In this document: positions 1-53,521 of the stretch, in pieces
How positions within the stretch are numbered: position 1 is the stretch's first letter
Layout of the letters: each line of letters opens with the position of its first letter
Source: an uncultured Clostridia bacterium
Lineage (GTDB): Bacteria > Bacillota > Clostridia > Christensenellales > UBA1242
Assembly (NCBI GenBank): GCA_947623775.1
Contig: CANQHL010000001.1
Span: 1 to 53,521 of the forward strand
Length of the DNA: 53,521 bases
Reading direction: 5' to 3'
The notes under the pieces: model-generated
Database searches by the model: none
The model's input: the letters and a program-made list of their open reading frames with translations, nothing else
What the model was told of the DNA's origin: nothing
Made by a program: the position numbers and the translations under genes

Positions 1-284
1 GGATAGGACGGGCGTTGCTAACTGAGGTTATTAGACAGGAAAAAGATTATCCAATTATTCTTCATACACAGCCAAGCAGTTTCCGGGCTATAAAATTATA
101 TAGTGATTTCGGTTTTAAAATTGCAACAAATCAAAAAGTTGGCATGCGTGAAAATCAATACAAACAGGCATTGCCTATTTTGAAAGAGTTTATGAAGCCG
201 GAAGCTTATAACAATTTGCACTTTGGGAAAATATATAAAGAATATATTGATATAATTGCAAAAGAGACAACAAATCAATTTTAA
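1..284 (+). CDS. GNAT-family N-acetyltransferase, C-terminal fragment (5' end lies outside the window)
   Basis: The reading frame is open from the window edge (frame 3: IGRALLTEVIRQ...). The HTQPSSFRAIKLYSDFGFK segment resembles the C-terminal part of GNAT acetyltransferases. Stop codon at 282-284. Confidence 0.5.
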   Translation, partial: IGRALLTEVIRQEKDYPIILHTQPSSFRAIKLYSDFGFKIATNQKVGMRENQYKQALPILKEFMKPEAYNNLHFGKIYKEYIDIIAKETTNQF

Positions 285-449
285 ATTAGGGAAAAAGACA
301 AAAAGGCAAGTAGTAATTCAAAATAAAAGCAATTTAAATTGATTGCCTTTAAGGTGACATTAAGTTTATCAAATTTTGCATTTCAGTTTGAAGTAAGGAT
401 AAAGTTGACAAAATTTTGCAATTGTGCTAATTTGATTTCGGAGGTTGTG

Positions 450-1247
450 ATGCGACTTGTTGTATTGTGTGATAACAACACTTTCATAGATAATTATCTG
501 CTCGGTGAGCCGGCATTGTCTTTTTACATAGAAAATGGTGATGATAAAATTTTGTTTGATTTGGGGTATTCCGATGTTTATGTGAAAAATGCAGATAAAA
601 TAGGGATTGACATGGCAAAAATCAACAAAATTGTTCTATCACATGGACATGATGATCACACTAAGGGGTTGAAATACTATAACTTCAATCCAAATACAAA
701 ATGCTATTATTGCCCGGGCTGCTTTGATGAAAAATTTTGTGAAAATACAAATATCTCCGCACCTTTCACACAAGAAGAAATGTCAAAACGTTTTGTTCTT
801 GAAAAAATAGAACATCCAACAGAGATTTCTAAAAATATTTATTGTTTGGGACCCATTCCTCGAATTACAGTATTTGAGAAAGAAAATCCTAATTTAAAAG
901 TATTAAAAGACGGCATGCAGGTTCAGGACACAGTTGATGAGGACACGGCACTTGTGGTTAATGGCAATAAACATTTGATTATTGTCACCGGCTGTTCACA
1001 TAGTGGAATATGCAACATTTGTGAATATGCAAAAGCTTACTTTAAAAAACCTATTAAAGCCATCATTGGCGGCTTCCATCTTTTGCAACTAAATGAGCAA
1101 GCTAAAGAAACAATTGCTTATTTTAAAAATGAAGAAATTGACTTATATCCATGCCATTGTACAAGTTTATTTGTAAAGGCTGAAATGATAAAACAAAAAT
1201 TAAATGTACATGATGTCGGGAGCGGACTTGAATTGACAATTGAATAA
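450..1247 (+). CDS. MBL-fold metallo-hydrolase
   Basis: GGAGG lies about 7 nt upstream of ATG 450, whereas the track ORF start at 339 has no RBS. Contains the HxHxDH-type motif SHGHDDHTKG and a later GCSHSG/GGFHL segment typical of the metallo-beta-lactamase fold. Confidence 0.7.
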   Translation: MRLVVLCDNNTFIDNYLLGEPALSFYIENGDDKILFDLGYSDVYVKNADKIGIDMAKINKIVLSHGHDDHTKGLKYYNFNPNTKCYYCPGCFDEKFCENTNISAPFTQEEMSKRFVLEKIEHPTEISKNIYCLGPIPRITVFEKENPNLKVLKDGMQVQDTVDEDTALVVNGNKHLIIVTGCSHSGICNICEYAKAYFKKPIKAIIGGFHLLQLNEQAKETIAYFKNEEIDLYPCHCTSLFVKAEMIKQKLNVHDVGSGLELTIE

Positions 1248-1259
1248 TATGGGGGAACT

Positions 1260-1856
1260 ATGAACTTTGAAAAATATAATATTTTTACGCCTTATGATTT
1301 AATGAATTTTTTTGAAAAAAATCTAAAATACGGCTTTACATATCGCGGCGTGGCATACACTGATGAAGATGAGAATTTTCAAGAAAAAATGAATGAGCAT
1401 TATAAAATTAGGCTGGATGAAGATTTTATAAAAAGTGGTTATGGCGTATGCTGGGATTTTTGTGAACTTGAACGCCAATTTTTTATTGAAAACAAAATTC
1501 CGCACGAATGTTTTTTTATCGAGAGTTGCGTCAAATATGCAACAAGTCCAACTCATACATTTTGTTTATTTCAAAATGGCGATAAAAATTGGTGCTGGTT
1601 TGAATATTCATGGGCGAATGAAAAAGGGATAAAGGAATACAAAACAAAAGAGGAAGCGTTGCAAGATGTTGTAAAAAGATTTAGAGAGTATTGTGAATGT
1701 TTTGGACAACTTGCCGAACTGAAAATTTACAAAACGCGAGCAATAACAAAACGAATGGATTTTAATGAGTTTATTGACAGATGTCGAGAGGGCGAGTTAA
1801 TTGAAGATATGGAATTTGAAGAGGACGAGAATGAAGACGGTTTTTGTGACAAGTAA
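1260..1856 (+). CDS. Hypothetical cytoplasmic protein, possible transglutaminase/papain-like Cys-His fold, with an acidic C-terminal tail
   Basis: 198-aa ORF with a purine-rich RBS (GGGGGA) before ATG 1260. The GVCWDF motif followed by a downstream His (THTF) only hints at a cysteine peptidase-like core. Function is unassigned. Confidence 0.45.
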   Translation: MNFEKYNIFTPYDLMNFFEKNLKYGFTYRGVAYTDEDENFQEKMNEHYKIRLDEDFIKSGYGVCWDFCELERQFFIENKIPHECFFIESCVKYATSPTHTFCLFQNGDKNWCWFEYSWANEKGIKEYKTKEEALQDVVKRFREYCECFGQLAELKIYKTRAITKRMDFNEFIDRCREGELIEDMEFEEDENEDGFCDK

Positions 1857-2592
1857 CATAGAATATTGTGAAAAATATTATGATGAGAATGGCAACAAAG
1901 TGCGAATAGCACAGAATTTTGGCAATAGGAATAACATCTTGACCAATTTAAAAAAGCATATCAAAAGATATGAAAATCTTTTAATAGTTGCAAGTGATGA
2001 AAATGATTTTGAAGCAACGGACATGTATGCAAGGCCTCTTATCGAATCATTTAATTTGACTTTGCCTTTTAAGAATTATAATATTTTGGACGGAAGAACT
2101 GAGAAAAATGCAAAAGAGATGATAGATGCGGCCGATTTAATATATCTTATGGGTGGACATGTTCCAACGCAGAACAAGTTTTTCAAAAACATCAATTTGA
2201 GAGAATTGTTGAAAAATTATAACAATGTGATAGTTGGCGTAAGTGCAGGTAGCATGAATAGTGCTGATATTGTATATTGTCCGCCTGAATTGGAGGGCGA
2301 GGGTAAAGATAAAAATTTTAAAAGATATTTAAAAGGACTTGGGCTTACAAAAATCAACATTTTGCCTCATTACTATTCAATTATTGAAGTTGAACTTGAT
2401 GGATTGCCGGAAATGGAGTATTGTTATAAGGATAGCTATATAAGGCCAATACTTGTTTTGCCTGATGGTAGTTATTTTATCGAGAAAAATGAAAAAGTTG
2501 AGATTTTTGGTGAAAGTTTTCTCCTTAAAAATGGCGAATTAACAAAATTATCAAATGAAAATGAAAGGCTTGCCGATTTTTTGTTTGAATAA
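1831..2592 (+). CDS. Peptidase S51 (dipeptidase E-like) family protein
   Basis: LIYLMGGHVPTQ...VIVGVSAGSMN...ILPHY matches the S51/class I glutamine amidotransferase-like Ser-His arrangement. Start placed at the internal ATG 1831 (MKTVFVTS), which overlaps the previous gene by 26 nt. Confidence 0.65.
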   Translation: MKTVFVTSNIEYCEKYYDENGNKVRIAQNFGNRNNILTNLKKHIKRYENLLIVASDENDFEATDMYARPLIESFNLTLPFKNYNILDGRTEKNAKEMIDAADLIYLMGGHVPTQNKFFKNINLRELLKNYNNVIVGVSAGSMNSADIVYCPPELEGEGKDKNFKRYLKGLGLTKINILPHYYSIIEVELDGLPEMEYCYKDSYIRPILVLPDGSYFIEKNEKVEIFGESFLLKNGELTKLSNENERLADFLFE

Positions 2593-2602
2593 TCATAAAA
2601 GG

Positions 2603-3118
2603 ATGGATAAAGTGAAAAAAGACAAATTTTTAACAGTTTTTGCATCTTTTGATTTGCAATCACAAAACAAATTAAAGAAGTTGCAAAATGAGATTTTGAA
2701 ACTAGGGTGGCAAGGAACGCAAACAATGGATATTCCTTTTCACATTTCCCTTGGGAGTTTTCCTGTTGACATGGCGGATGAGCTGATAGAGAGAATAAAA
2801 AAAGTTTGTTTAAGTCAGAAAAAATTTGACATTTTTCTTGGGGAAATTGGTGATTTTAGTGATAAAGTGCTTTTCATTCAACCTATAGTAAATGAAAATC
2901 TTCTGGAAATTCAAAAAGAGTTTCAAGGTAATTATGCTGATGGTTATCCTTGGCATGCCCATACGACAATTTTTTGTGGCAACGAAAACGAAGTGAGGAA
3001 TGCAAAAGAAAAACTGAGTGAAATTTTTAAGCCAATTGTTGCCGAGGTGCAATTTTTGGAACTCGGTGAATTTTTTCCAACCAAAATGATTTATAAGGGA
3101 GAATTGAACAAAAAATAA
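2603..3118 (+). CDS. 2H phosphoesterase / LigT-like 2'-5' RNA ligase family protein
   Basis: Two H-x-[ST]-x motifs (FHISLG and HAHTTIF) about 85 residues apart, the signature of the 2H phosphoesterase superfamily. Start placed at ATG 2603 after AAAGG. Confidence 0.6.
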   Translation: MDKVKKDKFLTVFASFDLQSQNKLKKLQNEILKLGWQGTQTMDIPFHISLGSFPVDMADELIERIKKVCLSQKKFDIFLGEIGDFSDKVLFIQPIVNENLLEIQKEFQGNYADGYPWHAHTTIFCGNENEVRNAKEKLSEIFKPIVAEVQFLELGEFFPTKMIYKGELNKK

Positions 3119-3200
3119 GTTAAAACGCCTTAAAATATATGAATTTTTATTTAACTTCAATTTGGACAAAAGGTTTTTACTATAAAAATTTTGTTTTGTA

Positions 3201-3229
3201 TTGACAAAGAGATGAAATGGTGCTAGAAT
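3201..3229 (+). promoter_or_regulatory. Sigma-A type promoter for the ABC-F leader transcript
   Basis: TTGACA (3201-3206), a 17-nt spacer, then TGcTAGAAT (extended -10; hexamer at 3224-3229). Confidence 0.6.
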
Positions 3230-3251
3230 GAAAATGAATTTAGGAGGAGAA

Positions 3252-3278
3252 ATGAGAATATATTTTGCTAACATTTAA
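3252..3278 (+). CDS. 8-codon leader peptide (MRIYFANI) upstream of the ABC-F gene
   Basis: AGGAGG at 3242-3247, ATG at 3252, TAA at 3276-3278. It lies between the promoter and an intrinsic terminator that precedes the ABC-F start. Confidence 0.5.
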   Translation: MRIYFANI

Positions 3279-3380
3279 AAGTGCATAACAATTTGAAGCG
3301 ATTAATTTTCTTCTTTTGTTGTGCAAAACGAGGAAGTTAACAAAATATTTCTTATTTGGAAACATAATTTTTGATTTCTG

Positions 3381-3419
3381 ATAGGTTGCAGGGTTAATTT
3401 CCTTGTGACCTATTTTTTA
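3381..3419 (+). terminator. Intrinsic terminator acting as a transcription attenuator in the ABC-F leader
   Basis: ATAGGTTGCAGGG (3381-3393) pairs with CCTTGTGACCTAT (3401-3413) over 13 bp, including 3 G-U pairs, with a 7-nt loop. A T-run follows immediately, and the structure ends about 10 nt before the ABC-F RBS. Confidence 0.6.
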
Positions 3420-3436
3420 TATTTTAGGAGGTAAGT

Positions 3437-4918
3437 ATGGCTCAAATTAATATACAAAATTTAACATTTGGCTATGAAAACAACAGTACAAATGTTTTTG
3501 ACAATATAAGCTTTTCATTTGATACCGATTGGAAAATCGGATTAATTGGGAGAAATGGAAGAGGAAAAACTACACTATTAAATTTGCTAATGAAAAAGTA
3601 TGAATACAGCGGCAAGATTGTAAGCAGCGTTGATTTTGATTATTTTCCATATGTGGTTAAGAATAAAGAGATGTTTGGGATAGATTTGATTGAGGAAATT
3701 TGTCCACAGGTGGCAAACTGGGAAGTTATGAAAAAACTTAAGGAGTTGGAACTCGATGAGGAATGTTTGTATCGTCCATTTAGCACTTTGTCAAATGGGC
3801 AACAAACAAAATTATTGCTTGCAATACTGTTTGCCAAGGACAACAATTTTTTATTAATCGATGAACCGACAAATCATCTTGACATACAAAGTCGCGAGTG
3901 CGTCAAGAGATTTTTAAACAAGCAAAAGGGATTTATTGTTGTGTCACATGATAGGGATTTTATTGATAACTGTGTTGACCATATAATATCGCTAAATAGA
4001 AATGAAATAGAAATTCAAAGGGGCAATTTTTCATCTTGGTGGCAAAACAAAAAGGATAAAGACAATGCCGAACTGCTTCAAAATCAAGCACTAAAAAAGG
4101 AAATTTCAAGATTGCAGGAAAGCATGGCACAAAAAAGAATGTGGGCAAACAAAATTGAAAACACCAAAGGCACTCGCAATTCTGGTGTAAAAGTTGACAA
4201 GGGTTATGTTGGTCACCAAACCGCTAGAATGGAAAAGCGGGCAAAGGTTATAGAGAAAAGAAGAGAATCGGCAATTGAAGAAAAAACAAAACTGCTTAAA
4301 AACATAGACAAACAAGACAAGTTGTTTTTAAGTGCCGACAATATTAAAGAAGAGAATTTGTTGACTATAAAAAATCTGTCAATTTTTTATGAAGATAGGG
4401 TGATATTTAAAAATCTAAGTGTGATCGTTGACAGAGGGGAGAAGGTGGCGGTTAAAGGTGAAAACGGAAGTGGCAAGTCAAGTCTACTGAAATTAATTTG
4501 CGGTGAACAAATAAAATATAATGGCACATTTTACAAGAAAGGGAAATGCAAAATTTCATATATAAGTCAAAATTATGAATGGCTAAGTGGCAATCTTTTG
4601 GAATTTGCTGAGGAAAGCAAAATTGATCAGACGCGTTTTCTTACTCTTTTATATAAAATGGGGTTTGAAAGAGAGCAGTTTAATGTGGATATTAAGGATT
4701 TTAGTGCAGGACAAAAGAAAAAAGTTTTGATTGCCAAAAGTTTGTGCGAAGAAGCAGATTTATATGTCTGGGATGAACCGCTAAATTACATTGATGTTAT
4801 ATCGCGAATTCAGATTGAAGAAATGCTTAAAAATTCAAATATAACCTTGATATTTGTCGAACACGACATTGCTTTTATAAACAATTTAGCCGATAAAGTG
4901 GTTGAAATGTCAAAATAA
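3437..4918 (+). CDS. ABC-F ATPase, Lsa-like antibiotic-resistance (ARE) type ribosomal protection protein
   Basis: Two ABC cassettes (GRNGRGKTT and GENGSGKSS Walker A; LSNGQQ and FSAGQKK signatures) joined by a charged linker, with no TM domain. The 493-aa length and the N-terminal DTDWKIGLIGRNGRGKTTLLNLL ... VDFDYFPY segment resemble Lsa-type ABC-F proteins as I recall them. Confidence 0.75.
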   Translation: MAQINIQNLTFGYENNSTNVFDNISFSFDTDWKIGLIGRNGRGKTTLLNLLMKKYEYSGKIVSSVDFDYFPYVVKNKEMFGIDLIEEICPQVANWEVMKKLKELELDEECLYRPFSTLSNGQQTKLLLAILFAKDNNFLLIDEPTNHLDIQSRECVKRFLNKQKGFIVVSHDRDFIDNCVDHIISLNRNEIEIQRGNFSSWWQNKKDKDNAELLQNQALKKEISRLQESMAQKRMWANKIENTKGTRNSGVKVDKGYVGHQTARMEKRAKVIEKRRESAIEEKTKLLKNIDKQDKLFLSADNIKEENLLTIKNLSIFYEDRVIFKNLSVIVDRGEKVAVKGENGSGKSSLLKLICGEQIKYNGTFYKKGKCKISYISQNYEWLSGNLLEFAEESKIDQTRFLTLLYKMGFEREQFNVDIKDFSAGQKKKVLIAKSLCEEADLYVWDEPLNYIDVISRIQIEEMLKNSNITLIFVEHDIAFINNLADKVVEMSK

Positions 4919-5027
4919 AAATTAAAATTTTTGTTATTTCAATTTGTTTTTAAACAATAAATGTGTAAAATAAAAATGATTGTTTGTGAATAATTTAAGT
5001 TTTTCGACATTATTCTAAGGAGAAAAG

Positions 5028-5435
5028 ATGGAACATATTGCAATTATGCGTCAACCATTTTACGATATGGTGCTAAGCGGAGAAAAAACAATAGAAAGCA
5101 GATGGAGCATGAATAAAAGTGCACCATTCAATAGGATAAAAAAAGGTGATGTTATTTATTTTAAAAAGACGGGTTGTCCAATAACAGCTGTTGCAGAAGC
5201 GGCGGAAGTGAGGTTTTACAACTTGACACCAAGCATTGTTGAAGAGATTGCAAAAAAATATGGCAAGCAAATAGGAACTGATAAATTTAAAGATTATGAA
5301 AGTTGTTTTAGCAAAAAATATTTAACATTAATTTGGCTTAAAAATGTTCGTCAAATTGCTCCAATCGAAGTGCCGAAAAGTTATGGGGCTGGCTGGATTA
5401 TCTTGGGGGATCAAAGTGGGCGAGATAAAGTTTAA
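5028..5435 (+). CDS. ASCH domain protein
   Basis: The N-terminal IAIMRQPFYDMVLSGEKTIESR is typical of ASCH/PUA-like domains. AAGGAGA RBS before ATG 5028. Confidence 0.6.
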   Translation: MEHIAIMRQPFYDMVLSGEKTIESRWSMNKSAPFNRIKKGDVIYFKKTGCPITAVAEAAEVRFYNLTPSIVEEIAKKYGKQIGTDKFKDYESCFSKKYLTLIWLKNVRQIAPIEVPKSYGAGWIILGDQSGRDKV

Positions 5436-6123
5436 ATCTGCGATTAAAAATCAAAGCCTATTTGAAATATTATTTTTGCCATTTGCGATAATAACAATTG
5501 TCGTATGCTTTTTTGTTGGCAAAGATAAAAATCTATTATCTCTTATCACCTCATTAATTGGGATTGTCTCAGTGTTTTTAATAGCAAAAGGGTACTTTTT
5601 TGCCCCTTGGATAGATTTAACATACAACATTTTATATTCTGTTGTATCTATTTTTCAGGCATATTATGGTGAAGCGATAATTTATCTTGGCATCATGGTT
5701 CCAATTTCAATATTTTCAATTGTGACGTGGATTAAACATAAGTTTTCAAAAACTTCACCGGAAATAAAAATAAATGGCAAGATTTCCAAAAGGGAATATG
5801 TGTATCTGTTCGGCATAACTTATTTTGCCTCAATTGGATTTTACTTCTTGTTGCACGCTCTTTCCACTGAGCAATTGATTTTTAGCACACTTTCACTAGC
5901 CACTTCGGCTGTTGCATCTTATCTTATGTTAAGGCGAAACCCATATTTTTCACTTGTGTTTTTGCTTGATGATATCATTTCAATAACAATGTGGGTGATT
6001 GCCGTGGTTCAAAATGGGATAGGTCTTTTGCCCACCGTAATTTGTTTTTTGGTGTTTTTCATCAATGATATATATGGTTATGTGCATTGGAGAAAATTGG
6101 AAAGAAAACAAAGTCTAAGTTGA
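5416..6123 (+). CDS. pnuC: PnuC-family nicotinamide riboside (vitamin) transporter
   Basis: Polytopic membrane protein with PnuC-like segments (IVTWIKHK, LMLRRNPYF, FFINDIYGYVHW). Start is uncertain: GTG 5416 follows GGGGGA, while the track ORF start at 5344 lies deep inside the ASCH gene. Confidence 0.6.
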   Translation: MGEIKFKSAIKNQSLFEILFLPFAIITIVVCFFVGKDKNLLSLITSLIGIVSVFLIAKGYFFAPWIDLTYNILYSVVSIFQAYYGEAIIYLGIMVPISIFSIVTWIKHKFSKTSPEIKINGKISKREYVYLFGITYFASIGFYFLLHALSTEQLIFSTLSLATSAVASYLMLRRNPYFSLVFLLDDIISITMWVIAVVQNGIGLLPTVICFLVFFINDIYGYVHWRKLERKQSLS

Positions 6124-6168
6124 CAAAAATGGCGTTTTATGTTATATTAATAGCAAAAAGGGGACCTA

Positions 6169-7041
6169 ATGAAAAAAGAAGAACTTGAAAAAATTCATAG
6201 CAAGAAAAAGATATTAAATTACTTTTTAAGACGTGATATAACAAGCACCGAAGAAATATTAAGTATTTTTCAAAAAATGCCAGGGGCGATAAGAGGGGAA
6301 AGTTCCAAGGGTTATCCTTATGTGTTTGTGCCGGGCAAGGCAAAAAACAAAGTTTTGTTGACCGCGCATTGTGACACGGTATGGGATGGCAAAGTAAATT
6401 GCAAACAAGATGTCAAGTATAAAAAAGGAGTGTTTTCTTCTGGAAACAAATCTGTCGGAATAGGTGCTGATGATAGGGCGGGGATTGCAATGCTTTATCT
6501 ATTAAAAAACAGCGGCAATTCACTTTTAATCACCACCGGCGAAGAAAGAAAAATGAGTTGTTCAAGATATTTGAGCGAAAGGGAATACGAACTTATAAAT
6601 GATCACAATTTTATAGTTCAACTTGATAAGTGTGGCAACAAGGAATTCAAGTGTTATTCTGTTGGAAGCGAGGAATTTATAGAATATATAAAGCAGCGTA
6701 CCGGCTTCAAATATATCAACCCATATTCATATACAGACATAGTTTCCTTATGCAAAACCATATGCGGTGTAAATTTGTCTGTAGGATATTACAATGAACA
6801 TTCGGCGGATGAATATTTGATTTATGATGAATGGAAAGAAACATTTAAAGCGGCAAAAAAGCTTATAAAAAATTCTCGAAAGTTTGAACTCGATAAAAAA
6901 AATATTGATGAACTTTATGAAGATGAGGACAAATTTGGATACAATGATTTCGACCTGCTAGATCTTATAGAACAGATGAATGAGGAAATAAAAAGAGAAA
7001 ACAAAGATGGATATTATGATATTCCTGAAATTGATTTATAA
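6169..7041 (+). CDS. M28/M20-like zinc peptidase with a roughly 50-aa acidic C-terminal extension
   Basis: LLTAHCDTVWDG, GIGADDRAGIAML and TTGEER match the metal-ligand motifs of co-catalytic zinc peptidases. The tail contains FDLLDLIE and ends YYDIPEIDL. Confidence 0.55.
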   Translation: MKKEELEKIHSKKKILNYFLRRDITSTEEILSIFQKMPGAIRGESSKGYPYVFVPGKAKNKVLLTAHCDTVWDGKVNCKQDVKYKKGVFSSGNKSVGIGADDRAGIAMLYLLKNSGNSLLITTGEERKMSCSRYLSEREYELINDHNFIVQLDKCGNKEFKCYSVGSEEFIEYIKQRTGFKYINPYSYTDIVSLCKTICGVNLSVGYYNEHSADEYLIYDEWKETFKAAKKLIKNSRKFELDKKNIDELYEDEDKFGYNDFDLLDLIEQMNEEIKRENKDGYYDIPEIDL

Positions 7042-7118
7042 GTGGTGAGACGATTAAATGAAATAGTATGTACAAAATCTTGTATTATGTATTTTGTACA
7101 TCATACAATATATCTTTC

Positions 7119-7144
7119 AAAAAATCCGCTTAGCGGATTTTTTT
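7119..7144. terminator. Bidirectional intrinsic terminator between convergent genes
   Basis: AAAAAATCCGC-TTA-GCGGATTTTTTT: a perfect GC-containing stem flanked by an A-run and a T-run. It overlaps the stop codon of the minus-strand gene. Confidence 0.7.
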
Positions 7145-7430
7145 ATTTTTCATTATCGGTTGTAAACTCGCGATAACCTTTTTCAAATTGTCTTTGAGAA
7201 ATTGGATCAAGTTTGAAAAGAAGTCCAAACAGTTGACCGACATGCAATTTTTCCTCGTCGACGATGTCTTGTATTGTTGCTCGTGCCACAGGATCGTCGG
7301 TGCTGAATAGGTGATTTTCATATTGAATGATGGCTTCAAGTTCGCCTATAATGTCCTCTCTGCAATTTTGAGTGGTAATCAAATTGTTTGACCGATTGCT
7401 GTTATCATAAATATTGAAAAATCGTCTCAT
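7143..7430 (-). CDS. EncFtn-like (encapsulated-ferritin-type) two-helix ferritin-like protein
   Basis: GELEAIIQYENH...DIVDEEKLHVGQLFGLLFKLDP matches the ExxE/EEKxH di-iron motif pattern of the EncFtn/Flp family as I recall it. GGAGG RBS upstream of the ATG. Confidence 0.6.
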   Translation of the reverse strand: MRRFFNIYDNSNRSNNLITTQNCREDIIGELEAIIQYENHLFSTDDPVARATIQDIVDEEKLHVGQLFGLLFKLDPISQRQFEKGYREFTTDNEK

Positions 7431-7576
7431 AAAACCTCCTATTAAGATATATGATTAAAATTTTTAAAGGTGTAATTTAAATTTGATATTTACTATTATT
7501 AAAAGATATGTTATTATGAAGGCAGAAGAACAAGTGTAGACAATTTTTAAATTTACAAATTTAACAAAGGAGAAAA

Positions 7577-8221
7577 ATGGAATTAAATATTTTACAAAGA
7601 GAATTTGATAGAATGCAAATGTTTCATGGTAACAAAAATTTAAATGCAATATATGGTTGCGGCAAGGAGCAGAATCCAAAACTTGCCTTAGTTTTTCTTT
7701 GTCCGAATATAAATAATATAGCCACTCGCAAAACATGGAAAGGTGTTCGGGCGCATCATCTTGGAACAAAGCCGTTATGGAATATTTTGTCACAGTGTGA
7801 TATGTTTGATAAAAATTTAAACGAGCAAATAAAGTGCAGAAAACCAAGCGAATGGGATAATTTGTTTTGTCAAGACGTTTACAACAGTGTAAAAGAAAAT
7901 GATATGTGGATAACAAGCATTTCAAAATGCAGCAATGCAAATTCCAAATTGCCGGATAATAAAACGTTAAGGCTATATCGCGACCTTTTACTTGAAGAAT
8001 TATACAAGGTAAATCCCGATAAAGTTGTGGTCTTTGGCAATGAAGCGGCAACAATCCTTTTAAGGAAAGATATAAAAGTTTCGCAAAGCCGAAAACAAGA
8101 ATTTGGACTAGTTGCAAAAAACAGACGCTTCAAAACTTATGTGACTCAATGTGTTGGTGCGGGAAAAGTCTGCGATTCCATTGAAGACTTAAATTATATA
8201 AAAAATATAGACTTGACATAA
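7577..8221 (+). CDS. Uracil-DNA glycosylase superfamily protein (divergent)
   Basis: Strong RBS (AAGGAGA). The LALVFLCPN ... VVVFGNEAA pattern resembles UDG-fold proteins, but the canonical GEAPG motif is not seen. Confidence 0.4.
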   Translation: MELNILQREFDRMQMFHGNKNLNAIYGCGKEQNPKLALVFLCPNINNIATRKTWKGVRAHHLGTKPLWNILSQCDMFDKNLNEQIKCRKPSEWDNLFCQDVYNSVKENDMWITSISKCSNANSKLPDNKTLRLYRDLLLEELYKVNPDKVVVFGNEAATILLRKDIKVSQSRKQEFGLVAKNRRFKTYVTQCVGAGKVCDSIEDLNYIKNIDLT

Positions 8222-8436
8222 AAGTTGATTGATAGTAAAATAAAAATATAAAAGTTAACAATCATTTGCATTCAAGGGTGTTTAAGGCAAAAGATTATCA
8301 ATCTTTAAAACCGTTTAAAGAGTTCTTGGAGAGAATCTTATTGATTTTCGTCTAAGAAGCGAAAAAGTTAATGGCTAACTAATGTGATAAATTTTTAAAT
8401 GGCAAACATTTATGTAATGCTATAATGGAGGAAAAA

Positions 8437-8895
8437 ATGGAAATAAAAGATGTATACTTATTCACAATTTACTACAATCAAACTTCAAATAATAAAAGTG
8501 ATGAAAAATTGATATATTGGGATAGTGACGACATTTATCAACTTTCCAATCTTCCTCAAAACACAGTTTTTGTATGTTGTGAAAAATTGGTTAAAGAAAC
8601 AAAAAAGTTTGACGAGGTAAAAAATTACGCGTTTGGTCGCGAGCTTACCGACCAAGACCTTGAAGAGGAACTTGCAAATAATCGTGATGAAAAGGCAAAT
8701 GGGTATATCGCTCATCTACTAGACAGCTACTCGGAAATTGAGGGGGTATTTTGTATCTTCAAAAATAAAGACAAAATATGCGCCTATAATATTTCGCATG
8801 CCGCATGTGAAGTGATGTCCGAAGAACAAATCAAAGACGGGAGGGTTATGAAAAACGTCAAATTTGATGAAAGTGATTATTTGGATTTAGAGTAG
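8437..8895 (+). CDS. YLDLE-tail family protein, member A
   Basis: GGAGG at 8427-8431 favours ATG 8437 (MEIKDVYLF). Shares with the 12961..13428 protein an N-terminal beta segment, the DDIYQLSNLPQNTVFV block, the YAFG block and FCIFKNKDKICAY (compare FIFKNTDKIFSF). Ends DESDYLDLE-stop. Confidence 0.8.
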   Translation: MEIKDVYLFTIYYNQTSNNKSDEKLIYWDSDDIYQLSNLPQNTVFVCCEKLVKETKKFDEVKNYAFGRELTDQDLEEELANNRDEKANGYIAHLLDSYSEIEGVFCIFKNKDKICAYNISHAACEVMSEEQIKDGRVMKNVKFDESDYLDLE

Positions 8896-8904
8896 GAAAA
8901 AGAT

Positions 8905-9048
8905 ATGAAATATCAAAAATCAAATATTATATTGCCTATTACTTAGAAGAGAAAAGCGGAAAAGTTGTGCAAGAAAGACAAAAAAGTGGCATTGCCACAA
9001 ACAAAAGCACCAAAGATGGAGATGGCGATATACATCGATCTTGAATAA
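8905..9048 (+). pseudogene. Mini-ORF or remnant ending in YIDLE, interrupted by an in-frame TAG
   Basis: AGGAAAAAGAT-ATG at 8905. Frame 1 reads MKYQKSNIILPIT-TAG(8944-8946)-KRKAEKLCKKDKKVALPQTKAPKMEMAIYIDLE-TAA. It lies 9 nt after member A and upstream of the shared terminator at 9142. Confidence 0.4.
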
Positions 9049-9141
9049 TTCAACCTATTCGACATTATTTTTAATGATAATGAGAATATTAAATATATAT
9101 TATATGTTTAAATTTATGCCGAAATGTAAAAAAATAAAAAT

Positions 9142-9171
9142 AATATCCAATTTTATTTGGATATTTTTTTT
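9142..9171 (+). terminator. Intrinsic terminator downstream of member A and the mini-ORF
   Basis: AATATCCAA-TTTTAT-TTGGATATT stem-loop followed by a T-run. Confidence 0.65.
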
Positions 9172-9213
9172 AAATGTTATATAATTTTATAGTTAGTTGT
9201 AAAAGGAGAATTT

Positions 9214-11820
9214 ATGAAACAATTTGTTTATCTTTTCAGAGAGGCTGATGGCAAAAATAAAGCTCTCTTTGGCGGCAAAGGTGCAAATCTTGCCGAAATG
9301 ACAAACCTTGGAATGCCTGTTCCACAGGGTTTCACTATCACTACTGAGGCTTGCACTCAATATTACAAAGACGGCAGAAAGATCAATGATCTTATGATGT
9401 CTCAAATTGAGTACAAACTTGGCGAACTTGAAAAAATGACAGGCAAAAAGCTCGGAGATAAGAAAAATCCGCTCCTTGTTTCCGTACGTTCTGGTGCAAG
9501 AGTTTCCATGCCCGGAATGATGGACACAATCTTAAACCTTGGACTTAATGATGAAGTGGTTGAGGGACTTGCCACACTCACAAAAAATCCAAGATTTGCA
9601 TACGATTCATACAGAAGATTTATTCAAATGTTTTCTGATGTTGTTATGCAACAAGAAAAATCAAAATATGAAAGAATTCTTGATAAGGTAAAACAAGAAA
9701 AAGGCGTTCAATATGACAAAGATCTTACTGCAGACGACCTTAAAGAAATTGTAACAATGTTTAAAGCATTGTACGAGAAGTCTCAGGGTGAACCTTTCCC
9801 ACAAGATCCAAGAGTTCAACTGTTGGAAGCAGTAAAAGCCGTTTTCCGTTCTTGGGATAACGAAAGAGCAAATGTTTACAGAAGAATGCACGATATTCCA
9901 TATGAATGGGGTACAGCTGTAAACGTTCAATCAATGGTGTTTGGAAACATGGGAGACACTTCAGGAACAGGTGTTGCATTCTCAAGAAACCCTGCAACCG
10001 GCGAAAATGTTTTATATGGTGAATATCTTATGAACGCACAAGGTGAAGACGTTGTTGCTGGAATAAGAACACCACTTCCAATTTCCGCTCTTGAAAAGCA
10101 AAATCCACTAGTATACAGACAATTTGCAGACATTGCAAAGAAACTTGAAAAACACAATAAAGATATGCAAGACATGGAATTTACCATTGAAAATGGCAGA
10201 CTTTATATGCTTCAAACAAGAAATGGCAAACGTACAGCAAAGGCTGCATTAAAAATCGCTGTGATAACAGAAAAAGAAGCACTTATGATGCTTGACCCTA
10301 AACAACTTGATGCACTTTTGCACCCACAATTTGAGGATAAAGCGTTGAAAGACGCATGCCCAATTGCTGAGGCACTTCCTGCATCTCCGGGGGCTGCATG
10401 CGGAAAAATTGTATTTACTGCAGAAAGAGCAAAGGAACTTGCATCTCAAGGGGAAAAAGTTGTGCTTGTAAGACTTGAAACATCTCCTGAGGATATTGAG
10501 GGTATGGCATCAAGCCAGGGCATATTGACTGCAAGAGGAGGTATGACGTCTCACGCTGCCGTTGTCGCACGTGGAATGGGAACTGCTTGTGTTGCAGGAT
10601 GCTCAGCAATTAAATTTGCAGAAGATGAAAAATCATTTACAATTGAAGGCAAAGTTTACAGAGAGGGTGATGAACTTTCATTTGATGGTTCAACAGGAAA
10701 AGTTTATGATGGCCTTATCAAAACAGAACCTGCTAAAATTTCCGGTGAATTTGCTACAATTATGGAATGGGCTGATAAATATCGTGCTATGCAGGTTAGA
10801 ACAAACGCCGACAATCCAAAAGATGCTAAAAACGCATTCAACTTTGGTGCTCAGGGTGTAGGACTTTGCAGAACAGAACACATGTTCTTTGAAGCAGACA
10901 GAATTCCTGCCGTTAGAGAAATGATTGTATCTTCAACTGTTGAAGAAAGAAAGAAGGCGCTTGCAAAACTTCTTCCAATGCAAAGAAAAGACTTTATTGG
11001 AATTTATAAGGCAATGCAAGGACTTCCTGTTACAATTCGTTTCCTTGATCCACCACTTCATGAATTTTTACCACATGAAGATGAGGACATAAAAGCACTT
11101 GCAAAAGAAATGGGGCTTACATTTGATAAATTAAAACAAACAGTTGCCGATCTTCATGAATTCAACCCAATGATGGGACATCGTGGACTTCGTCTTGCTG
11201 TAACATATCCAGAAATTGCAGAAATGCAAACACAGGCTGTTATCGAAGCCGCAATTGCAGTAAATAAGGAAATGGGCTTCAAGATTGTTCCTGAAATTAT
11301 GATTCCACTCACTTGCGATAGCAAAGAATTCAAATATGTTCGTGATATTGTTGCAAACAAAGCCGATGAGGTTATCAAAGAAAATGGTGTAGATCTTAAA
11401 TACAAGATTGGAACAATGATTGAGATCCCTCGTGCAGCAGTTACTGCAGATGAAGTTGCAAAATATGCTGAATTCTTCTCATTTGGAACAAACGACTTGA
11501 CTCAAATGACTTATGGCTTCAGCCGTGATGATGCAGGTAAATTCCTTGATGTTTACTATGCTAAGAAGATTTTTGAAAGTGATCCATTTGCAAGATTAGA
11601 CCAAAATGGTGTAGGCAAACTTGTTAAGATGGCATGCGACCTTGGAAAGAGTGTTCGCCCAGACATCAAACTTGGAATATGTGGAGAACATGGTGGAGAT
11701 CCATCAAGCGTTGAATTTTGCCATAACGCAGGACTCACATATGTATCTTGCTCACCATTTAGAGTTCCAATTGCAAGACTTGCTGCTGCTCAGGCAAATA
11801 TTAAAAATCCAAGAAATTAA
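9214..11820 (+). CDS. ppdK: Pyruvate, phosphate dikinase
   Basis: 868 aa with an N-terminal ATP-grasp segment (FGGKGANLAEM), the phosphohistidine loop GGMTSHAAVVARGMG and the C-terminal PEP-utilising TIM barrel (GLCRTEHMF, GICGEHGGDP). Confidence 0.95.
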   Translation: MKQFVYLFREADGKNKALFGGKGANLAEMTNLGMPVPQGFTITTEACTQYYKDGRKINDLMMSQIEYKLGELEKMTGKKLGDKKNPLLVSVRSGARVSMPGMMDTILNLGLNDEVVEGLATLTKNPRFAYDSYRRFIQMFSDVVMQQEKSKYERILDKVKQEKGVQYDKDLTADDLKEIVTMFKALYEKSQGEPFPQDPRVQLLEAVKAVFRSWDNERANVYRRMHDIPYEWGTAVNVQSMVFGNMGDTSGTGVAFSRNPATGENVLYGEYLMNAQGEDVVAGIRTPLPISALEKQNPLVYRQFADIAKKLEKHNKDMQDMEFTIENGRLYMLQTRNGKRTAKAALKIAVITEKEALMMLDPKQLDALLHPQFEDKALKDACPIAEALPASPGAACGKIVFTAERAKELASQGEKVVLVRLETSPEDIEGMASSQGILTARGGMTSHAAVVARGMGTACVAGCSAIKFAEDEKSFTIEGKVYREGDELSFDGSTGKVYDGLIKTEPAKISGEFATIMEWADKYRAMQVRTNADNPKDAKNAFNFGAQGVGLCRTEHMFFEADRIPAVREMIVSSTVEERKKALAKLLPMQRKDFIGIYKAMQGLPVTIRFLDPPLHEFLPHEDEDIKALAKEMGLTFDKLKQTVADLHEFNPMMGHRGLRLAVTYPEIAEMQTQAVIEAAIAVNKEMGFKIVPEIMIPLTCDSKEFKYVRDIVANKADEVIKENGVDLKYKIGTMIEIPRAAVTADEVAKYAEFFSFGTNDLTQMTYGFSRDDAGKFLDVYYAKKIFESDPFARLDQNGVGKLVKMACDLGKSVRPDIKLGICGEHGGDPSSVEFCHNAGLTYVSCSPFRVPIARLAAAQANIKNPRN

Positions 11821-11827
11821 AGAAAAA

Positions 11828-11855
11828 ATATGGACATTCAAGTCCATATTTTTTT
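11828..11855 (+). terminator. ppdK intrinsic terminator
   Basis: ATATGGAC-ATTCAA-GTCCATAT (8-bp stem) followed by TTTTTTT. Confidence 0.75.
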
Positions 11856-11869
11856 AATGCGTATAAATT

Positions 11870-12021
11870 TAAAATAATTAATCAATCTAAACAACACTGT
11901 TTTAAAACTAAAAAGAATCCAATCCAAATTAATATGGTGTATATACTAAAACATTATCAAATCCATATTAACATTGTTTATAAACTAAAAAATAGCCAAT
12001 TCAAAATCACTTTGTGTCAAA
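11870..12021. repeat. Degenerate tandem repeat, about 38-bp unit x4 (alternating units give a 76-77-bp periodicity)
   Basis: Units start at about 11870, 11908, 11946 and 11984, each beginning (C)TAAAA. Example: AACACTGTTTTAAAACTAAAAAGAATCCAATCCAAAT (11893) versus AACATTGTTTATAAACTAAAAAATAGCCAATTCAAAA (11970), with roughly three quarters of positions identical in my hand alignment. Confidence 0.45.
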
Positions 12022-12034
12022 ATTTTATGCTAAA

Positions 12035-12521
12035 TTATTCCAAGTCAATATAAGGTCTATCATAAAATCGAGGGTCAACAAATTCAGGGTTATCATCAGA
12101 CTTCTCTTGTGTTGCATTAATTTCATTAATGTGAGCAGGGCTAACAAGCTTTCCCGCTTTTTTACTTCCGTAATCAAAAATGCCGTTTTGAGTTTTATAA
12201 ATCATCAATTCATTTTTATAATCTTTTTTACAATCAACTACAATTTCATTAAGATGTTTTAGGTATTTTATGTATTTGAGAGAATCAGGCAGCGCTTTAA
12301 TTCTCTTAACTTCATTTTCCACATCTGCAATAGAAGCAGGGTAGCCAATAAAAAAAACATCCGTCGCTTTTTGGATTTTGTCCTAGTTTGTAGACGTAGT
12401 CGACATCACTTGGTAAATTTAATTTTTTAATATCATCTTCATCAGTTTCAATGTCTGTAAGGCCTTTATCAAAAGCCTGCGGATTTGTTACCGACCTGAT
12501 ACAATATTTATATTTTCCCAT
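12035..12521 (-). pseudogene. YLDLE-tail family member B, split by a +1 frameshift in an 8-nt homopolymer (track ORFs 12312..12521 and 12035..12322)
   Basis: The upstream ORF reads ...DDIKKLNLPSDVDYVYKLGQNPKSDGCFF and then runs out of frame through T8 (A8 on the + strand, 12350-12357). Removing one T gives ...CFFIGYPASIADVENEVKRIK..., which restores the family [YF]-x-I-G motif and joins the downstream ORF ending DRPYIDLE. A perfect promoter and a GGAG RBS lie upstream. Confidence 0.75.
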
Positions 12522-12537
12522 ATTTAACTCCGCTTAA

Positions 12538-12566
12538 ATTATAGCTGATTTAAAGCATCTTGTCAA
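12538..12566 (-). promoter_or_regulatory. Consensus sigma-A promoter for family member B
   Basis: The minus strand reads TTGACA (12566-12561), a 17-nt spacer, then TATAAT (12543-12538), followed by GGAG and the ATG at 12521. Confidence 0.65.
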
Positions 12567-12648
12567 TATGGAATTGGTGTATAATGTATTATATTTAAGG
12601 AAAAGAGCATTTTAAACAATATTTTTACAACCTCTTTTAAAATTTTAC

Positions 12649-12677
12649 TTTACATTTTTAAAAAAGAATGATATAAT
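12649..12677 (+). promoter_or_regulatory. Sigma-A promoter for rpoZ
   Basis: TTTACA (12649-12654), a 17-nt spacer, then TATAAT (12672-12677). GAGAGGTG RBS before ATG 12708. Confidence 0.55.
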
Positions 12678-12707
12678 AGTCAAGAAAATATAGAGAGGTG
12701 AAGTATT

Positions 12708-12908
12708 ATGATGATTGAACCATCAATTGATAGTTTACTTAACAAGGTAGGCGGGAATAGATATGTGCTTTGCAATGTAATCGCAAAAAGAGCAAAAGAA
12801 ATTGAAAGTGTAAGGAGACTTGAACTTGCCGACCAAGACAAAAAGGCGATAAGTATTGCTTGTGAGGAAGTTGCAAACGGCAAGATAAAGCCATCAGAGG
12901 AAAAATAA
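12708..12908 (+). CDS. rpoZ: DNA-directed RNA polymerase subunit omega
   Basis: MMIEPSIDSLLNKVGGNRYVLCNVIAKRAKEI matches the conserved omega N-terminus (PSIDxLL...RYxL...AKRAR). 66 aa. Confidence 0.9.
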   Translation: MMIEPSIDSLLNKVGGNRYVLCNVIAKRAKEIESVRRLELADQDKKAISIACEEVANGKIKPSEEK

Positions 12909-12930
12909 AAAAGTCAAAACACAAATAAAA

Positions 12931-12962
12931 GCACTCCGAGTTAAAAAGTGGAGTGCCTTTTT
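12931..12962. terminator. Bidirectional terminator shared by rpoZ and the convergent tail-family operon
   Basis: GCACTCC-(12-nt loop)-GGAGTGC, flanked by an A-run upstream and a T-run downstream. Confidence 0.65.
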
Positions 12963-13428
12963 ATTCCAAATCCAAATATGGTTTATCTTCAAAGTTTGGC
13001 TTGTAAAGTATGCTTCTGTTAAGTTTGCCATCAAAAATGCAGTTTGAGGGCAATAAAGTCGCATTTTTTCGCGGAAAACTGAAAATTTTATCTGTGTTTT
13101 TGAAAATAAAATTAGTTTTTGAAACTGATTCAAAGTTTTCTCTTAAATATTTAAGAAATGTCACATAATTTGAGTTTGTATTTTTTGAATATTGTAAATT
13201 TATAAGATTTTTATCAACATCTTGAAATTTTATTTTTTCACCAATAAAAAAAGTTTTGTTTTCAACATATTTGTTGCTTATTTTATCATATCTCATACAA
13301 AATACCGCCACGGTTTTCTCGGGTAAACCGGTGACATTAAATATGTTGTTATTATCACTGAATTGTTCTTTGATTTTTTCTTTTTTCTTATTATCAAAAT
13401 ATAAAATTTTATATTTGTAAATTATCAT
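12961..13428 (-). CDS. YLDLE-tail family protein, member C (last gene of the 5-gene operon)
   Basis: 155 aa with MIIYKYKILYF beta start, NIFNVTGLPEKTVAVF, TFFIGEKI, FIFKNTDKIFSF and LLPSNCIFDGKL blocks. Ends EDKPYLDLE-stop. Confidence 0.85.
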   Translation of the reverse strand: MIIYKYKILYFDNKKKEKIKEQFSDNNNIFNVTGLPEKTVAVFCMRYDKISNKYVENKTFFIGEKIKFQDVDKNLINLQYSKNTNSNYVTFLKYLRENFESVSKTNFIFKNTDKIFSFPRKNATLLPSNCIFDGKLNRSILYKPNFEDKPYLDLE

Positions 13429-13448
13429 TATGTTTTGTTCCTATTAAA

Positions 13449-14246
13449 TTATTCTAAATCATCATAAGCCTTACTTTCTGGGTCGTAAAATCCCTCTGCA
13501 TTGAAAAGTGCGGGACTTAAAATCTTTGTATTTTTGTCAATAATTGGGTGAATTGTCCCTGTTTTGTCTTTAAAAGCATTTGAAAGGTTGTGGCTTTTCA
13601 TAAAATCATATAGTGACTTATCTGCCAACATTACCTGTGATAATGAAAGAGGCGTTCCAATGGCAAAAGTCTCGATATTGATTTGTTCATTGTCTGGCGA
13701 CAAATCGAAAAGTTCAATGTAATTTTCTTTTGAGCTGGTTATTTGTACTTCCTCTAAATTGTGACTTTGAAGTTCATAGTGCTTTATATATCCTTCTGTA
13801 TATGAATAAACAAAGCGTGGAATATTTCTTTCAATGTTAGGATAACTTGCCGTAAGAGCAAAATGCCTTATTTGATTTTTATTGTTTCCGCTTTTGGTGA
13901 ACAAGATTGAGGATGGAAGAAGATTTGTTCTATCAGAAAATTCAACCAATGGTCCTTTATATAGGTGAAAAAGGGTTTTTGCACCTGTTCTTTTAAACTT
14001 TTTTAATTCCTGTGAATTTTCTCCATAAATAAGTTCTGCTTTTTCACGCGAAATCTTTTCGCCGATGAAATAGGATTTTGAATTTCCGTTTTTCTTGGTT
14101 AAAATAACCATATTTGTATCTTCGGGCAGTGGTATTTTGAAAATATCATCGGTATTAAAATGTTTTGTTGCAATCAAATTGAATTCGCCCTTGAAGAATT
14201 GAATTTCCACATCATCTGAAATTATTTTTGGTTTCAATGGTTGCAT
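13449..14246 (-). CDS. YLDLE-tail family protein, member D (apparent internal duplication of the family module)
   Basis: 265 aa. First half has DDIFKIPLPEDTNMVIL, SYFIGEKISREKAELIYGENS and NLLPSSILF. Second half repeats the pattern with TFAIGTPLSLSQV and KILSPALF. Ends ESKAYDDLE-stop. Confidence 0.85.
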   Translation of the reverse strand: MQPLKPKIISDDVEIQFFKGEFNLIATKHFNTDDIFKIPLPEDTNMVILTKKNGNSKSYFIGEKISREKAELIYGENSQELKKFKRTGAKTLFHLYKGPLVEFSDRTNLLPSSILFTKSGNNKNQIRHFALTASYPNIERNIPRFVYSYTEGYIKHYELQSHNLEEVQITSSKENYIELFDLSPDNEQINIETFAIGTPLSLSQVMLADKSLYDFMKSHNLSNAFKDKTGTIHPIIDKNTKILSPALFNAEGFYDPESKAYDDLE

Positions 14247-14274
14247 TTTTACCTCCGCTTAAGTAATAAAAAAT

Positions 14275-14865
14275 TTATTCTAGGTCTAAATATCCGTTAT
14301 CTTGATAGGTGCTTTTAATTTCCTCAGACTCGGAACCAGCATTTTGAGTCAAATTTTTATAATTGCTAGAATGCTTATAATATCCCTTTTCATCAAAGCA
14401 ATTTTCGTCAACAAATCCGTATTTGCATAAAAAGTCTGTTGCCCATATAGTTTGGGATTCGCTTCTAAGAAGAACAAGTCCGTCAAGGTAATACTTCTCA
14501 TTTTCTTTTTTAATATAAGGTGATTGAATTGAAATGCTTGTTAAAGGTGGGTTGTCGTTGATATATTTTTGTGATGACAAAAACTTTGAATAGCCGGACG
14601 GAAACAATTCTCTAATTTGTTCCCTTGAATAGTATTTACCTATGCAGTAAACAAGGTGATTGTAAGGACGTGATGATTTTGTCTCCCCATCATCGGCTAT
14701 CATTGCCACTTGCCTTTTAAAAAGAATTATGTTTGCATCTTTCGGAACGGGCATTGTGATATTGGACAGTTTGCAATCATCAATATCATATTTTGCAATA
14801 GGATTTATTGAATTGTCTGGGCCCACACTTGCAAATTCCACAAAAAATTTTTCAGTTGTTCTCAT
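14275..14865 (-). CDS. YLDLE-tail family protein, member E
   Basis: 196 aa with DDCKLSNITMPVPKDANIILF, VYCIGKYYSREQIRELF and the insertion KYYLDGLVLLRSE, which is shared with member G (RYQYDGWFLLRDG). Ends QDNGYLDLE-stop. Confidence 0.85.
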   Translation of the reverse strand: MRTTEKFFVEFASVGPDNSINPIAKYDIDDCKLSNITMPVPKDANIILFKRQVAMIADDGETKSSRPYNHLVYCIGKYYSREQIRELFPSGYSKFLSSQKYINDNPPLTSISIQSPYIKKENEKYYLDGLVLLRSESQTIWATDFLCKYGFVDENCFDEKGYYKHSSNYKNLTQNAGSESEEIKSTYQDNGYLDLE

Positions 14866-14874
14866 AATGTCTCC

Positions 14875-15300
14875 TTATTCTAAATCAAGATATCCGTTGT
14901 CACTGAAATCAGAAAGTTTGCCGTTTTCATTTATCATGTCTTTATCGATAAGATGAACGTTCAAGATGTGTGACAGTGGGAAAATATTTCCCGATTTCAT
15001 TATAATGGCATTTTTTAAATGATGTTTTTGTATGTATTTGTACTGAGTTGACGCTTCTCCAAACTTTTCATAAATTTCCCGAGATGTAAACGATGTTCCT
15101 ATGCAATAAGCATCAACATTTTTTGGATTTGAATAAATGCCGTCAATGAGTTCATCTTTTTCATAAAGAGTGATTAAATCTGCATTTTTTGGAATGTTAA
15201 CTTTAAAAATATCCTTAGCTTGTATTTCTTGCTCATTGTCGGGCGTAAGGATTTTGTTTTGAGAATATTTATAAAAATTTACAAAATATTTTTTGTTCAT
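14875..15300 (-). CDS. YLDLE-tail family protein, member F
   Basis: 141 aa with KYFVNFYKY, KDIFKVNIPKNADLITL, AYCIGTSFTSREIYEKFGEAS and NIFPLSHIL blocks. Ends SDNGYLDLE-stop. Only 9 nt separate it from member E. Confidence 0.85.
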   Translation of the reverse strand: MNKKYFVNFYKYSQNKILTPDNEQEIQAKDIFKVNIPKNADLITLYEKDELIDGIYSNPKNVDAYCIGTSFTSREIYEKFGEASTQYKYIQKHHLKNAIIMKSGNIFPLSHILNVHLIDKDMINENGKLSDFSDNGYLDLE

Positions 15301-15313
15301 TTTCTCTCCATTT

Positions 15314-15943
15314 TTATTCGATTTCTATAACATCGTCATCATAATTTTCTTCATCTGTACAAATTTCTTCATCATATAAACTGTCTGGATTGACTGTTGA
15401 ATTATTGATAGATGCTGTTTTGCTGATAAATCCGTTGCTATCAATAAGGCTTTTATCAAGAAGATTGCCAGCATAACCCCAGCCGTATGCAAATGAACCA
15501 TCACGAAGAAGAAACCATCCATCATATTGATAACGCCCGGTGACAGGGTCTTGAGAAATAGGTAAACCTTCATTGAATAGTTTGCAGACGTAAACAGTGT
15601 GTGCAGGGTTTCTACCACCTTGTAATTCTGCTTCACCTTCGAGGATAAATTGATATTCAGCTGAATTTTCGCCAAAAATATCGATAATTTGTTGTTTTGT
15701 AAGATAAGTGCCAATCATAAATGATTTACTGTTCGCACACGTTTCTGTTATTTTTGGCTCTTTTTTAAAAAGTCGTTTTTTTTCAATAACTTCATAATGT
15801 TCCAAAATAATGCCTATGGCGTTGTCTGGTATTTGTCCCAAATCATCAAATCCAAAACTTGGAATATCGCGTGTTAAAATTGTTCTATTGTTAATGTCTT
15901 TAAAAGTTGCAACTGTTTTGAAATAGACTCGCTTGGTTGCCAT
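15314..15943 (-). CDS. Tail-family protein, member G (first gene of the operon; degenerate tail VIEIE)
   Basis: 209 aa with RVYFKTVATF, FDDLGQIPDNAIGIIL and SFMIGTYLTKQQIIDIFGENSAEY blocks. The acidic C-terminus ends NYDDDVIEIE-stop. GGAGG RBS upstream. Confidence 0.8.
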   Translation of the reverse strand: MATKRVYFKTVATFKDINNRTILTRDIPSFGFDDLGQIPDNAIGIILEHYEVIEKKRLFKKEPKITETCANSKSFMIGTYLTKQQIIDIFGENSAEYQFILEGEAELQGGRNPAHTVYVCKLFNEGLPISQDPVTGRYQYDGWFLLRDGSFAYGWGYAGNLLDKSLIDSNGFISKTASINNSTVNPDSLYDEEICTDEENYDDDVIEIE

Positions 15944-15971
15944 TTCAGCCTCCTAACTATTAATATAATTA

Positions 15972-16000
15972 ATTATATCAATAAAATAAATAATTGTCAA
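15972..16000 (-). promoter_or_regulatory. Perfect consensus sigma-A promoter for the five-gene tail-family operon
   Basis: The minus strand reads TTGACA (16000-15995), a 17-nt spacer, then TATAAT (15977-15972). AGGAGG and ATG 15943 follow about 25-30 nt downstream. Confidence 0.7.
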
Positions 16001-16032
16001 TATAGAAAATATTTTCGTAATAAAATAAAACA

Positions 16033-16061
16033 TTGACAAAATAAATATTTTATATTATAAT
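16033..16061 (+). promoter_or_regulatory. Perfect consensus sigma-A promoter for the divergent gene 16084..16476
   Basis: TTGACA (16033-16038), a 17-nt spacer, then TATAAT (16056-16061), followed by AAGGAGA and ATG 16084. Confidence 0.7.
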
Positions 16062-16083
16062 AAAGTTATAAAAGGAGAATGCA

Positions 16084-16476
16084 ATGGAAGAAAAGGTTGA
16101 CAAATTGTTATCATCAGCAAGAGTGCGTGGAGAGTGGGAATATAAAGCACTTCTTGATAGATATATTGGTGATAACGCCAAAGACGAGACAAAAGAAGAT
16201 GATGTAAGGCTTGCAAAAGTTATTAGACAATTGCTTGATTTTTATAAAGAACTTGGAGACAAGGAAAGGTATACTTTTGTTAGTGATGTTCTTGACTATT
16301 ACACATTGGTTGTAAAAGATGAGAAAGATATTTTTGGCAGACAAACACTTGAATTTCATGTGCCAGACAAAATTCGCAAAAGTTTATATAAGGGCTTTTT
16401 GGAGTTTCATGAAAACAGAAACCAAGAATTGTTAAATGATGCAGATGAATTATTTAAAGATGAAACTGAATTATAA
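16084..16476 (+). CDS. Hypothetical acidic, predicted-helical 130-aa protein
   Basis: ORF with a strong RBS and promoter. No motif recognised. No signal peptide or TM segment. Ends LFKDETEL. Confidence 0.6.
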   Translation: MEEKVDKLLSSARVRGEWEYKALLDRYIGDNAKDETKEDDVRLAKVIRQLLDFYKELGDKERYTFVSDVLDYYTLVVKDEKDIFGRQTLEFHVPDKIRKSLYKGFLEFHENRNQELLNDADELFKDETEL

Positions 16477-16576
16477 TTTTAAAAAATAAACAAAAAACCA
16501 GTCTTAAATTAAAAATTTATTTATACATTGAAAGGAGAAGAATTTATTCCTTAGCGTATAGAAATTTTTTAGCCTA

Positions 16577-16602
16577 AGGAAAAGAAATACTTTTCCTTTT
16601 TT
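16577..16602 (+). terminator. Intrinsic terminator
   Basis: AGGAAAAG-AAATA-CTTTTCCT followed by TTTTTT. Confidence 0.65.
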
Positions 16603-16650
16603 ATTGTCTTTTTTTATGAATTATGATAAAATATGTAACGGAGGTTAAAA

Positions 16651-17028
16651 ATGAAAAAATTAGTATTTTATAAATGCGAAATTTGTGGAAATGTTGTAAT
16701 TAAACTTGTTGATAAACATGTGCCTGTTTTTTGTTGCGGCAAGGTCATGAATGAAATTACACCAAACACACAGGAGGCTGCAACTGAAAAGCATATTCCT
16801 GTTGTTGAAATTAAAGATAATGAGGTTAAAGTAAAAGTTGGCTCAGTTGAACATCCAATGAACGAAGAACACTATATTTCCCATATAATATTAAAGACGG
16901 AAAAAGGATTTTGTGTTCGGGAGTTATCACCATCTGATAAACCAGAAACAACATTTATTATGTCACCAGATGATAAAGTAGAGTGTGTTTACAGTTTGTG
17001 TAATTTGCACGGACTTTGGCAAAATTAG
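16651..17028 (+). CDS. dfx: Desulfoferrodoxin (2Fe superoxide reductase)
   Basis: N-terminal desulforedoxin-like CEICGN...CCG cysteine cluster, plus a neelaredoxin domain (EKHIPV, HPMNEEHYI, CNLHGLW). Confidence 0.85.
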   Translation: MKKLVFYKCEICGNVVIKLVDKHVPVFCCGKVMNEITPNTQEAATEKHIPVVEIKDNEVKVKVGSVEHPMNEEHYISHIILKTEKGFCVRELSPSDKPETTFIMSPDDKVECVYSLCNLHGLWQN

Positions 17029-17036
17029 GAGTTTAA

Positions 17037-17432
17037 ATGGCAAAAAATTCGAAAAAAAGCAAAAAAAATGATAAAAAACGGCAAATTTTCTTATTTTCTA
17101 TGGTTATTATGCTTTTGATGGGGGCAGTCGTTGGTTATTTTATCGGCAAGGCAGTAATAAAAAATGATGAATTTGTAATAATAGGAAATGATGTCGTTGA
17201 AATCTATGTCGGGCAAACCTATCAAGATGAGGGGGCAAAAGCAATCTCATTTGGAAAAGATATTTCAAGCAAGATAGAGACCGAAAGCAATTTAAATCAA
17301 AATGAAGAGGGGCAATATTACATAAAATACACTGTAAACAATATTAGATATAAAGGTGTGGAGCGTTATCGTACAATAATTGTAAAAGCGTTGCCGGATG
17401 GTGAAGCGGAGGTGCAAAATGAAAGCATCTAG
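17037..17432 (+). CDS. Membrane-anchored protein with a DUF5011/Ig-like extracellular domain
   Basis: Lys-rich N-terminus, one TM helix (IFLFSMVIMLLMGAVVGYFIG), then IYVGQTYQDEGAKA...GQYYIKYTV...RTIIV, which resembles DUF5011-type Ig folds. Confidence 0.5.
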   Translation: MAKNSKKSKKNDKKRQIFLFSMVIMLLMGAVVGYFIGKAVIKNDEFVIIGNDVVEIYVGQTYQDEGAKAISFGKDISSKIETESNLNQNEEGQYYIKYTVNNIRYKGVERYRTIIVKALPDGEAEVQNESI

Positions 17433-18525
17433 GATAATATTGTACACACTTATGGCAATTTTATTGTTTTTGGGTGGTGCGTTTGCGGGCTTTTGTGTTT
17501 ATACAATGGTTATTGCAAAACCTAAAAGTGATGTATATGTGTCGGGTGACCTATCCATTCATTTTATGGAACTTGGGAATCAGTATGTGGGAGACTCTAT
17601 TTTCATTCAATGCGGTAAAAATGATATACTTATAGATGCCGGTTCGAAAGAAAATAGTGCGACAACAATTATAAATTATGTTGATAATTATGTGAGCGAC
17701 AATAAACTTGAATATGTGATTGCCACACATGCACATCAAGATCATATTGCAGCATTTCCAAGCACGGGAAGCGTTGAGGGTGTTTTTGAACATTATGATG
17801 TTGGAACGATAATTGATTTTCCGAGAACAGATAAAGACACAGATATACTAAAAAAATATAGAAGTGCGGTGGATAAAGAAGTTGAAAATGGCAGTAAACA
17901 TTATACGGCATTAGAGTGCTTTAACAATGAGAATGGTGCGGAAAGGAAATATAAATTATCAGAGAATGTCGAACTTGAAATTTTATATAACTATTACTAT
18001 GAAAACAAATCATCTGATGAAAACAATTATTCGGTATGTGTTATGATAAATCAAGGTGACAATCATTATCTTTTCACCGGAGACCTTGAAAAAGAAGGTG
18101 AAATACATCTTGTAGATTATTATGAAGATAATTTCGGAGGACTTCCACATTGCGTTTTATACAAGGCTGGACATCATGGCTCAGGAACTTCATCAACGGA
18201 AGAACTTCTTGCAGCAATTACTCCTGAGATTGTTTGTATATGCACATGTGCCGGCACAAAGGAATATACATCAAATAATGATAACCAATTTCCATATCAG
18301 GTTACAGTAGATAAACTTGCAAAATATACTGATAAAGTGTATGTGACAACAGTTGTCGATGTATATGATAATGATGGTAAATGGACTGTAAAGTCAATGA
18401 ATGGCAACATAGTTTTCACTGTTAAAAATGGGAAATATGAAATTTCTTGCAGCAATAACAATTTAAAACTCAAAGATACTGAATGGTTTAAAAATAAAAG
18501 GATATGTCCTGAAAATTGGAAATAA
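17419..18525 (+). CDS. Membrane-anchored MBL-fold hydrolase (ComEC C-terminal-domain-like)
   Basis: GGAGGTG RBS before ATG 17419. N-terminal TM helix, then LSIHFMELGN...DSIFIQ...ILIDAG...ATHAHQDHI...GDLE...KAGHHGS, typical of the ComEC/Rec2-related beta-lactamase domain. Confidence 0.7.
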   Translation: MKASRIILYTLMAILLFLGGAFAGFCVYTMVIAKPKSDVYVSGDLSIHFMELGNQYVGDSIFIQCGKNDILIDAGSKENSATTIINYVDNYVSDNKLEYVIATHAHQDHIAAFPSTGSVEGVFEHYDVGTIIDFPRTDKDTDILKKYRSAVDKEVENGSKHYTALECFNNENGAERKYKLSENVELEILYNYYYENKSSDENNYSVCVMINQGDNHYLFTGDLEKEGEIHLVDYYEDNFGGLPHCVLYKAGHHGSGTSSTEELLAAITPEIVCICTCAGTKEYTSNNDNQFPYQVTVDKLAKYTDKVYVTTVVDVYDNDGKWTVKSMNGNIVFTVKNGKYEISCSNNNLKLKDTEWFKNKRICPENWK

Positions 18526-19042
18526 TTTTGATAAAAATGCAAAAAATTATGAAAAACGCTGAAAAAAAACATCAAAATTATTAAATTATTGAAAAATTTG
18601 ATGTATTGCAAGAAAAATTTGCAGAAAAATTTTGATTTTTTTGAAGTAACGTGTACAAAAAAAGAACAGATTATTCTGCTCTTTTTTGTTTGTGTTTTAA
18701 ATATATATATCAAAAATTAGGTATTTAATAATTTTCAAAGTTGTTTAAAGATTTATAGTAAGATTATTTTTAACTTAATTAATATTAGTATAAAAAAGTT
18801 TAATTAACTTTAGTTTAGTTTAAATTTATATTTAAAAAAGAGAAGTACTAAAACTCATGTACATAATAACTATTTTTGCTTTAAATCTATCTGACGCAAA
18901 GAATAAAAATCATGGCATTACATTAAAAATAAGTTATGAATTTGGTTTAAGAAAATAATGATTAAAGGCAGATTTATGGGCATCTTGCCAATAATTATAC
19001 ACATCATCTTACATATCATCTTAATCCTTTATATAAAATAAA

Positions 19043-19060
19043 GAGTAGGAAAACCTACTC
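19043..19060 (-). terminator. Intrinsic terminator overlapping the stop codon of gene 19055..19795
   Basis: The minus strand reads GAGTAGG-TTTT-CCTACTC followed by TTTATTTTAT. The stem includes the final Glu and stop codons. Confidence 0.55.
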
Positions 19061-19795
19061 TAAGTCAAGAAATAATCCATTGTTGTAGTTATCATGTTCT
19101 GTTACGCTTTGTGGGTTAGGTGAGTGTACATTCTTTTGTTCATTTTCGACTCTTTTTAAAAGAGGGGCGAGATATTTAAATCCACTTAAAGCCACAACCG
19201 CTTCGGTCAAGTCTGTAAAATGTCGAAAATATTCTTCTACGCAAGGTTCGTGTGGATTTTCGCTAACTACTCTATTAACAAATGAACTTAAATTTAAATT
19301 ATGCAAAATTATATCATAAACATTGCCGTAATTTGAAATCATATCTTGTATTTTTGATTCACCATATTTGTCAAATGCGTTTTTTAACTTAGTTAAATTA
19401 TATTTTGCTATGGGGTATTTATATTTTTCTTCATCAGTAATAAAAAATATTTCCTTATAAGCCGTTGCAATTGACATTTTCATTTCATATTCGTTGGTAA
19501 ATTTTTCAAGATTGGTAATCTTGGTTTTAAAATATGATGATGGCAAATGGCAATGCCGTAAATCTTGAATTAAAACACATATATTTGGTAATTTTTCATT
19601 TTGGTCATCTGAATTATCATGAAAATCACCTGTTAATATATAAGGTGGTGCATCATTAGCTAAACTTTTTGCGATTTCAAGATACTGCTTCCATTTTTCA
19701 TAAATGTATGCGTTTTGAATTGTTATTTCGGGGCAGGGTTGAGTTGATAGAAATTCAGCCAACTTCTCTGCAGCATAAGCATCAGAAAATGTCAT
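19055..19795 (-). CDS. Hypothetical helical protein carrying the family C-terminal tail (FLDLE) on an unrelated body (member H)
   Basis: 246 aa with an AGGAGA RBS. The N-terminal and central sequence shows none of the A-G family blocks. A polar linker (ENEQKNVHSPNPQSVTEHDNYNNG) is followed by LFLDLE-stop. Confidence 0.75.
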   Translation of the reverse strand: MTFSDAYAAEKLAEFLSTQPCPEITIQNAYIYEKWKQYLEIAKSLANDAPPYILTGDFHDNSDDQNEKLPNICVLIQDLRHCHLPSSYFKTKITNLEKFTNEYEMKMSIATAYKEIFFITDEEKYKYPIAKYNLTKLKNAFDKYGESKIQDMISNYGNVYDIILHNLNLSSFVNRVVSENPHEPCVEEYFRHFTDLTEAVVALSGFKYLAPLLKRVENEQKNVHSPNPQSVTEHDNYNNGLFLDLE

Positions 19796-19845
19796 AAACT
19801 TTCTCCTGCAAAAAGTATAGCACCGTTGATATAAAAAGTCAACTG

Positions 19846-20718
19846 CTAGTTTAGATTGTCTTGTATTTCACTTATTTTATCATTTTCAATGGAAAAATTG
19901 TAAATTATATTTTTATTATTGGAAATTGCGAAGCAGGAACATGGGTCAATCATATAAAAATAACTTACATCACCAAAAAATCCTTTTAATGTTTTTTCAT
20001 TTAGAGAACTTTTGAGATTGGATGAAAGATAATCCATTGCACCCGAGAAATCACCGCATTTGACTGCACTCATAAATTTATAAGGCAAAAGTTCATTTGG
20101 AGACATTTCTTCATTGCGTGAAAAATCTTGTTCTCGCAATTTAAGTCCATCTTTGTCAATAAAATATTTGCGGGTAATATTTTTATAATCTTCATTTTCT
20201 TCAAAAAGAGAGAACCCATTTTTATCAATTACAATGTCGCGCGCTGAAAACATTTTTGCAGAATTTGTCTTAATATTATAACAAATGATGTTTTTTTTAT
20301 CATTTTTATCAAATTTTACATAGTTTATGTGGTAAAAATGTCCAACAGTGATATTTGAAACGGGGTGAAACAGGTTGATGATTTTTTTATGATTTACTCC
20401 ATAAAATGTGATTTCTTTTTGTCCAATTTCAATTTTTGATGTGATGCCGTAGCTTTTAAAATCATGCACTACAACGTTTTCTGCAGAAAAGCCATCTAAT
20501 AAAAATACAAGACGTTTGCCGTCTTTTTCGATTATTCTATAATATGGAGCGGGTGTAGAGAAGTTGATTTCAAATGAAAATCTATCACGTTTTTCGGGGT
20601 AGATATATATTGGGTCTAGTATATCATCTAGAATAACATGTTCATTTATTGAAATATGTTCGTTTATGTCTCTATATTTAACCACGCATGGATATGAAGT
20701 GTAAATAATAGTTTTCAT
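19846..20718 (-). CDS. Hypothetical 290-aa protein, apparently co-transcribed with member H
   Basis: ORF 50 nt upstream of member H on the same strand. No recognisable motif, signal peptide or TM segment. Ends EIQDNLN, so it lacks the tail. Confidence 0.6.
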   Translation of the reverse strand: MKTIIYTSYPCVVKYRDINEHISINEHVILDDILDPIYIYPEKRDRFSFEINFSTPAPYYRIIEKDGKRLVFLLDGFSAENVVVHDFKSYGITSKIEIGQKEITFYGVNHKKIINLFHPVSNITVGHFYHINYVKFDKNDKKNIICYNIKTNSAKMFSARDIVIDKNGFSLFEENEDYKNITRKYFIDKDGLKLREQDFSRNEEMSPNELLPYKFMSAVKCGDFSGAMDYLSSNLKSSLNEKTLKGFFGDVSYFYMIDPCSCFAISNNKNIIYNFSIENDKISEIQDNLN

Positions 20719-20862
20719 AATATAAAAATATGAGAGAATAAAGAGATTAATTACAAAATTTTGTCAAAAAATGATTATAAATACATAAAATAAACCAATT
20801 TGATGTAAGTTTATGTATAAATTCCTTTATTTGGTCTATAATTTGCGCAAGGAGTGAAAATT

Positions 20863-21582
20863 ATGAAAGGAATTTGGAAAAACAGCGAAGTAAAAGAATT
20901 ATTTTCCGTGGTCGAGGATTATAAGGGAAGCAATCGTTCATTGAAAGATGCGTTTATCTCTCATGCACAAAAATATGGACGAAAACCAAACAGTGTGAGA
21001 AATTATTATTATCACGAAGTGGATAATTTGAAAAATGACGGAAAAAGATTGGAAAAACTTGGAATAGATTTATCTCTTCACAATAAGGCGGCAATATCTT
21101 ACTTTTCGCAGGAGGAGGAAGAAAAACTGATGAAAGAAGTGGATGAAATGGTGAAAAAGGGAGTTTCTGTGAGAAAAGCATGCCTAAGTTTATCAGGTGG
21201 AGATGTAAGTCAAATGTTGAGGTATCAAAATAAATACAGAAATTATATTTTAAAAAACAAGCCGCAACCTCCAAAAGACAATGTTATAACTTTTAAAAAG
21301 GCACAGCGAACATTGACAGATGGCGAGGTTCAATCTTTGTTTATGGGGCTTGTGAGACTTGTGAAGAAAAACGCCCTTGAAGAAAGTGAGAGTTTATATA
21401 AAGAAAAGTTAAGCAAGGCAAATGATGAATTGCGAAAACTGCTTTTAAAACTTTCTTTGCGGGAACGAGATGTTGAGAAATTAAAAGCGGAAATGGACAA
21501 ATTGAAAAACGACAACATGTTGTTGGAAAGCAAAATGTTTCAAATGCGGTGCAAAAAAGCCGAAGAGTTGAATAAAGAATAA
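20863..21582 (+). CDS. Putative DNA-binding protein with two Myb/SANT-like (RsfA-like) repeats and a C-terminal coiled coil
   Basis: AAGGAG RBS before ATG 20863. WKNSEVKELFSVVEDY...SVRNYYYHEV and a second degenerate repeat resemble RsfA/Myb-type helix-turn-helix repeats. The C-terminus is heptad-rich (LRERDVEKLKAEMDKLKNDN). Confidence 0.4.
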   Translation: MKGIWKNSEVKELFSVVEDYKGSNRSLKDAFISHAQKYGRKPNSVRNYYYHEVDNLKNDGKRLEKLGIDLSLHNKAAISYFSQEEEEKLMKEVDEMVKKGVSVRKACLSLSGGDVSQMLRYQNKYRNYILKNKPQPPKDNVITFKKAQRTLTDGEVQSLFMGLVRLVKKNALEESESLYKEKLSKANDELRKLLLKLSLRERDVEKLKAEMDKLKNDNMLLESKMFQMRCKKAEELNKE

Positions 21583-21722
21583 GTGTTTGCAGCACACAAA
21601 AAAAACACCAATATGTCTGAAAGGTATCTCATAAAGTTGTTAAACTTTTGAGTTTAATTCAGCCATATATGGTGTTTTTTTATTTAAAAATAATAAAATA
21701 AATGGATTTTTTGAAGAATTTT

Positions 21723-22037
21723 TTAAATTTGTGGTTCTTCAAGTTCAATTCCACGTCTTTCCAAACTCCTTTCGCCAACAATCAAAGATGGTGAGAATAT
21801 TAATTTTTTTGGTAATGGAGTTTGTCCGCCTGCGGCTGGAGGAATAGGTGGGTCTTTTGGATTTATATCAAATATATCCTTTTTGTTGTAAAAATCATCT
21901 TTGATTTCAGGAAGTGAACCGATTTTTCTATAGTCGTTCATTATAGGACTTAAAATATAAACTTTTTCGCATTTGATTGATTCTTTAAAATCATCTGGAT
22001 TAAATTGGTTTTTTTTGTTATCACTTATTTTTTTCAT
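21723..22037 (-). CDS. Hypothetical 104-aa protein
   Basis: ORF with a GAGGG RBS and a Pro-rich centre (PKDPPIPPAAGGQTPLP). No family assignment. Confidence 0.45.
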   Translation of the reverse strand: MKKISDNKKNQFNPDDFKESIKCEKVYILSPIMNDYRKIGSLPEIKDDFYNKKDIFDINPKDPPIPPAAGGQTPLPKKLIFSPSLIVGERSLERRGIELEEPQI

Positions 22038-22136
22038 TTTACCCTCGCTTTATCTACATTATAGCATATAAATAAAATTTTGTCAACATTTAAAAAAAGA
22101 TAGCCTTATTTTATTAAATATGTTATTATATATAGT

Positions 22137-25112
22137 ATGAAAATAAAATTATATCAAAATATAACATCATATGAAGCAGTAAAAAGTATGTTGTCGAAAA
22201 TAGACAATTCTGATATTAACAAGGATCATGTTGTAATTGTGCCAGATAGGTTCTCTCTTCTTAGCGAAAAATTACTCTTGCAAATTTTTCCCCAGAAATC
22301 ATTGTTTAATGTTAGAGTTAGAACGCTAACGAGTTTTTCTGTTGAACTTTTGAAAAGATTTAATATTGAAATTAATCCAGAGGATAATTTGTCCGGTGGT
22401 GAGGTTTTGTTGCTTACAAGAAAAGCGATTATGAATGTTAAAGATAATCTTACGACATTCAAAAAAACTAAGATTGCCTTTTGTCAAGAAATAAGCAAAA
22501 TAATTTCACAACTCAAAAGCAGTGGAATAACGTCGGATATGTTAGCCGAAGATAACGAAAAGGCAAAATATCATGATCTAAAATTAATTATGGAAGAATA
22601 TGAACGACTTTTAGGTGATAAAGTTGATGCAAACACAAGAATGAAATTGCTAAACGACAATTTCACTGGGCATGAGTTGAAAGATACAGAAGTATATTTT
22701 GCCGGATTTGACGCGTTCACCAAGGTTGGCTATACTTTTATCAAAAATCTCGTGATGGCAATCGGGCAGGTTAGCATATCCATGGCAACTCCGCTCGACC
22801 ATGGGAATGAATATATATATGAAAATGATATTGTAAAAAAATTGACGGCACTTTCCAAAGAAATTGGTGCAATGGTTGAGGTTGAAACAGACAGGGCAAA
22901 TTTTTCACCTCAGAGGGAAGCAGTGGTTTGCGGTACATTTTCATATCATCAAGTAAAATGTGACAATGAAGGGTTTTACAATCTTTATTCGGCACAAAAT
23001 GTCACAGAAGAAATAGAGTCTGTTGCCAAGCATATTTTTTATTTGATTCATAAAGGTTACAGATTTAAGGACTTTTCCATTGCGGTGAGTGATTTGCAAA
23101 AATATCAAGTTCAGATAGAAAATATTTTTGATAGATATGATATTCCATATTATATAGACACATCTCTTACAGCGGATAAAACTCTTCTTGGTAAATTGAT
23201 TTTCGACTTTTTTGAAGTTTTGGAATATGGATACAGTGGCGAAAAACTTTGCAATCTTTTTTCAAATATTTTGCTCGGAGATAATAGTGCGTTGATTGAT
23301 AAGTGCCAAAGATTTAGAATTGATAATAAGGCAAAGTATAAATTATATCTCGAAAAGGAATTTGCGTTTGCAGATGTGTTGGCGGGACTTGATAAAAATA
23401 ACGATGCCAAAGCATTGGGGGGAGTTTTATTAAACCTTTTGGAAAGAGTTGAGGAAAGATTTAATGAGGTGTTGACTCTTTTGCAAGATAAGTCCTATTT
23501 AAAAGAAAGAAATATAAATGTGCAGACCTATGAAATTATGCGGGAGAGTATCGAACTTATAAACAAATATGGTTGTGATGATTCGGGGGAATATCAAAAG
23601 GCATTAAAACTATTGCTATCTTTCGTTGAGGTGTCCACCGTTCCAACATTTGTAGACGGAGTGATGATTGGCTCGGCGGCAGAAAGTTATTTTGGCGAAA
23701 GTAAGGTGCTTTACATAATGGGCGGACAAGCCTTGCCGTTAACATCAAATGATAATGGACTTTTAAGTGATGATGATTTAAGCAAATGCGTTCATGAGAT
23801 TGAACCAACAATAAAAATGATAAACAGGCGTGCAAGATTTAAACTTTTCAATTTATTGACACTTGCTCAAGAGGGGATTATAATCACATATCAAAGTTTA
23901 AGTGAAGAGGGGAAAAGGAATGGGTTGCCAACATATATAACTTCACTAAATGATATTTTTTCGGTTTTGCCAATTCGTGCAAGTGATGTGTTTTTTGTTA
24001 AAAACAGCAACAATCTTGAACTTGCATTACTAAGTTGCGAAAAGGAAAAGAGTAAGAAAAATTATTTATTTAAAGAGCGGGATAAACTAAGCGTTGATGC
24101 CAAGGAATTGTTTTTCCCAGACAATAAAATAAAAGTTACTGAACTTGAAAATTATTTCAATTGTCCATTCGGGCATTTTGTGAATTATGGTTTGAAATTG
24201 AAGGAGTTCTCAACTGAAGAACTTGACCAAAGGGATATTGGAAACATTTGTCACAAAAATTGTGAAATTTACATCAAGAAGTTGATGAAAGAAGATTTTA
24301 AATCCAAAATCGACCATAAAAAATTTATTGAGGATAATTTTGATTTTATTTTAACTAATCTTGGCCTTGATGAAAAATTGCAACATCTTGACGAGAAAGA
24401 ATCTTTTTTTCGATATATAAAAAGGCAAATGCTTGCCAATTTAAATGATATTGACCGTGAACTTGAAAAGTCCTCATTCCGACCGAAATATGTTGAAATG
24501 AAATTTGATAACTATAAAATTCAAGTGAGGGACAACGCATTTACACTAATTGGCAGAGCAGACCGGGTAGATGAAAAAGATGATTATTTCAGAATTATTG
24601 ACTATAAAACAGGGAATGAAGGCAATGTTTTAAAAAGCCTTTTCTATGGAGAGAAATTGCAATTGTTTTTATATCAAAAAATTGCAAGTGAAACTTTGAA
24701 AAAAATGTCGGCAGGTGGATATTATTTCAACGCCCGCCTCGATTATGCCGATGATGATGAAGATCGGGTGATTTTAAAAGGAATTGCACCAAGTGATGAT
24801 AAGATTATTTCTTATCTTGACAAAGACATAGAACAAACAGGCAAAAGCACAATCCTTTCAATTGCAAAGGCGGCGCAGGGGGGATATAAAGGTGCAGGGG
24901 TGACAAAATTTGAATTTAGTTCACTCAGTGACTATGCTTTAAATGTGGTAAAAGAGGGAATTGAAGAGATATGTGATGGCTATATTGCTCCAAAACCAAC
25001 ATCTTCCTCTTGCACATATTGCAAACTTCGACCTTTATGTGGATATGAAGCGGCACAGGGAATTAGAAAAAATGATAAAACAAAAATAAATTTTAAAAGC
25101 GAGGAGAAATAG
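22137..25112 (+). CDS. addB: ATP-dependent helicase/deoxyribonuclease subunit B (AddB/RexB)
   Basis: 991 aa immediately upstream of addA. C-terminal RecB-like nuclease motif (IIDYKTG) and a four-Cys Fe-S arrangement (CPFGHF ... CTYCKLRPLCG). Confidence 0.85.
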   Translation: MKIKLYQNITSYEAVKSMLSKIDNSDINKDHVVIVPDRFSLLSEKLLLQIFPQKSLFNVRVRTLTSFSVELLKRFNIEINPEDNLSGGEVLLLTRKAIMNVKDNLTTFKKTKIAFCQEISKIISQLKSSGITSDMLAEDNEKAKYHDLKLIMEEYERLLGDKVDANTRMKLLNDNFTGHELKDTEVYFAGFDAFTKVGYTFIKNLVMAIGQVSISMATPLDHGNEYIYENDIVKKLTALSKEIGAMVEVETDRANFSPQREAVVCGTFSYHQVKCDNEGFYNLYSAQNVTEEIESVAKHIFYLIHKGYRFKDFSIAVSDLQKYQVQIENIFDRYDIPYYIDTSLTADKTLLGKLIFDFFEVLEYGYSGEKLCNLFSNILLGDNSALIDKCQRFRIDNKAKYKLYLEKEFAFADVLAGLDKNNDAKALGGVLLNLLERVEERFNEVLTLLQDKSYLKERNINVQTYEIMRESIELINKYGCDDSGEYQKALKLLLSFVEVSTVPTFVDGVMIGSAAESYFGESKVLYIMGGQALPLTSNDNGLLSDDDLSKCVHEIEPTIKMINRRARFKLFNLLTLAQEGIIITYQSLSEEGKRNGLPTYITSLNDIFSVLPIRASDVFFVKNSNNLELALLSCEKEKSKKNYLFKERDKLSVDAKELFFPDNKIKVTELENYFNCPFGHFVNYGLKLKEFSTEELDQRDIGNICHKNCEIYIKKLMKEDFKSKIDHKKFIEDNFDFILTNLGLDEKLQHLDEKESFFRYIKRQMLANLNDIDRELEKSSFRPKYVEMKFDNYKIQVRDNAFTLIGRADRVDEKDDYFRIIDYKTGNEGNVLKSLFYGEKLQLFLYQKIASETLKKMSAGGYYFNARLDYADDDEDRVILKGIAPSDDKIISYLDKDIEQTGKSTILSIAKAAQGGYKGAGVTKFEFSSLSDYALNVVKEGIEEICDGYIAPKPTSSSCTYCKLRPLCGYEAAQGIRKNDKTKINFKSEEK

Positions 25113-28100
25113 TGGATTTAACAAAAGAGCAAGAGGCGATATTAAATAGTACGGCAAATAAACTTGTAATTTCGGCTTCGGCGGGAAGTGGAAAAACTTT
25201 TGTGTTGATTGAAAAGTTGATTGACCTTATTTGCAATAAAGAAGTCAGCGTTGACAGACTCCTTGTTTTGACATTCACAAAAGTTGCTTCGGAAGAAATA
25301 AAATCCAGACTTAACAGCGAAATTTTGAAGCAGAACCCGACCGAGCATTTGGTTGATCAATTGGATAGTTTGCCGCTCAGTGATATTTCCACAATAGACT
25401 CCTTTTGTGAAAAAATAATAAAAAGAAATATAAACAAACTTAACTTAGATGAAAATTTCATTATACTTGACGAAAAGACTTCACAAAAACTTAAGAAGTT
25501 GGCATTTTTAAGGACTTATCAATATTTTTCATTGAACAACCCGAGTGAATTTGACGAGATATATCTTTCATTCAAAAAGAATAAGGATTTGATAGAAGAG
25601 GGCATTTATTTTCTTCAAGATTATTTTTCAAGCAATGATGATCGAGATTTGCTAACAAAACTTGAAAACAACATAGAGGCATATGATCAAAAGGCAATAG
25701 AGATGTTGCAAGCATATTTGACCGAGCGAATTAAAAGTGTGCCATATATTTTGTCTTTATTAAATGAAAGATTGACGCCAACAGAGGAAGACCTTTACAA
25801 CATTTTAGCATCATTTGCTCAAACAGACACGACGGATGATTTTTTCTCGTTAATAAACAAAATTGAATTGTTCAAACCTCTTCCGGCATTAAACGGGAAA
25901 CATAAGGAAGAAGTTAAGAAAATTTTAGGTGCGGCAAAGAAAAAAGTACAGGAATGCTTTGATGTTTGCGATGAATTTTTATTTCTTCCCGATGATTATA
26001 AAGAAAAGGTAACACTTTTGCCTAAGGCGCTACTAAGTTTTTATAAACATTATGCAGAATTGTATTCCGCATTAAAAGAAAGACGTTCAGCCCTTGATTT
26101 TGCAGATATAGAGTTGCTTGCAAGAGAACTTCTTGAAGATGAAGAAATAAAAAAGAATTTGCAAGAGAGATATGATTATATTTTTATCGATGAATATCAA
26201 GACACAAACAGATTGCAAGAATCAATTTTAAAACCGATAGGAGAGGGTGGCTACTTTACTTGTATTGGTGACATCAAACAGGGGATTTACGGATTTCGAA
26301 ATGCCAGCAAGGAAATCATGCAAGAAGATATTGCCAATTTCGCAAAAACTGAGAATGGACAAGTTTTGTTTTTGACGGGCAATTTCCGAACAGATAATGC
26401 AATTTTACAATTTGTAAACAGCGTGTTTGTAAAGTTGATGACAAATGAAAGCGTGGGCATTGATTATGAAAAAACATCAATGCTTGAGGGATTAAAAAAG
26501 TTTGAAAAAGATGCGTTTCCGGCAGTTATAGTTGATGTTATAAGAAAGAAAAAAGAAAAGAGTGAGCTGTATGATGGCATTTATAGCGTAAGACAAGATG
26601 TGCTTGATTGTGAAAAAGTTGATGAAAGAGAAACCTTGACAATTGTGAAGAGGGTGGAAGAATTTATTGGTGCAAAATTATATGATGCAAAATTAAAAAA
26701 ATTCCGAATAATAAAAGAGTCTGATATATCCTTGCTATTTAGAAATAGGTCAAATTTAATGCGTGAAGTCGCATCAATGCTCCGCTTGCGTGGACATCAG
26801 GTGGTTGCTGACATTAATGAGCCTCTTATTGAAGATAGTCAAATAGCACTAATCTGTGCTTTATTGAAGTTGACTTTAAATTTAAATGATGATATATCTT
26901 TGGCGGCGGTGATGTGTTCGCCGTTTGGTGATTTTTCGGTTGATGAACTTGCCTTGCTACGTAAAGATGGCAAAAAAAGTTTATACGAAGTGATAGCAAC
27001 TTCACAAAGTGAAAAGATTGATAAATTCAAAAAAATGATAGAGGAATTTAAGTTTGACATACAAATACACGGCATAATAAAATCACTTTGTCGATTGTTT
27101 GACAACTATGATTATTATGATTATTTAAAATCTTTTCCATCTTGGCGTGAAAAACTTTCAAATATAAATTCTTTATATAAAGTGATAAGAAGCAGCACTC
27201 TTGATGGAAATGTCGCGGGAGTGATTAATGCTCTTGAAGTGCTTGAGGCAAGCAAGGAAAACAGCGAGGGTGGCGGCAATGCTATATCACTTACAACAAT
27301 ACATGCCACAAAAGGGCTTGAATATCCTATTGTTATTTTATGTGATTGCGGAGAATCATTAAACAAAAAATATAATAAAAGTTTTTGTTTAAGTAAAGAG
27401 TTTGGACTTGGCTGCAAAATATGTGACTTTGAAAATATGACAAGATTGTCTACGCCTGCATTTGTCGCCGGAAGATTTATGGGCAAGAAAAGGGAATTTG
27501 AAGATGAACTTATGATTTTTTATGTGGCGATGACGCGGGCGCAAAATCATCTTGTAATAATAGGCGAAGAGGATGAAAAGAAATTTACTTTTGACAATCT
27601 TCGTGAGCAAAAATCTTATCTAAAACTTATTATGTATGCTCTTGGTGAAAATTTTAAATCGCAACTGTTCAGTCAGGAAAAAATTTCAACAGAAAACACT
27701 GTATTTAACATTATTGACGAGGTTGAGGTTCAAGAAAAACAAGAAAAACAAGAAAATAAAAAAGAAAATTTCACAAAGGAAAAACACGAGTATTTGAATT
27801 TTGATTATCTAGGCAAAGAGGAATGTAAATTTGGATTTAAAAATTCGGTAACAGGTGCAATGAAGTTAAATGAAGAAAAATCAGTAATTCCGCTCACAGA
27901 AGAAAAGGTTCCATCAAGGCAGACTGCAATTGACAGAGGAAATGCCTATCATGAGGCATTAAAAATTTTGGATTTTGACAAGATAAACAAAAAGGAAGAT
28001 ATAGACTGCGCTTGGCTTGAAAAAAATTTAACAAAGGGATATTTTCCTCTTTTAAACATTGATTTACTCTATGAAAATATTACACTTATAAAGAAAGTCA

Positions 28101-28411
28101 CAAAGGGGTGCAAATTAATTAAAGAAAGAGAATTTATCATGGAAAGCACGCCTTATGAAATAGGTGTTAGTGACAATAAAACCATAGAAAATAAACTTAT
28201 AATTCAGGGCATTGTTGACCTCTTCGCAACAGGCGAAAAATTAATTTTGATTGATTATAAATATTCATCATTAAATGCGGCTCAACTTCAAGAAAGGTAT
28301 GGTGAGCAGATTAAACTATACACAATGGCACTTGAAAAAGCATTCTCAAAAAAGGTTGATGAAAAATATCTTTTATCATTAAAAGATGGAAACTTGATTT
28401 CAATAAATTAA
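25112..28411 (+). CDS. addA: ATP-dependent helicase/nuclease subunit A (AddA/RexA)
   Basis: UvrD/Rep-type helicase motifs (ASAGSGKTF, FIDEYQDTN, TIHATKGLEYP) and a C-terminal nuclease (GIVDL...LIDYKY). The GTG start overlaps the addB stop by 1 nt. Confidence 0.9.
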   Translation: MDLTKEQEAILNSTANKLVISASAGSGKTFVLIEKLIDLICNKEVSVDRLLVLTFTKVASEEIKSRLNSEILKQNPTEHLVDQLDSLPLSDISTIDSFCEKIIKRNINKLNLDENFIILDEKTSQKLKKLAFLRTYQYFSLNNPSEFDEIYLSFKKNKDLIEEGIYFLQDYFSSNDDRDLLTKLENNIEAYDQKAIEMLQAYLTERIKSVPYILSLLNERLTPTEEDLYNILASFAQTDTTDDFFSLINKIELFKPLPALNGKHKEEVKKILGAAKKKVQECFDVCDEFLFLPDDYKEKVTLLPKALLSFYKHYAELYSALKERRSALDFADIELLARELLEDEEIKKNLQERYDYIFIDEYQDTNRLQESILKPIGEGGYFTCIGDIKQGIYGFRNASKEIMQEDIANFAKTENGQVLFLTGNFRTDNAILQFVNSVFVKLMTNESVGIDYEKTSMLEGLKKFEKDAFPAVIVDVIRKKKEKSELYDGIYSVRQDVLDCEKVDERETLTIVKRVEEFIGAKLYDAKLKKFRIIKESDISLLFRNRSNLMREVASMLRLRGHQVVADINEPLIEDSQIALICALLKLTLNLNDDISLAAVMCSPFGDFSVDELALLRKDGKKSLYEVIATSQSEKIDKFKKMIEEFKFDIQIHGIIKSLCRLFDNYDYYDYLKSFPSWREKLSNINSLYKVIRSSTLDGNVAGVINALEVLEASKENSEGGGNAISLTTIHATKGLEYPIVILCDCGESLNKKYNKSFCLSKEFGLGCKICDFENMTRLSTPAFVAGRFMGKKREFEDELMIFYVAMTRAQNHLVIIGEEDEKKFTFDNLREQKSYLKLIMYALGENFKSQLFSQEKISTENTVFNIIDEVEVQEKQEKQENKKENFTKEKHEYLNFDYLGKEECKFGFKNSVTGAMKLNEEKSVIPLTEEKVPSRQTAIDRGNAYHEALKILDFDKINKKEDIDCAWLEKNLTKGYFPLLNIDLLYENITLIKKVTKGCKLIKEREFIMESTPYEIGVSDNKTIENKLIIQGIVDLFATGEKLILIDYKYSSLNAAQLQERYGEQIKLYTMALEKAFSKKVDEKYLLSLKDGNLISIN

Positions 28412-28509
28412 AAATATAGAAAAATTATTAAAAAAATTAAAAAAAATATTAATTTTGTTAGTAATTTTTTTTATAGTATGATATACTAAATGTTGAAAAA
28501 GGAGTTTTT

Positions 28510-31110
28510 ATGTGGTCAAATCTTTTAAATATAAGCGATTCACTAAGTAAATTCTTCGAACAATTAAAAGACTCTATTCATTTTGAGGGCTTTTTAATTA
28601 TTGCCGCTGCGGTCGAAGTGTTATTTATTTTATTGTTCGCAATTAAGTCTGTTTTCTCGTATGAAGCGAGATTAAAACGTATTCTTGACAAATGCAACAC
28701 TTGGCTTTTCCAAAACAAAAAGTTGGACTCGACAAACATTAAGTCGTTCAACAAACTTGTAAAGAAAGGACCAAAGCGTTTTTCATATTATTGGCAACAA
28801 TTTATTCTAAATCGTGATGGTGGTCCAACCGCGTATATGACCGAAGAAAATATAATTGAAAAACCTCTTCGTACAAGCAGTTGGCAAAACAATGTGAAAA
28901 ACTTGGAATTGCTCACGGGAATTTGGGCTGTTATTTCTCTTTTAATGGGAATTGCTTCATTCACCGGGACAAACCTATCAGTGCAAACATTTTCACTCGC
29001 CTTTGTTTTGCCAAGTGTAGTTTTGATTTTAGGTGCAATTGCCGTATTATTTATTAAAGGTAAAAGGGCGTTAAACCTTGATGATATATATCATCTTTAT
29101 CACATCTATGCTCGTTTCGTAACAAAAGCATGTGATGAACTTCCACCTTATATTGACTTTGATCTTTTATTTACGCCAAAAGAAATAGAAAAGGGAAATG
29201 CTCAAATTCGAGAATATTATGAAGAGAAAGCAAGACAAGCAAAGGAAGAATTTGAACAAGCCCAAAAAGCAGAACAAAATCAAATGGATTTCAATTTCAG
29301 AGATGTCGGAGTTGATGGTGCACTTCTGCTTGAAAGAGCAATGAAAGAAAGTGAAATTTACATAACAACAAAAAGCAACACTCTTGCTCAAATTGCAAAA
29401 TTGGAAGCTGAGAGAGATGCGTTAAAACGAAACTTTGAATCTGTACAAATGGATTTGCAAAGAAAATTACAGGCTTCCAAGGAGAATATCCAAAGCCTTA
29501 TTGAACAGCAAACAACCACAACAAATAGATTTGAAGTCGGCCGTTTAAGAGACAGACAAGACAAGGAAATAAAAAAGCAAGAGGACTTGCAAAAAGATTA
29601 TGATAAAGAAGAGAAAAACTTTGAAAAATCAAATGCAGAACTTGAAGAGCAAATCAAAGAATTAAGTGATTCCATGGTTAAAGCACTTGATCAAGCCGAA
29701 AAGGGTATGACTGCAGAATATCAATCATTCTTTAAAAAAGTCATGAAATCCGCTTATGCCGTTGCGGAGGGAAAAGTTGCAAATGAAAAGAAATCACTTG
29801 AAGATGATAAAAACGAGACCGAACAAGAACTTATAAGTGTACAAACACAAATTAAAAGATTACTTGATGAAAATGTTACTTTAAGAGCAAAGATTGAACA
29901 GCTTACAAATGAAATTGAACAAAAGACTCAGCAATTGGAACAAAAGGATAGTGTACCTAAACAAGAAGGCAATTATGATGAAAATGGCAATTTTGTTTAT
30001 CCTGATGGCTCATATCATGATGTAAAGGGTTTCTTCCATGATGTAGATGGCAGGGTTTATGATATGAATGGTAGACTTGTTATTGAAAATGAAAACATCA
30101 CCCAAGAGGAAATTGATGCAGAAGAATTGAAAAACAACATGCTCGATTCATTTGGACCTGTAGCAGTTGAAGAGGAAAGCGAAAAAGAGATTCCGGAAGA
30201 TGTTGAAGAGGAAATACAAGGAGACCTTGAACAAGTTCATTATGATGATGTTGACAATTACACAGAGGAATTAAATGAAGAGCCACATGTATATGATAAT
30301 ATCGATGAAGCGCAACTAGAAAACATTACAAGTGATGGCAATCCTCAAACAGGTGAAGAGGAAGATGGTTATAACGGATTAAATGAGGCTCCAGAAATTT
30401 CTTCCATTGATGAAGAAGAACCCGTTCCAGAGGAAAAAACAGCAGAAACTGAAGAAGTAAATGAACCTGTCAATGCGGAAGAACAGCCTGACGTGATTGA
30501 AGAAATTCCACAAGAGGAAGTTGAAGAAGAAACAAAAGAGAACGCATTGGAAGAGGAGAAACCACAAGAAGAGCCACAACAAGAAGTGCAAGAGGAAGAA
30601 GTTCAAAAACAAGAAGAAGTGCCACAAAAGGAAGAACCACCAAAAGCGAAACCAAGACCTGCTTCACGCGGAAGAAAACCTGGGACATCAACAGCATCAA
30701 AACCCGCTCAAAGAAAAAAGAGGGCAAAACCTCGTAAGCGTGTAGAGAAAAGTGATGTCGAAGAAGTTGTTGAAAGTACAGAGCCAAAGAAAAGAGGCCG
30801 TCCTAGGAAAAATCCTCAAGTGACCGAAAATGATATAAATAAGATAAACGAATTAATTGGTGCCGAAGAAGAGAAACTTGAAAATATGAAAAACCAACTT
30901 TCGCAAGACATCAATCAAGCAATAGATAACAATGTTGATATAGAGAAAGAAAAGACCGAACTCATTGAAGCGGTTGAAGCATTAAGAAAACAAGCAGACG
31001 CAATGAAAGCAGGAAATGAGAGTTCTGAAGAAGTATCAGCAGTAAACAAGCGTATCGAAGATCTTATAAATGAAATATCAAACTTAAACAAGAAAAATGG
31101 TGAGGAATAA
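28510..31110 (+). CDS. Membrane-anchored coiled-coil protein with an acidic low-complexity region and two AT-hook motifs
   Basis: Three hydrophobic helices in the first ~190 aa, a long heptad-rich segment, then an E/Q/P-rich tract. Followed by SRGRKPG (30667-30684) and KKRGRPRKNP (30787-30816), the canonical GRP-core AT-hook. A second coiled coil forms the C-terminus. Confidence 0.75.
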   Translation: MWSNLLNISDSLSKFFEQLKDSIHFEGFLIIAAAVEVLFILLFAIKSVFSYEARLKRILDKCNTWLFQNKKLDSTNIKSFNKLVKKGPKRFSYYWQQFILNRDGGPTAYMTEENIIEKPLRTSSWQNNVKNLELLTGIWAVISLLMGIASFTGTNLSVQTFSLAFVLPSVVLILGAIAVLFIKGKRALNLDDIYHLYHIYARFVTKACDELPPYIDFDLLFTPKEIEKGNAQIREYYEEKARQAKEEFEQAQKAEQNQMDFNFRDVGVDGALLLERAMKESEIYITTKSNTLAQIAKLEAERDALKRNFESVQMDLQRKLQASKENIQSLIEQQTTTTNRFEVGRLRDRQDKEIKKQEDLQKDYDKEEKNFEKSNAELEEQIKELSDSMVKALDQAEKGMTAEYQSFFKKVMKSAYAVAEGKVANEKKSLEDDKNETEQELISVQTQIKRLLDENVTLRAKIEQLTNEIEQKTQQLEQKDSVPKQEGNYDENGNFVYPDGSYHDVKGFFHDVDGRVYDMNGRLVIENENITQEEIDAEELKNNMLDSFGPVAVEEESEKEIPEDVEEEIQGDLEQVHYDDVDNYTEELNEEPHVYDNIDEAQLENITSDGNPQTGEEEDGYNGLNEAPEISSIDEEEPVPEEKTAETEEVNEPVNAEEQPDVIEEIPQEEVEEETKENALEEEKPQEEPQQEVQEEEVQKQEEVPQKEEPPKAKPRPASRGRKPGTSTASKPAQRKKRAKPRKRVEKSDVEEVVESTEPKKRGRPRKNPQVTENDINKINELIGAEEEKLENMKNQLSQDINQAIDNNVDIEKEKTELIEAVEALRKQADAMKAGNESSEEVSAVNKRIEDLINEISNLNKKNGEE

Positions 31111-31124
31111 AATTTGTCTATATC

Positions 31125-31153
31125 AAAAAAGCAATCGTTTCGATTGCTTTTTT
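31125..31153. terminator. Bidirectional intrinsic terminator
   Basis: AAAAAAGCAATCG-TTT-CGATTGCTTTTTT. Confidence 0.7.
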
Positions 31154-31158
31154 ATAAT

Positions 31159-31722
31159 TTATCTACCCCGCAATAGATTTTGCATCAGTTGAAGTTGATT
31201 TCCTTGATTTATTATTATATTTTCAGCAAGAGTTTTAAGTTCACTGCAAATATCAAATTTCAGAACATTTTTAGACATATTTATAGCCCCCTCATGATGA
31301 GGTATCATTTCCGAAAGGAAAGCAACGTTTAAATTATTTGTTGCAGGAACGCTATTCATTTTCTTTATCATAGTTTCAAAAATTGAAGTGAATTCTCTTT
31401 GATAAAGTGTTACGTCCACTTCGCTATTTTCGCATTTTGAACATTCATCAAGCATATGTTTCATTTTGTCAATATCTTTCGTTTGTTCCAAAATGATGTT
31501 TTTTGCAAGCGTTTCAATTGCTGTGTCAGTTGTGTAATTTAGTATATTTTCGCTCATCTTGATTGCTGCTTCATGATGCGGAATCATTTGCATAATAAAT
31601 GTTGCAGATATACTTGATGATGGTTCAACGCCTTTCATTTTTTCTGCCATTTCATCAAGGATTTTGTAAAAAGTATCTATGTAATCTTTTGTGTTGTCAC
31701 TTAGTTTTTGTACTAAATTCAT
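31159..31722 (-). CDS. DUF305 family protein
   Basis: Two copies of the MIPHHE[AG]AI motif (MIPHHEAAIKMS and MIPHHEGAINMS), characteristic of DUF305. Confidence 0.7.
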   Translation of the reverse strand: MNLVQKLSDNTKDYIDTFYKILDEMAEKMKGVEPSSSISATFIMQMIPHHEAAIKMSENILNYTTDTAIETLAKNIILEQTKDIDKMKHMLDECSKCENSEVDVTLYQREFTSIFETMIKKMNSVPATNNLNVAFLSEMIPHHEGAINMSKNVLKFDICSELKTLAENIIINQGNQLQLMQNLLRGR

Positions 31723-31748
31723 AATTTCCTCCCCGTATAGTTTATGAG

Positions 31749-32384
31749 TTAGCAGTCGGGGAGGTGAGAGATTTCTTTAAGTTTATTTCTTAAATAATTT
31801 TTATCTTTTATAAAAAGTTTCATTGTTTTTAGAAATGCTGAGTCTTGCGGTGAGATAATGTAATATTTCACAGTGCCATTTTCACCAAATCGCATAACAA
31901 TTTGTTGATAAATATTTTCAACGTTATCATCAAATGTGTTCTCGGGGAAGTGATTTATAGAATATTCCCATGCACGAGAAAGAGAGATGTCAATATCATC
32001 ATCTTTGTCTGCATCGGATAAAATCATTCCATATATTGATTTTGGTTTAATGCCTGCCGAAGTGGAGTGATCGGCACATGCCTGTGCAATGGTTTCAATT
32101 TCTTGTTGTGTAAAAAAGTTTTTAAGATTTTCATCTTTCAACACCAATTCTTTTGAATGTAAAGCATGATTTTTTCTTTCAATTTTCATTCCAATATCAT
32201 GATAACAAGCCGCTGTATAGACAATGTTTTCATCAATATCATCAAAACCACTACAAATGGAAAGGCTGCGTTGTGCCACGGCTAAGATGTGATTTTTGCC
32301 GTGACCTTTATCAAAATCATCATAAACAGGCAAGATGTTTGTCTCAATATAGGATTTTAGTTTTTTATTTAACTTTTTACGCAT
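31749..32384 (-). CDS. HD-domain phosphohydrolase
   Basis: H...HD metal motif (GHGKNHILAV ... ACYHDIGM ... ADHS). Confidence 0.6.
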   Translation of the reverse strand: MRKKLNKKLKSYIETNILPVYDDFDKGHGKNHILAVAQRSLSICSGFDDIDENIVYTAACYHDIGMKIERKNHALHSKELVLKDENLKNFFTQQEIETIAQACADHSTSAGIKPKSIYGMILSDADKDDDIDISLSRAWEYSINHFPENTFDDNVENIYQQIVMRFGENGTVKYYIISPQDSAFLKTMKLFIKDKNYLRNKLKEISHLPDC

Positions 32385-32802
32385 TTTGGCTATTTAAAAT
32401 AGACGGGAACATAATTAATACAAGTCCGATAATTACAATTCCAGCAAGAAGAATTGAGTTTAAAATCAAAAAGATTATACTTGTGACTTTGTTTGCTTTT
32501 TTGGTTGATTTAACTCCTGAAGCACCCATGCAAACACCTATTATTGACAGTATAACGGTAGGAATATAGGTCAACCATCCAAGAGTAAAGATGAATACAA
32601 TAAAACTTATTGCAGCACCGGTTTTGTCTTGATTTGTAAGAATTGAAAACACATAAAAAAGAGTTACTGCAAAGAAAAGTATTCCCACACAAAACATTAC
32701 AATTGAAGTCACCATGCTTCCTGTTCTTCTATCCTCAATGGGTTTTTTAGGTGCCTCTTGCCTATGTTCACTAAGGTCCGGCATAATAATTTCTTCGTCC
32801 AC
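32377..32802 (-). CDS. Small integral membrane protein (about 4 TM helices)
   Basis: Hydrophobic segments after a charged N-terminus. It overlaps the downstream HD-domain gene by 8 nt. GGAGG RBS upstream. Confidence 0.55.
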   Translation of the reverse strand: MDEEIIMPDLSEHRQEAPKKPIEDRRTGSMVTSIVMFCVGILFFAVTLFYVFSILTNQDKTGAAISFIVFIFTLGWLTYIPTVILSIIGVCMGASGVKSTKKANKVTSIIFLILNSILLAGIVIIGLVLIMFPSILNSQNA

Positions 32803-32920
32803 TTTAACCTCCTATAAATAAAATATATAATATTTTTTCCATAACTGTCAAATATTATAATAAAAATTAATTGACTTTTTGTTAAAATTATAACATAATT
32901 CTATTGTAGGAGGAGTTTCG

Positions 32921-33697
32921 ATGGAGGCTACGTTAATCTTAATTTTAATAATTGTATCGTGTGCGATTGGTGCACTGGCACTGGTTTCAACCATAATCAG
33001 AACAATTATATTGTTCAAATATCATATGTTAAATCGCAGAGAAAGTTCATCAAATCTCACTGCGAGAGAACTTGCACGAAAGGTGCTTGATGCAAATGGA
33101 CTAGAAAATGTTAAAGTTGAAAAACCAGGTTTTTTCAGAATGTTATTTTTTGGAAATCATTACAGCATCAGAAAAAAGACGATATATTTAAGAGGAAATA
33201 TAATCGATAAAAACACAGTAACTGCAATCGGCATGGCAACACAAAAGGTTGGGTATGCACTGCAAGATAAAAATCACACAAAGGGATTTAAAACAAGATA
33301 TATTTGTTCCATTTTGTCTGCATTTAGTCCACTAATCTTTTATACACTTCTCGGAATCGGGTTGATAATTGATGTCTGTACAAGTTTTAAGGGACTGGGC
33401 AGTAATGGTTCGATAACAATTTTGTCGTTGGTGATTGGGATTATTTATTATCTAACTGTATTTATCGCATTGTTGTTTAACATCAAAGTAGAGAAAAAAG
33501 CAAATGCTATGGCAATGGAGATGCTTAGCAAATCCAACTTGCTGGAAGATAAGGATTTGCGAGATCTTTCAGGTTTATTGAATTCATATGTTATTGCGGA
33601 TATTATCGATTATGTAATTTCAATATTGGAGTTAATACAACTCATATTGAAGTTTATATTTAAGGCGTTAAGATTAAATAAAGAAAACAAACATTAA
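32921..33697 (+). CDS. YugP-like (Zn_peptidase_2 family) membrane protein with a degenerate metal site
   Basis: TM-soluble-TM layout, with TARELARKVLDANGLENVKV and the FGNHYS...IYL segment as in YugP-type peptidases. Where I expect the HExxH motif, the sequence reads GMATQKVGYALQ. Confidence 0.5.
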   Translation: MEATLILILIIVSCAIGALALVSTIIRTIILFKYHMLNRRESSSNLTARELARKVLDANGLENVKVEKPGFFRMLFFGNHYSIRKKTIYLRGNIIDKNTVTAIGMATQKVGYALQDKNHTKGFKTRYICSILSAFSPLIFYTLLGIGLIIDVCTSFKGLGSNGSITILSLVIGIIYYLTVFIALLFNIKVEKKANAMAMEMLSKSNLLEDKDLRDLSGLLNSYVIADIIDYVISILELIQLILKFIFKALRLNKENKH

Positions 33698-33815
33698 TCC
33701 AATATGGTTATAAAAATTGCCGACATAAAAGCCTGGCAATTTTTTATTTTATTATGCTGTTTTTCTGCTTGTCAAAAGGGCAAAAAGATGATAAAATAAT
33801 TTGTAAGGAGTAGGT

Positions 33816-34517
33816 ATGAAAATTTTGGTTTTCAGTGATGTACATGGGAGTTATGAGGGGTTGAAAGCATTAATCAAAACAGAGGATTGGGCAAACGCCG
33901 ATAAAAGAATCTTTTTAGGTGATGCCTGTATAGGGTGCAGCAGACCAAACGAGTGCATCGAACTTTTATGTGAAGAGAATTGTATAAATCTTATGGGAAA
34001 TAATGATTATTACATTTGCGATCATCTTCCCGCCGAAGATGAAGAGGGTTTTTCTGATGGCAAACGTATCCAGTTTGCGTGGATGCAACAAAATATAAAA
34101 GAGGCAAACAAGGCAAAATTAAAAGAGTGGAAGAGGGAGTTATATTTGAATGTTGATGGTAAGATTTTGTATTTCACTCATTATCCATGGGAATTTTCCA
34201 ATAATGATTTGAATGTGATCGACGGCCCGAATGAAAAATCTCTAAGCAGCAGACAAACAATGTTCAAAGATATAGATGCCGACTACATTTTCTTTGGCCA
34301 TGAACATGGACGGGATAATTTCACAGATGGCAAAAAATATTTTTATTGTGTTGATAGTGTGGGACTTAAATTCCCTGGCTATTATTTGATGATAGAAATA
34401 AATAATGGGCAAGTTGATGTCGTTGAAAAATTTGTTGAATTTGATATAAATAAAGAAGTTGATTTAATGGAAGAGGCGGGTTATCCATATAATAAAAATA
34501 AAATGAAAAGAATTTAA
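33816..34517 (+). CDS. Metallophosphoesterase (YfcE/MJ0936-like)
   Basis: Calcineurin-like motifs in order: SDVHG, LGD, GNND, THYP, GHEHG. Confidence 0.75.
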   Translation: MKILVFSDVHGSYEGLKALIKTEDWANADKRIFLGDACIGCSRPNECIELLCEENCINLMGNNDYYICDHLPAEDEEGFSDGKRIQFAWMQQNIKEANKAKLKEWKRELYLNVDGKILYFTHYPWEFSNNDLNVIDGPNEKSLSSRQTMFKDIDADYIFFGHEHGRDNFTDGKKYFYCVDSVGLKFPGYYLMIEINNGQVDVVEKFVEFDINKEVDLMEEAGYPYNKNKMKRI

Positions 34518-34615
34518 AATCATATTTATTTTATTCCCGCATTATAGCGAAAAGAAAAATACTTTTTCAAAAAAAATTATTGTATAAAATTTTATATTTT
34601 TTACACAATAAATAT

Positions 34616-35722
34616 ATGAAAAAGTTATTTTTATTTTTAGCAATTATTTTTATTTTTCCAATAATTAATTTAAATGCGATTTCTTTTGCCGTAGATGGAG
34701 ACGCATACGAAAGTTATATCGTGTACAATGAAAAAGGTGATGTTATATGCGAACGGAGTTCAGTGGAGGTTGGCGATAGTTTTATCACCAATGATTTTTG
34801 TGAATATGAAATTGTTCGTCTTGAAAATCACAAGGCATATGCCGTTTTAGTAAAGCAACATGAAAAACCAAAGATAGTCGCAAAGAAAGATTTATATAAA
34901 AAGAAAATGTCACAGCGTGGTGAACTTAAAAAGAAAATATGTTTATACATGACCCACAATGATGAAAGTTACACTCCAAGTGACGGCTATGATAGTGTGT
35001 ATGGTGCGGGTGGAATTCATGATGTCGCAAGGCAACTTAAATCATGTTTGGAAAAGAAAGATATAGAAGTTGTGCTTGATGAAACACTGCATATTCCTCA
35101 CAATAGTTCGGCATATTCTCGTTCGGAGCAGACTGCAAGAAGATTGCTTGAAAAAGAACGACCAGATGCCATGTTTGATGTGCATAGAGATGGCGTAAGC
35201 AGAAGTTATTATTATGTCAACAACGGCGAAGAAGAGTTTTCAAAAATAAGAATTGTGGTCGGGAAGTCCAATCCAAATTTTGATGAAAATTATCAATTTG
35301 CACAGAGCGTGTTTGCACTTGGCAACGAGATGTATCCATCTCTTTTTTCAGATATTTATCTTGGAAAGGGACATTATAATCAAGCCTTGCAGCCAACAGA
35401 TCTTTTGTTTGCGATGGGAACTTATTTGATTGAAAAACCGCTTGTATTCAATTCCATTCCTATGCTTGTTGATGTTCTTGACACAATACTTTATGCAAGC
35501 GAAATTGACGACGATGGTAACATTGAAGTTGAACAGCAGTTGCCGGCAGACAATGGTGTAAAATTTTTTGAACCGCAAGGGAGTAATAAAGAAAACGAGC
35601 CCACACAGAAGAAAGGTGGCTGGGTCTGGGCAATGTTAACATCGTTTATCATGCTTGGCGTTTTAATTACGGGTGGCGTATTCCTTTACAAAAAGGGTAA
35701 GCCGGACGAAAAAAACAAATAA
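34616..35722 (+). CDS. spoIIP: Stage II sporulation protein P (SpoIIP-type amidase)
   Basis: N-terminal signal/anchor, then IYMTHNDESYTPSDGY...GGIHDVA...DVHRDG...IRIVVG, characteristic of the SpoIIP domain. C-terminal TM helix. Start placed at ATG 34616 rather than TTG 34580. Confidence 0.7.
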   Translation: MKKLFLFLAIIFIFPIINLNAISFAVDGDAYESYIVYNEKGDVICERSSVEVGDSFITNDFCEYEIVRLENHKAYAVLVKQHEKPKIVAKKDLYKKKMSQRGELKKKICLYMTHNDESYTPSDGYDSVYGAGGIHDVARQLKSCLEKKDIEVVLDETLHIPHNSSAYSRSEQTARRLLEKERPDAMFDVHRDGVSRSYYYVNNGEEEFSKIRIVVGKSNPNFDENYQFAQSVFALGNEMYPSLFSDIYLGKGHYNQALQPTDLLFAMGTYLIEKPLVFNSIPMLVDVLDTILYASEIDDDGNIEVEQQLPADNGVKFFEPQGSNKENEPTQKKGGWVWAMLTSFIMLGVLITGGVFLYKKGKPDEKNK

Positions 35723-35791
35723 ACATTTAGCACACAAGCTTTTTTCCGCATAAATTGTATTATGCTTTAAAGCATTACAAAGGGGAAAGAT

Positions 35792-37612
35792 ATGTGTGGA
35801 ATATATGGATACATAGGTGAAAAAAGCGTTTGCGAAGTGATGAAAGGAATTAAAAGACTTGAATATCGCGGCTACGATTCTGCAGGGATTGCAATTCAAA
35901 CTGATTTGCCGTTTGCAGAAGATGGAAACACAAGGAATGGAGATGGTATAACCACAATAAAAAATAAGGGGGAAATTTCCAACCTTGAAAAAATAGTTTT
36001 AAATAGAGTTGTTAAGTCAAATGTTGCGATTGGACACACAAGGTGGGCGACTCATGGGCAGCCTAATATAAAAAATTCCCATCCTCATTTAAGCCATGAT
36101 GGAAAGTGGGCAATTGTACATAATGGGATAATAGAAAATTATCTTGAATTAAAGGAACAATTATCAAGTGATTTTTTTGTAAGCGAGACGGATACAGAAG
36201 TTGTTGCACAGATGCTGGAAAAGTATTACAATGGAGATGTTTTGTCAACTATAAAAATGGTATGTGAAAAGTTAAAAGGCAGTTACGCTTTTGCCATAAT
36301 TACTTCACATTGCAAAAACAAAATTTTTGTGGCAAGACAAAACAGTCCGGTTGTTGTCGGATATGGGAAAAATTACAGCGTTGTATGTTCGGATATAAAC
36401 AGCATAAAGGGTGATAGAATTCTCATGATTGAGAATGGGCAATTTGCGGTGTTAGAGAAAGGAAAACTCAGTGTTTACGACAACTGCTTAAAGGAAATTG
36501 ACATAAATGAACTTGGCGAAATTGAGAAAGCGGGAGGAGAAAAACTTGGTGATTATTCTCATTACATGCAAAAAGAAATAGAAGAAATTCCAATTGCCAT
36601 AAAACGGACGGTAAAAGCGTATGCAAATGTTGAAACGCTGGAAAAAATTTTGCCAAAAAAGAGATTTGAGAAGATTAAAAACATTTTGATAATAGGCTGT
36701 GGAACGGCTTATCATGCAGGATTGGTTGGGCAACGGCTTTTTGAAGAAGAAGGGATATTTTGCGAAAGTGCCATAGCTTCTGAATTTAGATATAAGCCAT
36801 TTACAGAAAGGAAAAACACGCTGGCAATTTTTGTAAGTCAAAGCGGAGAAACGGCGGACACCATTGGTGCATTAAAACTATGCAAACAAAAAGGGTTGAA
36901 AACACTTGCAATAACAAATGTTAAAAATAGTTCCATAACATTTGCTGCAGATTATTGTATCTACACCAACGCGGGAAGTGAAATAGGAGTTGCAAGCACC
37001 AAAGCGTATAATTGTCAACTTGCGGTGTTCTATATTTTGTCGAAATATTTTAATTATTTAAAACATGGTGATTTAAAGGCATATGATGAGGAGATAAAAA
37101 ATTTAAGACGCATAGCAAAACTTATCAAATATAATGACAATAAACATATTTGCAGCAAGTTGGCACAAAAAATACATAAGGCAAGAAGTATCTATATGAT
37201 AGGTCGAGGACTGGATTACAACATTGCACAAGAGGCATCTTTAAAATTAAAGGAAATTTCCTATATTCATTGTGAGGCATATCCGGCAGGCGAATTGAAA
37301 CACGGCACAATATCTCTTATTGATAAAAACACCTTTGTTTTTGCTTTTGTCACTCAAGAGAAGATAAAGGATAAAACATTTGGAAACATCAATGAAGTTG
37401 TTGCAAGAGAGGGGAAGATAATTTTATTTTCGCCATTTGACAACGCTAACAAAAAAGTTTGTGAGGAGGTGAAAGTTCCTAAAATAAAAGAAAGATATTA
37501 TCCTTTATTTATAATAAATTATTTACAATTAATATCCTATTACACAGCACTTCTGCTTGGGAACAATCCCGACAAGCCGCGTTCACTTGCAAAGTCTGTT
37601 ACAGTGGAGTAG
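35792..37612 (+). CDS. glmS: Glutamine--fructose-6-phosphate aminotransferase
   Basis: MCGIYGYIG N-terminal nucleophile, two SIS domains and the conserved C-terminal PRSLAKSVTVE. Confidence 0.95.
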   Translation: MCGIYGYIGEKSVCEVMKGIKRLEYRGYDSAGIAIQTDLPFAEDGNTRNGDGITTIKNKGEISNLEKIVLNRVVKSNVAIGHTRWATHGQPNIKNSHPHLSHDGKWAIVHNGIIENYLELKEQLSSDFFVSETDTEVVAQMLEKYYNGDVLSTIKMVCEKLKGSYAFAIITSHCKNKIFVARQNSPVVVGYGKNYSVVCSDINSIKGDRILMIENGQFAVLEKGKLSVYDNCLKEIDINELGEIEKAGGEKLGDYSHYMQKEIEEIPIAIKRTVKAYANVETLEKILPKKRFEKIKNILIIGCGTAYHAGLVGQRLFEEEGIFCESAIASEFRYKPFTERKNTLAIFVSQSGETADTIGALKLCKQKGLKTLAITNVKNSSITFAADYCIYTNAGSEIGVASTKAYNCQLAVFYILSKYFNYLKHGDLKAYDEEIKNLRRIAKLIKYNDNKHICSKLAQKIHKARSIYMIGRGLDYNIAQEASLKLKEISYIHCEAYPAGELKHGTISLIDKNTFVFAFVTQEKIKDKTFGNINEVVAREGKIILFSPFDNANKKVCEEVKVPKIKERYYPLFIINYLQLISYYTALLLGNNPDKPRSLAKSVTVE

Positions 37613-37620
37613 TTTTTATT

Positions 37621-37648
37621 AAAACAATCGTTTAACGATTGTTTTTTT
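37621..37648 (+). terminator. glmS intrinsic terminator
   Basis: AAAACAATCGT-TTA-ACGATTGTTTTTTT. Confidence 0.75.
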
Positions 37649-37713
37649 GTGACCATAATTGTTGACACGACAACAAACATGTGCTAAAATATAGACTTGT
37701 TAGGAGAAAAAAT

Positions 37714-38172
37714 ATGGATAGATATAACAAATTTTATTCTTTAATATCAAGTATAAACAAGTGCATACAAAAAATAAAAAATGAGGAAATGGCACCACTC
37801 GGATTAAAGGGCAAACAGGTGCAGTGCATTTATCATTTATTCAATGAAGAAGAAGGGATTTCGCTTTTAAATTTATGCCGTGTGTGTGGAGAGGATAAAG
37901 GTGCTATGTCACGTACAATCAGCGAACTTGAAAAGGGTGACTATTTATATGTGGAAGAGGCTAAAACTCAAAAATACAGAAATCCTATAAAATTAACAAA
38001 CCGTGGCAAGGAAGTGGGCAAATTTATAAACGATAAAATCAACGAAATGTTTTCTATTTGCAGCGAGGGTGTAAAAGAGGAAGAGCGAGAAAAATTTTAT
38101 GAAATTTTATCTATGGTTGAGGTCAACTTGAAGAATATTTGCAAAAATTATGATGGGGGTGAAGATGATTAA
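37714..38172 (+). CDS. MarR-family transcriptional regulator
   Basis: About 150 aa with a winged-helix pattern (LGLKGKQVQCIYHL...LNLCRVCGEDKGAMSRTISELEKGDYL...LTNRGKEV). AGGAGA RBS before ATG 37714. Confidence 0.6.
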   Translation: MDRYNKFYSLISSINKCIQKIKNEEMAPLGLKGKQVQCIYHLFNEEEGISLLNLCRVCGEDKGAMSRTISELEKGDYLYVEEAKTQKYRNPIKLTNRGKEVGKFINDKINEMFSICSEGVKEEEREKFYEILSMVEVNLKNICKNYDGGEDD

Positions 38173-39013
38173 ATTATTGGTTGATTCGTCCTCTGATATT
38201 GATCAAGAAGAAGCCGACAAATTTGGAATTACCTTGTTGCCTATGGAGGTAAGGTTTGGAGAGGAAGAATATTTAGACGGGGTGACTCTTTCGCACAAGA
38301 GATTTTTTGAACTTTTGATTGAAAGTGATGAGTTGCCAAAAACCAGCCAAATAAATGAGTTTAGATATGAGGAAGCATTTTCAAAATTGACTCAAAATGG
38401 AGATGATGTGATTGCAATTGTTCTTTCCTCAAAACTTTCAGGCACATACAATTGTGCATGCGATGCGGCAAAAAAGTTTAACGGCAAAGTAAGAGTTATT
38501 GATAGTTTAAATGCCTGCGTTGGCGAGAGAATTTTATGCCAATATGCCATTAGACTAATAAATGAGGGATTGGCAATTGATGAAATTGTCGCAAAACTTG
38601 AAGAAAACAAGAAGAAAATAAAACTGCTTGCACTTTTAGACACTTTAAAATATCTTAAAAAAGGCGGCAGAATTTCTGCAGTTGTCGCACTGACGGGGGA
38701 AGTGTTCAATATAAAGCCTGTTGTTTCCGTTGAGGATGGTGAGGTGAAATTGGTGGGAAAGGCAATAGGTTCCAAAAAGGGAAACAACCTTTTAATGCAA
38801 ATGGTTGATGGCTGTGGAGGTATAGATTTTTCAATGCCTTATGCTGTTGCTTATTCCGGTCTTTCAGACGCCCTTTTGCAAAAATATCTTGAGGACAGCA
38901 AGGAAATATGGGAAAATAATACAGATGCCGTGCCTAGATATATGATAGGCAGCACGATAGGCACACACGTAGGTCCGGGTGCAATAGCGGTATGTTTTTT
39001 TGCCAATAAATAA
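38165..39013 (+). CDS. DegV-family fatty-acid-binding protein
   Basis: IKLLVDSSSDI N-terminus, then TSQINE..., LSSKLSGTY and LKKGGRIS motifs typical of DegV. Confidence 0.8.
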   Translation: MIKLLVDSSSDIDQEEADKFGITLLPMEVRFGEEEYLDGVTLSHKRFFELLIESDELPKTSQINEFRYEEAFSKLTQNGDDVIAIVLSSKLSGTYNCACDAAKKFNGKVRVIDSLNACVGERILCQYAIRLINEGLAIDEIVAKLEENKKKIKLLALLDTLKYLKKGGRISAVVALTGEVFNIKPVVSVEDGEVKLVGKAIGSKKGNNLLMQMVDGCGGIDFSMPYAVAYSGLSDALLQKYLEDSKEIWENNTDAVPRYMIGSTIGTHVGPGAIAVCFFANK

Positions 39014-39114
39014 AATTTTGCATATTATTTATAAAAAATATAGAAAATAAACTTAACTTGTTTGACATAGTATTAAAAAAAATGATATAATACTTAATGT
39101 AAAAGGAGAGAATT

Positions 39115-41169
39115 ATGCAAAAATCTGGTTGGGGAAGAAGATTTAAATTAGCACTTATATTCTGCATCATACTCGGAATAGTCGGGTTTGGAGTCGGCGT
39201 ATTGATCGGCTATCTCATGGGTAAGGATTTAAAGTCCGCTTTATACAGCACAGAAAGCCCTTATTCACTTGTTTGTGGTATAATTGGTGCGTTAGTAGGA
39301 CTTGGAATGGGATTATTTAGCCGAAGAAAAATCAATGCAAACTCAAATATCGGTGTTGATACAGAGGGAAAGGAATCGGATGTTGCTTTCGATTCAAAAT
39401 TTATTACGCCTGAAGAAATGAAAACCGATAAGGAACTTATTTACACAACATGGGGAAATTTGCCAAAATGTAACAAAACGGGATTTGTATTCAGAAACAA
39501 ACAGTCGGGCGGACACTTTGAAATTAATATGAAACCTGAAACGCACGCACTTGTTTTAGGTACAACTGGTACCGGTAAAACTCAGGTACTTGCAAACCCT
39601 ACAATAAGAATTCTTGCACACTCAGGCGAAAAGCCAAGCATTGTTATGACCGACCCTAAGGGTGAACTTTATGCCGACAATGCGGCAGTTTTGCAAGAAG
39701 AGGGTTATAAAATTATAGTTTTAAACTTGAATGATCCTTATGCGTCGTCCATGTGGAACCCAATGGAGATTGCATATAAAACATATGAAAGAGCAGGCAA
39801 CCTTGAAAAAGAGGTTAAAACATTTAATGATAAAACTCCAGATGAAGCCGGCTATGCAACATTCAAAGATGATGTTTTAATGGGACAAAAGTACGGCAAA
39901 ACTTGGTATGGTTTTGAGGGTAAAGCGTTTCCAACAAAAGAGATGTTACAACAAGAGTTGGAATCAAGACAAGTACAACTTGAGGACGAAGCAAAGAGTG
40001 ATATAAGAAACATTTCACTTTCACTTATTCCTGAGGATCCAAACAGTAAGGACCCAACATGGACAAATGGTTGCCGTGACTTCATTACAGGTATTATGTA
40101 TGCCATGATGGAAGATACAAGAGACCCAAGACTTGGAATGACTCTTGATAAGTTCAACTTCTTTAACCTTTACAAAATATGTATGAGAAGAGACCCTGCC
40201 GGTGATAGAGAAAGTGCATTAAAAACAGTCACAACCTACGCAGACGGAAGAGATAAGGTAAGAGGAAACGTATTCCAATTGATGAGTGGTGTTTGCCTTG
40301 CCGGTGGTGTAACTCAAAGATCATTCCTTTCAACACTTTCATCTTCAATAGGTAAAACACTTGGTGATGAAGGTATATTGTTCTTAACAAGCGGTACTGA
40401 TATTGACTTTACAAAGATACCAGAGCAGCCAACAGCATTCTTTATCAGAATTCCAGACCATAAAACAGAGAGACACCCACTTGGTGTACTATGTATAAGT
40501 CAATTATATAAAGTTCTCGTTGACGTTGCAAACAAAACAGTCAATCCAAAAACCGGTAAGGGTGGAACATTGAAGAGACCTGTTTACTTCATCTTGGATG
40601 AATTTGGTAACATGCCCGCTGTTCCAAACTTTGGTACAATGGTAACCGTATCGCGTTCAAGAAAGATATTCTTTGAAATAATCTTGCAATCATATAAGCA
40701 ACTTGATATTAAATATGGACCTGATGAAGCACAGAACATTCGTGGTAACTTCCAGATGGAAGTGTTCCTAGGTTCAGAGGACCCAACAACAATTCAAGCA
40801 TTCTCAGAGGCCTGCGGTGAAACAACGGTATTTAATGAAAATATTTCAAGATCAAGACAAACAAACAGAGATGTTGCATCAAGTGGTGAGCAAATTACGA
40901 TTGCAACGCAAAGAAACAGAAAGCCATTGCTTGATAAGCAGGAATTGCGTCAACTTCCGAGATGGACCGTCGTTGCAAAGATTTTCCGTAAGGCGATTAT
41001 GAAAGATATTATGACTCCATTCTATGAAACAAAATGTATGGAAAAGAAGTCTGCTCCGCCAATTGTTTCAATGTCAAAGAAACTTGATATAGACAAAATT
41101 TATTACGATATTGATAGAAGAAATCAAATTGTTATGGGTAAGCAAAAAAATCCATATGAGGAAGACTAA
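39115..41169 (+). CDS. VirD4/TraG/TraD-like type IV coupling protein (T4CP) homologue, orphan
   Basis: Two N-terminal TM helices, Walker A in HALVLGTTGTGKTQ, then VMTDPKGELY, NPM, YFILDEFGNMP (Walker B-like) and SRSRKIFFEIILQSYKQL, in the order typical of T4CPs. No other conjugation genes are in the window. Confidence 0.7.
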   Translation: MQKSGWGRRFKLALIFCIILGIVGFGVGVLIGYLMGKDLKSALYSTESPYSLVCGIIGALVGLGMGLFSRRKINANSNIGVDTEGKESDVAFDSKFITPEEMKTDKELIYTTWGNLPKCNKTGFVFRNKQSGGHFEINMKPETHALVLGTTGTGKTQVLANPTIRILAHSGEKPSIVMTDPKGELYADNAAVLQEEGYKIIVLNLNDPYASSMWNPMEIAYKTYERAGNLEKEVKTFNDKTPDEAGYATFKDDVLMGQKYGKTWYGFEGKAFPTKEMLQQELESRQVQLEDEAKSDIRNISLSLIPEDPNSKDPTWTNGCRDFITGIMYAMMEDTRDPRLGMTLDKFNFFNLYKICMRRDPAGDRESALKTVTTYADGRDKVRGNVFQLMSGVCLAGGVTQRSFLSTLSSSIGKTLGDEGILFLTSGTDIDFTKIPEQPTAFFIRIPDHKTERHPLGVLCISQLYKVLVDVANKTVNPKTGKGGTLKRPVYFILDEFGNMPAVPNFGTMVTVSRSRKIFFEIILQSYKQLDIKYGPDEAQNIRGNFQMEVFLGSEDPTTIQAFSEACGETTVFNENISRSRQTNRDVASSGEQITIATQRNRKPLLDKQELRQLPRWTVVAKIFRKAIMKDIMTPFYETKCMEKKSAPPIVSMSKKLDIDKIYYDIDRRNQIVMGKQKNPYEED

Positions 41170-41204
41170 TTGAATTAAGATAAACAATTTAAAAATCTTT
41201 TAAA

Positions 41205-41251
41205 GAAAAAAGCATATTGAAATTGGACGATCCCAATCAATATGCTTTTTT
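41205..41251. terminator. Long bidirectional terminator hairpin between the T4CP gene and veg
   Basis: AGCATATTGA(AA)TTGG-ACGATC-CCAATCAATATGCT, flanked by an A-run and a T-run. Confidence 0.7.
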
Positions 41252-41480
41252 ATTCTTCCAAGAATATAACATTTCCACATAGTACATCATAATATGAAAA
41301 AGTTTGAATATTTTTTTCTTCTATTGCAACAGTAAAAACACTTGGATAAACATCTTTAATAATACCACTTAGAGTGTCGAATTTTTTTCGTCCACGATTG
41401 ACATTCATTTCAACCTCTCTTCCTTTCAAAGAAAGAATTTTTGTTTTGACTTGTTCAATACTAAGCCCTGCTTTTCTCAT
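41250..41480 (-). CDS. veg: Veg protein
   Basis: 76 aa. IEQVKTKILSLKGREVEMNVNRGRKKFDTLSGIIKDVYPSVFTV...SYYDVLCGNV matches the conserved Veg family pattern. Confidence 0.8.
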   Translation of the reverse strand: MRKAGLSIEQVKTKILSLKGREVEMNVNRGRKKFDTLSGIIKDVYPSVFTVAIEEKNIQTFSYYDVLCGNVIFLEE

Positions 41481-41589
41481 GGTGATTCCTCCTAAAAAAT
41501 TTTTGCCAACTTTTCAAAATTTTAAACATTTTAGTAATAAAATCAACTTACGCCTCGTAATATATCTCGTAAATGTATTTGGAGGTCGT

Positions 41590-43104
41590 ATGGCATTTGA
41601 AAAGGAAAAATTTAATGTGGCAAGAAAGGTTAATTTAAACAGAGGTGAATTAACCGTTGAGTGCAATCTTTCTGCGGGAAGCAGTGTGGCAAAGGTGCTA
41701 TCGTTGTCAGTTGAGGGCTATGTTTTAACAAGTGAAACGCTCAATGGAGCAATAAACTATTCGGGGGCGGTTGATTTAAAACTTGTTGTTTTTGGTGAAG
41801 ATGGAGAAATAAATTCAACATGCTCCACGTGTCCTTTCTCTTCAAAATTTGAGGGAAATGAAATTGAGAATGGGCAAGATGCTTTTATCAAAGTCAAGGT
41901 GATTGATTATAATGTGGAATCAATTGGCGGAGAAATGGTTAAAGTTGGAGTTATGCTTGAACAAAGCGGGTATATAATTACCAACAGAGAAGTTGCGTGC
42001 CTTGCTTGTCACGATGATGATGTCTGTATCAAACAAGAGGACATAGGTATAATAAAGTATCTTGGAAGTGCCAGCGAAGAGATAACAGTTGAAAGTGAAA
42101 TAAATTTAAGAGAAAATATTAAAAAAGTGCTTTTGACGGAAAGCCATGTTTTAGTTAGAAATGTGGACTGTGGAGTTGGTTTTGTGACGATAAGCGGTGA
42201 TGTTATTTCGAGAGTTTTGTATTTAAATGAAAACGATAAATTTGAAAGTGGATATATCAACGATACATTCAAACAAGAGGTTGAACTTGCACCATGCACC
42301 AGAGAATCATTTGTTGATGGAAATGCCTATGTTAAGCAAGAAAGTGTGGTCACTGAAATTGTGCAAGATGAAAAGGGTGGCAAGATTGTAGTGAAAGTTC
42401 CGGTGACATTATCTTCAACTGCGTTTGAGGAAAGCAAAATGCCGGTGATTCAAGATTTATACAGCACCAAAAATGAAATAAACGTTACAACTGAATCATT
42501 TAATATGTCCAAAATATCTCAAATAGATGTCGTTGAAGGAAAAATAGAAGGTTCATTGACATTGGAAGAAGAGCATCCTCGTGTTGATAAATTGCTCTTT
42601 AATGGTGGAAATAGTTTGACTATAACAAACAGCTATATAAAAGATGATGAAATTGTAATTGAGGGAATTGCAAAGACAAGTGCCGTTTATTTGAATGATG
42701 AAGATTCCTCATTGCATAGCGTACAACTTGATGTTCCATTTGTACTATCTGATAAATTCACAGAAGAGGAGGGCGGTGAACTTCATGTTGATGCAATTTT
42801 AGATGATGTAGATGTAGTTGTGAAAAAGGGAAGAGAGATATATTATGATGCAAAAGTTAAAGCGTGCGTTTACTACAGCCATGATGTAACGCAGGGAATA
42901 ATAAGTGATGCAAATGCGGCGGAGGAATTTGGCGTGAAGGACTATGCCATGGAAGTGATATTTGCACCTGCTGGAGAAGATTTGTGGACTGTTGCAAAGA
43001 ATGCAAAAGTGAAAGAAGAACAAATAGTTGCTCAAAATCCTGAAGTTGTTTTTCCGACAATTGAAGACACTCCACTTGTATTGTTTTATCAGCGTGTAGA
43101 ATAA
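41590..43104 (+). CDS. DUF3794-like repeat protein (possible spore-associated)
   Basis: GGAGG RBS before ATG 41590. The track ORF start at 41374 would run antisense through veg. Repetitive beta-rich modules resemble DUF3794 proteins, but this is a weak assignment. Confidence 0.45.
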   Translation: MAFEKEKFNVARKVNLNRGELTVECNLSAGSSVAKVLSLSVEGYVLTSETLNGAINYSGAVDLKLVVFGEDGEINSTCSTCPFSSKFEGNEIENGQDAFIKVKVIDYNVESIGGEMVKVGVMLEQSGYIITNREVACLACHDDDVCIKQEDIGIIKYLGSASEEITVESEINLRENIKKVLLTESHVLVRNVDCGVGFVTISGDVISRVLYLNENDKFESGYINDTFKQEVELAPCTRESFVDGNAYVKQESVVTEIVQDEKGGKIVVKVPVTLSSTAFEESKMPVIQDLYSTKNEINVTTESFNMSKISQIDVVEGKIEGSLTLEEEHPRVDKLLFNGGNSLTITNSYIKDDEIVIEGIAKTSAVYLNDEDSSLHSVQLDVPFVLSDKFTEEEGGELHVDAILDDVDVVVKKGREIYYDAKVKACVYYSHDVTQGIISDANAAEEFGVKDYAMEVIFAPAGEDLWTVAKNAKVKEEQIVAQNPEVVFPTIEDTPLVLFYQRVE

Positions 43105-43121
43105 TTTAATTTAAAATCGTC

Positions 43122-43148
43122 AAAATAGGCAAAAAATGCCTATTTTTT
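43122..43148 (+). terminator. Intrinsic terminator
   Basis: ATAGGCA-AAAAA-TGCCTAT followed by TTTTTT. Confidence 0.65.
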
Positions 43149-43204
43149 GTTGTTTTTTCACAAAAATGATGGCAATAATATTTTCACAAGAAAAAGGAGC
43201 AGTT

Positions 43205-43729
43205 ATGAAATACGTTTTGGCGGTTTGCTGTACGGTGGGGCTTGCACTTATATTTATATTTTGTCCAATTAAAAATATCGGCACTCCCGAACCTGAATAT
43301 TTGAGAATACATATTCGGGCAAATTCTAATTTAAGTGAGGATCAACGTGTGAAATATAAGGTAAAAAATGCAGTTGTTGATGCACTTATTCCTATTTTGT
43401 CAAATATCGAAACTTTTGATGAGGCAAAAAGTGTTATGAGGCAAAATTTTGATTTGATTGAAAAGGTGGCAAATGAAGTTTTATTAAATGAGGGATTTTC
43501 CTATAAATGTGCGGCAAGCATAGACAATGAGTATTTTCCCGCACGTGCATATGATAACATCACGCTTGATGCCGGCTATTATGATGCACTAATTTTAAGA
43601 TTAGGAAATGGCGAGGGTGACAATTGGTGGTGCCTGGTTTTTCCGGCATTTTGTTTTACAAATTCGCAAAATTCCGACAATATTGTATATATTTCTAAGA
43701 TTTGGGAGATAATTAAAAGTGTAATCTAG
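43205..43729 (+). CDS. spoIIR: Stage II sporulation protein R
   Basis: Signal/anchor helix followed by LRIHIRANSNLSEDQRVKYKVKNAVVD, the conserved SpoIIR N-terminal block. AAGGAG RBS before ATG 43205. Confidence 0.7.
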   Translation: MKYVLAVCCTVGLALIFIFCPIKNIGTPEPEYLRIHIRANSNLSEDQRVKYKVKNAVVDALIPILSNIETFDEAKSVMRQNFDLIEKVANEVLLNEGFSYKCAASIDNEYFPARAYDNITLDAGYYDALILRLGNGEGDNWWCLVFPAFCFTNSQNSDNIVYISKIWEIIKSVI

Positions 43730-43738
43730 GAGGAATTT

Positions 43739-44425
43739 ATGAAAAAAAGACTTTTAATTGTCGTCGTGCTTTTCTTTGTTTTTGCTTTTTCCTTGACCGG
43801 AGTTGGCTATGCAATGAAAGGGGATGCAATTGACTCTCAAAATGAAATACAAAGTGTTGAAACGCTCACCACAGCGGAAAATAAAACTGTGCAGACCAAA
43901 TTGAAACGTTGGGGGTATTACACAGGTTCAATTGACGGGATATATGGGCCAAAAACTAAAGAGGCGGTAAAATATTTTCAAAGAAAAAACGGACTTACGG
44001 CAGATGGCATTGTTGGACCTAAAACCGCAGCAGCACTCGGAATGACAATATCTTCTAGCAAATCAACGCAATCTTCAAACGACTTATATCTTCTTGCAAA
44101 ATGTGTCTATGCTGAATCCAGAGGAGAGCCTTATACAGGGCAAGTAGCAGTTGCAGCCGTAATATTAAACAGAGTTAAAAGCCCATCTTTTCCAAATACG
44201 ATTTCAGGGGTAATATATCAACCATATGCCTTTACAGCGGTTAATGATGGACAAATAAACCTCACACCAAACAGTACGGCATATAAGGCTGCACAAGATG
44301 CACTCAATGGCTGGGATCCTACATATGGTTGCTTGTATTATTACAATCCTGCCACAGCAACCAGTTCATGGATTTGGTCACGAAAAACAGTGGTTACAAT
44401 AGGAAAGCATGTATTTGCTATGTAA
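43739..44425 (+). CDS. sleB: Spore cortex-lytic enzyme SleB-like (PG_binding_1 plus Hydrolase_2)
   Basis: Signal peptide, a peptidoglycan-binding repeat (LKRWGYYTGSIDGIYGPKTKEAVKYFQRKNGLTADGIVGPKT) and the cell-wall hydrolase block LLAKCVYAESRGEPYTGQVAVAAVILNRV. Confidence 0.8.
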   Translation: MKKRLLIVVVLFFVFAFSLTGVGYAMKGDAIDSQNEIQSVETLTTAENKTVQTKLKRWGYYTGSIDGIYGPKTKEAVKYFQRKNGLTADGIVGPKTAAALGMTISSSKSTQSSNDLYLLAKCVYAESRGEPYTGQVAVAAVILNRVKSPSFPNTISGVIYQPYAFTAVNDGQINLTPNSTAYKAAQDALNGWDPTYGCLYYYNPATATSSWIWSRKTVVTIGKHVFAM

Positions 44426-44437
44426 AAGGAGATAAAA

Positions 44438-45823
44438 ATGAAAAATAAAGAGAATGAAAAAGAAAGCGTGCTTGCCGATGATAGAAAGAGAAAGAAGAAA
44501 AGGGGTGCGGTAATTGGACTTGCTATAACAACGGGGATTTTAGGCCTTACAACCATGGGTTTTACGATTGGTTTCGGTATTGCACAGAGCAATGCTATGC
44601 GCTATAAAAACGACCTTGTAAATATTTATAATGAGAATTTCTACAATCTTTTAGATAGTGTAAATAACCTTGAAAACAAACTTTCAAAAACACTAAGTTC
44701 AAATGGCACTTATCAAAGAAAAATGTTGCTTGAAGCATCTAAAAACGCAGGGGAAGCAGAAGTGTCGGTGTCTCAACTTCCATTGTCGCAATCTGATATT
44801 CAAGATATGATTAAATTTGTAAATCAAATATCAGGCTATACTTCAACGCTTGCTAATGAATTGATTGATAAATCCACTCTTTCAGAAGAAGATATATCCA
44901 CACTGCAGGATATACATGAAAGCGTTTTGCAATTAAAAAATCAACTGAATGAATTTGAAAGAAAAATGGAAAAGGGATATTCTATAATTGATAACATAGA
45001 TATTGATGTAACAAACAATGGTTTTTCTCAGATGATAACATTGTCAAAAAGCAATGCAATAGAATATCCGACAATGATATATGATGGACCTTTTTCAGAT
45101 AGTGTAACAAATAGCGAAGTTAAGGGGTTGAAAGGCGAGAGCGTATCAAAAAGCAAAGCGGAAGAGATAGTTGAAAAGCAGTTTAAGAACACTGCGGAAA
45201 TAAAATTTGAGGGAGAGACAAAAGGTAGATTTGAAACATATAATTTTAGAATAAAAAATTCTGATGGTGAAATGCTGTATATACAGGTTTCAAAAATTGG
45301 TGGAAATATTTTGACGATAAGCGGTGCAGGCAAAGATGGCGATGCAGCAATAGATATGGATGCCGCCAAAGATATTGCAATTCATTTTGCCGAAGAAAAT
45401 GGAATTGAAAATGCACAGGTTGTGTGGTCCGACCAAATAAAAAATGATGTTTATTTAAACATAGCACCAATGCAAAATGGGATTGTTTTATATCCAGACC
45501 TCGTAAAGGTGAAAGTTGACTTAACAAATGGAATGATTGTGGGATATGACGCTACAACATATTTTACAAATCACGTTGCAAGAAATTTATCAAAAGGAAT
45601 TTTGCGTGAGAGTGATGCACGGGGTAAAGTGCCATCAAATTTTGAAATTGCACAAAGCAGACTTGTGTTAAGTCCACTTGAATACAACCGAGAAGTGGTA
45701 TGTTACGAAGTTGAAACTGATTATAAAAATGAGACATATTTCTTCTATTTCAACGCATCAAATGGCGAGTTGGAAAACGTTTTAAAAGTAATAAAGACCG
45801 ACAATGGAAACTTATTGATGTAA
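44438..45823 (+). CDS. ypeB: Germination protein YpeB-like
   Basis: Membrane anchor plus a long extracytoplasmic domain with PepSY-like C-terminal repeats. Located immediately downstream of sleB, as in the conserved sleB-ypeB pair. Confidence 0.65.
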   Translation: MKNKENEKESVLADDRKRKKKRGAVIGLAITTGILGLTTMGFTIGFGIAQSNAMRYKNDLVNIYNENFYNLLDSVNNLENKLSKTLSSNGTYQRKMLLEASKNAGEAEVSVSQLPLSQSDIQDMIKFVNQISGYTSTLANELIDKSTLSEEDISTLQDIHESVLQLKNQLNEFERKMEKGYSIIDNIDIDVTNNGFSQMITLSKSNAIEYPTMIYDGPFSDSVTNSEVKGLKGESVSKSKAEEIVEKQFKNTAEIKFEGETKGRFETYNFRIKNSDGEMLYIQVSKIGGNILTISGAGKDGDAAIDMDAAKDIAIHFAEENGIENAQVVWSDQIKNDVYLNIAPMQNGIVLYPDLVKVKVDLTNGMIVGYDATTYFTNHVARNLSKGILRESDARGKVPSNFEIAQSRLVLSPLEYNREVVCYEVETDYKNETYFFYFNASNGELENVLKVIKTDNGNLLM

Positions 45824-45852
45824 AAAAATTGTTTACCGAAAACTTATGGCAG

Positions 45853-45881
45853 AAAAAGACATTTTATAAATGTCTTTTTTT
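45853..45881 (+). terminator. Intrinsic terminator
   Basis: AGACATTT-TAT-AAATGTCT followed by TTTTTTT. Confidence 0.7.
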
Positions 45882-45941
45882 ATAATTGAAAATCAATTGT
45901 TTAAAAATTAAAAATATGTTATAATACTTTGCGGAGAATTT

Positions 45942-48113
45942 ATGTTTGCAGAAATTATAATCGACCAAGATGCAAAAGCACTTGATAAAGTGTTTGAATA
46001 CATTGTTCCAGATGATATGGAATTGCAGGTTGGCATGCGTGTTAAAGTGCCATTTGGGAAAAGGCAATTGCAAGGGTTTGTTGTGAAAATTAAAGATAAT
46101 TGTGATTATAACAGTGAAAAATTGAAGAAAATTTGCGAAAAAATCGAAGATTTTGCAGTTGTTAAACCAGAAATGCTTGAAATAATGAAATTTATGGCTA
46201 AAAAATTTCATTTGAAATTAGCGTCAATTTTAAGACTTTTTTTGCCTGCAGAAATGCGAGAGGGCAAGGTGAGTGAGTTGATTGAAACTTATTATCATCT
46301 ATGTGAAAATGTTGATTATTCAATATCAAAATCGGCAAAAAATCAACTTGCTATAATAGAAGAATTAAAAAATGGAGATAAATCATCATCTTATCTTGGT
46401 GAAAAATATGGTTATTCTACATTAAAAACACTTGTTTTAAAAGGATACATTGAAAAAAAGAAAAGAGAAGTGAAAAGAAAACCTTTTGTTATCACTCAAA
46501 ATGATAAGAGGGTGACATTAAATGATGGGCAAATCAATGCTCTTAATTGTATAAAGGAAAACAAAACTTATCTTTTGCATGGTGTTACGGGAAGCGGAAA
46601 GACTGAGATTTATATGCACCTTATTGAGGACGCTTTGCAAAAAGGGAAAAATGCAATTATGTTGGTCCCTGAAATTTCTCTTACCCCTCAGATTATGTCA
46701 AATTTTAAAGGGCGTTTCGGAGATAATGTGGCATTGCTTCATAGTGGTTTATCCGCTGGTGAACGCTTTGATGAATGGAAAAGGTTGTTTACAGGTGAAG
46801 CAAGAATCGCAATCGGGGCACGCTCTGCGATATTTGCTCCACTTGAAAATCTTGGTGTTATCATAATTGATGAGGAACATGAGGGAAGTTATATTTCAGA
46901 GTCAAATCCAAGATATAACACTCATAGTGTAGCGGAATTTAGAGCAAGATATAATTCTTGTCCTTTGCTTTTAGGTTCAGCAACACCATCAATAGAAAGT
47001 TATCAAAAGGCAAAAGAAGGAATTTATCAACTAATAGAATTGCCTGTGCGTGCAAATGGAAAGGAAATGCCACCTGTACAAATTGTGGATATGATGGAAG
47101 AATTAAGGCGTGGAAATTCCTCAATATTTTCAAATCAACTCCTTGCAGACCTAGCAAATGTTATAAACGATAAAAAACAAGCAATGATTTTCATGAACAG
47201 AAGAGGATATTCATCTTTTATGAGGTGTCGAGAATGTGGCTATGTGGCAAAATGTAGTGATTGCGATGTAAGTCTAGTTTATCATAAAGAGGACAACCGA
47301 TTGAAATGTCACTATTGCGGCAAGCAATTTAAGGTGTTGACAAGATGTCCAAATTGCCAAAGTGAAAATATTAAATATGGAGCAGTTGGCACCGAACAAA
47401 TAGTTCACAAATTGAATGAGATATTCCCGGACGTAAAGATTTTGCGAATGGATAACGACACAACTTCAACGAAAAATGCACATCAGAAGATATTGGACGA
47501 ATTTAGAAGAACAAAACCTTGTATTTTGGTTGGAACTCAAATGATTGCGAAAGGGCATGATTTTGAAGATGTAGTCTTGGTTGGAATTGTAGATGGAGAC
47601 CAGGGATTATATCAAACTGATTATCGAAGCACCGAACGGACTTTTCAGTTGATAACGCAGGTTGCAGGCAGGGCAGGAAGAAGTGAAAATGCGGGAAAAG
47701 TTGTTCTTCAAACTTACAGCCCAAGACACTACGTATATAAATTTGCGTCAAATTATGATTATAAAGGATTCTTCAGAAAAGAGATTAATATAAGGCAAAC
47801 GGCAGAATTTCCGCCTTTTACACGTCTTTTGAGGATACTTTTCAGTGATTTTGATGAAAATCATGTGCGAGAATTGTTAAAAGTGTGCTATACTGAGATT
47901 GTAAAATTGAAAGATAAGTATGGTGATCAAATCATTTATCTTGATGCGATGAAGTCCCCGATAAAAAGAGTGCAGGATAAATATCGTTATCAGATTATGA
48001 TGCGATTAAAACTTGAAAAAGCAGACGAGATAGAGGAAGAGTGTTTCAACATAGTCAATTCGGCGGCAAAAACATCTGTATTTTTTGAAGTTAATCCGCA
48101 AAACTTGTCTTAA
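45942..48113 (+). CDS. priA: Primosomal protein N' (replication restart helicase PriA)
   Basis: GVTGSGKTE Walker A, IIDEEHE (DEEH box) and the Cys-rich zinc module CRECGYVAKCSDCDVSLVYH...CHYCG...CPNCQS. Confidence 0.92.
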   Translation: MFAEIIIDQDAKALDKVFEYIVPDDMELQVGMRVKVPFGKRQLQGFVVKIKDNCDYNSEKLKKICEKIEDFAVVKPEMLEIMKFMAKKFHLKLASILRLFLPAEMREGKVSELIETYYHLCENVDYSISKSAKNQLAIIEELKNGDKSSSYLGEKYGYSTLKTLVLKGYIEKKKREVKRKPFVITQNDKRVTLNDGQINALNCIKENKTYLLHGVTGSGKTEIYMHLIEDALQKGKNAIMLVPEISLTPQIMSNFKGRFGDNVALLHSGLSAGERFDEWKRLFTGEARIAIGARSAIFAPLENLGVIIIDEEHEGSYISESNPRYNTHSVAEFRARYNSCPLLLGSATPSIESYQKAKEGIYQLIELPVRANGKEMPPVQIVDMMEELRRGNSSIFSNQLLADLANVINDKKQAMIFMNRRGYSSFMRCRECGYVAKCSDCDVSLVYHKEDNRLKCHYCGKQFKVLTRCPNCQSENIKYGAVGTEQIVHKLNEIFPDVKILRMDNDTTSTKNAHQKILDEFRRTKPCILVGTQMIAKGHDFEDVVLVGIVDGDQGLYQTDYRSTERTFQLITQVAGRAGRSENAGKVVLQTYSPRHYVYKFASNYDYKGFFRKEINIRQTAEFPPFTRLLRILFSDFDENHVRELLKVCYTEIVKLKDKYGDQIIYLDAMKSPIKRVQDKYRYQIMMRLKLEKADEIEEECFNIVNSAAKTSVFFEVNPQNLS

Positions 48114-48125
48114 AAGGAGAAATAT

Positions 48126-48596
48126 ATGGCTATAAGAAAAATTGTTAAATTAGGTGAGGAAAGTTTAAGAAAAAAATCAAAACCCGTAGTTGATTTTGAC
48201 AAATCTTTATGGGAATTGCTTGACGATATGAAAGAAACAATGTACGCATTTAATGGCATGGGACTTGCCGCACCTCAAGTTGGGGTGTTAAGACGCGTGG
48301 TTGTTGTTGATGTAAACAATGCGTTTATCGAACTTGTAAATCCTGAAATTGTAAAGACAAAAGGTGAAGATGTGGAAGAAGAGGGTTGCCTTTCTGTGGA
48401 AAATTTCCGTGGAAGAGTTGTACGCCCGATGAAAATCACCGTCAATGCCTTTGATAGATATGGTTATCCATTCACATTGACGGGTGAAAAATGGCTTGCA
48501 AGGTGTATTTGCCATGAAGTTGACCACCTTGATGGGATAGTTTTTGTAGATAAAAGTTTAGATAAAGAAAAATATTTAAAAAAACATAGTTTATAG
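48126..48596 (+). CDS. def: Peptide deformylase
   Basis: GLAAPQVG, EGCLS and HEVDHLDG motifs. Confidence 0.92.
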   Translation: MAIRKIVKLGEESLRKKSKPVVDFDKSLWELLDDMKETMYAFNGMGLAAPQVGVLRRVVVVDVNNAFIELVNPEIVKTKGEDVEEEGCLSVENFRGRVVRPMKITVNAFDRYGYPFTLTGEKWLARCICHEVDHLDGIVFVDKSLDKEKYLKKHSL

Positions 48597-48603
48597 GTGA
48601 AAA

Positions 48604-49509
48604 ATGAAGATATTATTTTTAGGTAGCTCAAGATTTTCAAAAATTGTGCTTGAAAGTTTGTTAAATGCAGGTTTTGACGTGTCGTGCGTTATAACTCAGC
48701 CAGATAAACCAAGCGGGCGAGGACATAAGTTGACACCAACGGAGGTTAACGTTTTTGCAACGGAAAGGGGTATAGATGTTAAAACTTTTGATAAATTTAG
48801 GTTGCATTTAGATGAGGTTGAACAAGTAGATTATGATTATGCCGTTGTTGCATCGTATGGACAAATATTGCCGATGGCGTTTTTAGATATGAAACCATGT
48901 ATAAATGTTCACCCATCACTTTTACCAAAATACAGAGGGGCATCACCTCTTCAAAGCAGCATATTAAATGGTGATAAAACAACAGGCGTAACCATTATGA
49001 AAGTTGCTCAAAAAGTTGATGCGGGCGACATACTTGCACAGGAGACTTTTGAGACAAATGGTGAGTATTATTTGGAATTAGAAGAAAAATTAGCAATTTT
49101 AGGTGGAAAAATGCTTGAAAAAGTGCTAAAAAACTATAAAAACATCATTCCTGTGCAACAAAATGAAGAAGAAGCAACATTTACAAGAAAATTTGAAAAG
49201 GTCGATGGAGAACTTAGCCCGACACTTACAAGTGATGAGCTTGTGAATAAAGTTCGAGCATTTTCTCAATTGCAGGGAACATTTTTGACTGTAGATGAGA
49301 TAAACATAAAAGTCTTAAAACTGACGGCGGCAAATTATAATAATTTAGATGAGGGAGAGTTGTTGCAAGACAAAAAGCATTTTGTTTTCGGGTGCAAAAA
49401 TGGCAGTGTGGAAGTGGTAGAATGTCTATCTCCTTATGGCAAAAAAATATCGGGACGCGATTTTATAAATGGCCATAATGAGATTTTGTCAAAGAGGGTG
49501 AAATGTTAG
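48604..49509 (+). CDS. fmt: Methionyl-tRNA formyltransferase
   Basis: MKILFLGS..., the formyltransferase core INVHPSLLPKYRGASPLQ and a C-terminal domain. Confidence 0.9.
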   Translation: MKILFLGSSRFSKIVLESLLNAGFDVSCVITQPDKPSGRGHKLTPTEVNVFATERGIDVKTFDKFRLHLDEVEQVDYDYAVVASYGQILPMAFLDMKPCINVHPSLLPKYRGASPLQSSILNGDKTTGVTIMKVAQKVDAGDILAQETFETNGEYYLELEEKLAILGGKMLEKVLKNYKNIIPVQQNEEEATFTRKFEKVDGELSPTLTSDELVNKVRAFSQLQGTFLTVDEINIKVLKLTAANYNNLDEGELLQDKKHFVFGCKNGSVEVVECLSPYGKKISGRDFINGHNEILSKRVKC

Positions 49510-50531
49510 CAGATTATTCTTATGATGAAATGAAATTGTATGCAAAGGTTAAAAATCTACCACTATTTCGCGGAGAACAAATTTTTGATGCAATTTCGGC
49601 GGGAAAAACTCTTGACGAGATAACAAATATTCCAAAAGCTTTAAAGGAACAAATTGAGGAAGATTATCCGAGATATAAAATTGAGGAGGTCTTTGAAAGT
49701 AAAGACGGCACAAAAAAGTATATAATATCTTATCCTGATGGAAATATCGTTGAAAGTGTCTTAATGAAATATAAATATGGCTACACAGTTTGCCTTTCCA
49801 CACAGGTGGGTTGCCGAATGGGCTGTAAATTTTGTGCTTCAACGCTTAATGGACTTGCTAGAAATTTAAGTGCGGGAGAGATTTTAGGACAAGCACTTTT
49901 AATAAACAGAGAACTTGGCGGAAGCAAAAAGAACAGAATGATTACAAATATAGTCTTAATGGGAAGCGGCGAGCCACTTGATAATTTTGAAAATGTTTGT
50001 AAATTTATTGATTTGGTCACATCTCAAAGGGGGTTAAACGTAAGCCAAAGAAATATTTCCCTTTCCACATGTGGACTTGTGGATAAAATAGATGAACTTG
50101 CCAAGAAAAATTACAACATCACATTAACAATATCTTTGCATTCCACCACCGATGAAAGAAGAAAGGAAATTATGCCCATAGCAAACAAGTTTTCTATAAA
50201 AGAAATCATCGGGGCATGTAAAAGATATTATGATAAAACAGGACGAAGGATTTATTTTGAATACACATTAATAAAGGGAGTAAATGATAGCGAACAAGAT
50301 ATATTAAGGTTATCAAACATGTTAAAAGGATTTAATTGCCATGTCAACATTATTCCACTAAACAGTGTTAAAGAGAGAAATTTGATTGGTTCTTCAAGGT
50401 TGGAAGCATATAAATTTGCTGAAAAATTAAATGAAAAGAAAATTTCGGCAACTGTTCGTCGAACGATGGGTGAGGACATCGAGGGTGCTTGCGGTCAACT
50501 TCGGAATAAAATTTTAAAAAATAGGGGTTAA
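49503..50531 (+). CDS. rlmN: 23S rRNA/tRNA adenine-C2 methyltransferase RlmN (radical SAM)
   Basis: CxxxCxxC radical-SAM cluster motif (GCRMGCKFCAS), MGSGEPLDN and the C-terminal GACGQL motif. Overlaps fmt by 7 nt. Confidence 0.9.
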   Translation: MLADYSYDEMKLYAKVKNLPLFRGEQIFDAISAGKTLDEITNIPKALKEQIEEDYPRYKIEEVFESKDGTKKYIISYPDGNIVESVLMKYKYGYTVCLSTQVGCRMGCKFCASTLNGLARNLSAGEILGQALLINRELGGSKKNRMITNIVLMGSGEPLDNFENVCKFIDLVTSQRGLNVSQRNISLSTCGLVDKIDELAKKNYNITLTISLHSTTDERRKEIMPIANKFSIKEIIGACKRYYDKTGRRIYFEYTLIKGVNDSEQDILRLSNMLKGFNCHVNIIPLNSVKERNLIGSSRLEAYKFAEKLNEKKISATVRRTMGEDIEGACGQLRNKILKNRG

Positions 50532-50532
50532 A

Positions 50533-51372
50533 TTGCAGGGGATAGTAATTTCAAAAAACGCAGACTTATTCACGGTTGAAAGCGAAGAAAAAGAGTTTAT
50601 GTTAAAAGCGAGTGGAAAAACCAAATCCACAGGCATTTTTGTTGGTGATAATGTTGAATTTGACAAAAGCATCACAAAAGTATGCGAAAGAAAAAATTTG
50701 TTAATAAGACCTCCGCTTGCAAATGTGGATAGAATGTTTATAGTGATTTCCCAGAAACCATTGATTGAATTTTCACTGCTTGATAGGTTGTTGATTTACT
50801 GCAAAATTAATGATATTATCCCGATAATTGTGATTAACAAAATTGACATATGTTCTCATGAATTTATAGATAATATTGAAAAAATATATGCAAAACACTA
50901 TAAAATCTTAAAAATAAGTGCAAAAAATGATAATTTATCAAATTTTGAAGATGAAATTGAAGGAATTTCCGTTCTGGCGGGACAAAGTGCGGTTGGGAAA
51001 TCTTCAATTATAAAAGCAATTTTTAAGGATAAAATTAATATAGAAATCGGGGATTTGTCCAGAAAAATTGAAAGAGGCAAACAGACCACAAGAATTGTCA
51101 AACTTTTCAAAGTTGGCGGAGGATACATTGCTGACACGGCGGGATTTTCGCTTTTAAATCTTGCAATGGTGACAACGCTTGAAGCAAGAGAACTTGGCAC
51201 ATATTTCCCAGATTTTATGAAATATATTGAGAAATGCAAATATCGCTCTTGCCTGCATGAGAATGGGCAATGTGGTGTTATTGATGGCGTGAAAAAAGGC
51301 GAAATAGCCAAAGAAAGATATGAAAGCTATTTAAAAATACTTAGTGAAATCAAATCTAGAAAGATTTATTAG
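50533..51372 (+). CDS. rsgA: Ribosome small-subunit biogenesis GTPase RsgA
   Basis: N-terminal OB fold, circularly permuted GTPase motifs (INKIDI ... GQSAVGKSS) and a C-terminal zinc knuckle (CKYRSCLHENGQC). TTG start 1 nt after the rlmN stop. Confidence 0.85.
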   Translation: MQGIVISKNADLFTVESEEKEFMLKASGKTKSTGIFVGDNVEFDKSITKVCERKNLLIRPPLANVDRMFIVISQKPLIEFSLLDRLLIYCKINDIIPIIVINKIDICSHEFIDNIEKIYAKHYKILKISAKNDNLSNFEDEIEGISVLAGQSAVGKSSIIKAIFKDKINIEIGDLSRKIERGKQTTRIVKLFKVGGGYIADTAGFSLLNLAMVTTLEARELGTYFPDFMKYIEKCKYRSCLHENGQCGVIDGVKKGEIAKERYESYLKILSEIKSRKIY

Positions 51373-51380
51373 GAGTGTAT

Positions 51381-52046
51381 ATGAAAAAAAATGTCTATGT
51401 ATCGGTGTCAACTGACCCTGTTACAAGTTTTCAAAATGTTGTTGAATATGCAAAGGAATTGCAAGGAATTGCTGATTTTATACATTGTGACATTATGGAC
51501 GGGAAATTTGTACCATGCATAACTTACGATGCGTCACTTGTCAATAATATAAATCAAAACACCTTGACAATGTTGGATGTTCATCTTATGTGCAATGAAC
51601 CTTTGAAAATAATTGATGATTATATGAGGGCGGGTGCAAATATATTGACAATTCATTATGAAGCGTTTAAGAACAAAGATGATATTATGGTTGCATTGAA
51701 AAAAATCAAAGAGGCAAATGGCCTTGCTGGACTTTCGATTAATCCTGAGACAAAATTAAAAGATATAAAGTTATATCTCCATGATTTTGATGTGATTTTA
51801 TTGATGAGTGTTCATCCGGGGGCAAGCGGACAGAAATTGTTGCCAGAGACATTTGAAAGACTTCAAGCCTTAAATGATGAAAGGGAACTTAACGATTTAA
51901 AATTTAAAATAGAAGTTGATGGTGGTGTAAACAATGAAAATGCCGGGCGACTTGTTGAGTGTGGTGCAGATATTTTAGTTAGTGGTAACTATATATATAA
52001 GTCAAATGATAGGAAAAAGGCAATAAATTTATTGAAAAATGCTTAA
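51381..52046 (+). CDS. rpe: Ribulose-phosphate 3-epimerase
   Basis: HCDIMDGKFVP, DVHLM, MSVHPG and VDGGV motifs. AGGAG RBS 5 nt before ATG 51381. Confidence 0.88.
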   Translation: MKKNVYVSVSTDPVTSFQNVVEYAKELQGIADFIHCDIMDGKFVPCITYDASLVNNINQNTLTMLDVHLMCNEPLKIIDDYMRAGANILTIHYEAFKNKDDIMVALKKIKEANGLAGLSINPETKLKDIKLYLHDFDVILLMSVHPGASGQKLLPETFERLQALNDERELNDLKFKIEVDGGVNNENAGRLVECGADILVSGNYIYKSNDRKKAINLLKNA

Positions 52047-52074
52047 AAAAGAGGGCAATTTGCCCTCTTTTTTA
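52045..52074. terminator. Bidirectional intrinsic terminator
   Basis: AAAAAAGAGGGC-AATTT-GCCCTCTTTTTT. Confidence 0.75.
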
Positions 52075-52201
52075 ATAAAAATGTTTGTAATGAAAAAAGT
52101 GTTATTGTTGAAAACTCCAAAGGTGTCGCAAATGGTCAATCAGGAGAATAATTTCCTGATTTTTTATTTAATTTGCTGTACCTTGAAAAAAGAAAACTCA
52201 A

Positions 52202-52519
52202 TTATTCATTTCCATGTTCACATTCAACATCGTATGCACTGCTATCTGGTTTATTTTTATATAAATTGCCTCTATTTGCACTTGCCCAAATATAATTATC
52301 GCAGCATTCTGTTTGAATTGTAAATGATTCAGATTCAGAATCTGCCCATGATTTTACTTTATGTAAAACATCTTTTCCATTTTCTTCAATAACTGCATAA
52401 TTGAATTGATAATGCAAATCGGTCAAGTCCTTGTTGCAACCTGTAAAAGTAAATGCTGCTCCAAGCAATATACCTGATGCCATAGTGCAATAAATAAGTT
52501 TTTTCAGTCCGCCTTTCAT
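52202..52519 (-). CDS. Small lipoprotein
   Basis: Signal peptide ending in the lipobox FTGC (ILLGAAFTFTGCNKD). 105 aa. Confidence 0.6.
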   Translation of the reverse strand: MKGGLKKLIYCTMASGILLGAAFTFTGCNKDLTDLHYQFNYAVIEENGKDVLHKVKSWADSESESFTIQTECCDNYIWASANRGNLYKNKPDSSAYDVECEHGNE

Positions 52520-52899
52520 AATTCACCATCCTTGTGATTATTATATCATAAATATTCGTTATTGTCAATATGAAATTTTGTGGCACTCAGTGACAAAATT
52601 CAATTTTGCCTGTTGCTTTAAAGTATTTGTTCAATATTTTATTTATAATCTTTGTTGGACAATGGAAATTCAATAAGGAAATAAGGATAAGGGAAACTTG
52701 TTTTAAGGTGATTTAAAGTGATGGATTTGAAAATTTAATTGAAAGGGGAAGTTGTTTAACAAGATTTTAAATCTTCATTTTTTATATAAATGCTGTTTTA
52801 AGTGTGAAAAATGTATAATTATAATGTAATATATTAGATATAAATATTAACCTAATAAATATATTATTAAAAATATTTTAAAAAAATTTTGAAAAAAGG

Positions 52900-52928
52900 T
52901 TGACTTATAGAAAAATATTTGTTACAAT
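52900..52928 (+). promoter_or_regulatory. Sigma-A promoter of the S10 (rpsJ) operon
   Basis: TTGACT (52900-52905), a 17-nt spacer, then TGtTACAAT (extended -10; hexamer at 52923-52928). Confidence 0.6.
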
Positions 52929-53159
52929 AGGTAAGCTGTGAATTATGGGTTGATGCATAAGGTTACCTTGGTTACCTGCAACCGTAGGAGAATTTATGCG
53001 GACAAGTTCGTGGCTCTGACCATGAGCGACTGACCGAAAAATCACATTTTTTAATCCGTCACAGCATGAAACACATGGGCAAGTGTACCATGATTTCATA
53101 AATCATTCCGATTTACGGAGATAGGTCAGATAGTTGTTAACAGGAGGTATTTAAAATTA
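52929..53159 (+). ncRNA. GC-enriched structured 5' leader of rpsJ (candidate ribosomal-protein leader / cis-regulatory RNA)
   Basis: About 230 nt lie between the promoter and the rpsJ ATG, visibly richer in G+C than the flanking intergenic DNA. Local hairpins include CATGG-(9 nt)-CCATG at 53074-53092. Two CTGACC copies (53016, 53030) are complementary to GGTCAG (53124-53129), just upstream of the SD AGGAGG (53142-53147). Confidence 0.4.
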
Positions 53160-53468
53160 ATGGCAACACAAGTTATCAGAATCAAATTAAAGGCCTTTGA
53201 ACACACACTAATCGATGAAGCTTGCAAAAGAATCATTGATACCGCCGAAAAGTTCGGTGCAAAAGTGGCGGGGCCAATTCCACTTCCAACAGACAAAGAA
53301 GTGGTTACAGTAATCCGTTCACCACACATATTCAAAGACAGTCGTGAACAATTCGAGTCAAGAACTCACAAAAGACTCATAGATATTTACTCACCAAATG
53401 CCAAAGCAGTTGATGCTCTTATGAAGATAGACTTGCCGGCTGGAGTAGATATTAAGATTAAACTATAA
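53160..53468 (+). CDS. rpsJ: 30S ribosomal protein S10
   Basis: [24 protein letters not shown]...[22 protein letters not shown] matches the universally conserved uS10 sequence. Confidence 0.97.
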
Positions 53469-53486
53469 AATGGAGGAAGACATTAA

Positions 53487-53521
53487 ATGAAAAAAGCAAT
53501 TATCGGAAAGAAACTTGGTAT
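53487..53521 (+). CDS. rplC: 50S ribosomal protein L3, 5' fragment (continues beyond the window)
   Basis: GGAGG RBS, then ATG 53487 and MKKAIIGKKLG, the conserved uL3 N-terminus. It follows rpsJ as in the S10 operon. Confidence 0.8.
   Translation, partial: MKKAIIGKKLG

Follow-up and report, generated by a model that had tools for sequence, protein, structure and literature searches.

A short C-terminal peptide of the form [Y/F]-x-D-L-E is shared by a cluster of cytoplasmic-type proteins encoded in a 53,521-nucleotide stretch of DNA (the window) from an uncultured Clostridia bacterium. The tail fits the definition of no known tag family and looks like a new address tag. It occurs in a limited set of gut Clostridia, all uncultured, which encode up to 14 tail proteins built on two unrelated folds. 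The reading favored here, given a probability of roughly 40% as a whole, is that the tail is read in trans as a portable docking or address signal at the C-terminus, likeliest for recruitment or export. The components of this reading differ in strength: the tail is quite probably a trans-read docking motif, and the proposal that it directs recruitment or export to a membrane-bound substrate-receptor ATPase of the FtsK/VirD4 class is tentative.

The tail peptide and the genes that carry it

Eight genes or gene remnants between 8.4 and 19.8 kb of the window end in [YF]-x-D-L-E-stop: six are intact, one has a frameshift, and one is a decayed remnant. A ninth has the degenerate ending VIEIE (Table 1). 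The nine C-termini listed in the initial annotation are exact in all nine reading frames. Of the 63 ORFs with 100 aa or more, six end in [YF]xxLE, as compared to 0.046 expected from the amino-acid composition of the window itself (Poisson P = 1.3e-11); the shared ending is real and far above chance. No other coding sequence in the window was thought to end this way, and a six-frame scan agrees: no further ORF of 60 aa or longer terminates in DLE. The sole extra DLE match is a 24-aa junk ORF at 28802.

The pentapeptide described initially is real but too short, as the conserved stretch covers about 10 residues: [FY]-x-[DN]-[KDN]-x-Y-[IL]-D-L-E-COOH. Across 42 distinct tail-bearing proteins, Glu(-1) is invariant (42/42), and Leu(-2) and Tyr(-5) are nearly so (41/42 and 38/42, respectively, with Phe in three more at the latter position). 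Conservation is lower at Asp(-3) (28/42), Asp/Asn(-8) (32/42), and Tyr/Phe(-10) (26/42). Tail codons vary between copies (Tyr as TAT or TAC; Leu as CTT, TTG, TTA, or CTA; Asp as GAT or GAC; Glu as GAA or GAG; stop as TAA or TAG), and conservation is therefore at the level of the peptide and not of a DNA repeat, as had been claimed. The linkers ahead of the tail differ widely in length and composition. Hydropathy was computed for every member, and no 19-residue window exceeds 1.06 in any of them; the bearers thus lack both a transmembrane helix and a Sec signal peptide, as first described, and are cytoplasmic-type proteins.

Table 1. Tail-bearing genes, promoters, and associated genes in the window
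Coordinates	Strand	Feature	Tail or sequence	Context
8399..8426	+	σA-type promoter, extended -10	ATGGCA-16-TGcTATAAT	serves 8437..8895
8437..8895	+	family member, 152 aa	FDESDYLDLE	last copy before ppdK
8965..9048	+	remnant, 27-codon ORF	MAIYIDLE	from ORF scan
12035..12521	-	family member with frameshift	FYDRPYIDLE	T8 run near 12347-12354
12538..12566	-	perfect promoter	TTGACA-17-TATAAT	serves 12035..12521 copy
12961..13428	-	family member, 155 aa	FEDKPYLDLE	
13449..14246	-	enlarged family member, 265 aa	ESKAYDDLE	
14275..14865	-	family member, 196 aa, long N/S/E-rich linker	YQDNGYLDLE	
14875..15300	-	family member, 141 aa	FSDNGYLDLE	
15314..15943	-	family member, 209 aa, degenerate tail	NYDDDVIEIE	first gene of minus-strand array
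15972..16000	-	perfect σA promoter	TTGACA-17-TATAAT (plus TG)	serves array 15943→12961
19055..19795	-	unrelated all-helical body, 246 aa	YNNGLFLDLE	
19814..19842	-	σA-like promoter	TTGACT-17-TATACT, TG	serves 19055..19795
19846..20718	-	conserved 290-aa protein	no tail	context of second body
39115..41169	+	orphan VirD4/TraG-type coupling ATPase		candidate tail reader (putative)

Two of the genes differ from their first description. The ending MAIYIDLE was assigned correctly, but 8905..9048 is interrupted by an in-frame stop (TAA, 8944-8946), so that only the shorter ORF of Table 1, most likely a decayed copy, carries the tail. The tail of 12035..12521 also stands, but its reading frame is split at the T8 run, where deleting one T brings back the family motif CFFIGYP. 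This copy is either a pseudogene or the product of a homopolymer sequencing error; its intact homologue P0008 ends in FFDKPYIDLE. The preferred start of the 152-aa gene is 8437, which matches the public protein P0002; the product is 48% identical to its orthologue in the sister genome, and its AlphaFold2 (AF2) model has a pLDDT of 90 with a flexible tail. An identical copy of 13449..14246 is present on ENA contig L001. The sister-genome orthologue of the 141-aa protein (46% identity) ends in NYLWLE, and P0007, a homologue of the degenerate-tailed protein, ends in DDDNKEIE.

Two bodies, rapid turnover, and a retained tail

A single paralogue family with a predicted α/β fold accounts for seven of the eight or nine tail copies in the window. 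This family is undescribed: its members have no match in Pfam, NCBIfam, PHROGs, or PADLOC, and the fold has none in PDB or BFVD. Only about 25 cluster representatives among 1.84 billion match it, and all complete true members among these end in the tail or in a degraded version. Pairwise identity between the window paralogues is only 15-28%. Conservation of the body peaks in two motifs on surface loops of its N-terminal domain, SDSDDI..L..LP and Y-x-I-G, and P40 and G67 are invariant; the conserved patch of this domain is acidic, as is the tail. In AlphaFold models the tail has a pLDDT of about 58-60, as compared to >90 for the body, and AF2 leaves it undocked in cis.

The product of 19055..19795 is the only other tail-bearing body known. 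The claim that the two are unrelated holds, with an hhalign probability of 0.2% and predicted α/β versus all-α folds. Its all-α model is of low overall confidence (pLDDT 60), with the last 29 residues disordered (pLDDT <50); for neither body, then, is the tail predicted to pack against the fold. All three orthologues (36-41% identity) retain aromatic-x-x-L-E-COOH (e.g., P0027 ends in NGLYINLE and P0028 in NGLFIGLE). In each of the three lineages seen, the gene at 19846..20718 directly precedes that of the second body on its upstream side (62% identity), and its product, which has no match in Pfam, NCBIfam, or PDB, is a possible functional partner of the second body.

Tail genes form tandem arrays around ppdK, at a single chromosomal site, and turn over quickly. 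In a sister rabbit-gut MAG (L004/L015), 13 copies flank this gene, contig L005 has eight copies upstream of ppdK, and tandem arrays are also found on the short contigs L002 and L003. The copies in the window include one putative pseudogene and one remnant. Orthologues in the sister genome are 26-48% identical for tail genes and 52-95% identical for flanking genes. Overall, the bodies have diverged to 15-48% identity, and Glu(-1), Leu(-2), and Tyr(-5) have remained nearly invariant across changing codons. The initial proposal of a short linear motif is supported by the presence of the tail on two bodies, its retention during their divergence, and its predicted flexibility; the tail behaves as a portable element and as neither a DNA repeat nor part of a fold. 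Moreover, neither body belongs to a Pfam family, orthologues of both keep the tail in other genomes, and no further unrelated protein in about 100 kb of the two genomes carries it.

Judged from upstream sequence, the tail genes are transcribed from consensus σA promoters (Table 1); the sister-genome equivalent of the array promoter is TTGACT-17-TATAAT. The proteins are apparently highly expressed, and the promoters suggest that they are abundant vegetative proteins.

A candidate reader and competing explanations

In the favored reading, the free carboxylate of the terminal Glu, Leu(-2), and Tyr(-5) would all dock in the same pocket of one common reader, with the geometry of a carboxylate clamp plus hydrophobic sub-sites. 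The tail would thereby bring cargo proteins, in a repertoire that changes, to this reader, and may be presented to a membrane FtsK/VirD4-class ATPase for recruitment or export. ATPases of this class recognize substrates via unstructured C-terminal signals, and VirB/D4 substrates have a charged C-terminal signal. The Dot/Icm coupling complex binds Glu-rich C-terminal signals (PMC5802825), with DotM as the component that binds this “E-block” (PMC5802825, PMC7251119). Like these type IV secretion (T4SS) signals, the tail is unstructured, portable, extreme C-terminal, and common to many unrelated, fast-evolving proteins; it shares the acidic character of the E-block, and a highly conserved VirD4-family ATPase is present in tail-bearing genomes. 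However, Y-x-D-L-E-COOH is far sharper, with three near-invariant positions, the host is Gram-positive, and neither channel genes nor DotM-, IcmS-, or IcmW-type adaptors were seen. To our knowledge, no known T4SS signal resembles Y-x-D-L-E, which counts against export.

The initial annotation had singled out an ATPase and a peptidase as possible partners. The ATPase at 39115..41169 is indeed of the VirD4 type, combining VirD4/TraG domains and a Walker A motif with two transmembrane helices at its N-terminus, and is thus a reasonable candidate reader, the sole one to emerge here; its tie to the tail is co-occurrence only, in two related genomes, and it is doubtful that this particular protein reads the tail. 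It is 95.5% identical to its sister-genome orthologue (75-88% for its neighbors) with normal synonymous divergence. That 36% of the codons for identical residues differ between the two genomes points to old divergence and strong constraint rather than to recent transfer. The peptidase at 6169..7041 has only a weak M28 match, and its position is not conserved in the sister genome. The 53.5-kb window and some 51 kb of the sister contig contain neither translocation channel genes (VirB4, VirB6, VirB8) nor type VII secretion (T7SS) genes.

An unlikely alternative is that the tail is an intracellular scaffold or assembly tag that docks its bearers on a cytoplasmic hub or on each other as a hetero-oligomer, with no export; in one form, assembly is head-to-tail and the tail binds the conserved N-terminal β-domain of the family. 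Such a role would suit abundant cytoplasmic proteins made from consensus σA promoters equally well. Also in its favor are the modeled flexible tether, the concentration of body conservation in N-terminal surface loops, and the fact that no secretion channel genes were seen. However, the N-domain patch has the same acidic character as the tail, the second body keeps the tail without this domain, AF2 predicts no cis docking, and rapid divergence and copy-number turnover are unusual in a single structural assembly.

Recognition as a C-terminal degron by an AAA+ protease (ClpXP, ClpCP, Lon, or FtsH) or an adaptor, with joint control of protein levels, is improbable. An unstructured, portable, extreme C-terminal motif has the anatomy of an ssrA-like degron, and one tail could co-regulate many paralogues. 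Yet well-characterized bacterial C-degrons have non-polar or basic ends (LAA, VAA, LCN, RRKKAI), and an invariant terminal Glu following an acidic Asp is atypical. Constitutive degradation of 8-14 paralogues made from consensus-strength promoters would also be wasteful, and no protease or adaptor gene linked to the arrays was found.

Tyr(-5) and Glu(-1) formally match the T7SS signal YxxxD/E in 38 of the 42 tails, a likeness pointed out initially that goes no further than form. The bearers are very unlikely to be T7SSb substrates or targeting factors recognized by EssC, despite the precedent of variable immunity proteins in Streptococcus suis, whose shared C-terminal YxxxD region (EIC-CR/DUF6572) binds EssC D1 (PMC12558993) and which likewise combine a constant C-terminal element with variable bodies and gene arrays. 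Known carriers are helical hairpins or have a helical region of about 50 aa, in contrast to a 10-residue disordered tail on a modeled α/β fold; WXG100, LXG, and DUF6572 gave no Pfam match; and Leu(-2), as invariant as Tyr and Glu, is not demanded by the T7SS motif. The statement that no ESX/Ess genes are visible extends to about 100 kb of the two genomes, from which essC, esaA, essB, and esxA are absent.

It is highly improbable that the tail is a handle for post-translational modification, either by ligation or poly-glutamylation of the terminal Glu by an ATP-grasp enzyme or by modification of Tyr. A C-terminal Glu serves this purpose in Pup and in ribosomal protein S6 (RimK), and the terminal Glu and Tyr(-5) are suitably conserved; however, no array-linked gene for an ATP-grasp enzyme, ligase, or kinase occurs in either genome, and conservation at -10, -8, and -7 suggests an extended binding epitope. 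Equally implausible is a tail with no separate function, as the conserved end of a family that supplies nearly all window copies and that the only known second body gained by accidental 3'-end capture: no other part of these proteins, otherwise 15-28% identical, is as well conserved as the tail, which lies outside the predicted fold and has persisted despite codon changes in three second-body lineages.

Similar C-terminal peptides in other systems

In eukaryotes, Hsp70/Hsp90 carry an EEVD-COOH tail that TPR domains bind through a carboxylate clamp. It follows the same pattern of hydrophobic(-5)-x-acidic(-3)-hydrophobic(-2)-acidic(-1)-COOH after a flexible linker (I-E-E-V-D as compared to Y-L-D-L-E and V-I-E-I-E) and serves docking rather than degradation; the likeness is one of pattern only. 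The β-clamp-binding pentapeptide QL[SD]LF, frequently C-terminal, contains an identical central L-D-L, but was rejected as a match because both anchors fail (Tyr for Gln, and Glu for Phe or Leu). The hub-docking tail of SSB (D-D-D-I/L-P-F-COOH) is likewise an acidic, disordered C-terminal peptide with hydrophobic anchors that recruits its bearer to partners. It differs in ending with Phe rather than Glu, and in joining one protein to many partners rather than marking many proteins with one tail. An SSB-type C-terminal tail is found on the phage contig L006.

Genes and sequence of the C-terminal tail

The [YF]-x-D-L-E tail is genuine: its statistical support is overwhelming, and evolution has maintained it. 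Endings of the form [YF]xxLE occur on six of the 63 ORFs that reach 100 aa, against 0.046 expected from the amino-acid composition of the window itself (P≈1e-11). The initial annotation had listed nine frames with their endings; every ending was confirmed, but two of the frames (8905-9048 and 12035-12521) are not intact ORFs. An in-frame TAA at 8944-8946 leaves the former with a 27-codon ORF, and the frameshift of the latter sits in a T8 run (12347-12354), where deleting one T brings back the family motif. This homopolymer may be prone to slippage, may reflect a sequencing error, or may mark a true pseudogene. The annotation had also held that the tail is absent from other coding sequences and that its codons vary, and both observations stand: a six-frame scan of the whole 53.5-kb window found no further ORF of at least 60 aa with a DLE end, and the tail codons differ between copies, so selection acts on the peptide.

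Tail-bearing frames of the window, from the six-frame ORF listing and regex scan
Position	Strand	C-terminal ending	Remark
8437-8895	+	…DYLDLE	
short frame, end 9048	+	…IYIDLE	
12035-12521	-	…PYIDLE	reading frame split by frameshift
12961-13428	-	…PYLDLE	
13449-14246	-	…AYDDLE	
14275-14865	-	…GYLDLE	
14875-15300	-	…GYLDLE	
15314-15943	-	…VIEIE	
19055-19795	-	…LFLDLE	second body

Position counts were taken over 42 distinct tail-bearing proteins. Glu occupies position -1 in 42/42 and Leu position -2 in 41/42, and position -5 is Tyr in 38/42 and Phe in three. The intervening positions are looser (at -3, Asp in 28, Asn in 5, and Glu in 4; at -4, Ile in 22 and Leu in 13), and preferences extend upstream to position -7 (Lys 20, Asp 9), position -8 (Asp 18, Asn 14), and position -10 (Tyr 19, Phe 7). 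Information content is at background level upstream of -11, and the functional unit is therefore about 10 residues long. The motif can be written [FY]-x-[DN]-[KDN]-x-Y-[IL]-D-L-E-COOH, and a free C-terminus appears to be required. The linkers preceding the tail vary in length and composition, some being N/S/E-rich and others Q/P/K-rich. A tail-only HMM has a best self-score of 21 bits (E≈87 for a 5.8-billion protein set), and a literature search for YLDLE, YIDLE, YINLE, and FLDLE gave nothing relevant.

A 62-aa phage zinc-finger protein encoded on an IMG/VR contig (L006:3505-3693, minus strand; IMGVR_UViG_3300033120_000756) ends in …FSDEENYIDLE and fits the extended motif. Its gene lies three genes from that of an SSB-like protein with a classic DDDLPF tail. 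This is the sole tail-like end on a real-looking gene outside the clostridial clade, and it is probably due to chance.

Two protein families and their turnover

The proteins that carry the tail belong to two undescribed families. The seven main-family copies of the window (all but 19055-19795) align with pairwise identities of 15-28% and have in common an N-terminal motif set, …SDSDDI..L..LP…Y-x-I-G, in addition to the tail. An AlphaFold2 model built from a 22-sequence alignment (pLDDT 90, pTM 0.81) predicts an α/β fold with a four-stranded N-terminal β unit, three helices, and C-terminal hairpins, and its pLDDT drops to 58-60 over the last ~12 residues. Foldseek comparison of this model with the PDB and BFVD found no related fold (best E 0.03 and 0.02, respectively; TM <0.3). 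Three cysteines of the 152-aa protein 8437-8895 (C48, C115, and C124) are invariant in the A3 subfamily only, where they may form a metal site or disulfide that is missing from the other subfamilies.

The 246-aa second body is predicted, at low confidence (pLDDT 60), to be all-helical, with 11 helices and a disordered stretch over the last 29 residues; Foldseek gave no fold match for this model. The initial annotation had described at least two unrelated bodies, with no signal peptide or TM helix on any of the proteins, and each part of that description holds. BLASTP joins the second body to the main family through the tail only, and hhalign gives the pair a probability of 0.2%. Searches of all bodies against Pfam, NCBIfam, PHROGs, and PADLOC returned nothing above noise, and none of 22 members matched Pfam at E ≤ 1. 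The maximum 19-residue Kyte-Doolittle mean is ≤1.06 in every member.

A word-indexed search with the family profile recovered nothing beyond proteins of the window itself and a single ENA copy. Finding relatives of the main family took exhaustive HMMER against 1.84 billion cluster representatives (E ≤ 1e-3). Only 25 proteins matched; one of them, a repeat protein of 815 aa, is apparently a false positive, and two more are fragments. The remaining complete members end in Y-[IL]-[DNS]-L-E, in a close variant (e.g., YLWLE), or in a decayed …EIE, and in two of them the motif is followed by a short extension. A 372-aa member joins the family domain to an N-terminal extension without similarity to any known domain.

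A scan of genome collections used a subfamily alignment, the broad alignment having no sufficiently conserved stretch, and found two loci, both in rabbit-gut ("Lapin") MAGs of uncultured Clostridia. The first, CANQKH010000007.1 of the sister genome, shows synteny to the window across the genes for an ABC ATPase, ASCH, ppdK, rpoZ, desulfoferrodoxin, an Ig-like protein, and an MBL hydrolase, and has 13 tail genes, eight upstream and five downstream of ppdK. The second, CANQBU010000083.1, has eight upstream of ppdK. Tandem arrays are also present on short ENA and Logan contigs. The JGI metagenome collection contained neither a main-family relative nor the 290-aa conserved neighbour, which had served as an anchor. 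In IMG/VR, a body-agnostic DNA pattern for the tail gave nine hits, all chance matches on short ORFs, indicating that the main family is not phage-borne. To date the tag is known only from a narrow clade of uncultured Clostridia that includes the two rabbit-gut MAGs.

The second body has two orthologues, P0027 (36% identity by BLASTP, 38% by alignment; ending NGLYINLE) and P0028 (41% identity; ending NGLFIGLE), each encoded directly downstream of a gene for a 288-290-aa protein that is 62% conserved. The window counterpart of that gene, 19846-20718 (minus strand; 290 aa, no family or PDB match), is always immediately upstream of the helical tail gene and is likely the operon partner of 19055-19795. 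Divergent from this operon is a gene (20854-21582, plus strand) whose Myb/SANT-like DNA-binding product has a coiled coil at its C-terminus, is 84% conserved, and is reminiscent of RsfA, a prespore regulator.

Between the window and the sister genome, flanking genes retain 52-95% amino-acid identity (e.g., PPDK 95%, MBL hydrolase 77%, and AddB 74%), whereas tail genes either retain 26-48% or have no detectable orthologue. Tail-gene copy number by genome is 8, 13, and at least 8, and in the window one copy is frameshifted and another reduced to a remnant. The bodies are thus under birth-and-death evolution, with the tail frozen.

The minus-strand array (15943→12961) is preceded by a perfect TTGACA-17-TATAAT promoter with a TG element at 16000-15972 and has a strong AGGAGG ribosome-binding site. 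A second perfect promoter (12566-12538, minus strand) precedes the frameshifted copy, 19055-19795 has its own TTGACT-17-TATACT promoter, and TTGACT-17-TATAAT stands before both arrays of the sister genome. Three perfect 12/12 TTGACA-17-TATAAT promoters fall within 4 kb (15972-16000 and 12538-12566 on the minus strand, 16033-16061 on the plus strand). The first two serve tail genes, and the third serves the divergent gene 16084-16476, whose small (130-aa), acidic, helical product is 52% identical between the two genomes and neighbours the array in both. Sporulation genes are abundant in the window (SpoIIP, SpoIIR, SipL, SleB, and YpeB). Sporulation-specific expression of the tail genes was nevertheless rejected because their promoters follow the vegetative σA consensus. 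Rfam identified no RNA family anywhere in the window.

The tail as a probable docking tag

Cells use short C-terminal address tags to send numerous unrelated proteins to a single machine, be it for secretion, degradation, or assembly, and every such tag, once defined, has brought a new research system and an engineering handle. The C-terminal tag described here is new, and so are the two protein families that carry it. Strong purifying selection acts on this portable, flexible peptide, which forms the extreme C-terminus of two unrelated cytoplasmic-type families that are amplified and quickly diverging. It is unusually clean, combining three near-invariant positions, two unrelated folds, and up to 14 bearers per genome with no fit to any known tag definition. 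Its known reach is limited to a narrow Clostridia clade, with ~25 representatives among 1.84 billion matching the main family.

The tail is probably (roughly three chances in four) a docking tag read in trans, and it would dock into a single shared reader. From -5 onward its residues run hydrophobic(-5)-x-acidic(-3)-hydrophobic(-2)-acidic(-1)-COOH, an arrangement that carboxylate-clamp docking tails, EEVD among them, also have. A changing repertoire joined to a constant, unstructured C-terminal signal and lacking a Sec signal has the anatomy of substrates that FtsK/VirD4-class receptor ATPases recruit. Precedents include the Dot/Icm coupling complex, which binds Glu-rich C-terminal signals (PMC5802825), and EssC D1, which is bound by a YxxxD region common to variable immunity proteins (PMC12558993). 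This anatomy and these precedents tentatively favour a recruitment or export signal as the role of the docking tag. Identification of the reader would establish a new targeting pathway, defined by the tail, in anaerobic gut Firmicutes and would show what this rapidly evolving and apparently highly expressed set of genes does.

In its action the tail comes closest to docking or recruitment tags at the C-terminus, yet it lies outside every described tag family. Substrates of type IV secretion systems (T4SS) with C-terminal signals offer a likeness in that a coupling protein of the VirD4/TraG/TraD family is encoded in the genome. However, the known signals of these systems (positive tail, E-block, BID) differ from the sharp acidic Y-x-D-L-E, which is neither a Glu-rich block nor an Arg-rich tail (PMC5802825). 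No channel genes (VirB4 ATPase, VirB6/VirB8-like) were seen in the window or the examined sister contig region. The type VII secretion (T7SS) signal YxxxD/E, raised in the initial annotation as a formal match without visible ESX/Ess genes, does agree with Y(-5) and E(-1) in 38/42 tails. The likeness is formal only: T7SS substrates have helix-turn-helix bodies (WXG100, PE, LXG, or Lap-like) in which the motif follows the second helix, whereas the main family is predicted to be α/β; the bodies match no WXG100 or LXG Pfam domain; and the tail has a further invariant residue at L(-2). Neither the window nor ~51 kb of the sister contig showed EssC/EccC or core ess/ecc genes. The wrong fold, the invariant L(-2), and the lack of ess genes in these stretches place the tail outside the T7SS substrates.

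EIC-CR/DUF6572 is a helical C-terminal region of ~50 aa, in contrast to the ~10 conserved residues here, and none of the 22 members matches it in Pfam at E ≤ 1. Known bacterial C-degrons end in non-polar or basic residues, as in the LAA-type ends of ssrA-like tags and the degrons of ClpX, ClpA, and FtsH, whereas the tail ends in Glu in 42/42 after Leu and Asp. The β-clamp motif QL[SD]LF fails because both anchor positions are wrong, the tail having Tyr or Phe where the motif needs Gln (position 1) and Glu where it needs Phe or Leu (position 5). Encapsulin and microcompartment cargo peptides are Gly/Ser-Leu-rich or form amphipathic helices unlike the tail, and no shell-protein domains of either kind occur among the window genes. 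Sec, Tat, and sortase signals need a signal peptide or a C-terminal TM anchor, and the tail proteins have neither.

A VirD4-like ATPase as candidate reader

The only candidate reader found is an orphan VirD4-like ATPase encoded at 39115-41169 (plus strand). It matches Pfam T4SS-DNA_transf, TraG-D_C, and TrwB_AAD_bind, scores 245 bits against NCBIfam conju_CD1115 (cut-off 250), and has a Walker A motif and two N-terminal TM helices. The gene is syntenic in the sister genome (L023:10001-12055), between degV and sipL. Its surroundings are sporulation and housekeeping genes (degV-T4CP-sipL-spoIIR-sleB-ypeB).

The ATPase is 95.5% identical to its sister orthologue, compared with 75-88% for its neighbours, and is as constrained as PPDK and far more constrained than those neighbours. 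Among codons for identical residues, 36% differ, close to the 41-50% of the neighbours. Recent horizontal transfer was rejected as the cause of the high identity because synonymous divergence is similar to that of the neighbours; the codon divergence instead points to an old separation under very strong constraint. This pattern, in a gene with no other conjugation or T4SS genes within ~100 kb of the two genomes, suggests domestication for a non-conjugative role.

Tail and VirD4-like gene co-occur in two genomes. It is nonetheless unlikely that this chromosomal, non-conjugative ATPase has been domesticated as the receptor for fast-evolving Y-x-D-L-E-COOH cargo in an otherwise unknown Gram-positive recruitment or export route. 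The co-occurrence comes from two genomes only, and ~100 kb of these genomes holds no conjugation, T4SS, relaxase, or channel gene (VirB4, VirB6/VirB8-like) besides the VirD4-like gene itself.

An 866-aa protein encoded at 28510-31110 (plus strand) was rejected as a reader, being a membrane protein with coiled-coil and acidic low-complexity regions and no peptide-binding domain. Its TM segments are N-terminal, its coiled coil is long, its acidic low-complexity region is extended, and it also carries KRGRPRK/AT-hook-like basic motifs. No family matches it, and in the sister genome, where it is encoded downstream of addAB, it is 75% conserved. The SipL homologue directly downstream of the VirD4-like gene (41374-43104, plus strand) ends in …LVLFYQRVE in both genomes; this Y(-5)-x-x-V-E end fits the skeleton of the tail only loosely and is likely a coincidence.

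Follow-up and report, generated by a model that had tools for sequence, protein, structure and literature searches.

Organization of the split gene

The window, by which we mean the whole 53,521-nt stretch of DNA analysed here, belongs to a 1.31-Mb MAG (126 contigs, 34% G+C, 78% complete) from a genus with small genomes of 0.7–1.4 Mb. On its minus strand, two ORFs of 69 and 95 aa form a single gene of 161/162 codons, a member of a family with a Y-[LI]-D-[LI]-E ending, that is split at a run of eight T residues. The original prediction had described these two ORFs as halves of one family gene, and tracing the frames on the minus strand confirmed it. The locus comprises the following features:

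11823–11854, minus strand: terminator-like hairpin common to the split gene and the convergent pyruvate phosphate dikinase gene
12035–12052, minus strand: family tail Y-I-D-L-E plus stop, at the end of the 3' part
12035–12382, minus strand: 3' part in frame +1, 115 open codons, stop at 12035
12312–12521, minus strand: 5' ORF of 69 aa, ATG at 12521, stop at 12312
12350–12357, minus strand: T8 run (A8 on the plus strand), the site of the frame change, matching a 10-nt T6-C-T3 tract of the intact sister allele
12358, minus strand: substitution adjoining the deletion; the sister allele has TAT (Tyr), the window TGT (Cys)
12528–12531, minus strand: GGAG ribosome-binding site, 6 nt upstream of the ATG by direct reading and conserved in orthologues
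12538–12566, minus strand: sigma-70-type promoter, TTGACA-17 nt-TATAAT, with 12 of 12 matches

Direct reading of the coding strand at the break gives GGA TGT TTT TTT TAT TGG, which places the junction within T8 (A8) at 12350–12357, as had been predicted. The first 57 residues of the 69-aa ORF (MGKY...DGCFF) match the restored reading and are followed by 12 out-of-frame residues, YWLPCFYCRCGK, and a stop. The listed 95-aa ORF (12035–12322) begins at a GTG codon, and the 3' part contains no ATG. Translation of this 3' ORF on its own was considered and judged unlikely, because direct reading finds no Shine-Dalgarno sequence before the GTG, which is its first start. When one T is skipped, a single 161-aa reading is obtained (P0001, ...KSDGCFFIGYPASIADVENEVKRIK...DRPYIDLE), in agreement with the earlier claim that a T7 tract restores the gene through to its tail; the addition of two T residues likewise restores the frame, and the split gene contains no further stop or indel.

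The exact promoter and the GGAG site noted in the original prediction are indeed present, and both promoter hexamers are conserved at the orthologous loci L012, L005 and L006. Since all orthologues share exactly these hexamers and this GGAG, and the alleles are only about 2% apart, the perfection of these signals in the window is uninformative: it reflects simple inheritance and provides no evidence of continued use. A tandem array of five genes (12961–15943) is separate from the split gene, with rpoZ, encoding the omega subunit on the other strand, lying between them.

Family context and predicted structure

When the Y-[LI]-D-[LI]-E ending was sought with a loose pattern, 27 ORFs in the genome matched; most of them have the tail itself, and their N-terminal parts are mutually unrelated. 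No Pfam or NCBIfam family was found for either half of the split gene or for five paralogues. The subfamily is very rare: among 1.84 billion representatives, a profile search recovered only 6 relatives. Within the genus, searches at the DNA and protein level, covering 40 and 100 genomes, revealed no orthologue and only weak hits at the level of paralogues, and scans of genome contigs and JGI metagenome contigs gave no match.

The predicted structure consists of a single alpha/beta domain (residues 1–128) followed by a disordered linker to the tail (mean pLDDT 66, pTM 0.59), and a fold search of the PDB with this model returned no match with E below 1. The break falls in the strand formed by residues 55–58, a placement held with moderate confidence because the mean pLDDT is 66. 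In the same model, the 69-aa stub would retain only the first strands and would lack both helices, three strands and the tail.

Orthologous loci and origin of the T8 run

The closest intact allele was found at a locus that also adjoins rpoZ (L012, ENA ERZ27249609) and is about 97.6% identical to the window. Its product, P0006, is intact at 162 aa and belongs to the same 90% cluster. The L012 tract, GGATATTTTTTCTTTATTGGC, is 2 nt longer than its window counterpart, GGATGTTTTTTTTATTGGC; in codons it reads GGA TAT TTT TTC TTT ATT GGC (T6-C-T3, FFF-I-G). Relative to this allele, the window is two bases shorter, TC or CT having been lost, and carries an adjacent A-to-G change that replaces Tyr with Cys. 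The tract is T6-C-T3 in L005 and T4-AC-T3 in L006, both in frame, and the proteins P0002, P0004, P0008, P0009 and P0011 are likewise in frame, with one residue more at the site than the T7 reading gives. In every orthologue the tract is interrupted by C or AC, and no homopolymer occurs at the site.

A comparison of the tract among relatives had been proposed as a check on the original prediction. The orthologues being in frame speaks for inactivation in the window, but the closest intact relatives carry T6-C-T3 and not the expected T7. Because the closest intact relative has a 10-nt interrupted tract, the window allele must have lost two bases, and the homopolymer would thus be the product of this 2-nt loss and not an older tract that slipped. 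Either the deletion itself created T8, or a C-to-T change first made T10 and a 2-base loss followed; the two routes would be indistinguishable in the resulting sequence. Gene conversion and a diversity-generating retroelement template were also considered as sources of the change and rejected, because neither the gene nor the tract occurs a second time in the genome.

The orthologue P0002 (L005:211-813, Logan SRR29273038) carries a 39-aa internal tandem duplication over YKLG...FxFIG, the segment that is broken in the window allele.

Constraint and turnover in the family

Between the split gene and its L012 counterpart, 10 nonsynonymous and no synonymous changes were counted, compared with 0 and 2, respectively, for rpoZ in the same strains. 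Among the intact orthologues, pN/pS ranges from 0.57 to 0.9, against 0.11 for the neighbouring rpoZ. By these counts, the gene is weakly constrained.

Other members of the family show signs of decay. A short frame at 8905–9048 on the plus strand ends in ...MAIYIDLE but is interrupted by an internal stop, and probably represents what is left of another tail-family gene that has decayed. Furthermore, the sequence of contig L018 (ENA ERZ27249041) is otherwise identical to the intact P0004 gene (L006:888-1400), and an extra T in a T5 run (GGCATTTTTGAT) splits the gene. This T5-to-T6 frameshift could be a real second inactivation or, because the coverage is 1.3x, a read error.

Two observations concern the neighbourhood of the split gene. 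In the adjacent paralogue (window 12961–13428, compared with L012:210-596), the two strains are separated by an in-frame indel of 84 nt and by strong divergence at the 5' end, although the flanks are 97–99% identical. Structural change is thus concentrated at this locus, and the indel, like the 39-aa duplication in P0002, is a further sign of turnover. In comparisons with L006, the pS of the tail-family gene (0.26, from the intact sister L012) is far below that of the adjacent rpoZ (0.62, from the window, 12708–12908), whereas nonsynonymous divergence goes in the opposite direction (0.23 and 0.07). This contrast could result from gene exchange between lineages or from a limit of the counting method.

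The T8 run in independent assemblies

The same T8 recurs in two further ENA assemblies from other samples, so that the lesion is reproducible. The first of these sequences (L004, ENA ERZ27249187, 803 bp, 1.9x) aligns to window positions 11918–12720 with one substitution, at 12702, and no gap, and therefore carries T8. The second (L015, ENA ERZ27249662, 734 bp, 1.8x) is 100% identical to the window over 717 nt (12198–12914), T8 included, and the gene call of ERZ27249662 is the exact 69-aa stub protein (P0007). Both have coverage of only about 1.9x and, judged by adjacent ERZ accession numbers, apparently come from the same study as the MAG. The remaining 11–12 homopolymers of at least 5 nt in each of these spans are all unchanged in length relative to the window. 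A gene call on L004 in which TAG is read as Gln was dismissed as an artefact of the gene caller, since the genome reads normally under table 11.

Assessment of alternative explanations

A homopolymer error in sequencing or assembly, the first option raised by the original prediction, would mean an intact gene whose real tract is T7, T10 or T6-C-T3. Homopolymers are a classic site of such errors, the MAG is fragmented and 78% complete, and the low-coverage contig L018, from another orthologue, differs from its twin solely by a T5/T6 indel. What weighs against this explanation is that both further assemblies have T8 and that their 1.5 kb contain no additional indel. A simple miscount would also not account for the window allele, which is separated from the intact one by 2 nt and an adjacent substitution. 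Genome-wide, long A/T runs show no excess of frame breaks: 1.3–2.3% of runs of 4–8 nt lie at junctions where one ORF gives way to another, with no rise with run length, and the few A8/T8 cases at such junctions are gene ends or non-coding DNA. Moreover, the dnaX A9 tract, which is conserved across the genus, was assembled as A9 in this genome. Given the repetition of T8, the unchanged lengths of the other runs, the correct dnaX A9 and the lack of a run-length trend, an error at T8 is very improbable, and a platform-specific systematic error behind the shared T8 is unlikely.

Programmed frameshifting, which the original prediction had also entertained, is refuted by the orthologues, each of which is a single in-frame ORF with an interrupted tract and shows neither a slippery run nor a two-frame layout; as the site is not conserved, programmed recoding is excluded. 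A weaker version would leave the DNA at T8 but allow some full-length protein through RNA-polymerase slippage (to U7 or U10) or +1 ribosomal slippage on UUU UUU. By sequence reading, tRNA-Phe would re-pair perfectly after a +1 slip inside the run. Some organisms slip productively on 8-nt runs, and about 10% rescue is described for the human apoB A8 (Baranov et al. 2005, PMC1088944). The genus itself relies on slippage at the A9 run of dnaX (C10:19060-19068; L020 1704-3169, minus strand), where the gene is split at A9, followed by C and a stop, and the C-terminal domain lies in the -1 frame. This junction is kept in all 30 genus genomes examined (as A10 in one), and the A9 is a conserved recoding site needed for full-length tau; the split layout of dnaX has already been described (Antonov et al. 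2013, PMC3711429). The direction of the required shift, however, is the wrong one at T8. Rescue needs a loss of one nucleotide, a gain of two or a +1 frame shift, none of which is the favoured slip, since slippage on A/T runs yields mainly single-base insertions, with deletions rarer (Traverse and Ochman 2017, PMC5574713), and a -1 slip on the heptamer U UUU UUU also leads to the wrong frame. The same study found no restored frames transcriptome-wide (PMC5574713). No pause is expected at the next codon, UAU in the A site, because it is the common Tyr codon (9175 vs 2867), and the RNA further downstream shows no notable fold (z = -1.56). A/T runs number 1188 at 7 nt, 233 at 8 nt and 12 at 9 nt in this genome, and no run is longer; this cut-off between 8 and 9 nt agrees with the 9-nt length from which slippery runs are usually selected against (Baranov et al. 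2005, PMC1088944). With the site unconserved among orthologues as well, leaky rescue at T8 is decidedly unlikely. The known cases of programmed slippage (Thermus dnaX A9 and other two-ORF dnaX genes, PMC3711429; Shigella mxiE and IS elements, PMC1088944) resemble the present locus in having overlapping ORFs joined at a homopolymer. The dnaX site of the genus is 9 nt long, conserved base for base, and works by a favoured change, either an additional A or a shift to the -1 frame, whereas T8 is strain-specific and requires the loss of one base or the gain of two.

In insect endosymbionts, frameshifted genes are reportedly rescued by polymerase infidelity at poly(A) tracts (Tamas et al. 2008; discussed in PMC5574713). 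The likeness to the window extends to the AT-rich small genome and the frameshift in a homopolymer, but the reported tracts are longer than T8.

Slipped-strand switching would make T8 a reversible contingency tract: a length of 8 would turn the gene OFF, a length of 7 or 10 would turn it ON, and expression of this family member would vary across the population. Intragenic contingency loci are known from the poly-G/C genes of Campylobacter, Neisseria and Haemophilus and from the poly-A tracts of mycoplasma surface-protein genes, and here, too, a mononucleotide run lies early (in the 5' third) in a gene of a variable family, with its length setting the frame, which is restored by the loss of one base as well as by the gain of two. 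Repeat-based switching also appears to be used elsewhere in the genome, as 10 of 16 poly-G tracts of at least 8 nt lie between -35 and -10 hexamers. Those obvious switch-like tracts are, however, G9–11 runs in promoter spacers, unlike the coding T run considered here, which is an 8-nt A/T run that is interrupted in every orthologue and thus not kept as a repeat. No length variant appears among the assemblies of this allele, T8 being present in three of three. A collection of 15 billion proteins contains no T7 version of the gene, no other close in-frame allele and, by a search with the 69-aa stub, no truncated form of another kind. Runs of this kind are ordinary in the genome, 119 of its 233 A8/T8 runs being located inside intact ORFs of at least 120 aa, and the mismatch repair genes mutS and mutL are present. 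Furthermore, the T8 haplotype has lasted long enough for a SNP to separate samples, which makes it a stable lineage marker. Slipped-strand switching is therefore unlikely as the explanation of the allele and, at T8, possible at a low rate only. A combined possibility, in which a deletion-born T8 acts as a slow reversible switch or permits low-level read-through (by a -1-base transcript or +1 ribosomal slippage), so that the gene would have a very low or variable dose instead of being dead, seems to us similarly improbable.

A probable recent null allele in a dispensable family member

The very recent inactivation named among the options of the original prediction is the one supported by the intact sister allele L012 and by T8 in independent assemblies. 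The window most probably carries a real, evolutionarily recent loss-of-function (null) allele of a weakly constrained gene. In this strain lineage, two bases were lost from a T-rich stretch that codes for Phe-Phe-Phe-Ile and lies in a core beta-strand of the predicted domain; the loss probably fused two T runs into T8, and it shifted the remainder of the gene to the +1 frame. As the signals for transcription and translation initiation are intact, the main product should be the 69-aa stub, with the first strands of the domain only, no helices and no Y-I-D-L-E tail, while the 3' part, devoid of start signals of its own, would probably not be made. We infer that function is lost and that the loss is neutral or tolerated within a large, weakly constrained paralogue family. 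The expression signals are still perfect because the frameshift is young. A T8 run can nevertheless revert, by the loss of one base or the gain of two, and might permit slight slippage.

Understood as a null allele, the event is an ordinary gene loss that affects a dispensable gene in an orphan family with fast evolution. Strain-specific frameshift pseudogenes in accessory, fast-evolving families share several features with it: one small indel within a T-rich run, sister strains whose orthologues are intact, and further decayed copies in the family. Nothing essential differs, the one twist being that the deletion created the homopolymer here and no older run changed in length. For annotation, the two ORFs at 12035–12521 should be merged into a single frameshifted gene, marked as a null allele at the strain level, instead of being listed as two small proteins, and the assembly should not be "corrected" at T8. 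For the tail family, the allele indicates that members are weakly constrained and easily lost, as expected for an accessory family evolving by birth and death. More generally, the mutation behind a frameshift can itself give rise to the homopolymer found there, instead of being caused by it, which calls for caution when phase variation is called from a single genome.

Poly-G/C tracts in promoter spacers

The genome has no poly-G/C run of 7 nt, one of 8 nt and fifteen of 9–11 nt. Those of at least 8 nt that lie between hexamers (10 of 16) are flanked by TTGACA and TATAAT or TAAAAT, with spacers of 15–21 nt. The tracts occur on contigs C2, C14, C28, C35, C48, C60, C81 and C110, outside the window (e.g. 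C14:13447-13455). Several poly-G tracts are located upstream of proteins with hydrophobic, signal-peptide-like N-termini, and near-identical promoter copies vary in the number of G residues (G9 in C48, G10 in C110). The poly-G tracts in promoter spacers are candidate phase-variable promoters.

Follow-up and report, generated by a model that had tools for sequence, protein, structure and literature searches.

A predicted operon of divergent paralogues, most of them ending in a common C-terminal peptide, in a rabbit-gut Clostridia bacterium

The window, a 53.5-kb stretch of DNA analyzed here as a whole, comes from an uncultured, spore-forming Clostridia bacterium of the rabbit gut. Five genes (G, F, E, D, and C) lie in tandem on the minus strand of its core chromosome, running from position 15943 down to 12961, and the first-pass annotation described them as a tight operon; the coordinates and the intergenic gaps of 13, 9, 28, and 20 nt proved exact. 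A purine-rich Shine-Dalgarno sequence before every gene, also part of that description, was seen again (AGGAGG, GGAGAG, AGGAG, GGAGG, and a weak AGGAA 5' of C). These genes and the surrounding features are given in Table 1.

Table 1. Features of the array and its surroundings, with positions in the window
Feature	Position	Strand	Description
Gene G, 209 aa	15314-15943	-	ORF, predicted RBS AGGAGG 15954-15949; family domain with large insertion and acidic linker
Gene F, 141 aa	14875-15300	-	Minimal member: one alpha/beta domain plus tail …DNGYLDLE; HMM E 1e-32
Gene E, 196 aa	14275-14865	-	One domain, insertion, long polar linker; tail …DNGYLDLE; HMM E 5e-26
Gene D, 265 aa	13449-14246	-	Tandem two-domain form; tail …KAYDDLE; two HMM domain hits
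Gene C, 155 aa	12961-13428	-	Last gene of the operon; tail …DKPYLDLE; HMM E 4e-38
Gene A, 156 aa	8425-8895	+	Member outside the operon; tail …ESDYLDLE; HMM E 5e-49
B2/B	12035-12521	-	Family member whose frame is broken at a T8 run (+1 frameshift)
Gene H, 246 aa	19055-19795	-	Unrelated all-helical body (predicted); tail …NNGLFLDLE
Gene I	19846-20718		Conserved, without tail; H lies downstream of it
Sigma-70-type promoter of the operon	15972..16000	-	-35 TTGACA 16000-15995; TG 15980-15979; TATAAT 15977-15972; spacer 17 nt
Perfect promoter 5' of B2/B	12566..12538		
Perfect promoter 5' of divergent ORF 16084-16476	16033..16061		
Bidirectional intrinsic terminator hairpin (predicted)	12927..12960	.	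Between C and rpoZ; from folding energy and U-runs
rpoZ	12708-12908	+	Across the terminator from C
VirD4-like ATPase	39115-41169		Intact, solitary; 2 TM segments, Walker A/B motifs
M28/M20-like dizinc peptidase gene	6169-7041		

The perfect TTGACA-17-TATAAT promoter reported upstream of G matched the consensus at 12 of 12 positions and additionally possesses an extended -10 TG (TTGACA-17-TGnTATAAT). Because 6 perfect sites were observed in the window against 0.05 expected, the operon promoter is genuine yet one among several such sites, with further ones 5' of B2/B and of a divergent ORF. The claim that a strong promoter drives the array agrees with its sigma-A type and with its retention upstream of orthologous arrays in two related species (L001 and L010), where it reads TTGACT-17-TGnTATAAT. 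Judging from the promoter match, expression of the operon is probably high. The hairpin terminator said to be common to the operon and rpoZ can fold on either strand, with energies of -15.3 kcal/mol (minus; z -4.1) and -13.6 kcal/mol (plus; z -4.3), and has U-runs after both. Since the spacing, the ribosome-binding sites, one strong promoter, and the terminator are all present, G, F, E, D, and C are predicted to form one sigma-A-driven transcription unit of five members and six domains.

The five genes had been called paralogues with common ordered blocks; the homology is real, and the blocks align. A family HMM matched C, D, E, F, and A at E values of 1e-26 to 1e-49; G was absent from that search set and was placed by family alignments and by pairwise matches to F and E. 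The bounds drawn around five genes were too narrow, as A and the frameshifted B2/B are also members. Identity between paralogues in the family alignment is only about 16-29%. The body of the family is a domain of approximately 130 aa, found twice in D (HMM hits at residues 13-117 and 140-265; domains at approximately aa 1-135 and 136-265), D being a tandem duplication of it. C is closest to A (BLASTP of A against C, E 8e-18); A itself comes from a subfamily in which inspection of the sequences by eye showed four conserved Cys residues. With a T7 run, B2/B would become one restored ORF ending …RPYIDLE. P0014, the orthologue of G in a different species (71% identity), occurs there as a singleton with other genomic surroundings. 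The family HMM search gave no hit for the body of H, whose AF2 model was all-alpha with low confidence; among its homologues, P0043 has the ending YINLE and P0044 the ending FIGLE.

The AF2 model of F was confident (pLDDT 87.6, pTM 0.76) and had a beta-sheet plus two helices; residues 135-141 were disordered, and the tail was not docked onto its own domain. Only G68, P37, and G127 (numbering of protein F) are near-invariant in the body, which argues for a variable binding or structural protein that lacks enzyme-like invariant residues, rather than an enzyme. No signal peptides were read from the translations of the family proteins. The first-pass annotation had allowed that structure or HMM searches might place the body in a known housekeeping family, and none was found. 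Pfam-A, NCBIfam, PHROGs, and PADLOC gave no above-threshold match for G, F, E, D, C, A, or H, with sub-threshold chance hits only. At a criterion of E<=1e-3 or TM>=0.5, Foldseek of the F model reached a best E of 0.019 and TM of 0.30 against the PDB, and a best E of 0.05 and query TM of 0.27 against BFVD. A profile search against PDB sequences yielded no match below E 0.07. Cargo of a mobile element was considered and rejected, as tblastn found no match for A in 50,697 phage records or for F in 72,556 plasmid records. When 1.84 billion representative proteins were searched exhaustively by HMM, 21 relatives were recovered, most of them from Clostridia of the rabbit gut.

The most conserved element of the family proteins is a disordered tail, [YF]-h-x-L-E-COOH, often preceded by Y-x-[DN]-[KD]-[NDS] and by linkers that differ greatly in length. 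A shared terminal tag had been singled out as the unusual part, rightly so: 6 of the 51 window proteins end in [YF]xxLE compared to 0.036 expected (P about 3e-12). The pattern was not enriched internally, with 12 occurrences anywhere in window proteins (the 6 C-terminal ones included) compared to 11 expected. The tail is also carried by the all-helical H family and by a family of 213-227 aa proteins at loci L007 and L013. Forty-five distinct tail-bearing proteins were gathered by the tail pattern from the window and related loci, and the last residue was Glu in all of these pattern-collected proteins. Among them, every one of the six Leu codons occurred at position -2 and each of the three stop codons was used, which suggests that selection acts on the tail peptide and not on the DNA. 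In other Clostridia, distant homologues of the body occur in single copy and have no tail.

The array had also been called diversifying, and comparison among genomes, all of them metagenome-assembled, showed that it evolves faster than its neighbors. Best-match identity to a sister genome was 29-48% for array proteins compared to 52-95% for flanking genes, and dN was about 0.5 for array genes compared to about 0.2 for most flanking genes. If "diversifying" is taken to mean positive selection, however, the data do not show it: dN/dS was 0.2-0.3 where measurable, which points to relaxed purifying selection. Genes have been gained, lost, fused, and broken between species, and the gene content of the arrays differs too. 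Related genomes hold dozens more tail-bearing proteins in arrays; in sister genomes these form runs of 3-9 genes with one-, two-, and three-domain forms, and the position orthologous to that of A holds, in sister species, an array of 8-9 genes. Taken together, these comparisons suggest that the G-C array is part of an orphan, lineage-restricted multigene family evolving by birth and death.

The surroundings of the arrays were searched for a reader of the tail, a toxin, or other machinery. No toxin, effector-trafficking domain, or known defense protein adjoins any array examined; therefore, the labels immunity, effector, and decoy can serve for this array as analogies only. The flanks are housekeeping genes, with no cognate upstream toxin and no known immunity-family match. 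The giant neighbors of two homologues are convergently oriented; one (L020) has adhesin-type repeats (YDG, MBG, InlB B-repeat), and the other (L135) had no Pfam hit. At L007 and L013, the arrays flank two 205-aa proteins with a metallophosphoesterase close by, and the first of the two reaches Pfam HetE-N, a cell-death execution domain, at 25.1 bits (cut-off 25). The peptidase gene of Table 1 lies upstream of the A-type array in three species (directly so in L001 and L015). Sporulation genes in the window are SpoIIP, SpoIIR, SipL, SleB, and YpeB. Pfam scans found no type VII secretion system (T7SS) core genes, EssC/EccC included, in the window or the related loci scanned, and the window has no type IV secretion system (T4SS) genes besides the VirD4-like ATPase. 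Encapsulin or microcompartment cargo was likewise rejected: the window has no gene of an encapsulin or microcompartment shell family, and the tail, at 5-10 residues, is acidic and non-helical in the AF2 model of F.

We favor, at a probability of roughly 0.4, a reading in which a portable C-terminal peptide couples variable bodies to one common reader, most likely for delivery. Each protein consists of a variable, predicted alpha/beta domain of approximately 130 aa, a flexible linker of variable length, and an invariant peptide at the extreme C-terminus. The five-residue tail (Tyr-x-x-Leu-Glu) is probably an address label for one partner; it would act as a portable short linear motif, and we infer that a single common reader recognizes the free C-terminus. 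Many different and quickly changing bodies could thereby be linked to the same machine. Delivery would mean either export or assembly into a larger structure, and it would resemble the use of C-terminal signals that mark substrates of type VII or type IV secretion. Degradation is a less likely purpose of the tail than delivery. A narrower proposal, which we put forward as speculative and on balance improbable, is that [YF]-h-x-L-E-COOH constitutes an undescribed class of address label in a small clade of spore-forming gut Clostridia, with a dedicated ATPase or receptor. Candidate readers would be the VirD4-like coupling protein or an EssC elsewhere in the genome, and the clients would be dozens of small, fast-evolving proteins of several unrelated folds that are exported or loaded into a common structure.

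Several observations do not sit easily with the favored reading. The window holds no reader gene in the form of a T7SS core, a full T4SS, or a shell, and the bodies, judging from the AF2 model of F, are unlike the helical hairpins of known T7SS substrates. The absence of signal peptides and the four-Cys subfamily fit cytoplasmic residence better than export. G has a degenerate tail (…NYDDDVIEIE, not Y-x-x-L-E), though it is the first gene of the operon. A shared tail would also fit a degron, an oligomerization strand, or a modification site equally well.

The bodies could instead be variable recognition modules that serve as immunity proteins, as decoys, or as sensors of proteins from phage or competitors, with the tail coupling each one to a shared intracellular effector or hub. 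The tandem arrangement, rapid divergence, turnover of genes, high predicted expression, and the lack of conserved catalytic residues are all consistent with such a role, as are the HetE-N-threshold protein and metallophosphoesterase near the L007/L013 arrays and the precedent of Streptococcus suis immunity proteins with a common C-terminal region (PMC12558993). However, no toxin gene or trafficking domain lies beside any array, PADLOC and PHROG hits are lacking, the arrays sit amid housekeeping genes rather than in islands, and dN/dS is below 1 where measurable, so that recognition is a possible but doubtful function. We hold it unlikely that the tail is a degradation tag read by an AAA+ protease (ClpXP, ClpCP, or Lon) or an adaptor, with members that are short-lived or cleared at a developmental switch such as sporulation. 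Like ssrA-type degrons, the tail is extreme C-terminal, disordered, and portable over unrelated bodies, and the organism sporulates, as the genes named above indicate; the leading …N-D-N-Y… part of the tail even loosely recalls AANDENY of the E. coli ssrA tag. Known bacterial C-terminal degrons, however, have non-polar ends, and acidic replacements of the ssrA-DD type block recognition by ClpX. The non-polar last residues expected for ClpX, ClpA, or Lon are absent here, the tail ending in Leu-Glu with Glu last in all tail-bearing members. Dozens of strongly expressed tagged proteins would also crowd one protease, and paralogue expansion with fast divergence is atypical for substrates of regulated proteolysis.

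Self-assembly, in which the tail would slot into another member, at a groove or at the edge of a sheet, and give hetero-oligomers or filaments of a structural or storage kind, appears quite unlikely. It would suit many co-expressed paralogues, a tail on a flexible linker, probably high expression, and fused two- and three-domain forms, which indicate that the domains tolerate being strung together. Yet internal domains of fused proteins (domain 1 of D) have no tail, the unrelated helical H family has one, AF2 leaves the tail undocked from its own domain, and the invariance of the last residue indicates that a free carboxylate is recognized rather than a strand added. Modification or trimming of the C-terminal Glu or Tyr by a LysW/RimK-type ATP-grasp ligase or an M28/M20-like dizinc peptidase is very unlikely in our estimation. 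The invariant terminal Glu and Tyr(-5) speak in its favor, as do the conserved C-terminal Glu on which LysW-type carrier proteins rely and the peptidase gene upstream of the A-type array in three species; but that adjacency may be plain synteny of close relatives, no ATP-grasp gene was found in the window, and carrier proteins are single-copy rather than in arrays of tens. It is barely plausible that the ORFs are decaying or non-functional DNA with similarity left over from recent duplication. One copy, B2/B, is frameshifted, and members of the family are exceedingly scarce among public sequences; however, open frames, ribosome-binding sites, and a confident predicted fold persist among paralogues of such low identity, the tail is conserved with synonymous variation, dN/dS is 0.2-0.3, and the promoter is conserved across species.

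Whatever the function, the locus is a clean case of birth-and-death evolution of an orphan fold on a core chromosome, with duplication, domain fusion, translocation, and a homopolymer frameshift displayed together and with a terminal peptide as the most constrained element of the proteins. The family is confined to a few metagenome-assembled genomes of the rabbit gut, and its host is uncultured. If the tail is an address label, it would provide a compact, transferable five-residue signal with its reader, which is rare in Gram-positive bacteria and would be a useful tool, and it would show how one docking peptide came to serve a large family of clients in a lineage of gut commensals. If, further, the label has a dedicated reader, it would represent a new logic of substrate recognition for protein delivery in Gram-positive bacteria, with a cargo family of new fold.

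Among known systems, the orphan immunity-gene arrays of polymorphic toxin systems are likewise tandem sets of small, divergent, strongly expressed (here, by prediction) cytoplasmic proteins with quick turnover; unlike them, the array described here has no neighboring toxin or known immunity-family match, and immunity arrays have no common terminal tag. Degrons of the ssrA type share the extreme C-terminal, disordered, portable character of the tail and an aromatic residue at -5 after Asn/Asp, whereas ssrA ends non-polar and the array tail in Leu-Glu. T4SS effectors (the Glu-rich E-block of Legionella Dot/Icm, with VirD4/DotL as reader) resemble the array proteins in that a large, fast-evolving set of otherwise unrelated proteins ends in an acidic, unstructured C-terminal tail, and the window encodes a VirD4-like coupling ATPase. 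In contrast, known T4SS signals are loose compositional patterns, while the array tail is an invariant pentapeptide, and the window has no further T4SS component; we know of no established case of effector translocation by Gram-positive T4SSs. Docking tips form another class, exemplified by chemoreceptor NWETF-COOH, which recruits CheR and CheB, the DDDIPF tip of SSB, and the C-terminal peptide of FtsZ. The chemoreceptor pentapeptide is mentioned in PMC3062574. These tips differ from the array tail in sequence and in that one protein recruits many partners, rather than many proteins carrying one peptide; like it, they are conserved peptides of approximately 5 residues at the extreme C-terminus behind a variable flexible linker, and they serve purely as binding handles.

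In S. suis, variable immunity proteins possess a common C-terminal region whose YxxxD signal binds the EssC ATPase of a type VII system (PMC12558993). That region (EIC-CR/DUF6572) is helical and about 50 aa long, whereas the array signal is about 5-10 residues at the very end, and the array body is alpha/beta in the AF2 model of F and resembles neither a WXG100-like helical hairpin nor a helix bundle presenting the motif; Pfam DUF6572 and WXG100 had no hit in the array proteins. The two systems nevertheless have in common a Tyr-x-x-x-Glu at the C-terminal end, found here as Y(-5)/E(-1) in C, D, E, F, and A and as F(-5)/E(-1) in H, but not in G. Both place this signal on many variable proteins of multigene families, and in both it is portable between bodies; in T7SS, the signal is read by an ATPase.

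The ending [DE][LI]E is found on eight ORFs in the window, namely the five genes of a minus-strand operon (G, F, E, D, and C) plus A, B, and H. The full terminal pattern [YF]xxLE, here called the tail, closed 6 of the 51 window proteins compared to 0.036 expected (P about 3e-12). Anywhere in the window proteins the pattern occurred 12 times, with 11 expected and 6 of the 12 being C-terminal; it was not enriched at internal positions. Operon gene G is exceptional and ends in NYDDDVIEIE, and its orthologue ends in NKEIE. We used the [YF]xxLE pattern to pick 45 distinct proteins from the window and related loci; beyond the search pattern itself, these were also constrained at Y(-10)-x-[DN]-[KD]-[NDS] and at -4 ([ILT]), and position -3 was D or, less often, E, N, or S. 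The Leu at -2 was encoded by all six Leu codons and was followed at the end of the genes by all three stop codons, so selection acts on the tail peptide and not on a DNA repeat. The tail is the most conserved part of the family.

The tail was also found away from the alpha/beta domain of approximately 130 residues (the body) of the family. H had no match to the family HMM, its model was all-helical with low confidence (pLDDT 60), and its homologues (n = 2) end in YINLE and FIGLE. A further tail-bearing family of 213-227 aa in related loci likewise had no family HMM match. Conversely, the most distant body homologues (P0023, P0024, P0025, and P0029) lack the tail; two of these, P0025 and P0024, occur singly in other Clostridia MAGs, adjoining spoVG and spoIIE, respectively. 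Linkers before the tail differ widely in length and composition, and one protein of a related locus (L001:2570-3127) has a PQ-rich stretch of about 30 residues. Because unrelated bodies share the tail, distant homologues are without it, and linkers vary, the tail has the properties of a tethered short linear docking motif, not those of an integral part of the fold.

Coordinates of the features discussed, in the window unless a related locus is named
Feature	Coordinates	Strand	Length	Remark
Operon G-F-E-D-C	12961-15943	-
Gene G	15314-15943	-	209 aa
Gene F	14875-15300	-	141 aa
Gene E	14275-14865	-	196 aa
Gene D	13449-14246	-	265 aa
Gene C	12961-13428	-	155 aa
Operon promoter	16000..15972	-		perfect site
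Hairpin terminator	12960..12927
rpoZ	12708-12908			convergent with C
Gene A	8425-8895	+		ends YLDLE
B2/B	12035-12521	-		frameshifted copy
B	12035-12322	-		ends YIDLE
B2	12312-12521
B2/B promoter	12566..12538			perfect site
Gene H	19055-19795	-		ends FLDLE
Gene I	19846-20718	-	290 aa	upstream of H
Perfect promoter site	16033-16061
Perfect promoter site	22058-22086
Perfect promoter site	23856-23884
Perfect promoter site	52540-52568
Divergent ORF	16084-16476	+	130-177 aa
Small ORF	21723-22037
Small ORF	52202-52519
242-aa gene	20854-21582		242 aa
M28/M20-like peptidase	6169-7041	+
M28/M20-like peptidase, L001	643-1500
M28/M20-like peptidase, L015	3765-4619
95-96-aa protein	7143-7430	-
95-96-aa protein, L001	1608-1898
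866-aa protein	28510-31110	+	866 aa
VirD4/TraG-like ATPase	39115-41169	+
G orthologue, L135	7667-8296
Genes flanked by tail arrays, L007	2435-3686 and 5897-8537
Genes flanked by tail arrays, L013	3567-4901 and 7394-10034

The five operon proteins are homologous, as the first-pass annotation had proposed: BLASTP linked E with F (6e-8), D with F (1e-5), and F with G (2e-5), and A outside the operon matched C at 8e-18. A family HMM matched C, D, E, F, and A at 1e-26 to 1e-49; G was outside the HMM search set and is a row in the family alignments. The ordered blocks described earlier aligned across the family: beta strands at the N-terminus, D-I-F-K..(L/I)P..(A/T), a helix preceded by Y.IG, a buried strand, and (L/I)(I/V)(D/S/P)…G. 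D carries the domain as a tandem duplicate, with HMM matches at residues 13-117 and 140-265. Just two Gly residues and one Pro were near-invariant in the body, and no catalytic-looking residues were conserved in the body in the family alignments. AlphaFold2, given a 21-sequence alignment, modeled F confidently as a compact alpha/beta domain (mean pLDDT 87.6, pTM 0.76) in which the last seven residues were disordered. No signal peptide or transmembrane segment was read from the translations of the family proteins. Their pI spans 4.5 to 9.4, which rules out the family as uniform DNA mimics.

The arrangement of the five genes also held up. The gaps of 13, 9, 28, and 20 nt are exact, a purine-rich ribosome-binding site precedes every gene, and a promoter scan recovered the consensus TTGACA-17-TATAAT promoter ahead of G, with an extended -10 TG in addition. 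The operon promoter is not unique in the window, where we counted 6 perfect sites compared to 0.05 expected; such sites are therefore clearly functional signals in this genome. Four of the others precede small ORFs (B2/B, the divergent ORF, and those at 21723-22037 and 52202-52519), and the remaining one lies inside addB. The orthologous arrays of two related species keep the promoter as TTGACT-17-TGnTATAAT. Directly after the C stop codon, the hairpin claimed as a terminator common to C and rpoZ had folding energies of -15.3 kcal/mol (z -4.1; minus strand) and -13.6 kcal/mol (z -4.3; plus strand), was followed by U-runs on both strands, and therefore serves both genes. Within the block, no promoter-like site on the minus strand was better than weak (9 of 12), and the one terminator-like site there was also weak, with a 5-bp stem. 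The simplest reading is that G-F-E-D-C would be a single transcription unit.

Relatives of these proteins were few. Pfam, NCBIfam, PHROGs, and PADLOC gave no family match for any family member or neighbor. A placement of the body in a known housekeeping family, which the first-pass annotation would have counted against its interpretation, did not come out of the HMM and structure searches. Word-indexed homology searches returned nothing beyond the proteins of the window and a few unnamed relatives from ENA, Logan, and NCBI; one of these searches, over 5.8 billion clusters, returned the proteins of the window only. An exhaustive HMM search found 21 proteins among 1.84 billion representatives, and a broader profile added about a dozen relatives, all of them unnamed and lacking Pfam domains. 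Foldseek found no significant match to the F model in PDB or BFVD (best E 0.019, TM 0.30); the low-confidence H model had no match, as expected, and sequence-profile searches of PDB were also negative for the family, H, and I. A degenerate DNA pattern (Y-x-[DN]-x-x-Y-h-D-L-E-stop) gave 108 matches in JGI metagenomes, none of them family members. There was no tblastn match in phages and plasmids, nothing in Rfam and tRNA scans of the window, and nothing relevant to the tail pentapeptide or motif strings in the full-text literature searched. Members of the family are exceedingly scarce in public data, and the body is an orphan, with no detectable relatives by sequence or fold.

Genome collections were scanned with gene I as the probe, the family alignment being without a conserved stretch. 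Rabbit ("Lapin") samples yielded the closest genomes, MAGs labeled "uncultured Clostridia bacterium"; a relative further removed, from water-deer caecum, had no tail genes nearby. In the sister MAG (GCA_947624415.1), 8 tail genes lie upstream of ppdK and 5 after rpoZ, an H homologue is present, and another of its contigs has at least 5 more tail genes; runs of 6 and 9 tail genes were found on other contigs. Members with one, two, and three domains are all present, and the family is highly expanded within the clade. The window itself, which spans a whole NCBI contig of 53.5 kb (GC 33%), is core-chromosomal in content, with housekeeping and repair genes (ppdK, rpoZ, desulfoferrodoxin, addAB, glmS, priA, def, fmt, rsgA, rpe, and rpsJ) and sporulation genes (spoIIP, spoIIR, sipL-like, sleB, and ypeB).

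Copy-number comparison among relatives, also proposed earlier, revealed that species differ in the genes that make up the syntenic array. In place of G-F-E-D-C, the sister has two double-domain genes, one of them D-like, together with an F-like gene and two singles, and in a third species (GCA_947589615.1) H is absent beside I. Flanking genes were 95% (PPDK), 89% (RpoZ), 84% (242-aa gene), 77% (MBL), 74% (AddB), 71% (Dfx), and 62% (I) identical between the window and the sister MAG; best-match identities there were 48% for A, 46% for F, 37% for D, 36% for H, and 29% for both E and C, and G had no match. The array had been described as diversifying. Its fast divergence is borne out (dN of about 0.5 for F and D compared to about 0.2 for most neighbors), but positive selection is not; because dN/dS was 0.22-0.31 where measurable, with between-species dS mostly saturated, evolution is fast but still purifying. 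A strain-level variant was uninformative for dN/dS since it differed by 1 nt in 1,720. In GCA_947589615.1 the G orthologue stands alone among acetyltransferase and epimerase genes, and its dS to G (0.54) is far below that of other gene pairs between the two genomes (1.3-2.4), which suggests a recent transfer or relocation of G to the operon head.

A single gene underlies B2 and B, interrupted by one surplus T in a T8 run near 12,31x-12,32x; a T7 run instead gives a single ORF that has the missing F-I-G-Y-P block and ends in YIDLE. The broken gene retains its own perfect promoter; a pseudogene, a phase-variable switch, and an assembly error are all candidate explanations. The family evolves by birth and death: duplication, fusion, translocation, and frameshift can all be seen in it.

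Several neighboring genes were recorded as well. I and the divergent ORF are both conserved and adjoin the tail genes. I is 62-66% identical in two sister species and 34% identical to a homologue in the water-deer caecum MAG. The divergent ORF has its own perfect promoter, and neither it nor I had a family or PDB match. The peptidase is a dizinc enzyme type with motifs HCDT, GADDRAG, and GEE, and its C-terminus is an acidic tail of its own, also conserved (DIPEIDL, DLPEIFL, or DIPEINL). Between it and the A-type array is the 95-96-aa protein, 88.5% identical between species, with ExxH-like motifs that may resemble those of small ferritin-like proteins. The 866-aa protein has N-terminal membrane segments, long Glu/Lys/Gln-rich stretches that resemble coiled coils, and a repeat region of extreme acidity, and had no Pfam or NCBIfam match. 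The VirD4/TraG-like coupling ATPase is solitary and intact, with 2 N-terminal TM segments and Walker A/B motifs, and its neighbors on the core chromosome are degV on one side and sipL-like/spoIIR/sleB/ypeB on the other; it scored 245 bits for NCBIfam conju_CD1115 (cut-off 250). In a second locus of the sister genome (L007) and a related contig (L013), tail arrays flank genes encoding two 205-aa proteins, the first just at the Pfam HetE-N threshold (25.1 bits vs 25), a 384-aa metallophosphoesterase, a 416-aa protein, and a 79-aa zinc-ribbon protein.

We infer that the tail would be a portable docking signal, read through its free C-terminus by one common partner. Compared with known motifs, it fails at least one defining position of the beta-clamp-binding QL[SD]LF motif, the clathrin box, LIR, HbYX, and PDZ ligands. 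A degron is disfavored, the tail end being acidic. The tail may instead be a modification or trimming site, for which the peptidase upstream of A-type arrays in three species speaks, or it may be a self-assembly strand or a handle that couples immunity, decoy, or sensor modules. The reading we favor is delivery or targeting, because secretion substrates also combine many fast-changing clients with one terminal handle and because the tail literally fits Y-x-x-x-E, with a precedent in S. suis. The VirD4-like protein is a candidate reader solely by its location on the same contig, and no other conjugation genes are in the window. Toxin, T7SS, encapsulin, and microcompartment genes were absent from the window, and none were evident beside the arrays in related loci; the giant neighbors of two distant homologues yielded no toxin domains, one having adhesin-type repeats only and the other no Pfam match.

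These findings bear on protein targeting and gene-family evolution, within the limits of an uncultured host and a very narrow distribution. Substrates of the T7SS (YxxxD/E signal) and of the T4SS (C-terminal E-block) are likewise many variable clients with one terminal handle. The tail matches the T7SS signal literally; the body of the family differs in fold from T7SS substrates. In S. suis, variable immunity proteins share a C-terminal region with a YxxxD signal that binds the EssC ATPase (PMC12558993). It is unlikely that the tail marks a genuinely new targeting system; multigene families that share a terminal signal are already known as an organizing principle.

Follow-up and report, generated by a model that had tools for sequence, protein, structure and literature searches.

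A C-terminal tail, probably a portable tag, on a helical protein of an uncultured gut Clostridia bacterium and the core gene that lies beside it

Introduction

It is rare in bacteria for a short C-terminal peptide to direct many unrelated proteins to one machine; the known examples, type VII secretion system (T7SS) signals, ssrA and EEVD/TPR among them, are usually ancient. The EEVD-COOH terminus of Hsp70 and Hsp90 is read by the TPR clamps of Hop and CHIP. In type VII secretion, a C-terminal YxxxD/E signal is read by EccC, and Lap1 carries an FxxxD form (PMC9600955). Here we describe a C-terminal tail in an uncultured Clostridia bacterium of the rabbit gut (assembly G000, 1.31 Mb), beginning from one stretch of its DNA, 53,521 nt long and referred to below as the window. 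A sequence-only reading of the window had proposed that the tail, found at the end of a 246-aa protein (p246), is a modular tag, and that the 290-aa ORF immediately upstream (p290) encodes a candidate cognate factor. A literature search for the tail motif string returned nothing relevant.

Results

The p246 gene and its control elements

The p246 ORF (19055..19795, minus strand) ends in ...HDNYNNGLFLDLE*, that is, in a polar linker followed by NNGLFLDLE-stop. Its terminator hairpin, AGAGTAGG-TTTT-CCTACTCT followed by TTATTTTATA (19061->19042, minus strand), contains both the GAG codon of Glu246 and the TAG stop codon, so that the linker, the ending and the overlapping terminator described in the sequence-only reading were all confirmed. 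The overlap of terminator and coding end is incidental, because the p246 orthologue in a second genome of the genus (G260) has another hairpin as its terminator, placed 3' of the stop codon. p290 lies on the same strand, exactly 50 nt upstream, and has no terminator after it. Within this gap we found a near-consensus extended -10 promoter that the sequence-only reading had missed and whose G260 counterpart (TTGACT-17-TGC-TATTAT) has been kept despite diverged flanks; its position suggests that p246 is likely transcribed from this predicted promoter of its own. No features were found in the 530-bp spacer 3' of p246, and nothing in the region matched Rfam. The coordinates of all features are collected in Table 1.

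Table 1. Features of the p246 locus, in window coordinates
Feature	Position	Strand	Basis
p246 residues 1-223, orphan all-helical globular domain	19127..19795	-	AF2 model; no fold or family match
p246 residues 224-238, polar disordered linker of variable length	19082..19126	-	pLDDT about 30-46
p246 residues 239-246, NGLFLDLE, common C-terminal tail	19058..19081	-	Sequence
p246 intrinsic terminator (8-bp stem, 4-nt loop, T-run)	19032..19061	-	Stem covers the Glu246 and stop codons
p246 predicted promoter, sigma-70-type, TTGACT-17-(TGc)TATACT, within the 50-nt gap	19814..19842	-	10/12 matches; TG extended -10
p246 ribosome-binding site, AGGAG	19803..19807	-	Sequence; conserved in G260
p290, untagged core gene of the genus	19846..20718	-	AF2 pLDDT 87; 145/154 genomes; position kept without tailed neighbour
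p242, Myb-like N-terminus plus coiled coil, divergent, constant neighbour of p290	20854..21582	+	54-84% identity across all loci of relatives

The p246 protein and its homologues

The AF2 model of p246 (m14ef6a792908; pLDDT 78, pTM 0.74) contains 11 helices, and the 22 residues of linker and tail (225-246) have pLDDT values below 50 and are predicted to be disordered. Searches of the PDB and BFVD with this fold gave no match (best E 0.14-0.2, TM <= 0.23). Neither p246 nor p290 scored above noise against Pfam or NCBIfam or matched the PADLOC defence models in any meaningful way, and neither contains a hydrophobic segment (maximum Kyte-Doolittle 19-mer 1.05).

Among 1.84 billion (1.84e9) representative sequences, p246 had only two homologues, P0015 (36% identical) and P0016 (about 22-24% identical). 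Both end in the tail, P0015 as NGLYINLE and P0016 in the variant form NGIYEELN with a final N rather than E, whereas the linker in the three-way alignment (A3) shows indels and no conservation. Since the p246 family has three members only, conservation of the tail within it rests on few sequences. P0016 lies on a contig of 949 bp, and a metagenome scan with A3 found nothing further. Within the genus a p246 profile (A2) matched only G000 and G260, and it had no match in 150 genomes of the order. A weak A2 match in a third genome (G255:C75) was rejected as spurious, being located in the sigF/spoIIAB region. p246 is a singleton in G000, without a paralogue.

The tail across the G000 genome

The commonest C-terminal tripeptide in G000 is DLE, which ends 22 ORFs (the next, ILL, ends 12). 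ORFs ending in [YF]x[DEN](hydrophobic)[ED] numbered 28, against 1-3 when the pattern was shifted 5 or 7 residues upstream, and at the DNA level the tail pattern had 21-22 matches against 0-1 for a reversed-pattern control. The 28 tailed ORFs fall into 14 families without sequence relation and are spread across at least 12 contigs; p246 stripped of its tail has no likeness to the other tail-bearing families, in agreement with the sequence-only reading, which had set it apart from them. Coding of the tails is varied: 27 of them are encoded by 26 distinct 18-mers, their Leu and Ile codons include TTG, TTA, CTT, CTA, CTC, ATT and ATC, and p246 itself has Phe (TTT) where the consensus has Tyr (TAT). 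The DNA downstream of the tail genes is unrelated from gene to gene, with no conserved nucleotide block past the stop codon. A second tail gene, upstream of ftsK, repeats the pattern of p246, with a core that is 70% identical, a hypervariable linker and a conserved end; three relatives without tails (G164, G094 and G281) were examined and had no counterpart of it upstream of ftsK.

Because the tail sits on a disordered linker, is kept while the protein bodies diverge, occurs on 14 unrelated families and is written in varied codons, these observations support reading it as a short linear motif that is portable, a modular tag and not an element of one fold, as the sequence-only reading had proposed from p246.

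Phyletic spread of the tail

Tails occur in bulk in only three of the 154 species genomes of the genus (G000, G255 and G260). We refer to the proteins concerned as the [YF]-x-[DN]-L-E-COOH tail-tag set of this clade, a class defined in this analysis and not taken from the literature; p246 belongs to it by its C-terminal motif, its disordered linker, its conserved tail and its confinement to the clade. Recurrent matches to YLDFE-stop in tail-less genomes were considered as possible ancestral tailed orthologues and rejected, since they are antisense to conserved coding sequence (...YSKSRYY...) or lie in short frames. In the sister genome G181, variant tails of the form FxD[FL]D coincide with real ORF ends at only 2 of 10 sites and therefore cannot discriminate between the candidate readers discussed below.

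The p290 gene and its locus

The 290-aa ORF lacks a family match, a hydrophobic segment and the tail (it ends ...EIQDNLN), in agreement with its first description as an ORF with no recognisable motif, signal peptide or tail. Its model is beta-rich: about 20 strands occupy residues 1-201, and residues 208-287 form a C-terminal alpha/beta domain. Foldseek searches of the PDB returned only beta-propellers at TM 0.19-0.28, among them clathrin terminal domains whose structures were determined with LLDL/LIDL peptides; these matches were too weak to assign p290 as a peptide-binding propeller.

The p290 family is present in 145 of the 154 genus genomes (97 of the 103 high-quality ones) and is weakly detectable in some 10 further families within the order, whereas p246 is present in two of the 154, plus remnants, so that the two genes do not co-occur as a pair across the genus. 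The p290-p246 arrangement was found in one other species genome, G260, a synteny we attribute to the insertion of p246 next to a core gene. In the corresponding loci of six relatives (L003, L004 and L006-L009), p290 is followed directly by a convergent MBL-fold gene with no tailed gene between, and in two of these (L006 and L009, from the tail-bearing clade) decayed remnants of the tailed gene accompany an intact p290. In loci that lack the tailed gene or retain a decayed copy of it (L006, L009), p290 keeps its position beside addBA and divergent from a Myb-like gene. It is this divergent gene, p242, that is the constant neighbour of p290, not the tailed gene; its 242-aa product has a weak Pfam match to Myb_DNA-binding (E 0.008) and no NCBIfam or PDB assignment. 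PDB profile searches with two alignments (A1 and A5) gave nothing. Identity between G000 and G260 is 84% for p242, 62% for p290 and 36% for p246.

Candidate readers of the tail

An EssC/EccC-like ATPase encoded on contig C31 of G000 (C31:3699-6569) is full-length in G000 and G260 (83% identical), diverged in G255 (29% identity) and absent from the 151 other genus genomes. Among named proteins, its best relatives are EssC, EccC and YukB. Four helical ORFs of WXG100 size come after it, as do two Zn-ribbon TPR/Sel1 proteins (C31:8140-10518). Unlike EssC/EccC proper, which sits in the membrane by TM helices and has 2-3 FtsK-like ATPase domains, the protein is soluble, with no TM helix, no FHA domain and one Walker A only; its TIGR03928 score is 92.9 bits, the cut-off being 778. 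EssB/YukC (PF10140), YukD/EsaB (PF08817) and LXG (PF04740) were not found in G000, G255 or G260, whose assemblies are 72-90% complete, and WXG100 matches were sub-threshold (E 0.0045 in G255; TIGR03930 E 0.056). The ATPase copy in G255 comes from another subfamily, one that is widely mobile. Elsewhere, no tail was carried by any of the 1515 ORFs in 80 loci around relatives of the ATPase, and genomes with orthologous ATPase loci had tail counts at control level, with no enrichment. The co-distribution of ATPase and tail (3/3 against 0/151) is a single evolutionary event.

A second candidate is a MoxR-like AAA+ family. The N-domain of its 657-722-aa members (C2, C45 and C62) is homologous to at least five tail-bearing proteins, recurring in stand-alone form with the tail at its end on C18, C30, C60, C91 and C118, and a stand-alone AAA+ ATPase half lies at C31:10961-12004. 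Members of the family adjoin tail-gene arrays. Counting against this reader, the family is also abundant in the tail-poor sisters G181, G281, G284, G278 and G272. p246 itself has no homology to the N-domain.

Discussion

Our preferred reading, to which we assign a probability of about 0.65, is that p246 is an accessory tagged gene beside core genes, that its tail is a selected, portable peptide present in 3 of 154 genomes, and that p290 is not its partner. The gene would be a stand-alone, dispensable and fast-evolving one, with its own promoter, ribosome-binding site and terminator, whose insertion between p290 and the convergent MBL-fold gene took place in the common ancestor of one small sub-clade within the genus. 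The predicted product joins a soluble orphan helical domain to a disordered linker of ~15 residues and ends in N-G-L-[F/Y]-x-[D/N]-L-E-COOH. The terminal peptide may serve as a docking or targeting tag, held by peptide-level selection on about 28 proteins of 14 families, and we infer that the free acidic C-terminus, with the aromatic and Leu residues, would dock its carriers onto a clade-specific machine.

The proposal of a cognate two-gene unit, in which p290 would serve p246 or its tail as chaperone, receptor or toxin partner, drew on their adjacency on one strand across a short gap. It could be extended by the lack of a terminator between the two genes, which makes read-through possible, by the retention of the arrangement in G260 and by the repeated 4-strand beta-meander in the p290 model, for which beta-propellers are the top, if too weak, matches. 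The C-terminus of p246 is indeed conserved in its homologues and the pair is syntenic in G260, so neither of the outcomes that the sequence-only reading had named as fatal to its idea occurred; the partnership is nonetheless unsupported. A gene found in 145 of 154 genomes that persists where the tailed gene is missing or has twice decayed, that evolves at a strongly different rate and that is followed by a conserved promoter belonging to p246 is better described as a genus-wide core gene adjacent to p246 by chance and outside the tail system. On these distributions, as read from the genomes, the cognate reading appears largely refuted, and we regard it as very unlikely. Less probable still is that the common ending is a DNA-level by-product, such as a 3' cassette, a terminator-linked module or the result of recent recombination. 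The p246 terminator stem does overlap the last two codons, and gene conversion could act on the tandem arrays that hold many of the tail genes, but a copied DNA module does not fit tails spelled by nearly as many 18-mers as there are tails, unrelated downstream sequences, a G260 orthologue that keeps the tail with another terminator, or the scatter of the tail over unrelated families and contigs; we give this explanation hardly any weight.

A further alternative is that the tail is a C-terminal degron, which would hand its carriers for turnover to a housekeeping protease of the AAA+ class, such as ClpXP, ClpCP or Lon, or to an adaptor. This would suit the disordered, exposed C-terminus of the p246 model and the MoxR-like AAA+ members beside tail-gene arrays, and degron peptides at the C-terminus are familiar from Firmicutes. 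Housekeeping proteases are universal, however, while the tail is limited to three genomes; to our knowledge, the C-degrons of bacteria terminate in a hydrophobic or small residue and not in Asp-Leu-Glu; and the retention of a destruction signal by 14 clade-specific families would be hard to explain. We therefore hold a degron to be improbable. Of the clade's own candidates, the soluble EssC/EccC-like module on C31, reading [YF]xxx[ED] in T7SS fashion, is put forward tentatively, by analogy, and at odds well short of even. Equally tentative is the wider proposal that the tail is a recently evolved recruitment signal for this machine, with p246 one of ~28 clients or substrates; the machine would comprise the ATPase, the four WXG100-sized helical proteins and the Zn-ribbon TPR/Sel1 proteins as adaptors, possibly with MoxR-like AAA+ proteins. 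The MoxR-like family, whose N-domain is both fused to the ATPase and free with a tail, is a somewhat more doubtful reader, and the Zn-ribbon TPR/Sel1 proteins encoded at C31, by analogy as carboxylate clamps, a rather unlikely one. That the reader is something not yet seen has a substantial chance, though below even.

The tag has a sharp phyletic onset (3 of 154 species genomes) on 14 orphan families, and this makes it a natural system in which to study the origin and spread of a sorting or docking code. If the EssC-like reading is true, it would amount to a new pathway of protein sorting or export that arose within three species of a gut Clostridia genus with reduced genomes. The 290-aa neighbour is removed as a false lead, and, among the selected candidates compared across the genus, the search for a reader is narrowed to a few clade-specific ATPase and TPR genes.

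Among known systems, the MoxR-like proteins resemble Rosetta-stone AAA+ pairs in that the N-domain occurs both fused to the ATPase and stand-alone with the tail, with a separate ATPase half as well; they differ in that p246 is unrelated to the N-domain and the family is expanded in sisters with few or no tails. The EEVD-COOH system resembles the tail in its free C-terminal pentapeptide on a disordered linker, acidic at 0 and -2 and hydrophobic at -1 and -4 (I/M-E-E-V-D compared with Y-L-D-L-E), one motif being common to different proteins, and the C31 locus specific to the clade encodes Zn-ribbon TPR/Sel1 proteins. EEVD/TPR, however, is eukaryotic chaperone machinery, TPR/Sel1 repeats are generic, and a tail-TPR contact here is a possibility raised by the sequence pattern.

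The possible likeness to T7SS signals has to be set against several differences. The tail occupies the last five residues, with Asp at -2 and Leu at -1 fixed; the p246 motif lies 22 residues past the last helix, whereas in EspB, PE25 and Lap1 it lies at the helix end; the C31 ATPase has a single Walker A and no TM segments or FHA domain, EssB, YukD and LXG are absent and WXG100 is sub-threshold; and orthologous ATPase loci in other lineages lack the tail. The [Y/F]-x-x-x-[E/D] spacing is the same, with Y-L-D-L-E in the clade, F-L-D-L-E (FxxxE) in p246 and YINLE in its orthologue. As in T7SS substrates, the carrier proteins are small and soluble, lack Sec signals and bear the motif on a C-terminal stretch that is flexible; p246 is all-helical, and within the genus it is only the tail-bearing genomes that encode an EssC/EccC-like ATPase together with WXG100-sized helical ORFs.

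A tailed gene with probable independent expression

The 246-aa tailed ORF (p246), the 290-aa ORF 50 nt upstream of it (p290) and a terminator whose hairpin sequence contains the Glu246 and stop codons, all described in the sequence-only reading, were confirmed in the sequence. Neither protein matched Pfam, NCBIfam or PADLOC or contains a hydrophobic segment. When 5.8 billion proteins were searched from word seeds, p246 itself was the sole match, and it has no paralogue in the source genome, G000. At the corresponding position, locus L001 of a related MAG ("uncultured Clostridia bacterium Lapin-030 bin96", the same genome as G260) encodes a homologue of 229 aa (36% identical, E 5e-37) ending in NGLYINLE. 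Profile searching of 1.84 billion representatives brought in a single further member, P0016 (243 aa, E 6.6e-13), with the end NWNGIYEELN. Within the genus the family was found only in G000 and G260, and none of 150 other genomes of the order gave a match. The C-terminal conservation sought in homologues was present: the three-way alignment has indels in the linker yet retains D-N-[YFW]-(N)-N-G-[LI]-[YF]-x-x-L-[EN], and the tail Phe (TTT) of p246 differs from the consensus Tyr (TAT) by a single base. The AF2 model (pLDDT 78, pTM 0.74) comprises an all-helical domain (residues 1-223) and a disordered segment (225-246), for which the suggested structural search yielded no fold relative in PDB or BFVD.

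The gap between p290 and p246 holds TTGACT-17-TGc-TATACT and an AGGAG ribosome-binding site, and both promoter and binding site are kept in G260 despite diverged flanks, while the terminator of the G260 homologue is a different hairpin. We conclude that p246 is an accessory gene, probably expressed on its own, that was inserted next to a core gene. The spacer beyond its terminator, with no notable ORF and no Rfam match, measures only ~40 bp in G260.

Coordinates of features in the window and in the G000 assembly
Feature	Location	Strand	Remarks
p246 ORF	window 19055-19795	minus	246 aa, ends ...EHDNYNNGLFLDLE-stop
p246 terminator	window 19061->19042	minus	AGAGTAGG-TTTT-CCTACTCT + T-run
Spacer	window 18526-19041		~530 bp, AT-rich; separates p246 terminator from convergent MBL-fold gene
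p290 ORF	window 19846-20718	minus	290 aa
p242	window 20854-21582	+	window's copy of p290's divergent Myb-like/coiled-coil neighbour
Tail-like ORF	window 6169-7041	+	acidic, non-matching end ...DGYYDIPEIDL
Tail-like ORF	window 15314-15943	-	acidic, non-matching end ...YDDDVIEIE
Second tail gene (locus L034)	C54:7598-8140		directly upstream of ftsK/spoIIIE (housekeeping) in G000, G255 and G260
EssC/EccC-like ATPase	C31:3699-6569		956 aa
Compact locus L026	C31:3699-10518		soluble ATPase, 4-5 WXG100-sized helical ORFs, Zn-ribbon TPR/Sel1 proteins
MoxR-like, fused N-domain + ATPase	C2:37251-39224, C45, C62
MoxR-like, stand-alone ATPase half	C31:10961-12004
MoxR-like, N-domain only	C18, C30, C60, C91, C118		at least 5 proteins, ending in tail

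A probable tag conserved as peptide

Within the window, [YF]xDLE forms the end of seven ORFs, and DLE is the commonest C-terminal tripeptide of the whole G000 assembly (1.31 Mb, 126 contigs, 33% GC, 78% complete). The tail motif was carried by 28 G000 ORFs versus 1-3 in positional controls, and a degenerate DNA pattern gave 21-22 matches versus 0-1 in the reversed control. Among the 154 species genomes of the genus, Y-(hydrophobic)-[DN]-(hydrophobic)-E-stop occurred in bulk only in G000 (22), G255 (20) and G260 (20), the remainder having 0-3 matches, which is the control level; a broader pattern left this distribution unchanged. Apparent variant tails in tail-poor sister genomes were mostly noise.

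With tails stripped, the G000 tail ORFs fell into 14 BLASTP families. At the codon level, 27 tails comprised 26 different 18-mers followed by unrelated downstream DNA, which argues that conservation is at the peptide level. These two results and the retained ends of homologues support the earlier proposal of a modular tag. The second tail gene repeats the anatomy of p246: its core is 70% identical in G255 and G260, its linker is hypervariable and of low complexity, and its S-Y-[LI]-[DN]-L-E end is conserved. No counterpart occurs in the three tail-less relatives examined (G164, G094 and G281). In G000 the linker of this gene is expanded to NGNENSS repeats. A literature search found nothing on the tail.

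p290 is a core gene

The p290 family was found in 145 of the 154 genus genomes (97 of 103 of high quality), and its C-terminal domain had weak matches in ~10 other families of the order. Searches gave 12 relatives of p290 (40-65% identity). In every context recovered, p290 is divergent from a ~250-aa gene that combines a Myb-like N-terminus with a coiled coil. The p242-p290 pair was conserved at every relative's locus examined, p242 being 54-84% identical across these loci and usually adjoined by addBA. Between species in which p290 is 62% identical p242 reaches 84%. Both genes are unassigned; as a pair, they could represent a regulator together with its target.

Among the loci examined, the proposed pairing of p290 with a downstream tailed gene recurred only in G260 (L001/L002); at L003, L004 and L006-L009, the convergent MBL-fold gene comes straight after p290, with no intact tailed gene. 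L009 retains a decayed stub that corresponds to residues 1-43 of p246, and L006 (G255 type) retains ...FVNIDLE-stop behind stop codons. From these remnants we conclude that the ancestor of the sub-clade had the tailed gene and that two losses followed, with p290 kept in both cases. The suggestion that p290 is the cognate partner of p246 was not supported, given its breadth, its persistence where the tailed gene was lost and the separate putative promoter of p246; p290 is a core gene and not a tail-specific factor.

In the AF2 model of p290 (m7ce99db768f4, pLDDT 87), ~20 beta strands make up five 4-strand meanders and are accompanied by an alpha/beta C-domain; beta-propellers were the only Foldseek matches (TM 0.19-0.28). 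Among the top matches are terminal domains of the clathrin heavy chain, in crystal structures with the "clathrin-box" peptides LLDL, LIDL and LIDM. These peptides resemble the -LDLE of the tail; the terminal domains matched at TM 0.19-0.25 only, and the modelled likeness is probably coincidental.

Candidate readers of the tail

Two ATPase families are leads for a reader, a hypothetical factor recognising the tail. The MoxR-like AAA+ family (AAA_3/AAA_5) occurs in G000 in three forms, fused, stand-alone and N-domain-only, and its fused and split members form what reads as a Rosetta-stone pattern, making it a candidate reader on sequence grounds. Against this candidate, the family is expanded in tail-poor sister genomes too (multi-copy in G181, G281, G284 and G278). 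Contig C17 also carries a member; the N-domain spans ~330 aa.

The other candidate, also proposed from sequence, is an extra FtsK-family ATPase present in all three tail-bearing genomes. The best named relatives of the G000 protein are T7SS EssC, EccCa and EccCb (E 1e-26 to 8e-20, with scores far below the equivalog cut-offs) versus FtsK at 7e-7, and its best PDB relatives are EccC5, T. curvata EccC and YukB. Long matches within the genus were limited to G000, G260 (83% identical over the full length) and G255 (121 bits, with 29% identity across residues 151-740); among the other 151 genomes, 144 matched in the FtsK core alone and 7 not at all. Against this candidate, the G255 copy is part of a different, widely spread element, and genomes with orthologous ATPase loci (47%, 40% and 30% identity) showed no tail enrichment.

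That FtsK/EssC-like element (L028 on G255:C27; L046-L119 in Lachnospiraceae, Faecalibacterium, Oscillospiraceae and others) carries near-identical small families across many gut Clostridia: one of ~182 aa starting YWYQSDPQLY and ending ...EGNY, one of 89 aa ending ...YN[RK]VKF and one of ~280 aa ending ...IIRxFAA. The G255 copy adjoins an integrase, and the element is probably mobile.

Downstream of the ATPase, G000 has four helical ORFs (91-130 aa, one of them giving a weak WXG100 hint) and then a pair of Zn-ribbon TPR/Sel1 proteins. This locus, L026, lies outside the window and has L027 (G260), L041 and L042 as counterparts; the same arrangement occurs, at 40-47% identity, in MAGs of distant Bacillota and Bacilli. 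Also speaking against the ATPase as reader, no EssB, YukD or LXG protein was found in the tail-bearing genomes, nor any WXG100 protein above cut-off, and the ATPase itself lacks a TM helix and has only one Walker A. Such loci could in themselves constitute a T7SS-like or intracellular system that has yet to be described. The [YF]xxx[ED] of the tail resembles the T7SS export signals described in PMC9600955. The tail is probably a hitherto undescribed form of a known kind, the short C-terminal docking or export motif.

Follow-up and report, generated by a model that had tools for sequence, protein, structure and literature searches.

A type IV coupling protein beside sporulation genes is probably the detached motor of a relaxase-less type IV secretion system in tiny-genome gut Clostridia

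Introduction

The gene at positions 39115..41169 (+) of the window, the whole 53,521-nucleotide stretch of DNA analysed here, encodes a genuine, intact type IV coupling protein (T4CP; VirD4/TraG/TrwB family) of 684 amino acids. It probably belongs to a minimal type IV secretion system (T4SS) that lacks a relaxase, is fixed in the chromosome and inherited vertically, and is core to a group of spore-forming gut Clostridia with genomes of about 1 Mb, probably, going by published descriptions, the family UBA1242 of the Christensenellales. Because the partner genes are found on other contigs and none of five relaxase families was detected in five genomes, the gene is best understood as the detached motor of a domesticated T4SS, neither a relic nor a stand-alone ATPase. 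A first-pass annotation, drawn from the letters of the window, had described it as an orphan, stand-alone coupling ATPase; this description gave way once relatives were compared, since VirB4, VirB6-like and pilin genes adjoin the T4CP in at least 19 of them and occupy other contigs in the present genome.

Identity and fold of the coupling protein

The open reading frame is uninterrupted over its 684 codons, and stop codons are abundant on the opposite strand. Three Pfam profiles match the protein well above their cut-offs, in agreement with the class first assigned by eye: T4SS-DNA_transf PF02534 (118.6 bits, cut-off 20.1), TraG-D_C PF12696 (105.4 bits, cut-off 22) and TrwB_AAD_bind PF10412 (88.9 bits, cut-off 20.5), the last in two stretches, of which the best listed spans aa 462-624. 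Among NCBIfam models, the highest score comes from the CD1115 VirD4-like family NF045973 (conju_CD1115), with 245 bits in two stretches against an equivalog cut-off of 250, making the protein a close relative of the CD1115 family and not an equivalog. A sequence-profile search of the PDB matched TrwB, DotL and Cagbeta. The AlphaFold2 model (pLDDT 84.9, pTM 0.76) retrieved Cagbeta 8DOL (3e-20) and TrwB 1E9S/1E9R/1GL6 (1e-15 to 1e-12) in Foldseek, with target TM-scores of 0.64-0.76 to these structures. Among plasmid-borne T4CPs, the best matches share only 24-32% identity with it, along 61-78% of the length.

The motifs quoted in the first-pass annotation are all present in the order given, between aa 149 and 530, and the two N-terminal transmembrane helices are borne out by the AlphaFold2 secondary structure and the sequence, forming a membrane anchor of two hydrophobic helices at aa 6-34 and 50-68 (39130..39318, +). 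Degeneracy of the Walker motifs was looked for in 64 orthologues, and the catalytic residues proved invariant apart from D495, which is 98% conserved. Walker A, GTTGTGKT (aa 149-156; 39559..39582, +), retains G149, G154 and K155 throughout, and the DPKGEL motif (aa 180-185; 39652..39669, +) retains D180 and K182, its remaining positions being 94-98% conserved. A mostly helical insertion in the model, aa 275-437 (39937..40425, +), likely corresponds to the all-alpha domain of T4CPs. The Walker B region FILDEFGNMP (aa 492-501; 40588..40617, +) has invariant E496, F497, N499 and P501, while the SRSRKI...QSYKQL block (aa 513-530; 40651..40704, +), composed of SRSRKI at aa 513-518 and QSYKQL at aa 525-530, has invariant R514, R516, Q525 and Q529.

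Genomic setting

The gene possesses its own expression signals. A sigma-70-type promoter, with TTGACA, an 18-nt spacer, TATAAT and an extended -10 TG (39062..39091, +), matches the hexamers at 12/12 positions and is the best site of the region; a ribosome-binding site read from the sequence, AAAGGAGAG (39102..39110, +), lies 6 nt upstream of the ATG. At 41203..41254, where the T4CP and veg genes converge, inverted repeat I15 forms a hairpin terminator; its 18-nt arms are 94% complementary around a 16-nt gap, and A/T runs lie on both sides. The upstream neighbour is the housekeeping gene degV (38150..39013, +; PF02645, 252 bits), which stands outside the system, and the downstream neighbour is veg (41250..41480, -). 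The further neighbours are genes for a SipL/SPOCS protein (formerly DUF3794), SpoIIR, SleB and YpeB. The neighbourhood had thus been listed correctly, the MarR-like gene on a weak match (20.9 bits, under the cut-off). Synteny maps of 42 related species show the veg-sipL-spoIIR-sleB-ypeB block beside the T4CP in at least 16, and this sporulation-gene setting is restricted to one sub-clade.

None of the signs of a mobile element that were looked for (a relaxase, flanking repeats or a shift in composition) was found in the window. The GC content of the T4CP region is 0.36-0.39 against 0.31-0.39 around it, which amounts to no compositional anomaly, and the search for flanking or oriT-like repeats returned nothing beyond short imperfect matches at chance level, as the first-pass annotation had supposed. 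Its report of a missing relaxase also held for the entire genome: the relaxase families PF03432, PF02486, PF01076, PF03389 and PF08751 were found in 0/5 genomes, namely this one and four near-complete relatives, four of the five being 93-99% complete and in 3-9 contigs. To our knowledge, Mycoplasma integrative and conjugative elements (ICEs) conjugate despite having no recognised relaxase.

Partner genes and composition of the secretion system

The claim that no other conjugation machinery accompanies the gene stands for the window and fails for the genome. Within the window, no VirB4 and no VirB6-like or pilin-like gene was detected; whole-genome VirB4 profile scans matched other contigs only, and tblastn with the relatives' VirB6-like and pilin-like proteins led to contigs C21 and C38 only. 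An 866-aa membrane protein of unknown function (28510-31110), 8 kb upstream, was considered as a T4SS part and dismissed, being unrelated to any. The genome-wide search recovered the missing components elsewhere: VirB4 split over contigs C15 and C37 (339.8 and 208.5 bits against NF045975, cut-off 590), a VirB6-like transmembrane protein on C21 (71 bits against NF045848, below the cut-off of 90) and two pilin genes on C38 (44 and 32.8 bits against NF045849, cut-off 40). All of these partner genes are intact. A short T4CP-like fragment is also present at the end of contig C29.

A pilin-VirB6-VirB4 operon was mapped in 16 relatives. It encodes between one and three VirB2-like pilins, a VirB6-like channel protein that is giant (700 to over 3300 aa) and polytopic, and a VirB4 ATPase of the Mycoplasma-ICE type; some T4SS loci additionally encode a single-pass surface protein. 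The operon genes match the Mbov_0395 pilin-like (48-49 bits, NF045849), MMCAP2_0566/Mbov_0396 transmembrane (106-131 bits, NF045848) and VirB4_plasma (587 bits against the cut-off of 590) profiles; across the family, VirB4 proteins score 523-608 bits against VirB4_plasma and exceed its cut-off in 15/61 genomes. Pfam gave no match to the operon's large, variable proteins, which are recognised by the NCBIfam Mycoplasma models only. No DDE transposase, CDS14 lipoprotein or other ICE backbone gene appeared among the conserved neighbours of the 16 loci.

The T4CP lies at most 12 kb from virB4 in at least 19 genomes, back-to-back with the pilin-VirB6-VirB4 operon. VirB4 was detected in 59/61 family genomes, and the two apparent exceptions, G049 and G058, were discarded as VirB4-free genomes upon finding that their pilin-VirB6 operons break at a contig end where virB4 is expected. 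In five closer relatives the T4CP is likewise unlinked, and each of them retains VirB4. As the parts are unlinked in the lineage of the window, it is solely from this co-conservation that we infer their joint function. A second linked T4CP-VirB4 set occurs in G014 and G038, and a second VirB4 match in six genomes of the order-level sample (G067, G669, G749, G758, G766 and G649), which indicates that the module can duplicate or move.

Distribution and inheritance

The T4CP is present in 61/61 sampled genomes of the family (0.7-1.6 Mb) and 58/58 genera, mostly as a single copy. A full FtsK/SpoIIIE gene, likewise found in 61/61 genomes, served for comparison: the distances between T4CPs follow those between FtsK/SpoIIIE proteins (Mantel r 0.77, p 1e-4), which argues for vertical inheritance, and the nearest neighbour is identical for both proteins in 18/25 genomes. 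Together with the invariant catalytic motifs, this single-copy, core distribution supports the term 'domesticated' used in the first-pass annotation. Judged from these sequences, the T4SS appears to be a core, chromosomally fixed trait of a tiny-genome, spore-forming family of gut Clostridia.

Alternative explanations

Two alternatives concern the origin and present use of the gene. That it is left over from a conjugative element that has decayed, or is a piece of a still-mobile ICE extending past the window, is extremely unlikely. The nearest curated family consists of the CD1115 T4CPs of clostridial conjugative transposons and plasmids, a few relatives hold a second T4SS copy and the fragment on C29 might be read as debris of such an element, but the open reading frame is intact with invariant catalytic residues, its prevalence is 100% over 58 genera with distances congruent with those of FtsK, its chromosomal synteny is stable, relaxases of five Pfam families, bounding repeats and a GC anomaly are all absent, and identity to plasmid homologues does not exceed 32%. 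With every T4SS part intact and conserved, the notion of a decayed relic was abandoned. Exaptation of the T4CP for a T4SS-independent job, such as a DNA or protein translocase in sporulation or the cell cycle, is also unlikely, if less so. It would explain the place of the gene beside veg, sipL, spoIIR, sleB and ypeB, a setting shared by at least 16 related species, and it accords with the separation from VirB4 in this lineage and with the gene's own promoter and terminator. In the one species of Patescibacteria tested, t4cp was dispensable and other T4SS genes were essential, and exaptation has been suggested there (PMC12102498); this implies that a T4CP can drift to another role. Against this, T4CP and VirB4 are co-conserved family-wide, the two seeming exceptions being contig ends; in at least 19 genomes the T4CP and the T4SS operon stand side by side and are read in opposite directions; the promoter has a vegetative sigma-A-type consensus; and the sporulation neighbourhood is limited to one sub-clade. 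The specific proposal that the T4CP replaces SpoIIIE/FtsK in pumping the chromosome into the forespore was rejected, because the FtsK/SpoIIIE gene, full-length in all 61 genomes, leaves no translocase gap to fill.

The remaining alternative, offered in the first-pass annotation, is that the T4CP serves as the receptor for the Y-L-D-L-E C-terminal tails of many proteins in this genome. T4CPs recognise C-terminal signals, which favours the idea, and the tail proteins, which lack both a signal peptide and transmembrane segments, would have to leave by a non-Sec route if they are exported. The idea nevertheless failed the co-occurrence test named beforehand, as the tails are confined to two species and the T4SS extends across the family. 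With the strict tail pattern, 14 occurrences were counted in this genome and 3 in its sister species, against a background of 0-1 in 60 further members of the family and in four closer relatives. With the relaxed pattern, for which only the five closer relatives were scanned, the sister species had 17 occurrences and the remaining four had 0-1. All of these genomes carry the T4CP, and all but two also VirB4. On contig C31, the gene of an FtsK-family ATPase precedes four ORFs of some 90 aa and the genes of two TPR/Sel1 proteins; this set is restricted to the two tail-bearing genomes (83% identity), and the tail fits the type VII YxxxD/E motif. This ATPase falls below the EssC cut-offs (TIGR03928, 92.9 bits against 778; TIGR03924, 84.6 against 509) and has one recognisable FtsK domain, hence it is termed EssC-like only. 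Since its distribution is exactly that of the tails, it is a better candidate for the tail reader than the T4CP. The T4CP could read tails in this one species, but nothing tested here points to it, and a receptor role is very unlikely. The preferred reading remains that of the T4CP of a core, relaxase-less T4SS.

Comparison with known systems

A close parallel is the conjugation module of Mycoplasma ICEs. ICEA of M. agalactiae encodes a TraG/VirD4 protein (CDS5), membrane proteins (CDS15-CDS16) and TraE/VirB4 (CDS17) (PMC6030558). The partner genes described here match NCBIfam models built on that module, VirB4 with scores on both sides of the cut-off (560-608 bits against 590), follow the same order of pilin, transmembrane protein and VirB4, and form a similarly simplified monoderm T4SS, with no recognised relaxase in either. 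In contrast to the Mycoplasma ICEs, the present system is core, single-copy and vertically inherited, stands on no mobile element and belongs to spore-forming Clostridia with a cell wall. Neither a DDE transposase nor ICE borders were seen, its VirB6-like proteins are far larger, and the best-scoring family for its T4CP is the clostridial CD1115 family and not a Mycoplasma model. It shares with the CD1115-family coupling proteins of Firmicutes ICEs and plasmids the layout of transmembrane anchor, nucleotide-binding domain and TraG-D_C, but differs from them in having no mobile-element context.

Patescibacteria/CPR carry a chromosomal, relaxase-less MPF-FATA T4SS with t4cp usually away from virB4; in the one species tested, t4cp was non-essential and other T4SS genes were essential, and the absence of a relaxase led to the proposal of a non-conjugative role (PMC12102498). 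Both groups have reduced genomes and, throughout the lineage, a T4SS encoded in the chromosome that is related to the conjugation machinery of monoderms, with VirB2-like pilins (PF18895), VirB6, VirB4, a distant t4cp and no relaxase. They differ in phylum and in that the hosts here are endospore-formers; the VirB4 lineages are presumably distinct, and whereas Patescibacteria usually keep type IV pili, a search for PilB/ComGA-type ATPases found none in this family.

The rvh T4SS of Rickettsiales is chromosomal and vertically inherited, with VirB6 expanded and enlarged, and is a diderm MPF-T system with VirB7-11 that delivers effectors into eukaryotic host cells. Its genes are dispersed over several islands (PMC12102498). 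The present system resembles it in chromosomal location, vertical inheritance, scattered genes and large VirB6, and differs from it in the diderm MPF-T architecture with VirB7-11 and the eukaryotic targets of rvh. In the ComB system of Helicobacter pylori, a T4SS performs the first step of DNA uptake in place of type IV pili, and ComEC performs the membrane step (PMC13395361). The family studied here likewise combines ComEC (61/61) with no detected PilB/ComGA-type ATPase, the link to uptake being one of distribution pattern alone; unlike the present system, ComB spans a diderm envelope and needs no VirD4-type coupling protein.

Proposed mechanism and substrate

In many genera, the T4CP gene is divergent from the pilin-VirB6-VirB4 operon. 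In the lineage of the window, the parts of the T4SS have become scattered and the T4CP has settled beside veg and the sporulation genes, where it has a strong sigma-A-type promoter to itself. By family membership, a membrane-anchored T4CP hexamer would bind and hydrolyse ATP via Walker A and B, its all-alpha and C-terminal domains would recruit a substrate from the cytoplasm, and the substrate would then pass to the VirB4/VirB6 translocon, provided that the scattered parts still cooperate. DNA, taken up or exchanged from cell to cell, is slightly favoured as the substrate over proteins delivered to partner cells.

The universal ComEC, the failure to detect type IV pilus ATPases in the family and a negative association in the wider order together hint at DNA uptake or exchange. 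In the first sample of the order, type IV filament ATPases occurred in 0/18 genomes with the T4SS versus 63/133. Strict exclusion was dropped when the larger order sample revealed both in 4/49 genomes, where the association is still negative (naive Fisher odds ratio 0.13, p 2e-6, uncorrected for phylogeny); outside the family, the corresponding figure is 4/29 (p 0.003, equally naive and uncorrected). We advance only as a speculative and rather improbable extension that the T4SS, with the T4CP as its motor, replaces type IV pili or competence pseudopili and passes captured or exchanged DNA to ComEC. If true, this would be the first ComB-like, T4SS-dependent DNA acquisition in a monoderm, serving nucleotide-auxotrophic, tiny-genome spore-formers.

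Significance

The membrane proteins of Mycoplasma ICEs have been stated to have no homologues outside Mollicutes (PMC6030558); the close relatives described here in walled Firmicutes widen that range and bear on the origin of the conjugation module. For annotation, the many 'orphan VirD4' genes in these metagenome-assembled genomes should be labelled as detached parts of one machine. UBA1242 lacks amino-acid, nucleotide and lipid biosynthesis yet, unexpectedly, has kept sporulation (PMC12306168), and a text search of two papers on UBA1242 returned no mention of secretion or conjugation. A secretion machine carried by every genus is probably central to the lifestyle of these uncultured gut Clostridia, and it may serve DNA or nutrient acquisition, or contact dependence on other cells as shown for Patescibacteria.

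Identity of the coupling protein

The open reading frame at 39115-41169 (+), with 684 open codons and a closed reverse strand, encodes a bona fide type IV coupling protein (T4CP). All motifs quoted for it in the first-pass annotation are found in the sequence, and classification with HMMs agrees, the Pfam models T4SS-DNA_transf, TraG-D_C and TrwB_AAD_bind all matching far over their cut-offs; the top-scoring NCBIfam model, that of the CD1115 VirD4-like family, gives 245 bits vs a cut-off of 250. Coupling proteins only (TrwB, DotL, Cagbeta) were returned by a PDB search with a profile of 30 homologues. In the AlphaFold2 model (pLDDT 84.9, pTM 0.76), a pair of membrane helices at the N terminus, a P-loop domain and an inserted helical region can be recognised, and its top Foldseek ranks are Cagbeta (3e-20) and TrwB (~1e-15), with a TM-score up to 0.76.

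The gene is preceded by a predicted, perfect sigma-70-type promoter (39062-39091, +; TTGACA, 18 nt, TATAAT, with TG upstream) and by a strong ribosome-binding site read in the sequence, and a predicted hairpin terminator (41203-41254) separates it from the convergent veg. Its GC content does not stand out from the surroundings, its neighbours are those described earlier, and the search for flanking repeats in this region gave nothing meaningful, in line with the earlier reading. The remaining window holds housekeeping genes (PPDK, AddAB, GlmS, PriA, Def, Fmt) and sporulation genes. An 866-aa membrane protein at 28510-31110 (+), which has no Pfam match and is unrelated to T4SS parts, is kept only in the closest relatives, at 54-72% identity.

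Conservation of the T4CP gene

The gene is neither a relic nor mobile. It is present in all 60 other family genomes searched (58 genera, 0.7-1.6 Mb), mostly in one copy at 33-42% identity, and its orthologues in public metagenomes form a graded series from 95% to 56% identity. Forty-two related species in the collection, all uncultured gut Clostridia, derive from rabbit, mouse, deer and human hosts; the veg-sipL-spoIIR-sleB-ypeB block adjoins the gene in at least 16 of them. Among 64 orthologues, G149, G154 and K155 (Walker A), E496 (Walker B), R514, R516, Q525 and Q529 do not vary, and D495 is retained in 98%; the Walker motifs are not degenerate. Across 25 genomes, pairwise distances follow those of FtsK/SpoIIIE (Mantel r 0.77, p 1e-4), and both proteins give the same nearest neighbour for 18 of the 25; the closest plasmid T4CPs are only 24-32% identical. 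Universal presence, invariant catalytic residues, FtsK-tracking distances and stable synteny all argue against the proposal that the gene is left over from a decayed conjugative element.

The T4SS operon in relatives

A VirB4 test of the family genomes led to a partner operon, of which 16 regions were fetched and clustered. An ORF of ~900 aa, weakly matched by AAA_10, occurs in essentially every family genome, often 5-10 kb from the T4CP. The 16 regions follow one common plan, in which the T4CP gene is divergent from an operon encoding one to three small pilin-like proteins with two helices (~110-170 aa), a single-pass surface protein (500-950 aa) that is present in a subset of the loci, a polytopic, VirB6-like protein (700 to >3300 aa, 5-9 TM segments) and the ~900-aa ATPase. 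The small proteins match T4SS_pilin and NF045849 (Mbov_0395 pilin-like), the polytopic protein matches NF045848/NF045889 (MMCAP2_0566/Mbov_0396), and the ATPase matches NF045975 (VirB4_plasma, Mbov_0397; 587 bits vs a cut-off of 590); together they make up the membrane core of the conjugation module known from Mycoplasma ICEs (PMC6030558). Such a VirB4 is found in 59 of the 61 family genomes, and in the other two the pilin-VirB6 operon leaves the contig end exactly at the expected virB4 position. By coordinates, T4CP and virB4 lie within 12 kb of each other in at least 19 genomes.

One VirB6-like ORF (L119:1-9909, contig C3 of relative G049, minus strand) reaches at least 3303 aa and is still open at the contig end. 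Two relatives, G014 (C7) and G038 (C2), each have an additional T4SS set in which T4CP and VirB4 are linked and the T4CP is farther from the window's protein (~290 bits) than the main copy, and second VirB4 matches also occur in G067, G669, G749, G758, G766 and G649; duplication or exchange of the module is therefore possible.

Partner genes in the window's own genome

The window's genome (G000) is a 1.31-Mb MAG of 126 contigs, 78% complete, in which the T4SS parts are present but dispersed: VirB4 at C15:18906-end, continuing on C37:3-659, a 907-aa VirB6-like protein at C21:14631-17354, and two pilin-like genes at C38:1898-2329 and C38:711-1109 (minus). In five closer relatives the T4CP is likewise unlinked, and each keeps one VirB4. 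The description of the gene as an orphan holds within the window but does not survive these partners and the linkage in at least 19 genomes; of the proposed domesticated stand-alone ATPase, "domesticated" holds for a core gene that tracks FtsK, and "stand-alone" falls to the near-universal VirB4 and the linked operon.

Interleaved with the pilin-like genes are unassigned ORFs of 180 and 132 aa (C38:1228-1770 and 281-679, minus), possibly additional, lineage-specific components of the T4SS. At the extreme end of another contig (C29:5-121, minus), a 39-aa fragment shares 44-54% identity with T4CPs of relatives over their Walker B region, and may represent a second, unassembled T4CP or contamination (estimated at 3.5%).

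The reported lack of a relaxase was borne out, as Pfam models for MOBP, MOBT, MOBV, MOBQ and MOBF gave no match in this genome and four near-complete relatives (0/5) in profile searches whose positive controls responded. Taken together, the T4CP is very probably a subunit, now detached, of a domesticated T4SS of the Mycoplasma-ICE type that has no relaxase and is a core trait of a clostridial family with reduced genomes; the finding is real yet ordinary in kind.

YLDLE tails and a second ATPase

The T4CP had also been proposed as a receptor for the C-terminal YLDLE tail. At least 14 ORFs of the window's genome end in Y-L-D-L-E-stop, none with a signal peptide or TM segment. The strict pattern does not rise above background (0-1) in any of the 60 other family genomes; among five closer relatives, tails occur in the sister species only (3 strict, 17 by the relaxed pattern), whose T4CP is 95% identical to the window's, the other four having 0-1 by either pattern. 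The family-wide T4SS is thus much older and more widespread than tails confined to two species, and the proposal fails on co-occurrence.

A better candidate reader, as a lead, is a 956-aa FtsK-family ATPase encoded with its downstream ORFs on C31 (L108:3699-10518), whose top matches are type VII EssC/EccC models, under their cut-offs. It is preceded by a BspA-type LRR protein and followed by four ORFs of 86-97 aa, one of 130 aa and two zinc-ribbon TPR/Sel1 proteins; the locus may encode the tail reader or an export system. The tail conforms to the type VII YxxxD/E motif, and an orthologue of the ATPase (83% identity) exists in the sister species only, being absent from the four tail-less relatives. 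Sharing by two species amounts to one evolutionary event, and the association is therefore just a lead.

Distribution and possible cargo

Full-length VirB4 of the VirB4_plasma type (>500 bits) is encoded by 19 of 20 further family members in the order sample and by scattered members of ~12 other, mostly small-genome, families of the order, and is otherwise rare among 399 genomes of the class. We infer that the family is UBA1242 of the Christensenellales, whose published description fits: genomes <1 Mb, sporulation genes that came as a surprise, and a lack of amino-acid, nucleotide and lipid biosynthesis (PMC12306168). Secretion or conjugation is mentioned neither there nor in a chicken-caecum study of UBA1242.

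ComEC is present in 61/61 family genomes, and in at least eight (G011, G024, G032, G033, G037, G049, G057, G058) it is found 6-9 kb past the T4CP, with the T4SS operon on the other side, probably a single arrangement conserved within a sub-clade. The search of the 61 genomes for a PilB/PilT/ComGA-type ATPase detected none; the sole T2SSE matches are weak (<=36 bits) and fall on ORFs of ~310 aa taken to be SpoIIIAA-like. Strict exclusion between the T4SS and type IV filaments, suggested by a smaller sample, broke down in 401 genomes of the order, four of which have both. A filament ATPase occurs in 4 of 49 genomes with the T4SS vs 145 of 352 without it (naive Fisher odds ratio 0.13, with kinship ignored and many genomes having neither machine). 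The negative association with pili hints that the T4SS shares a role with them, most obviously DNA capture. Alternatively, the T4SS would move material into or out of partner cells on contact, a role proposed for the Patescibacteria (PMC12102498) and one to which the very large, rapidly evolving surface and VirB6-like proteins are suited.
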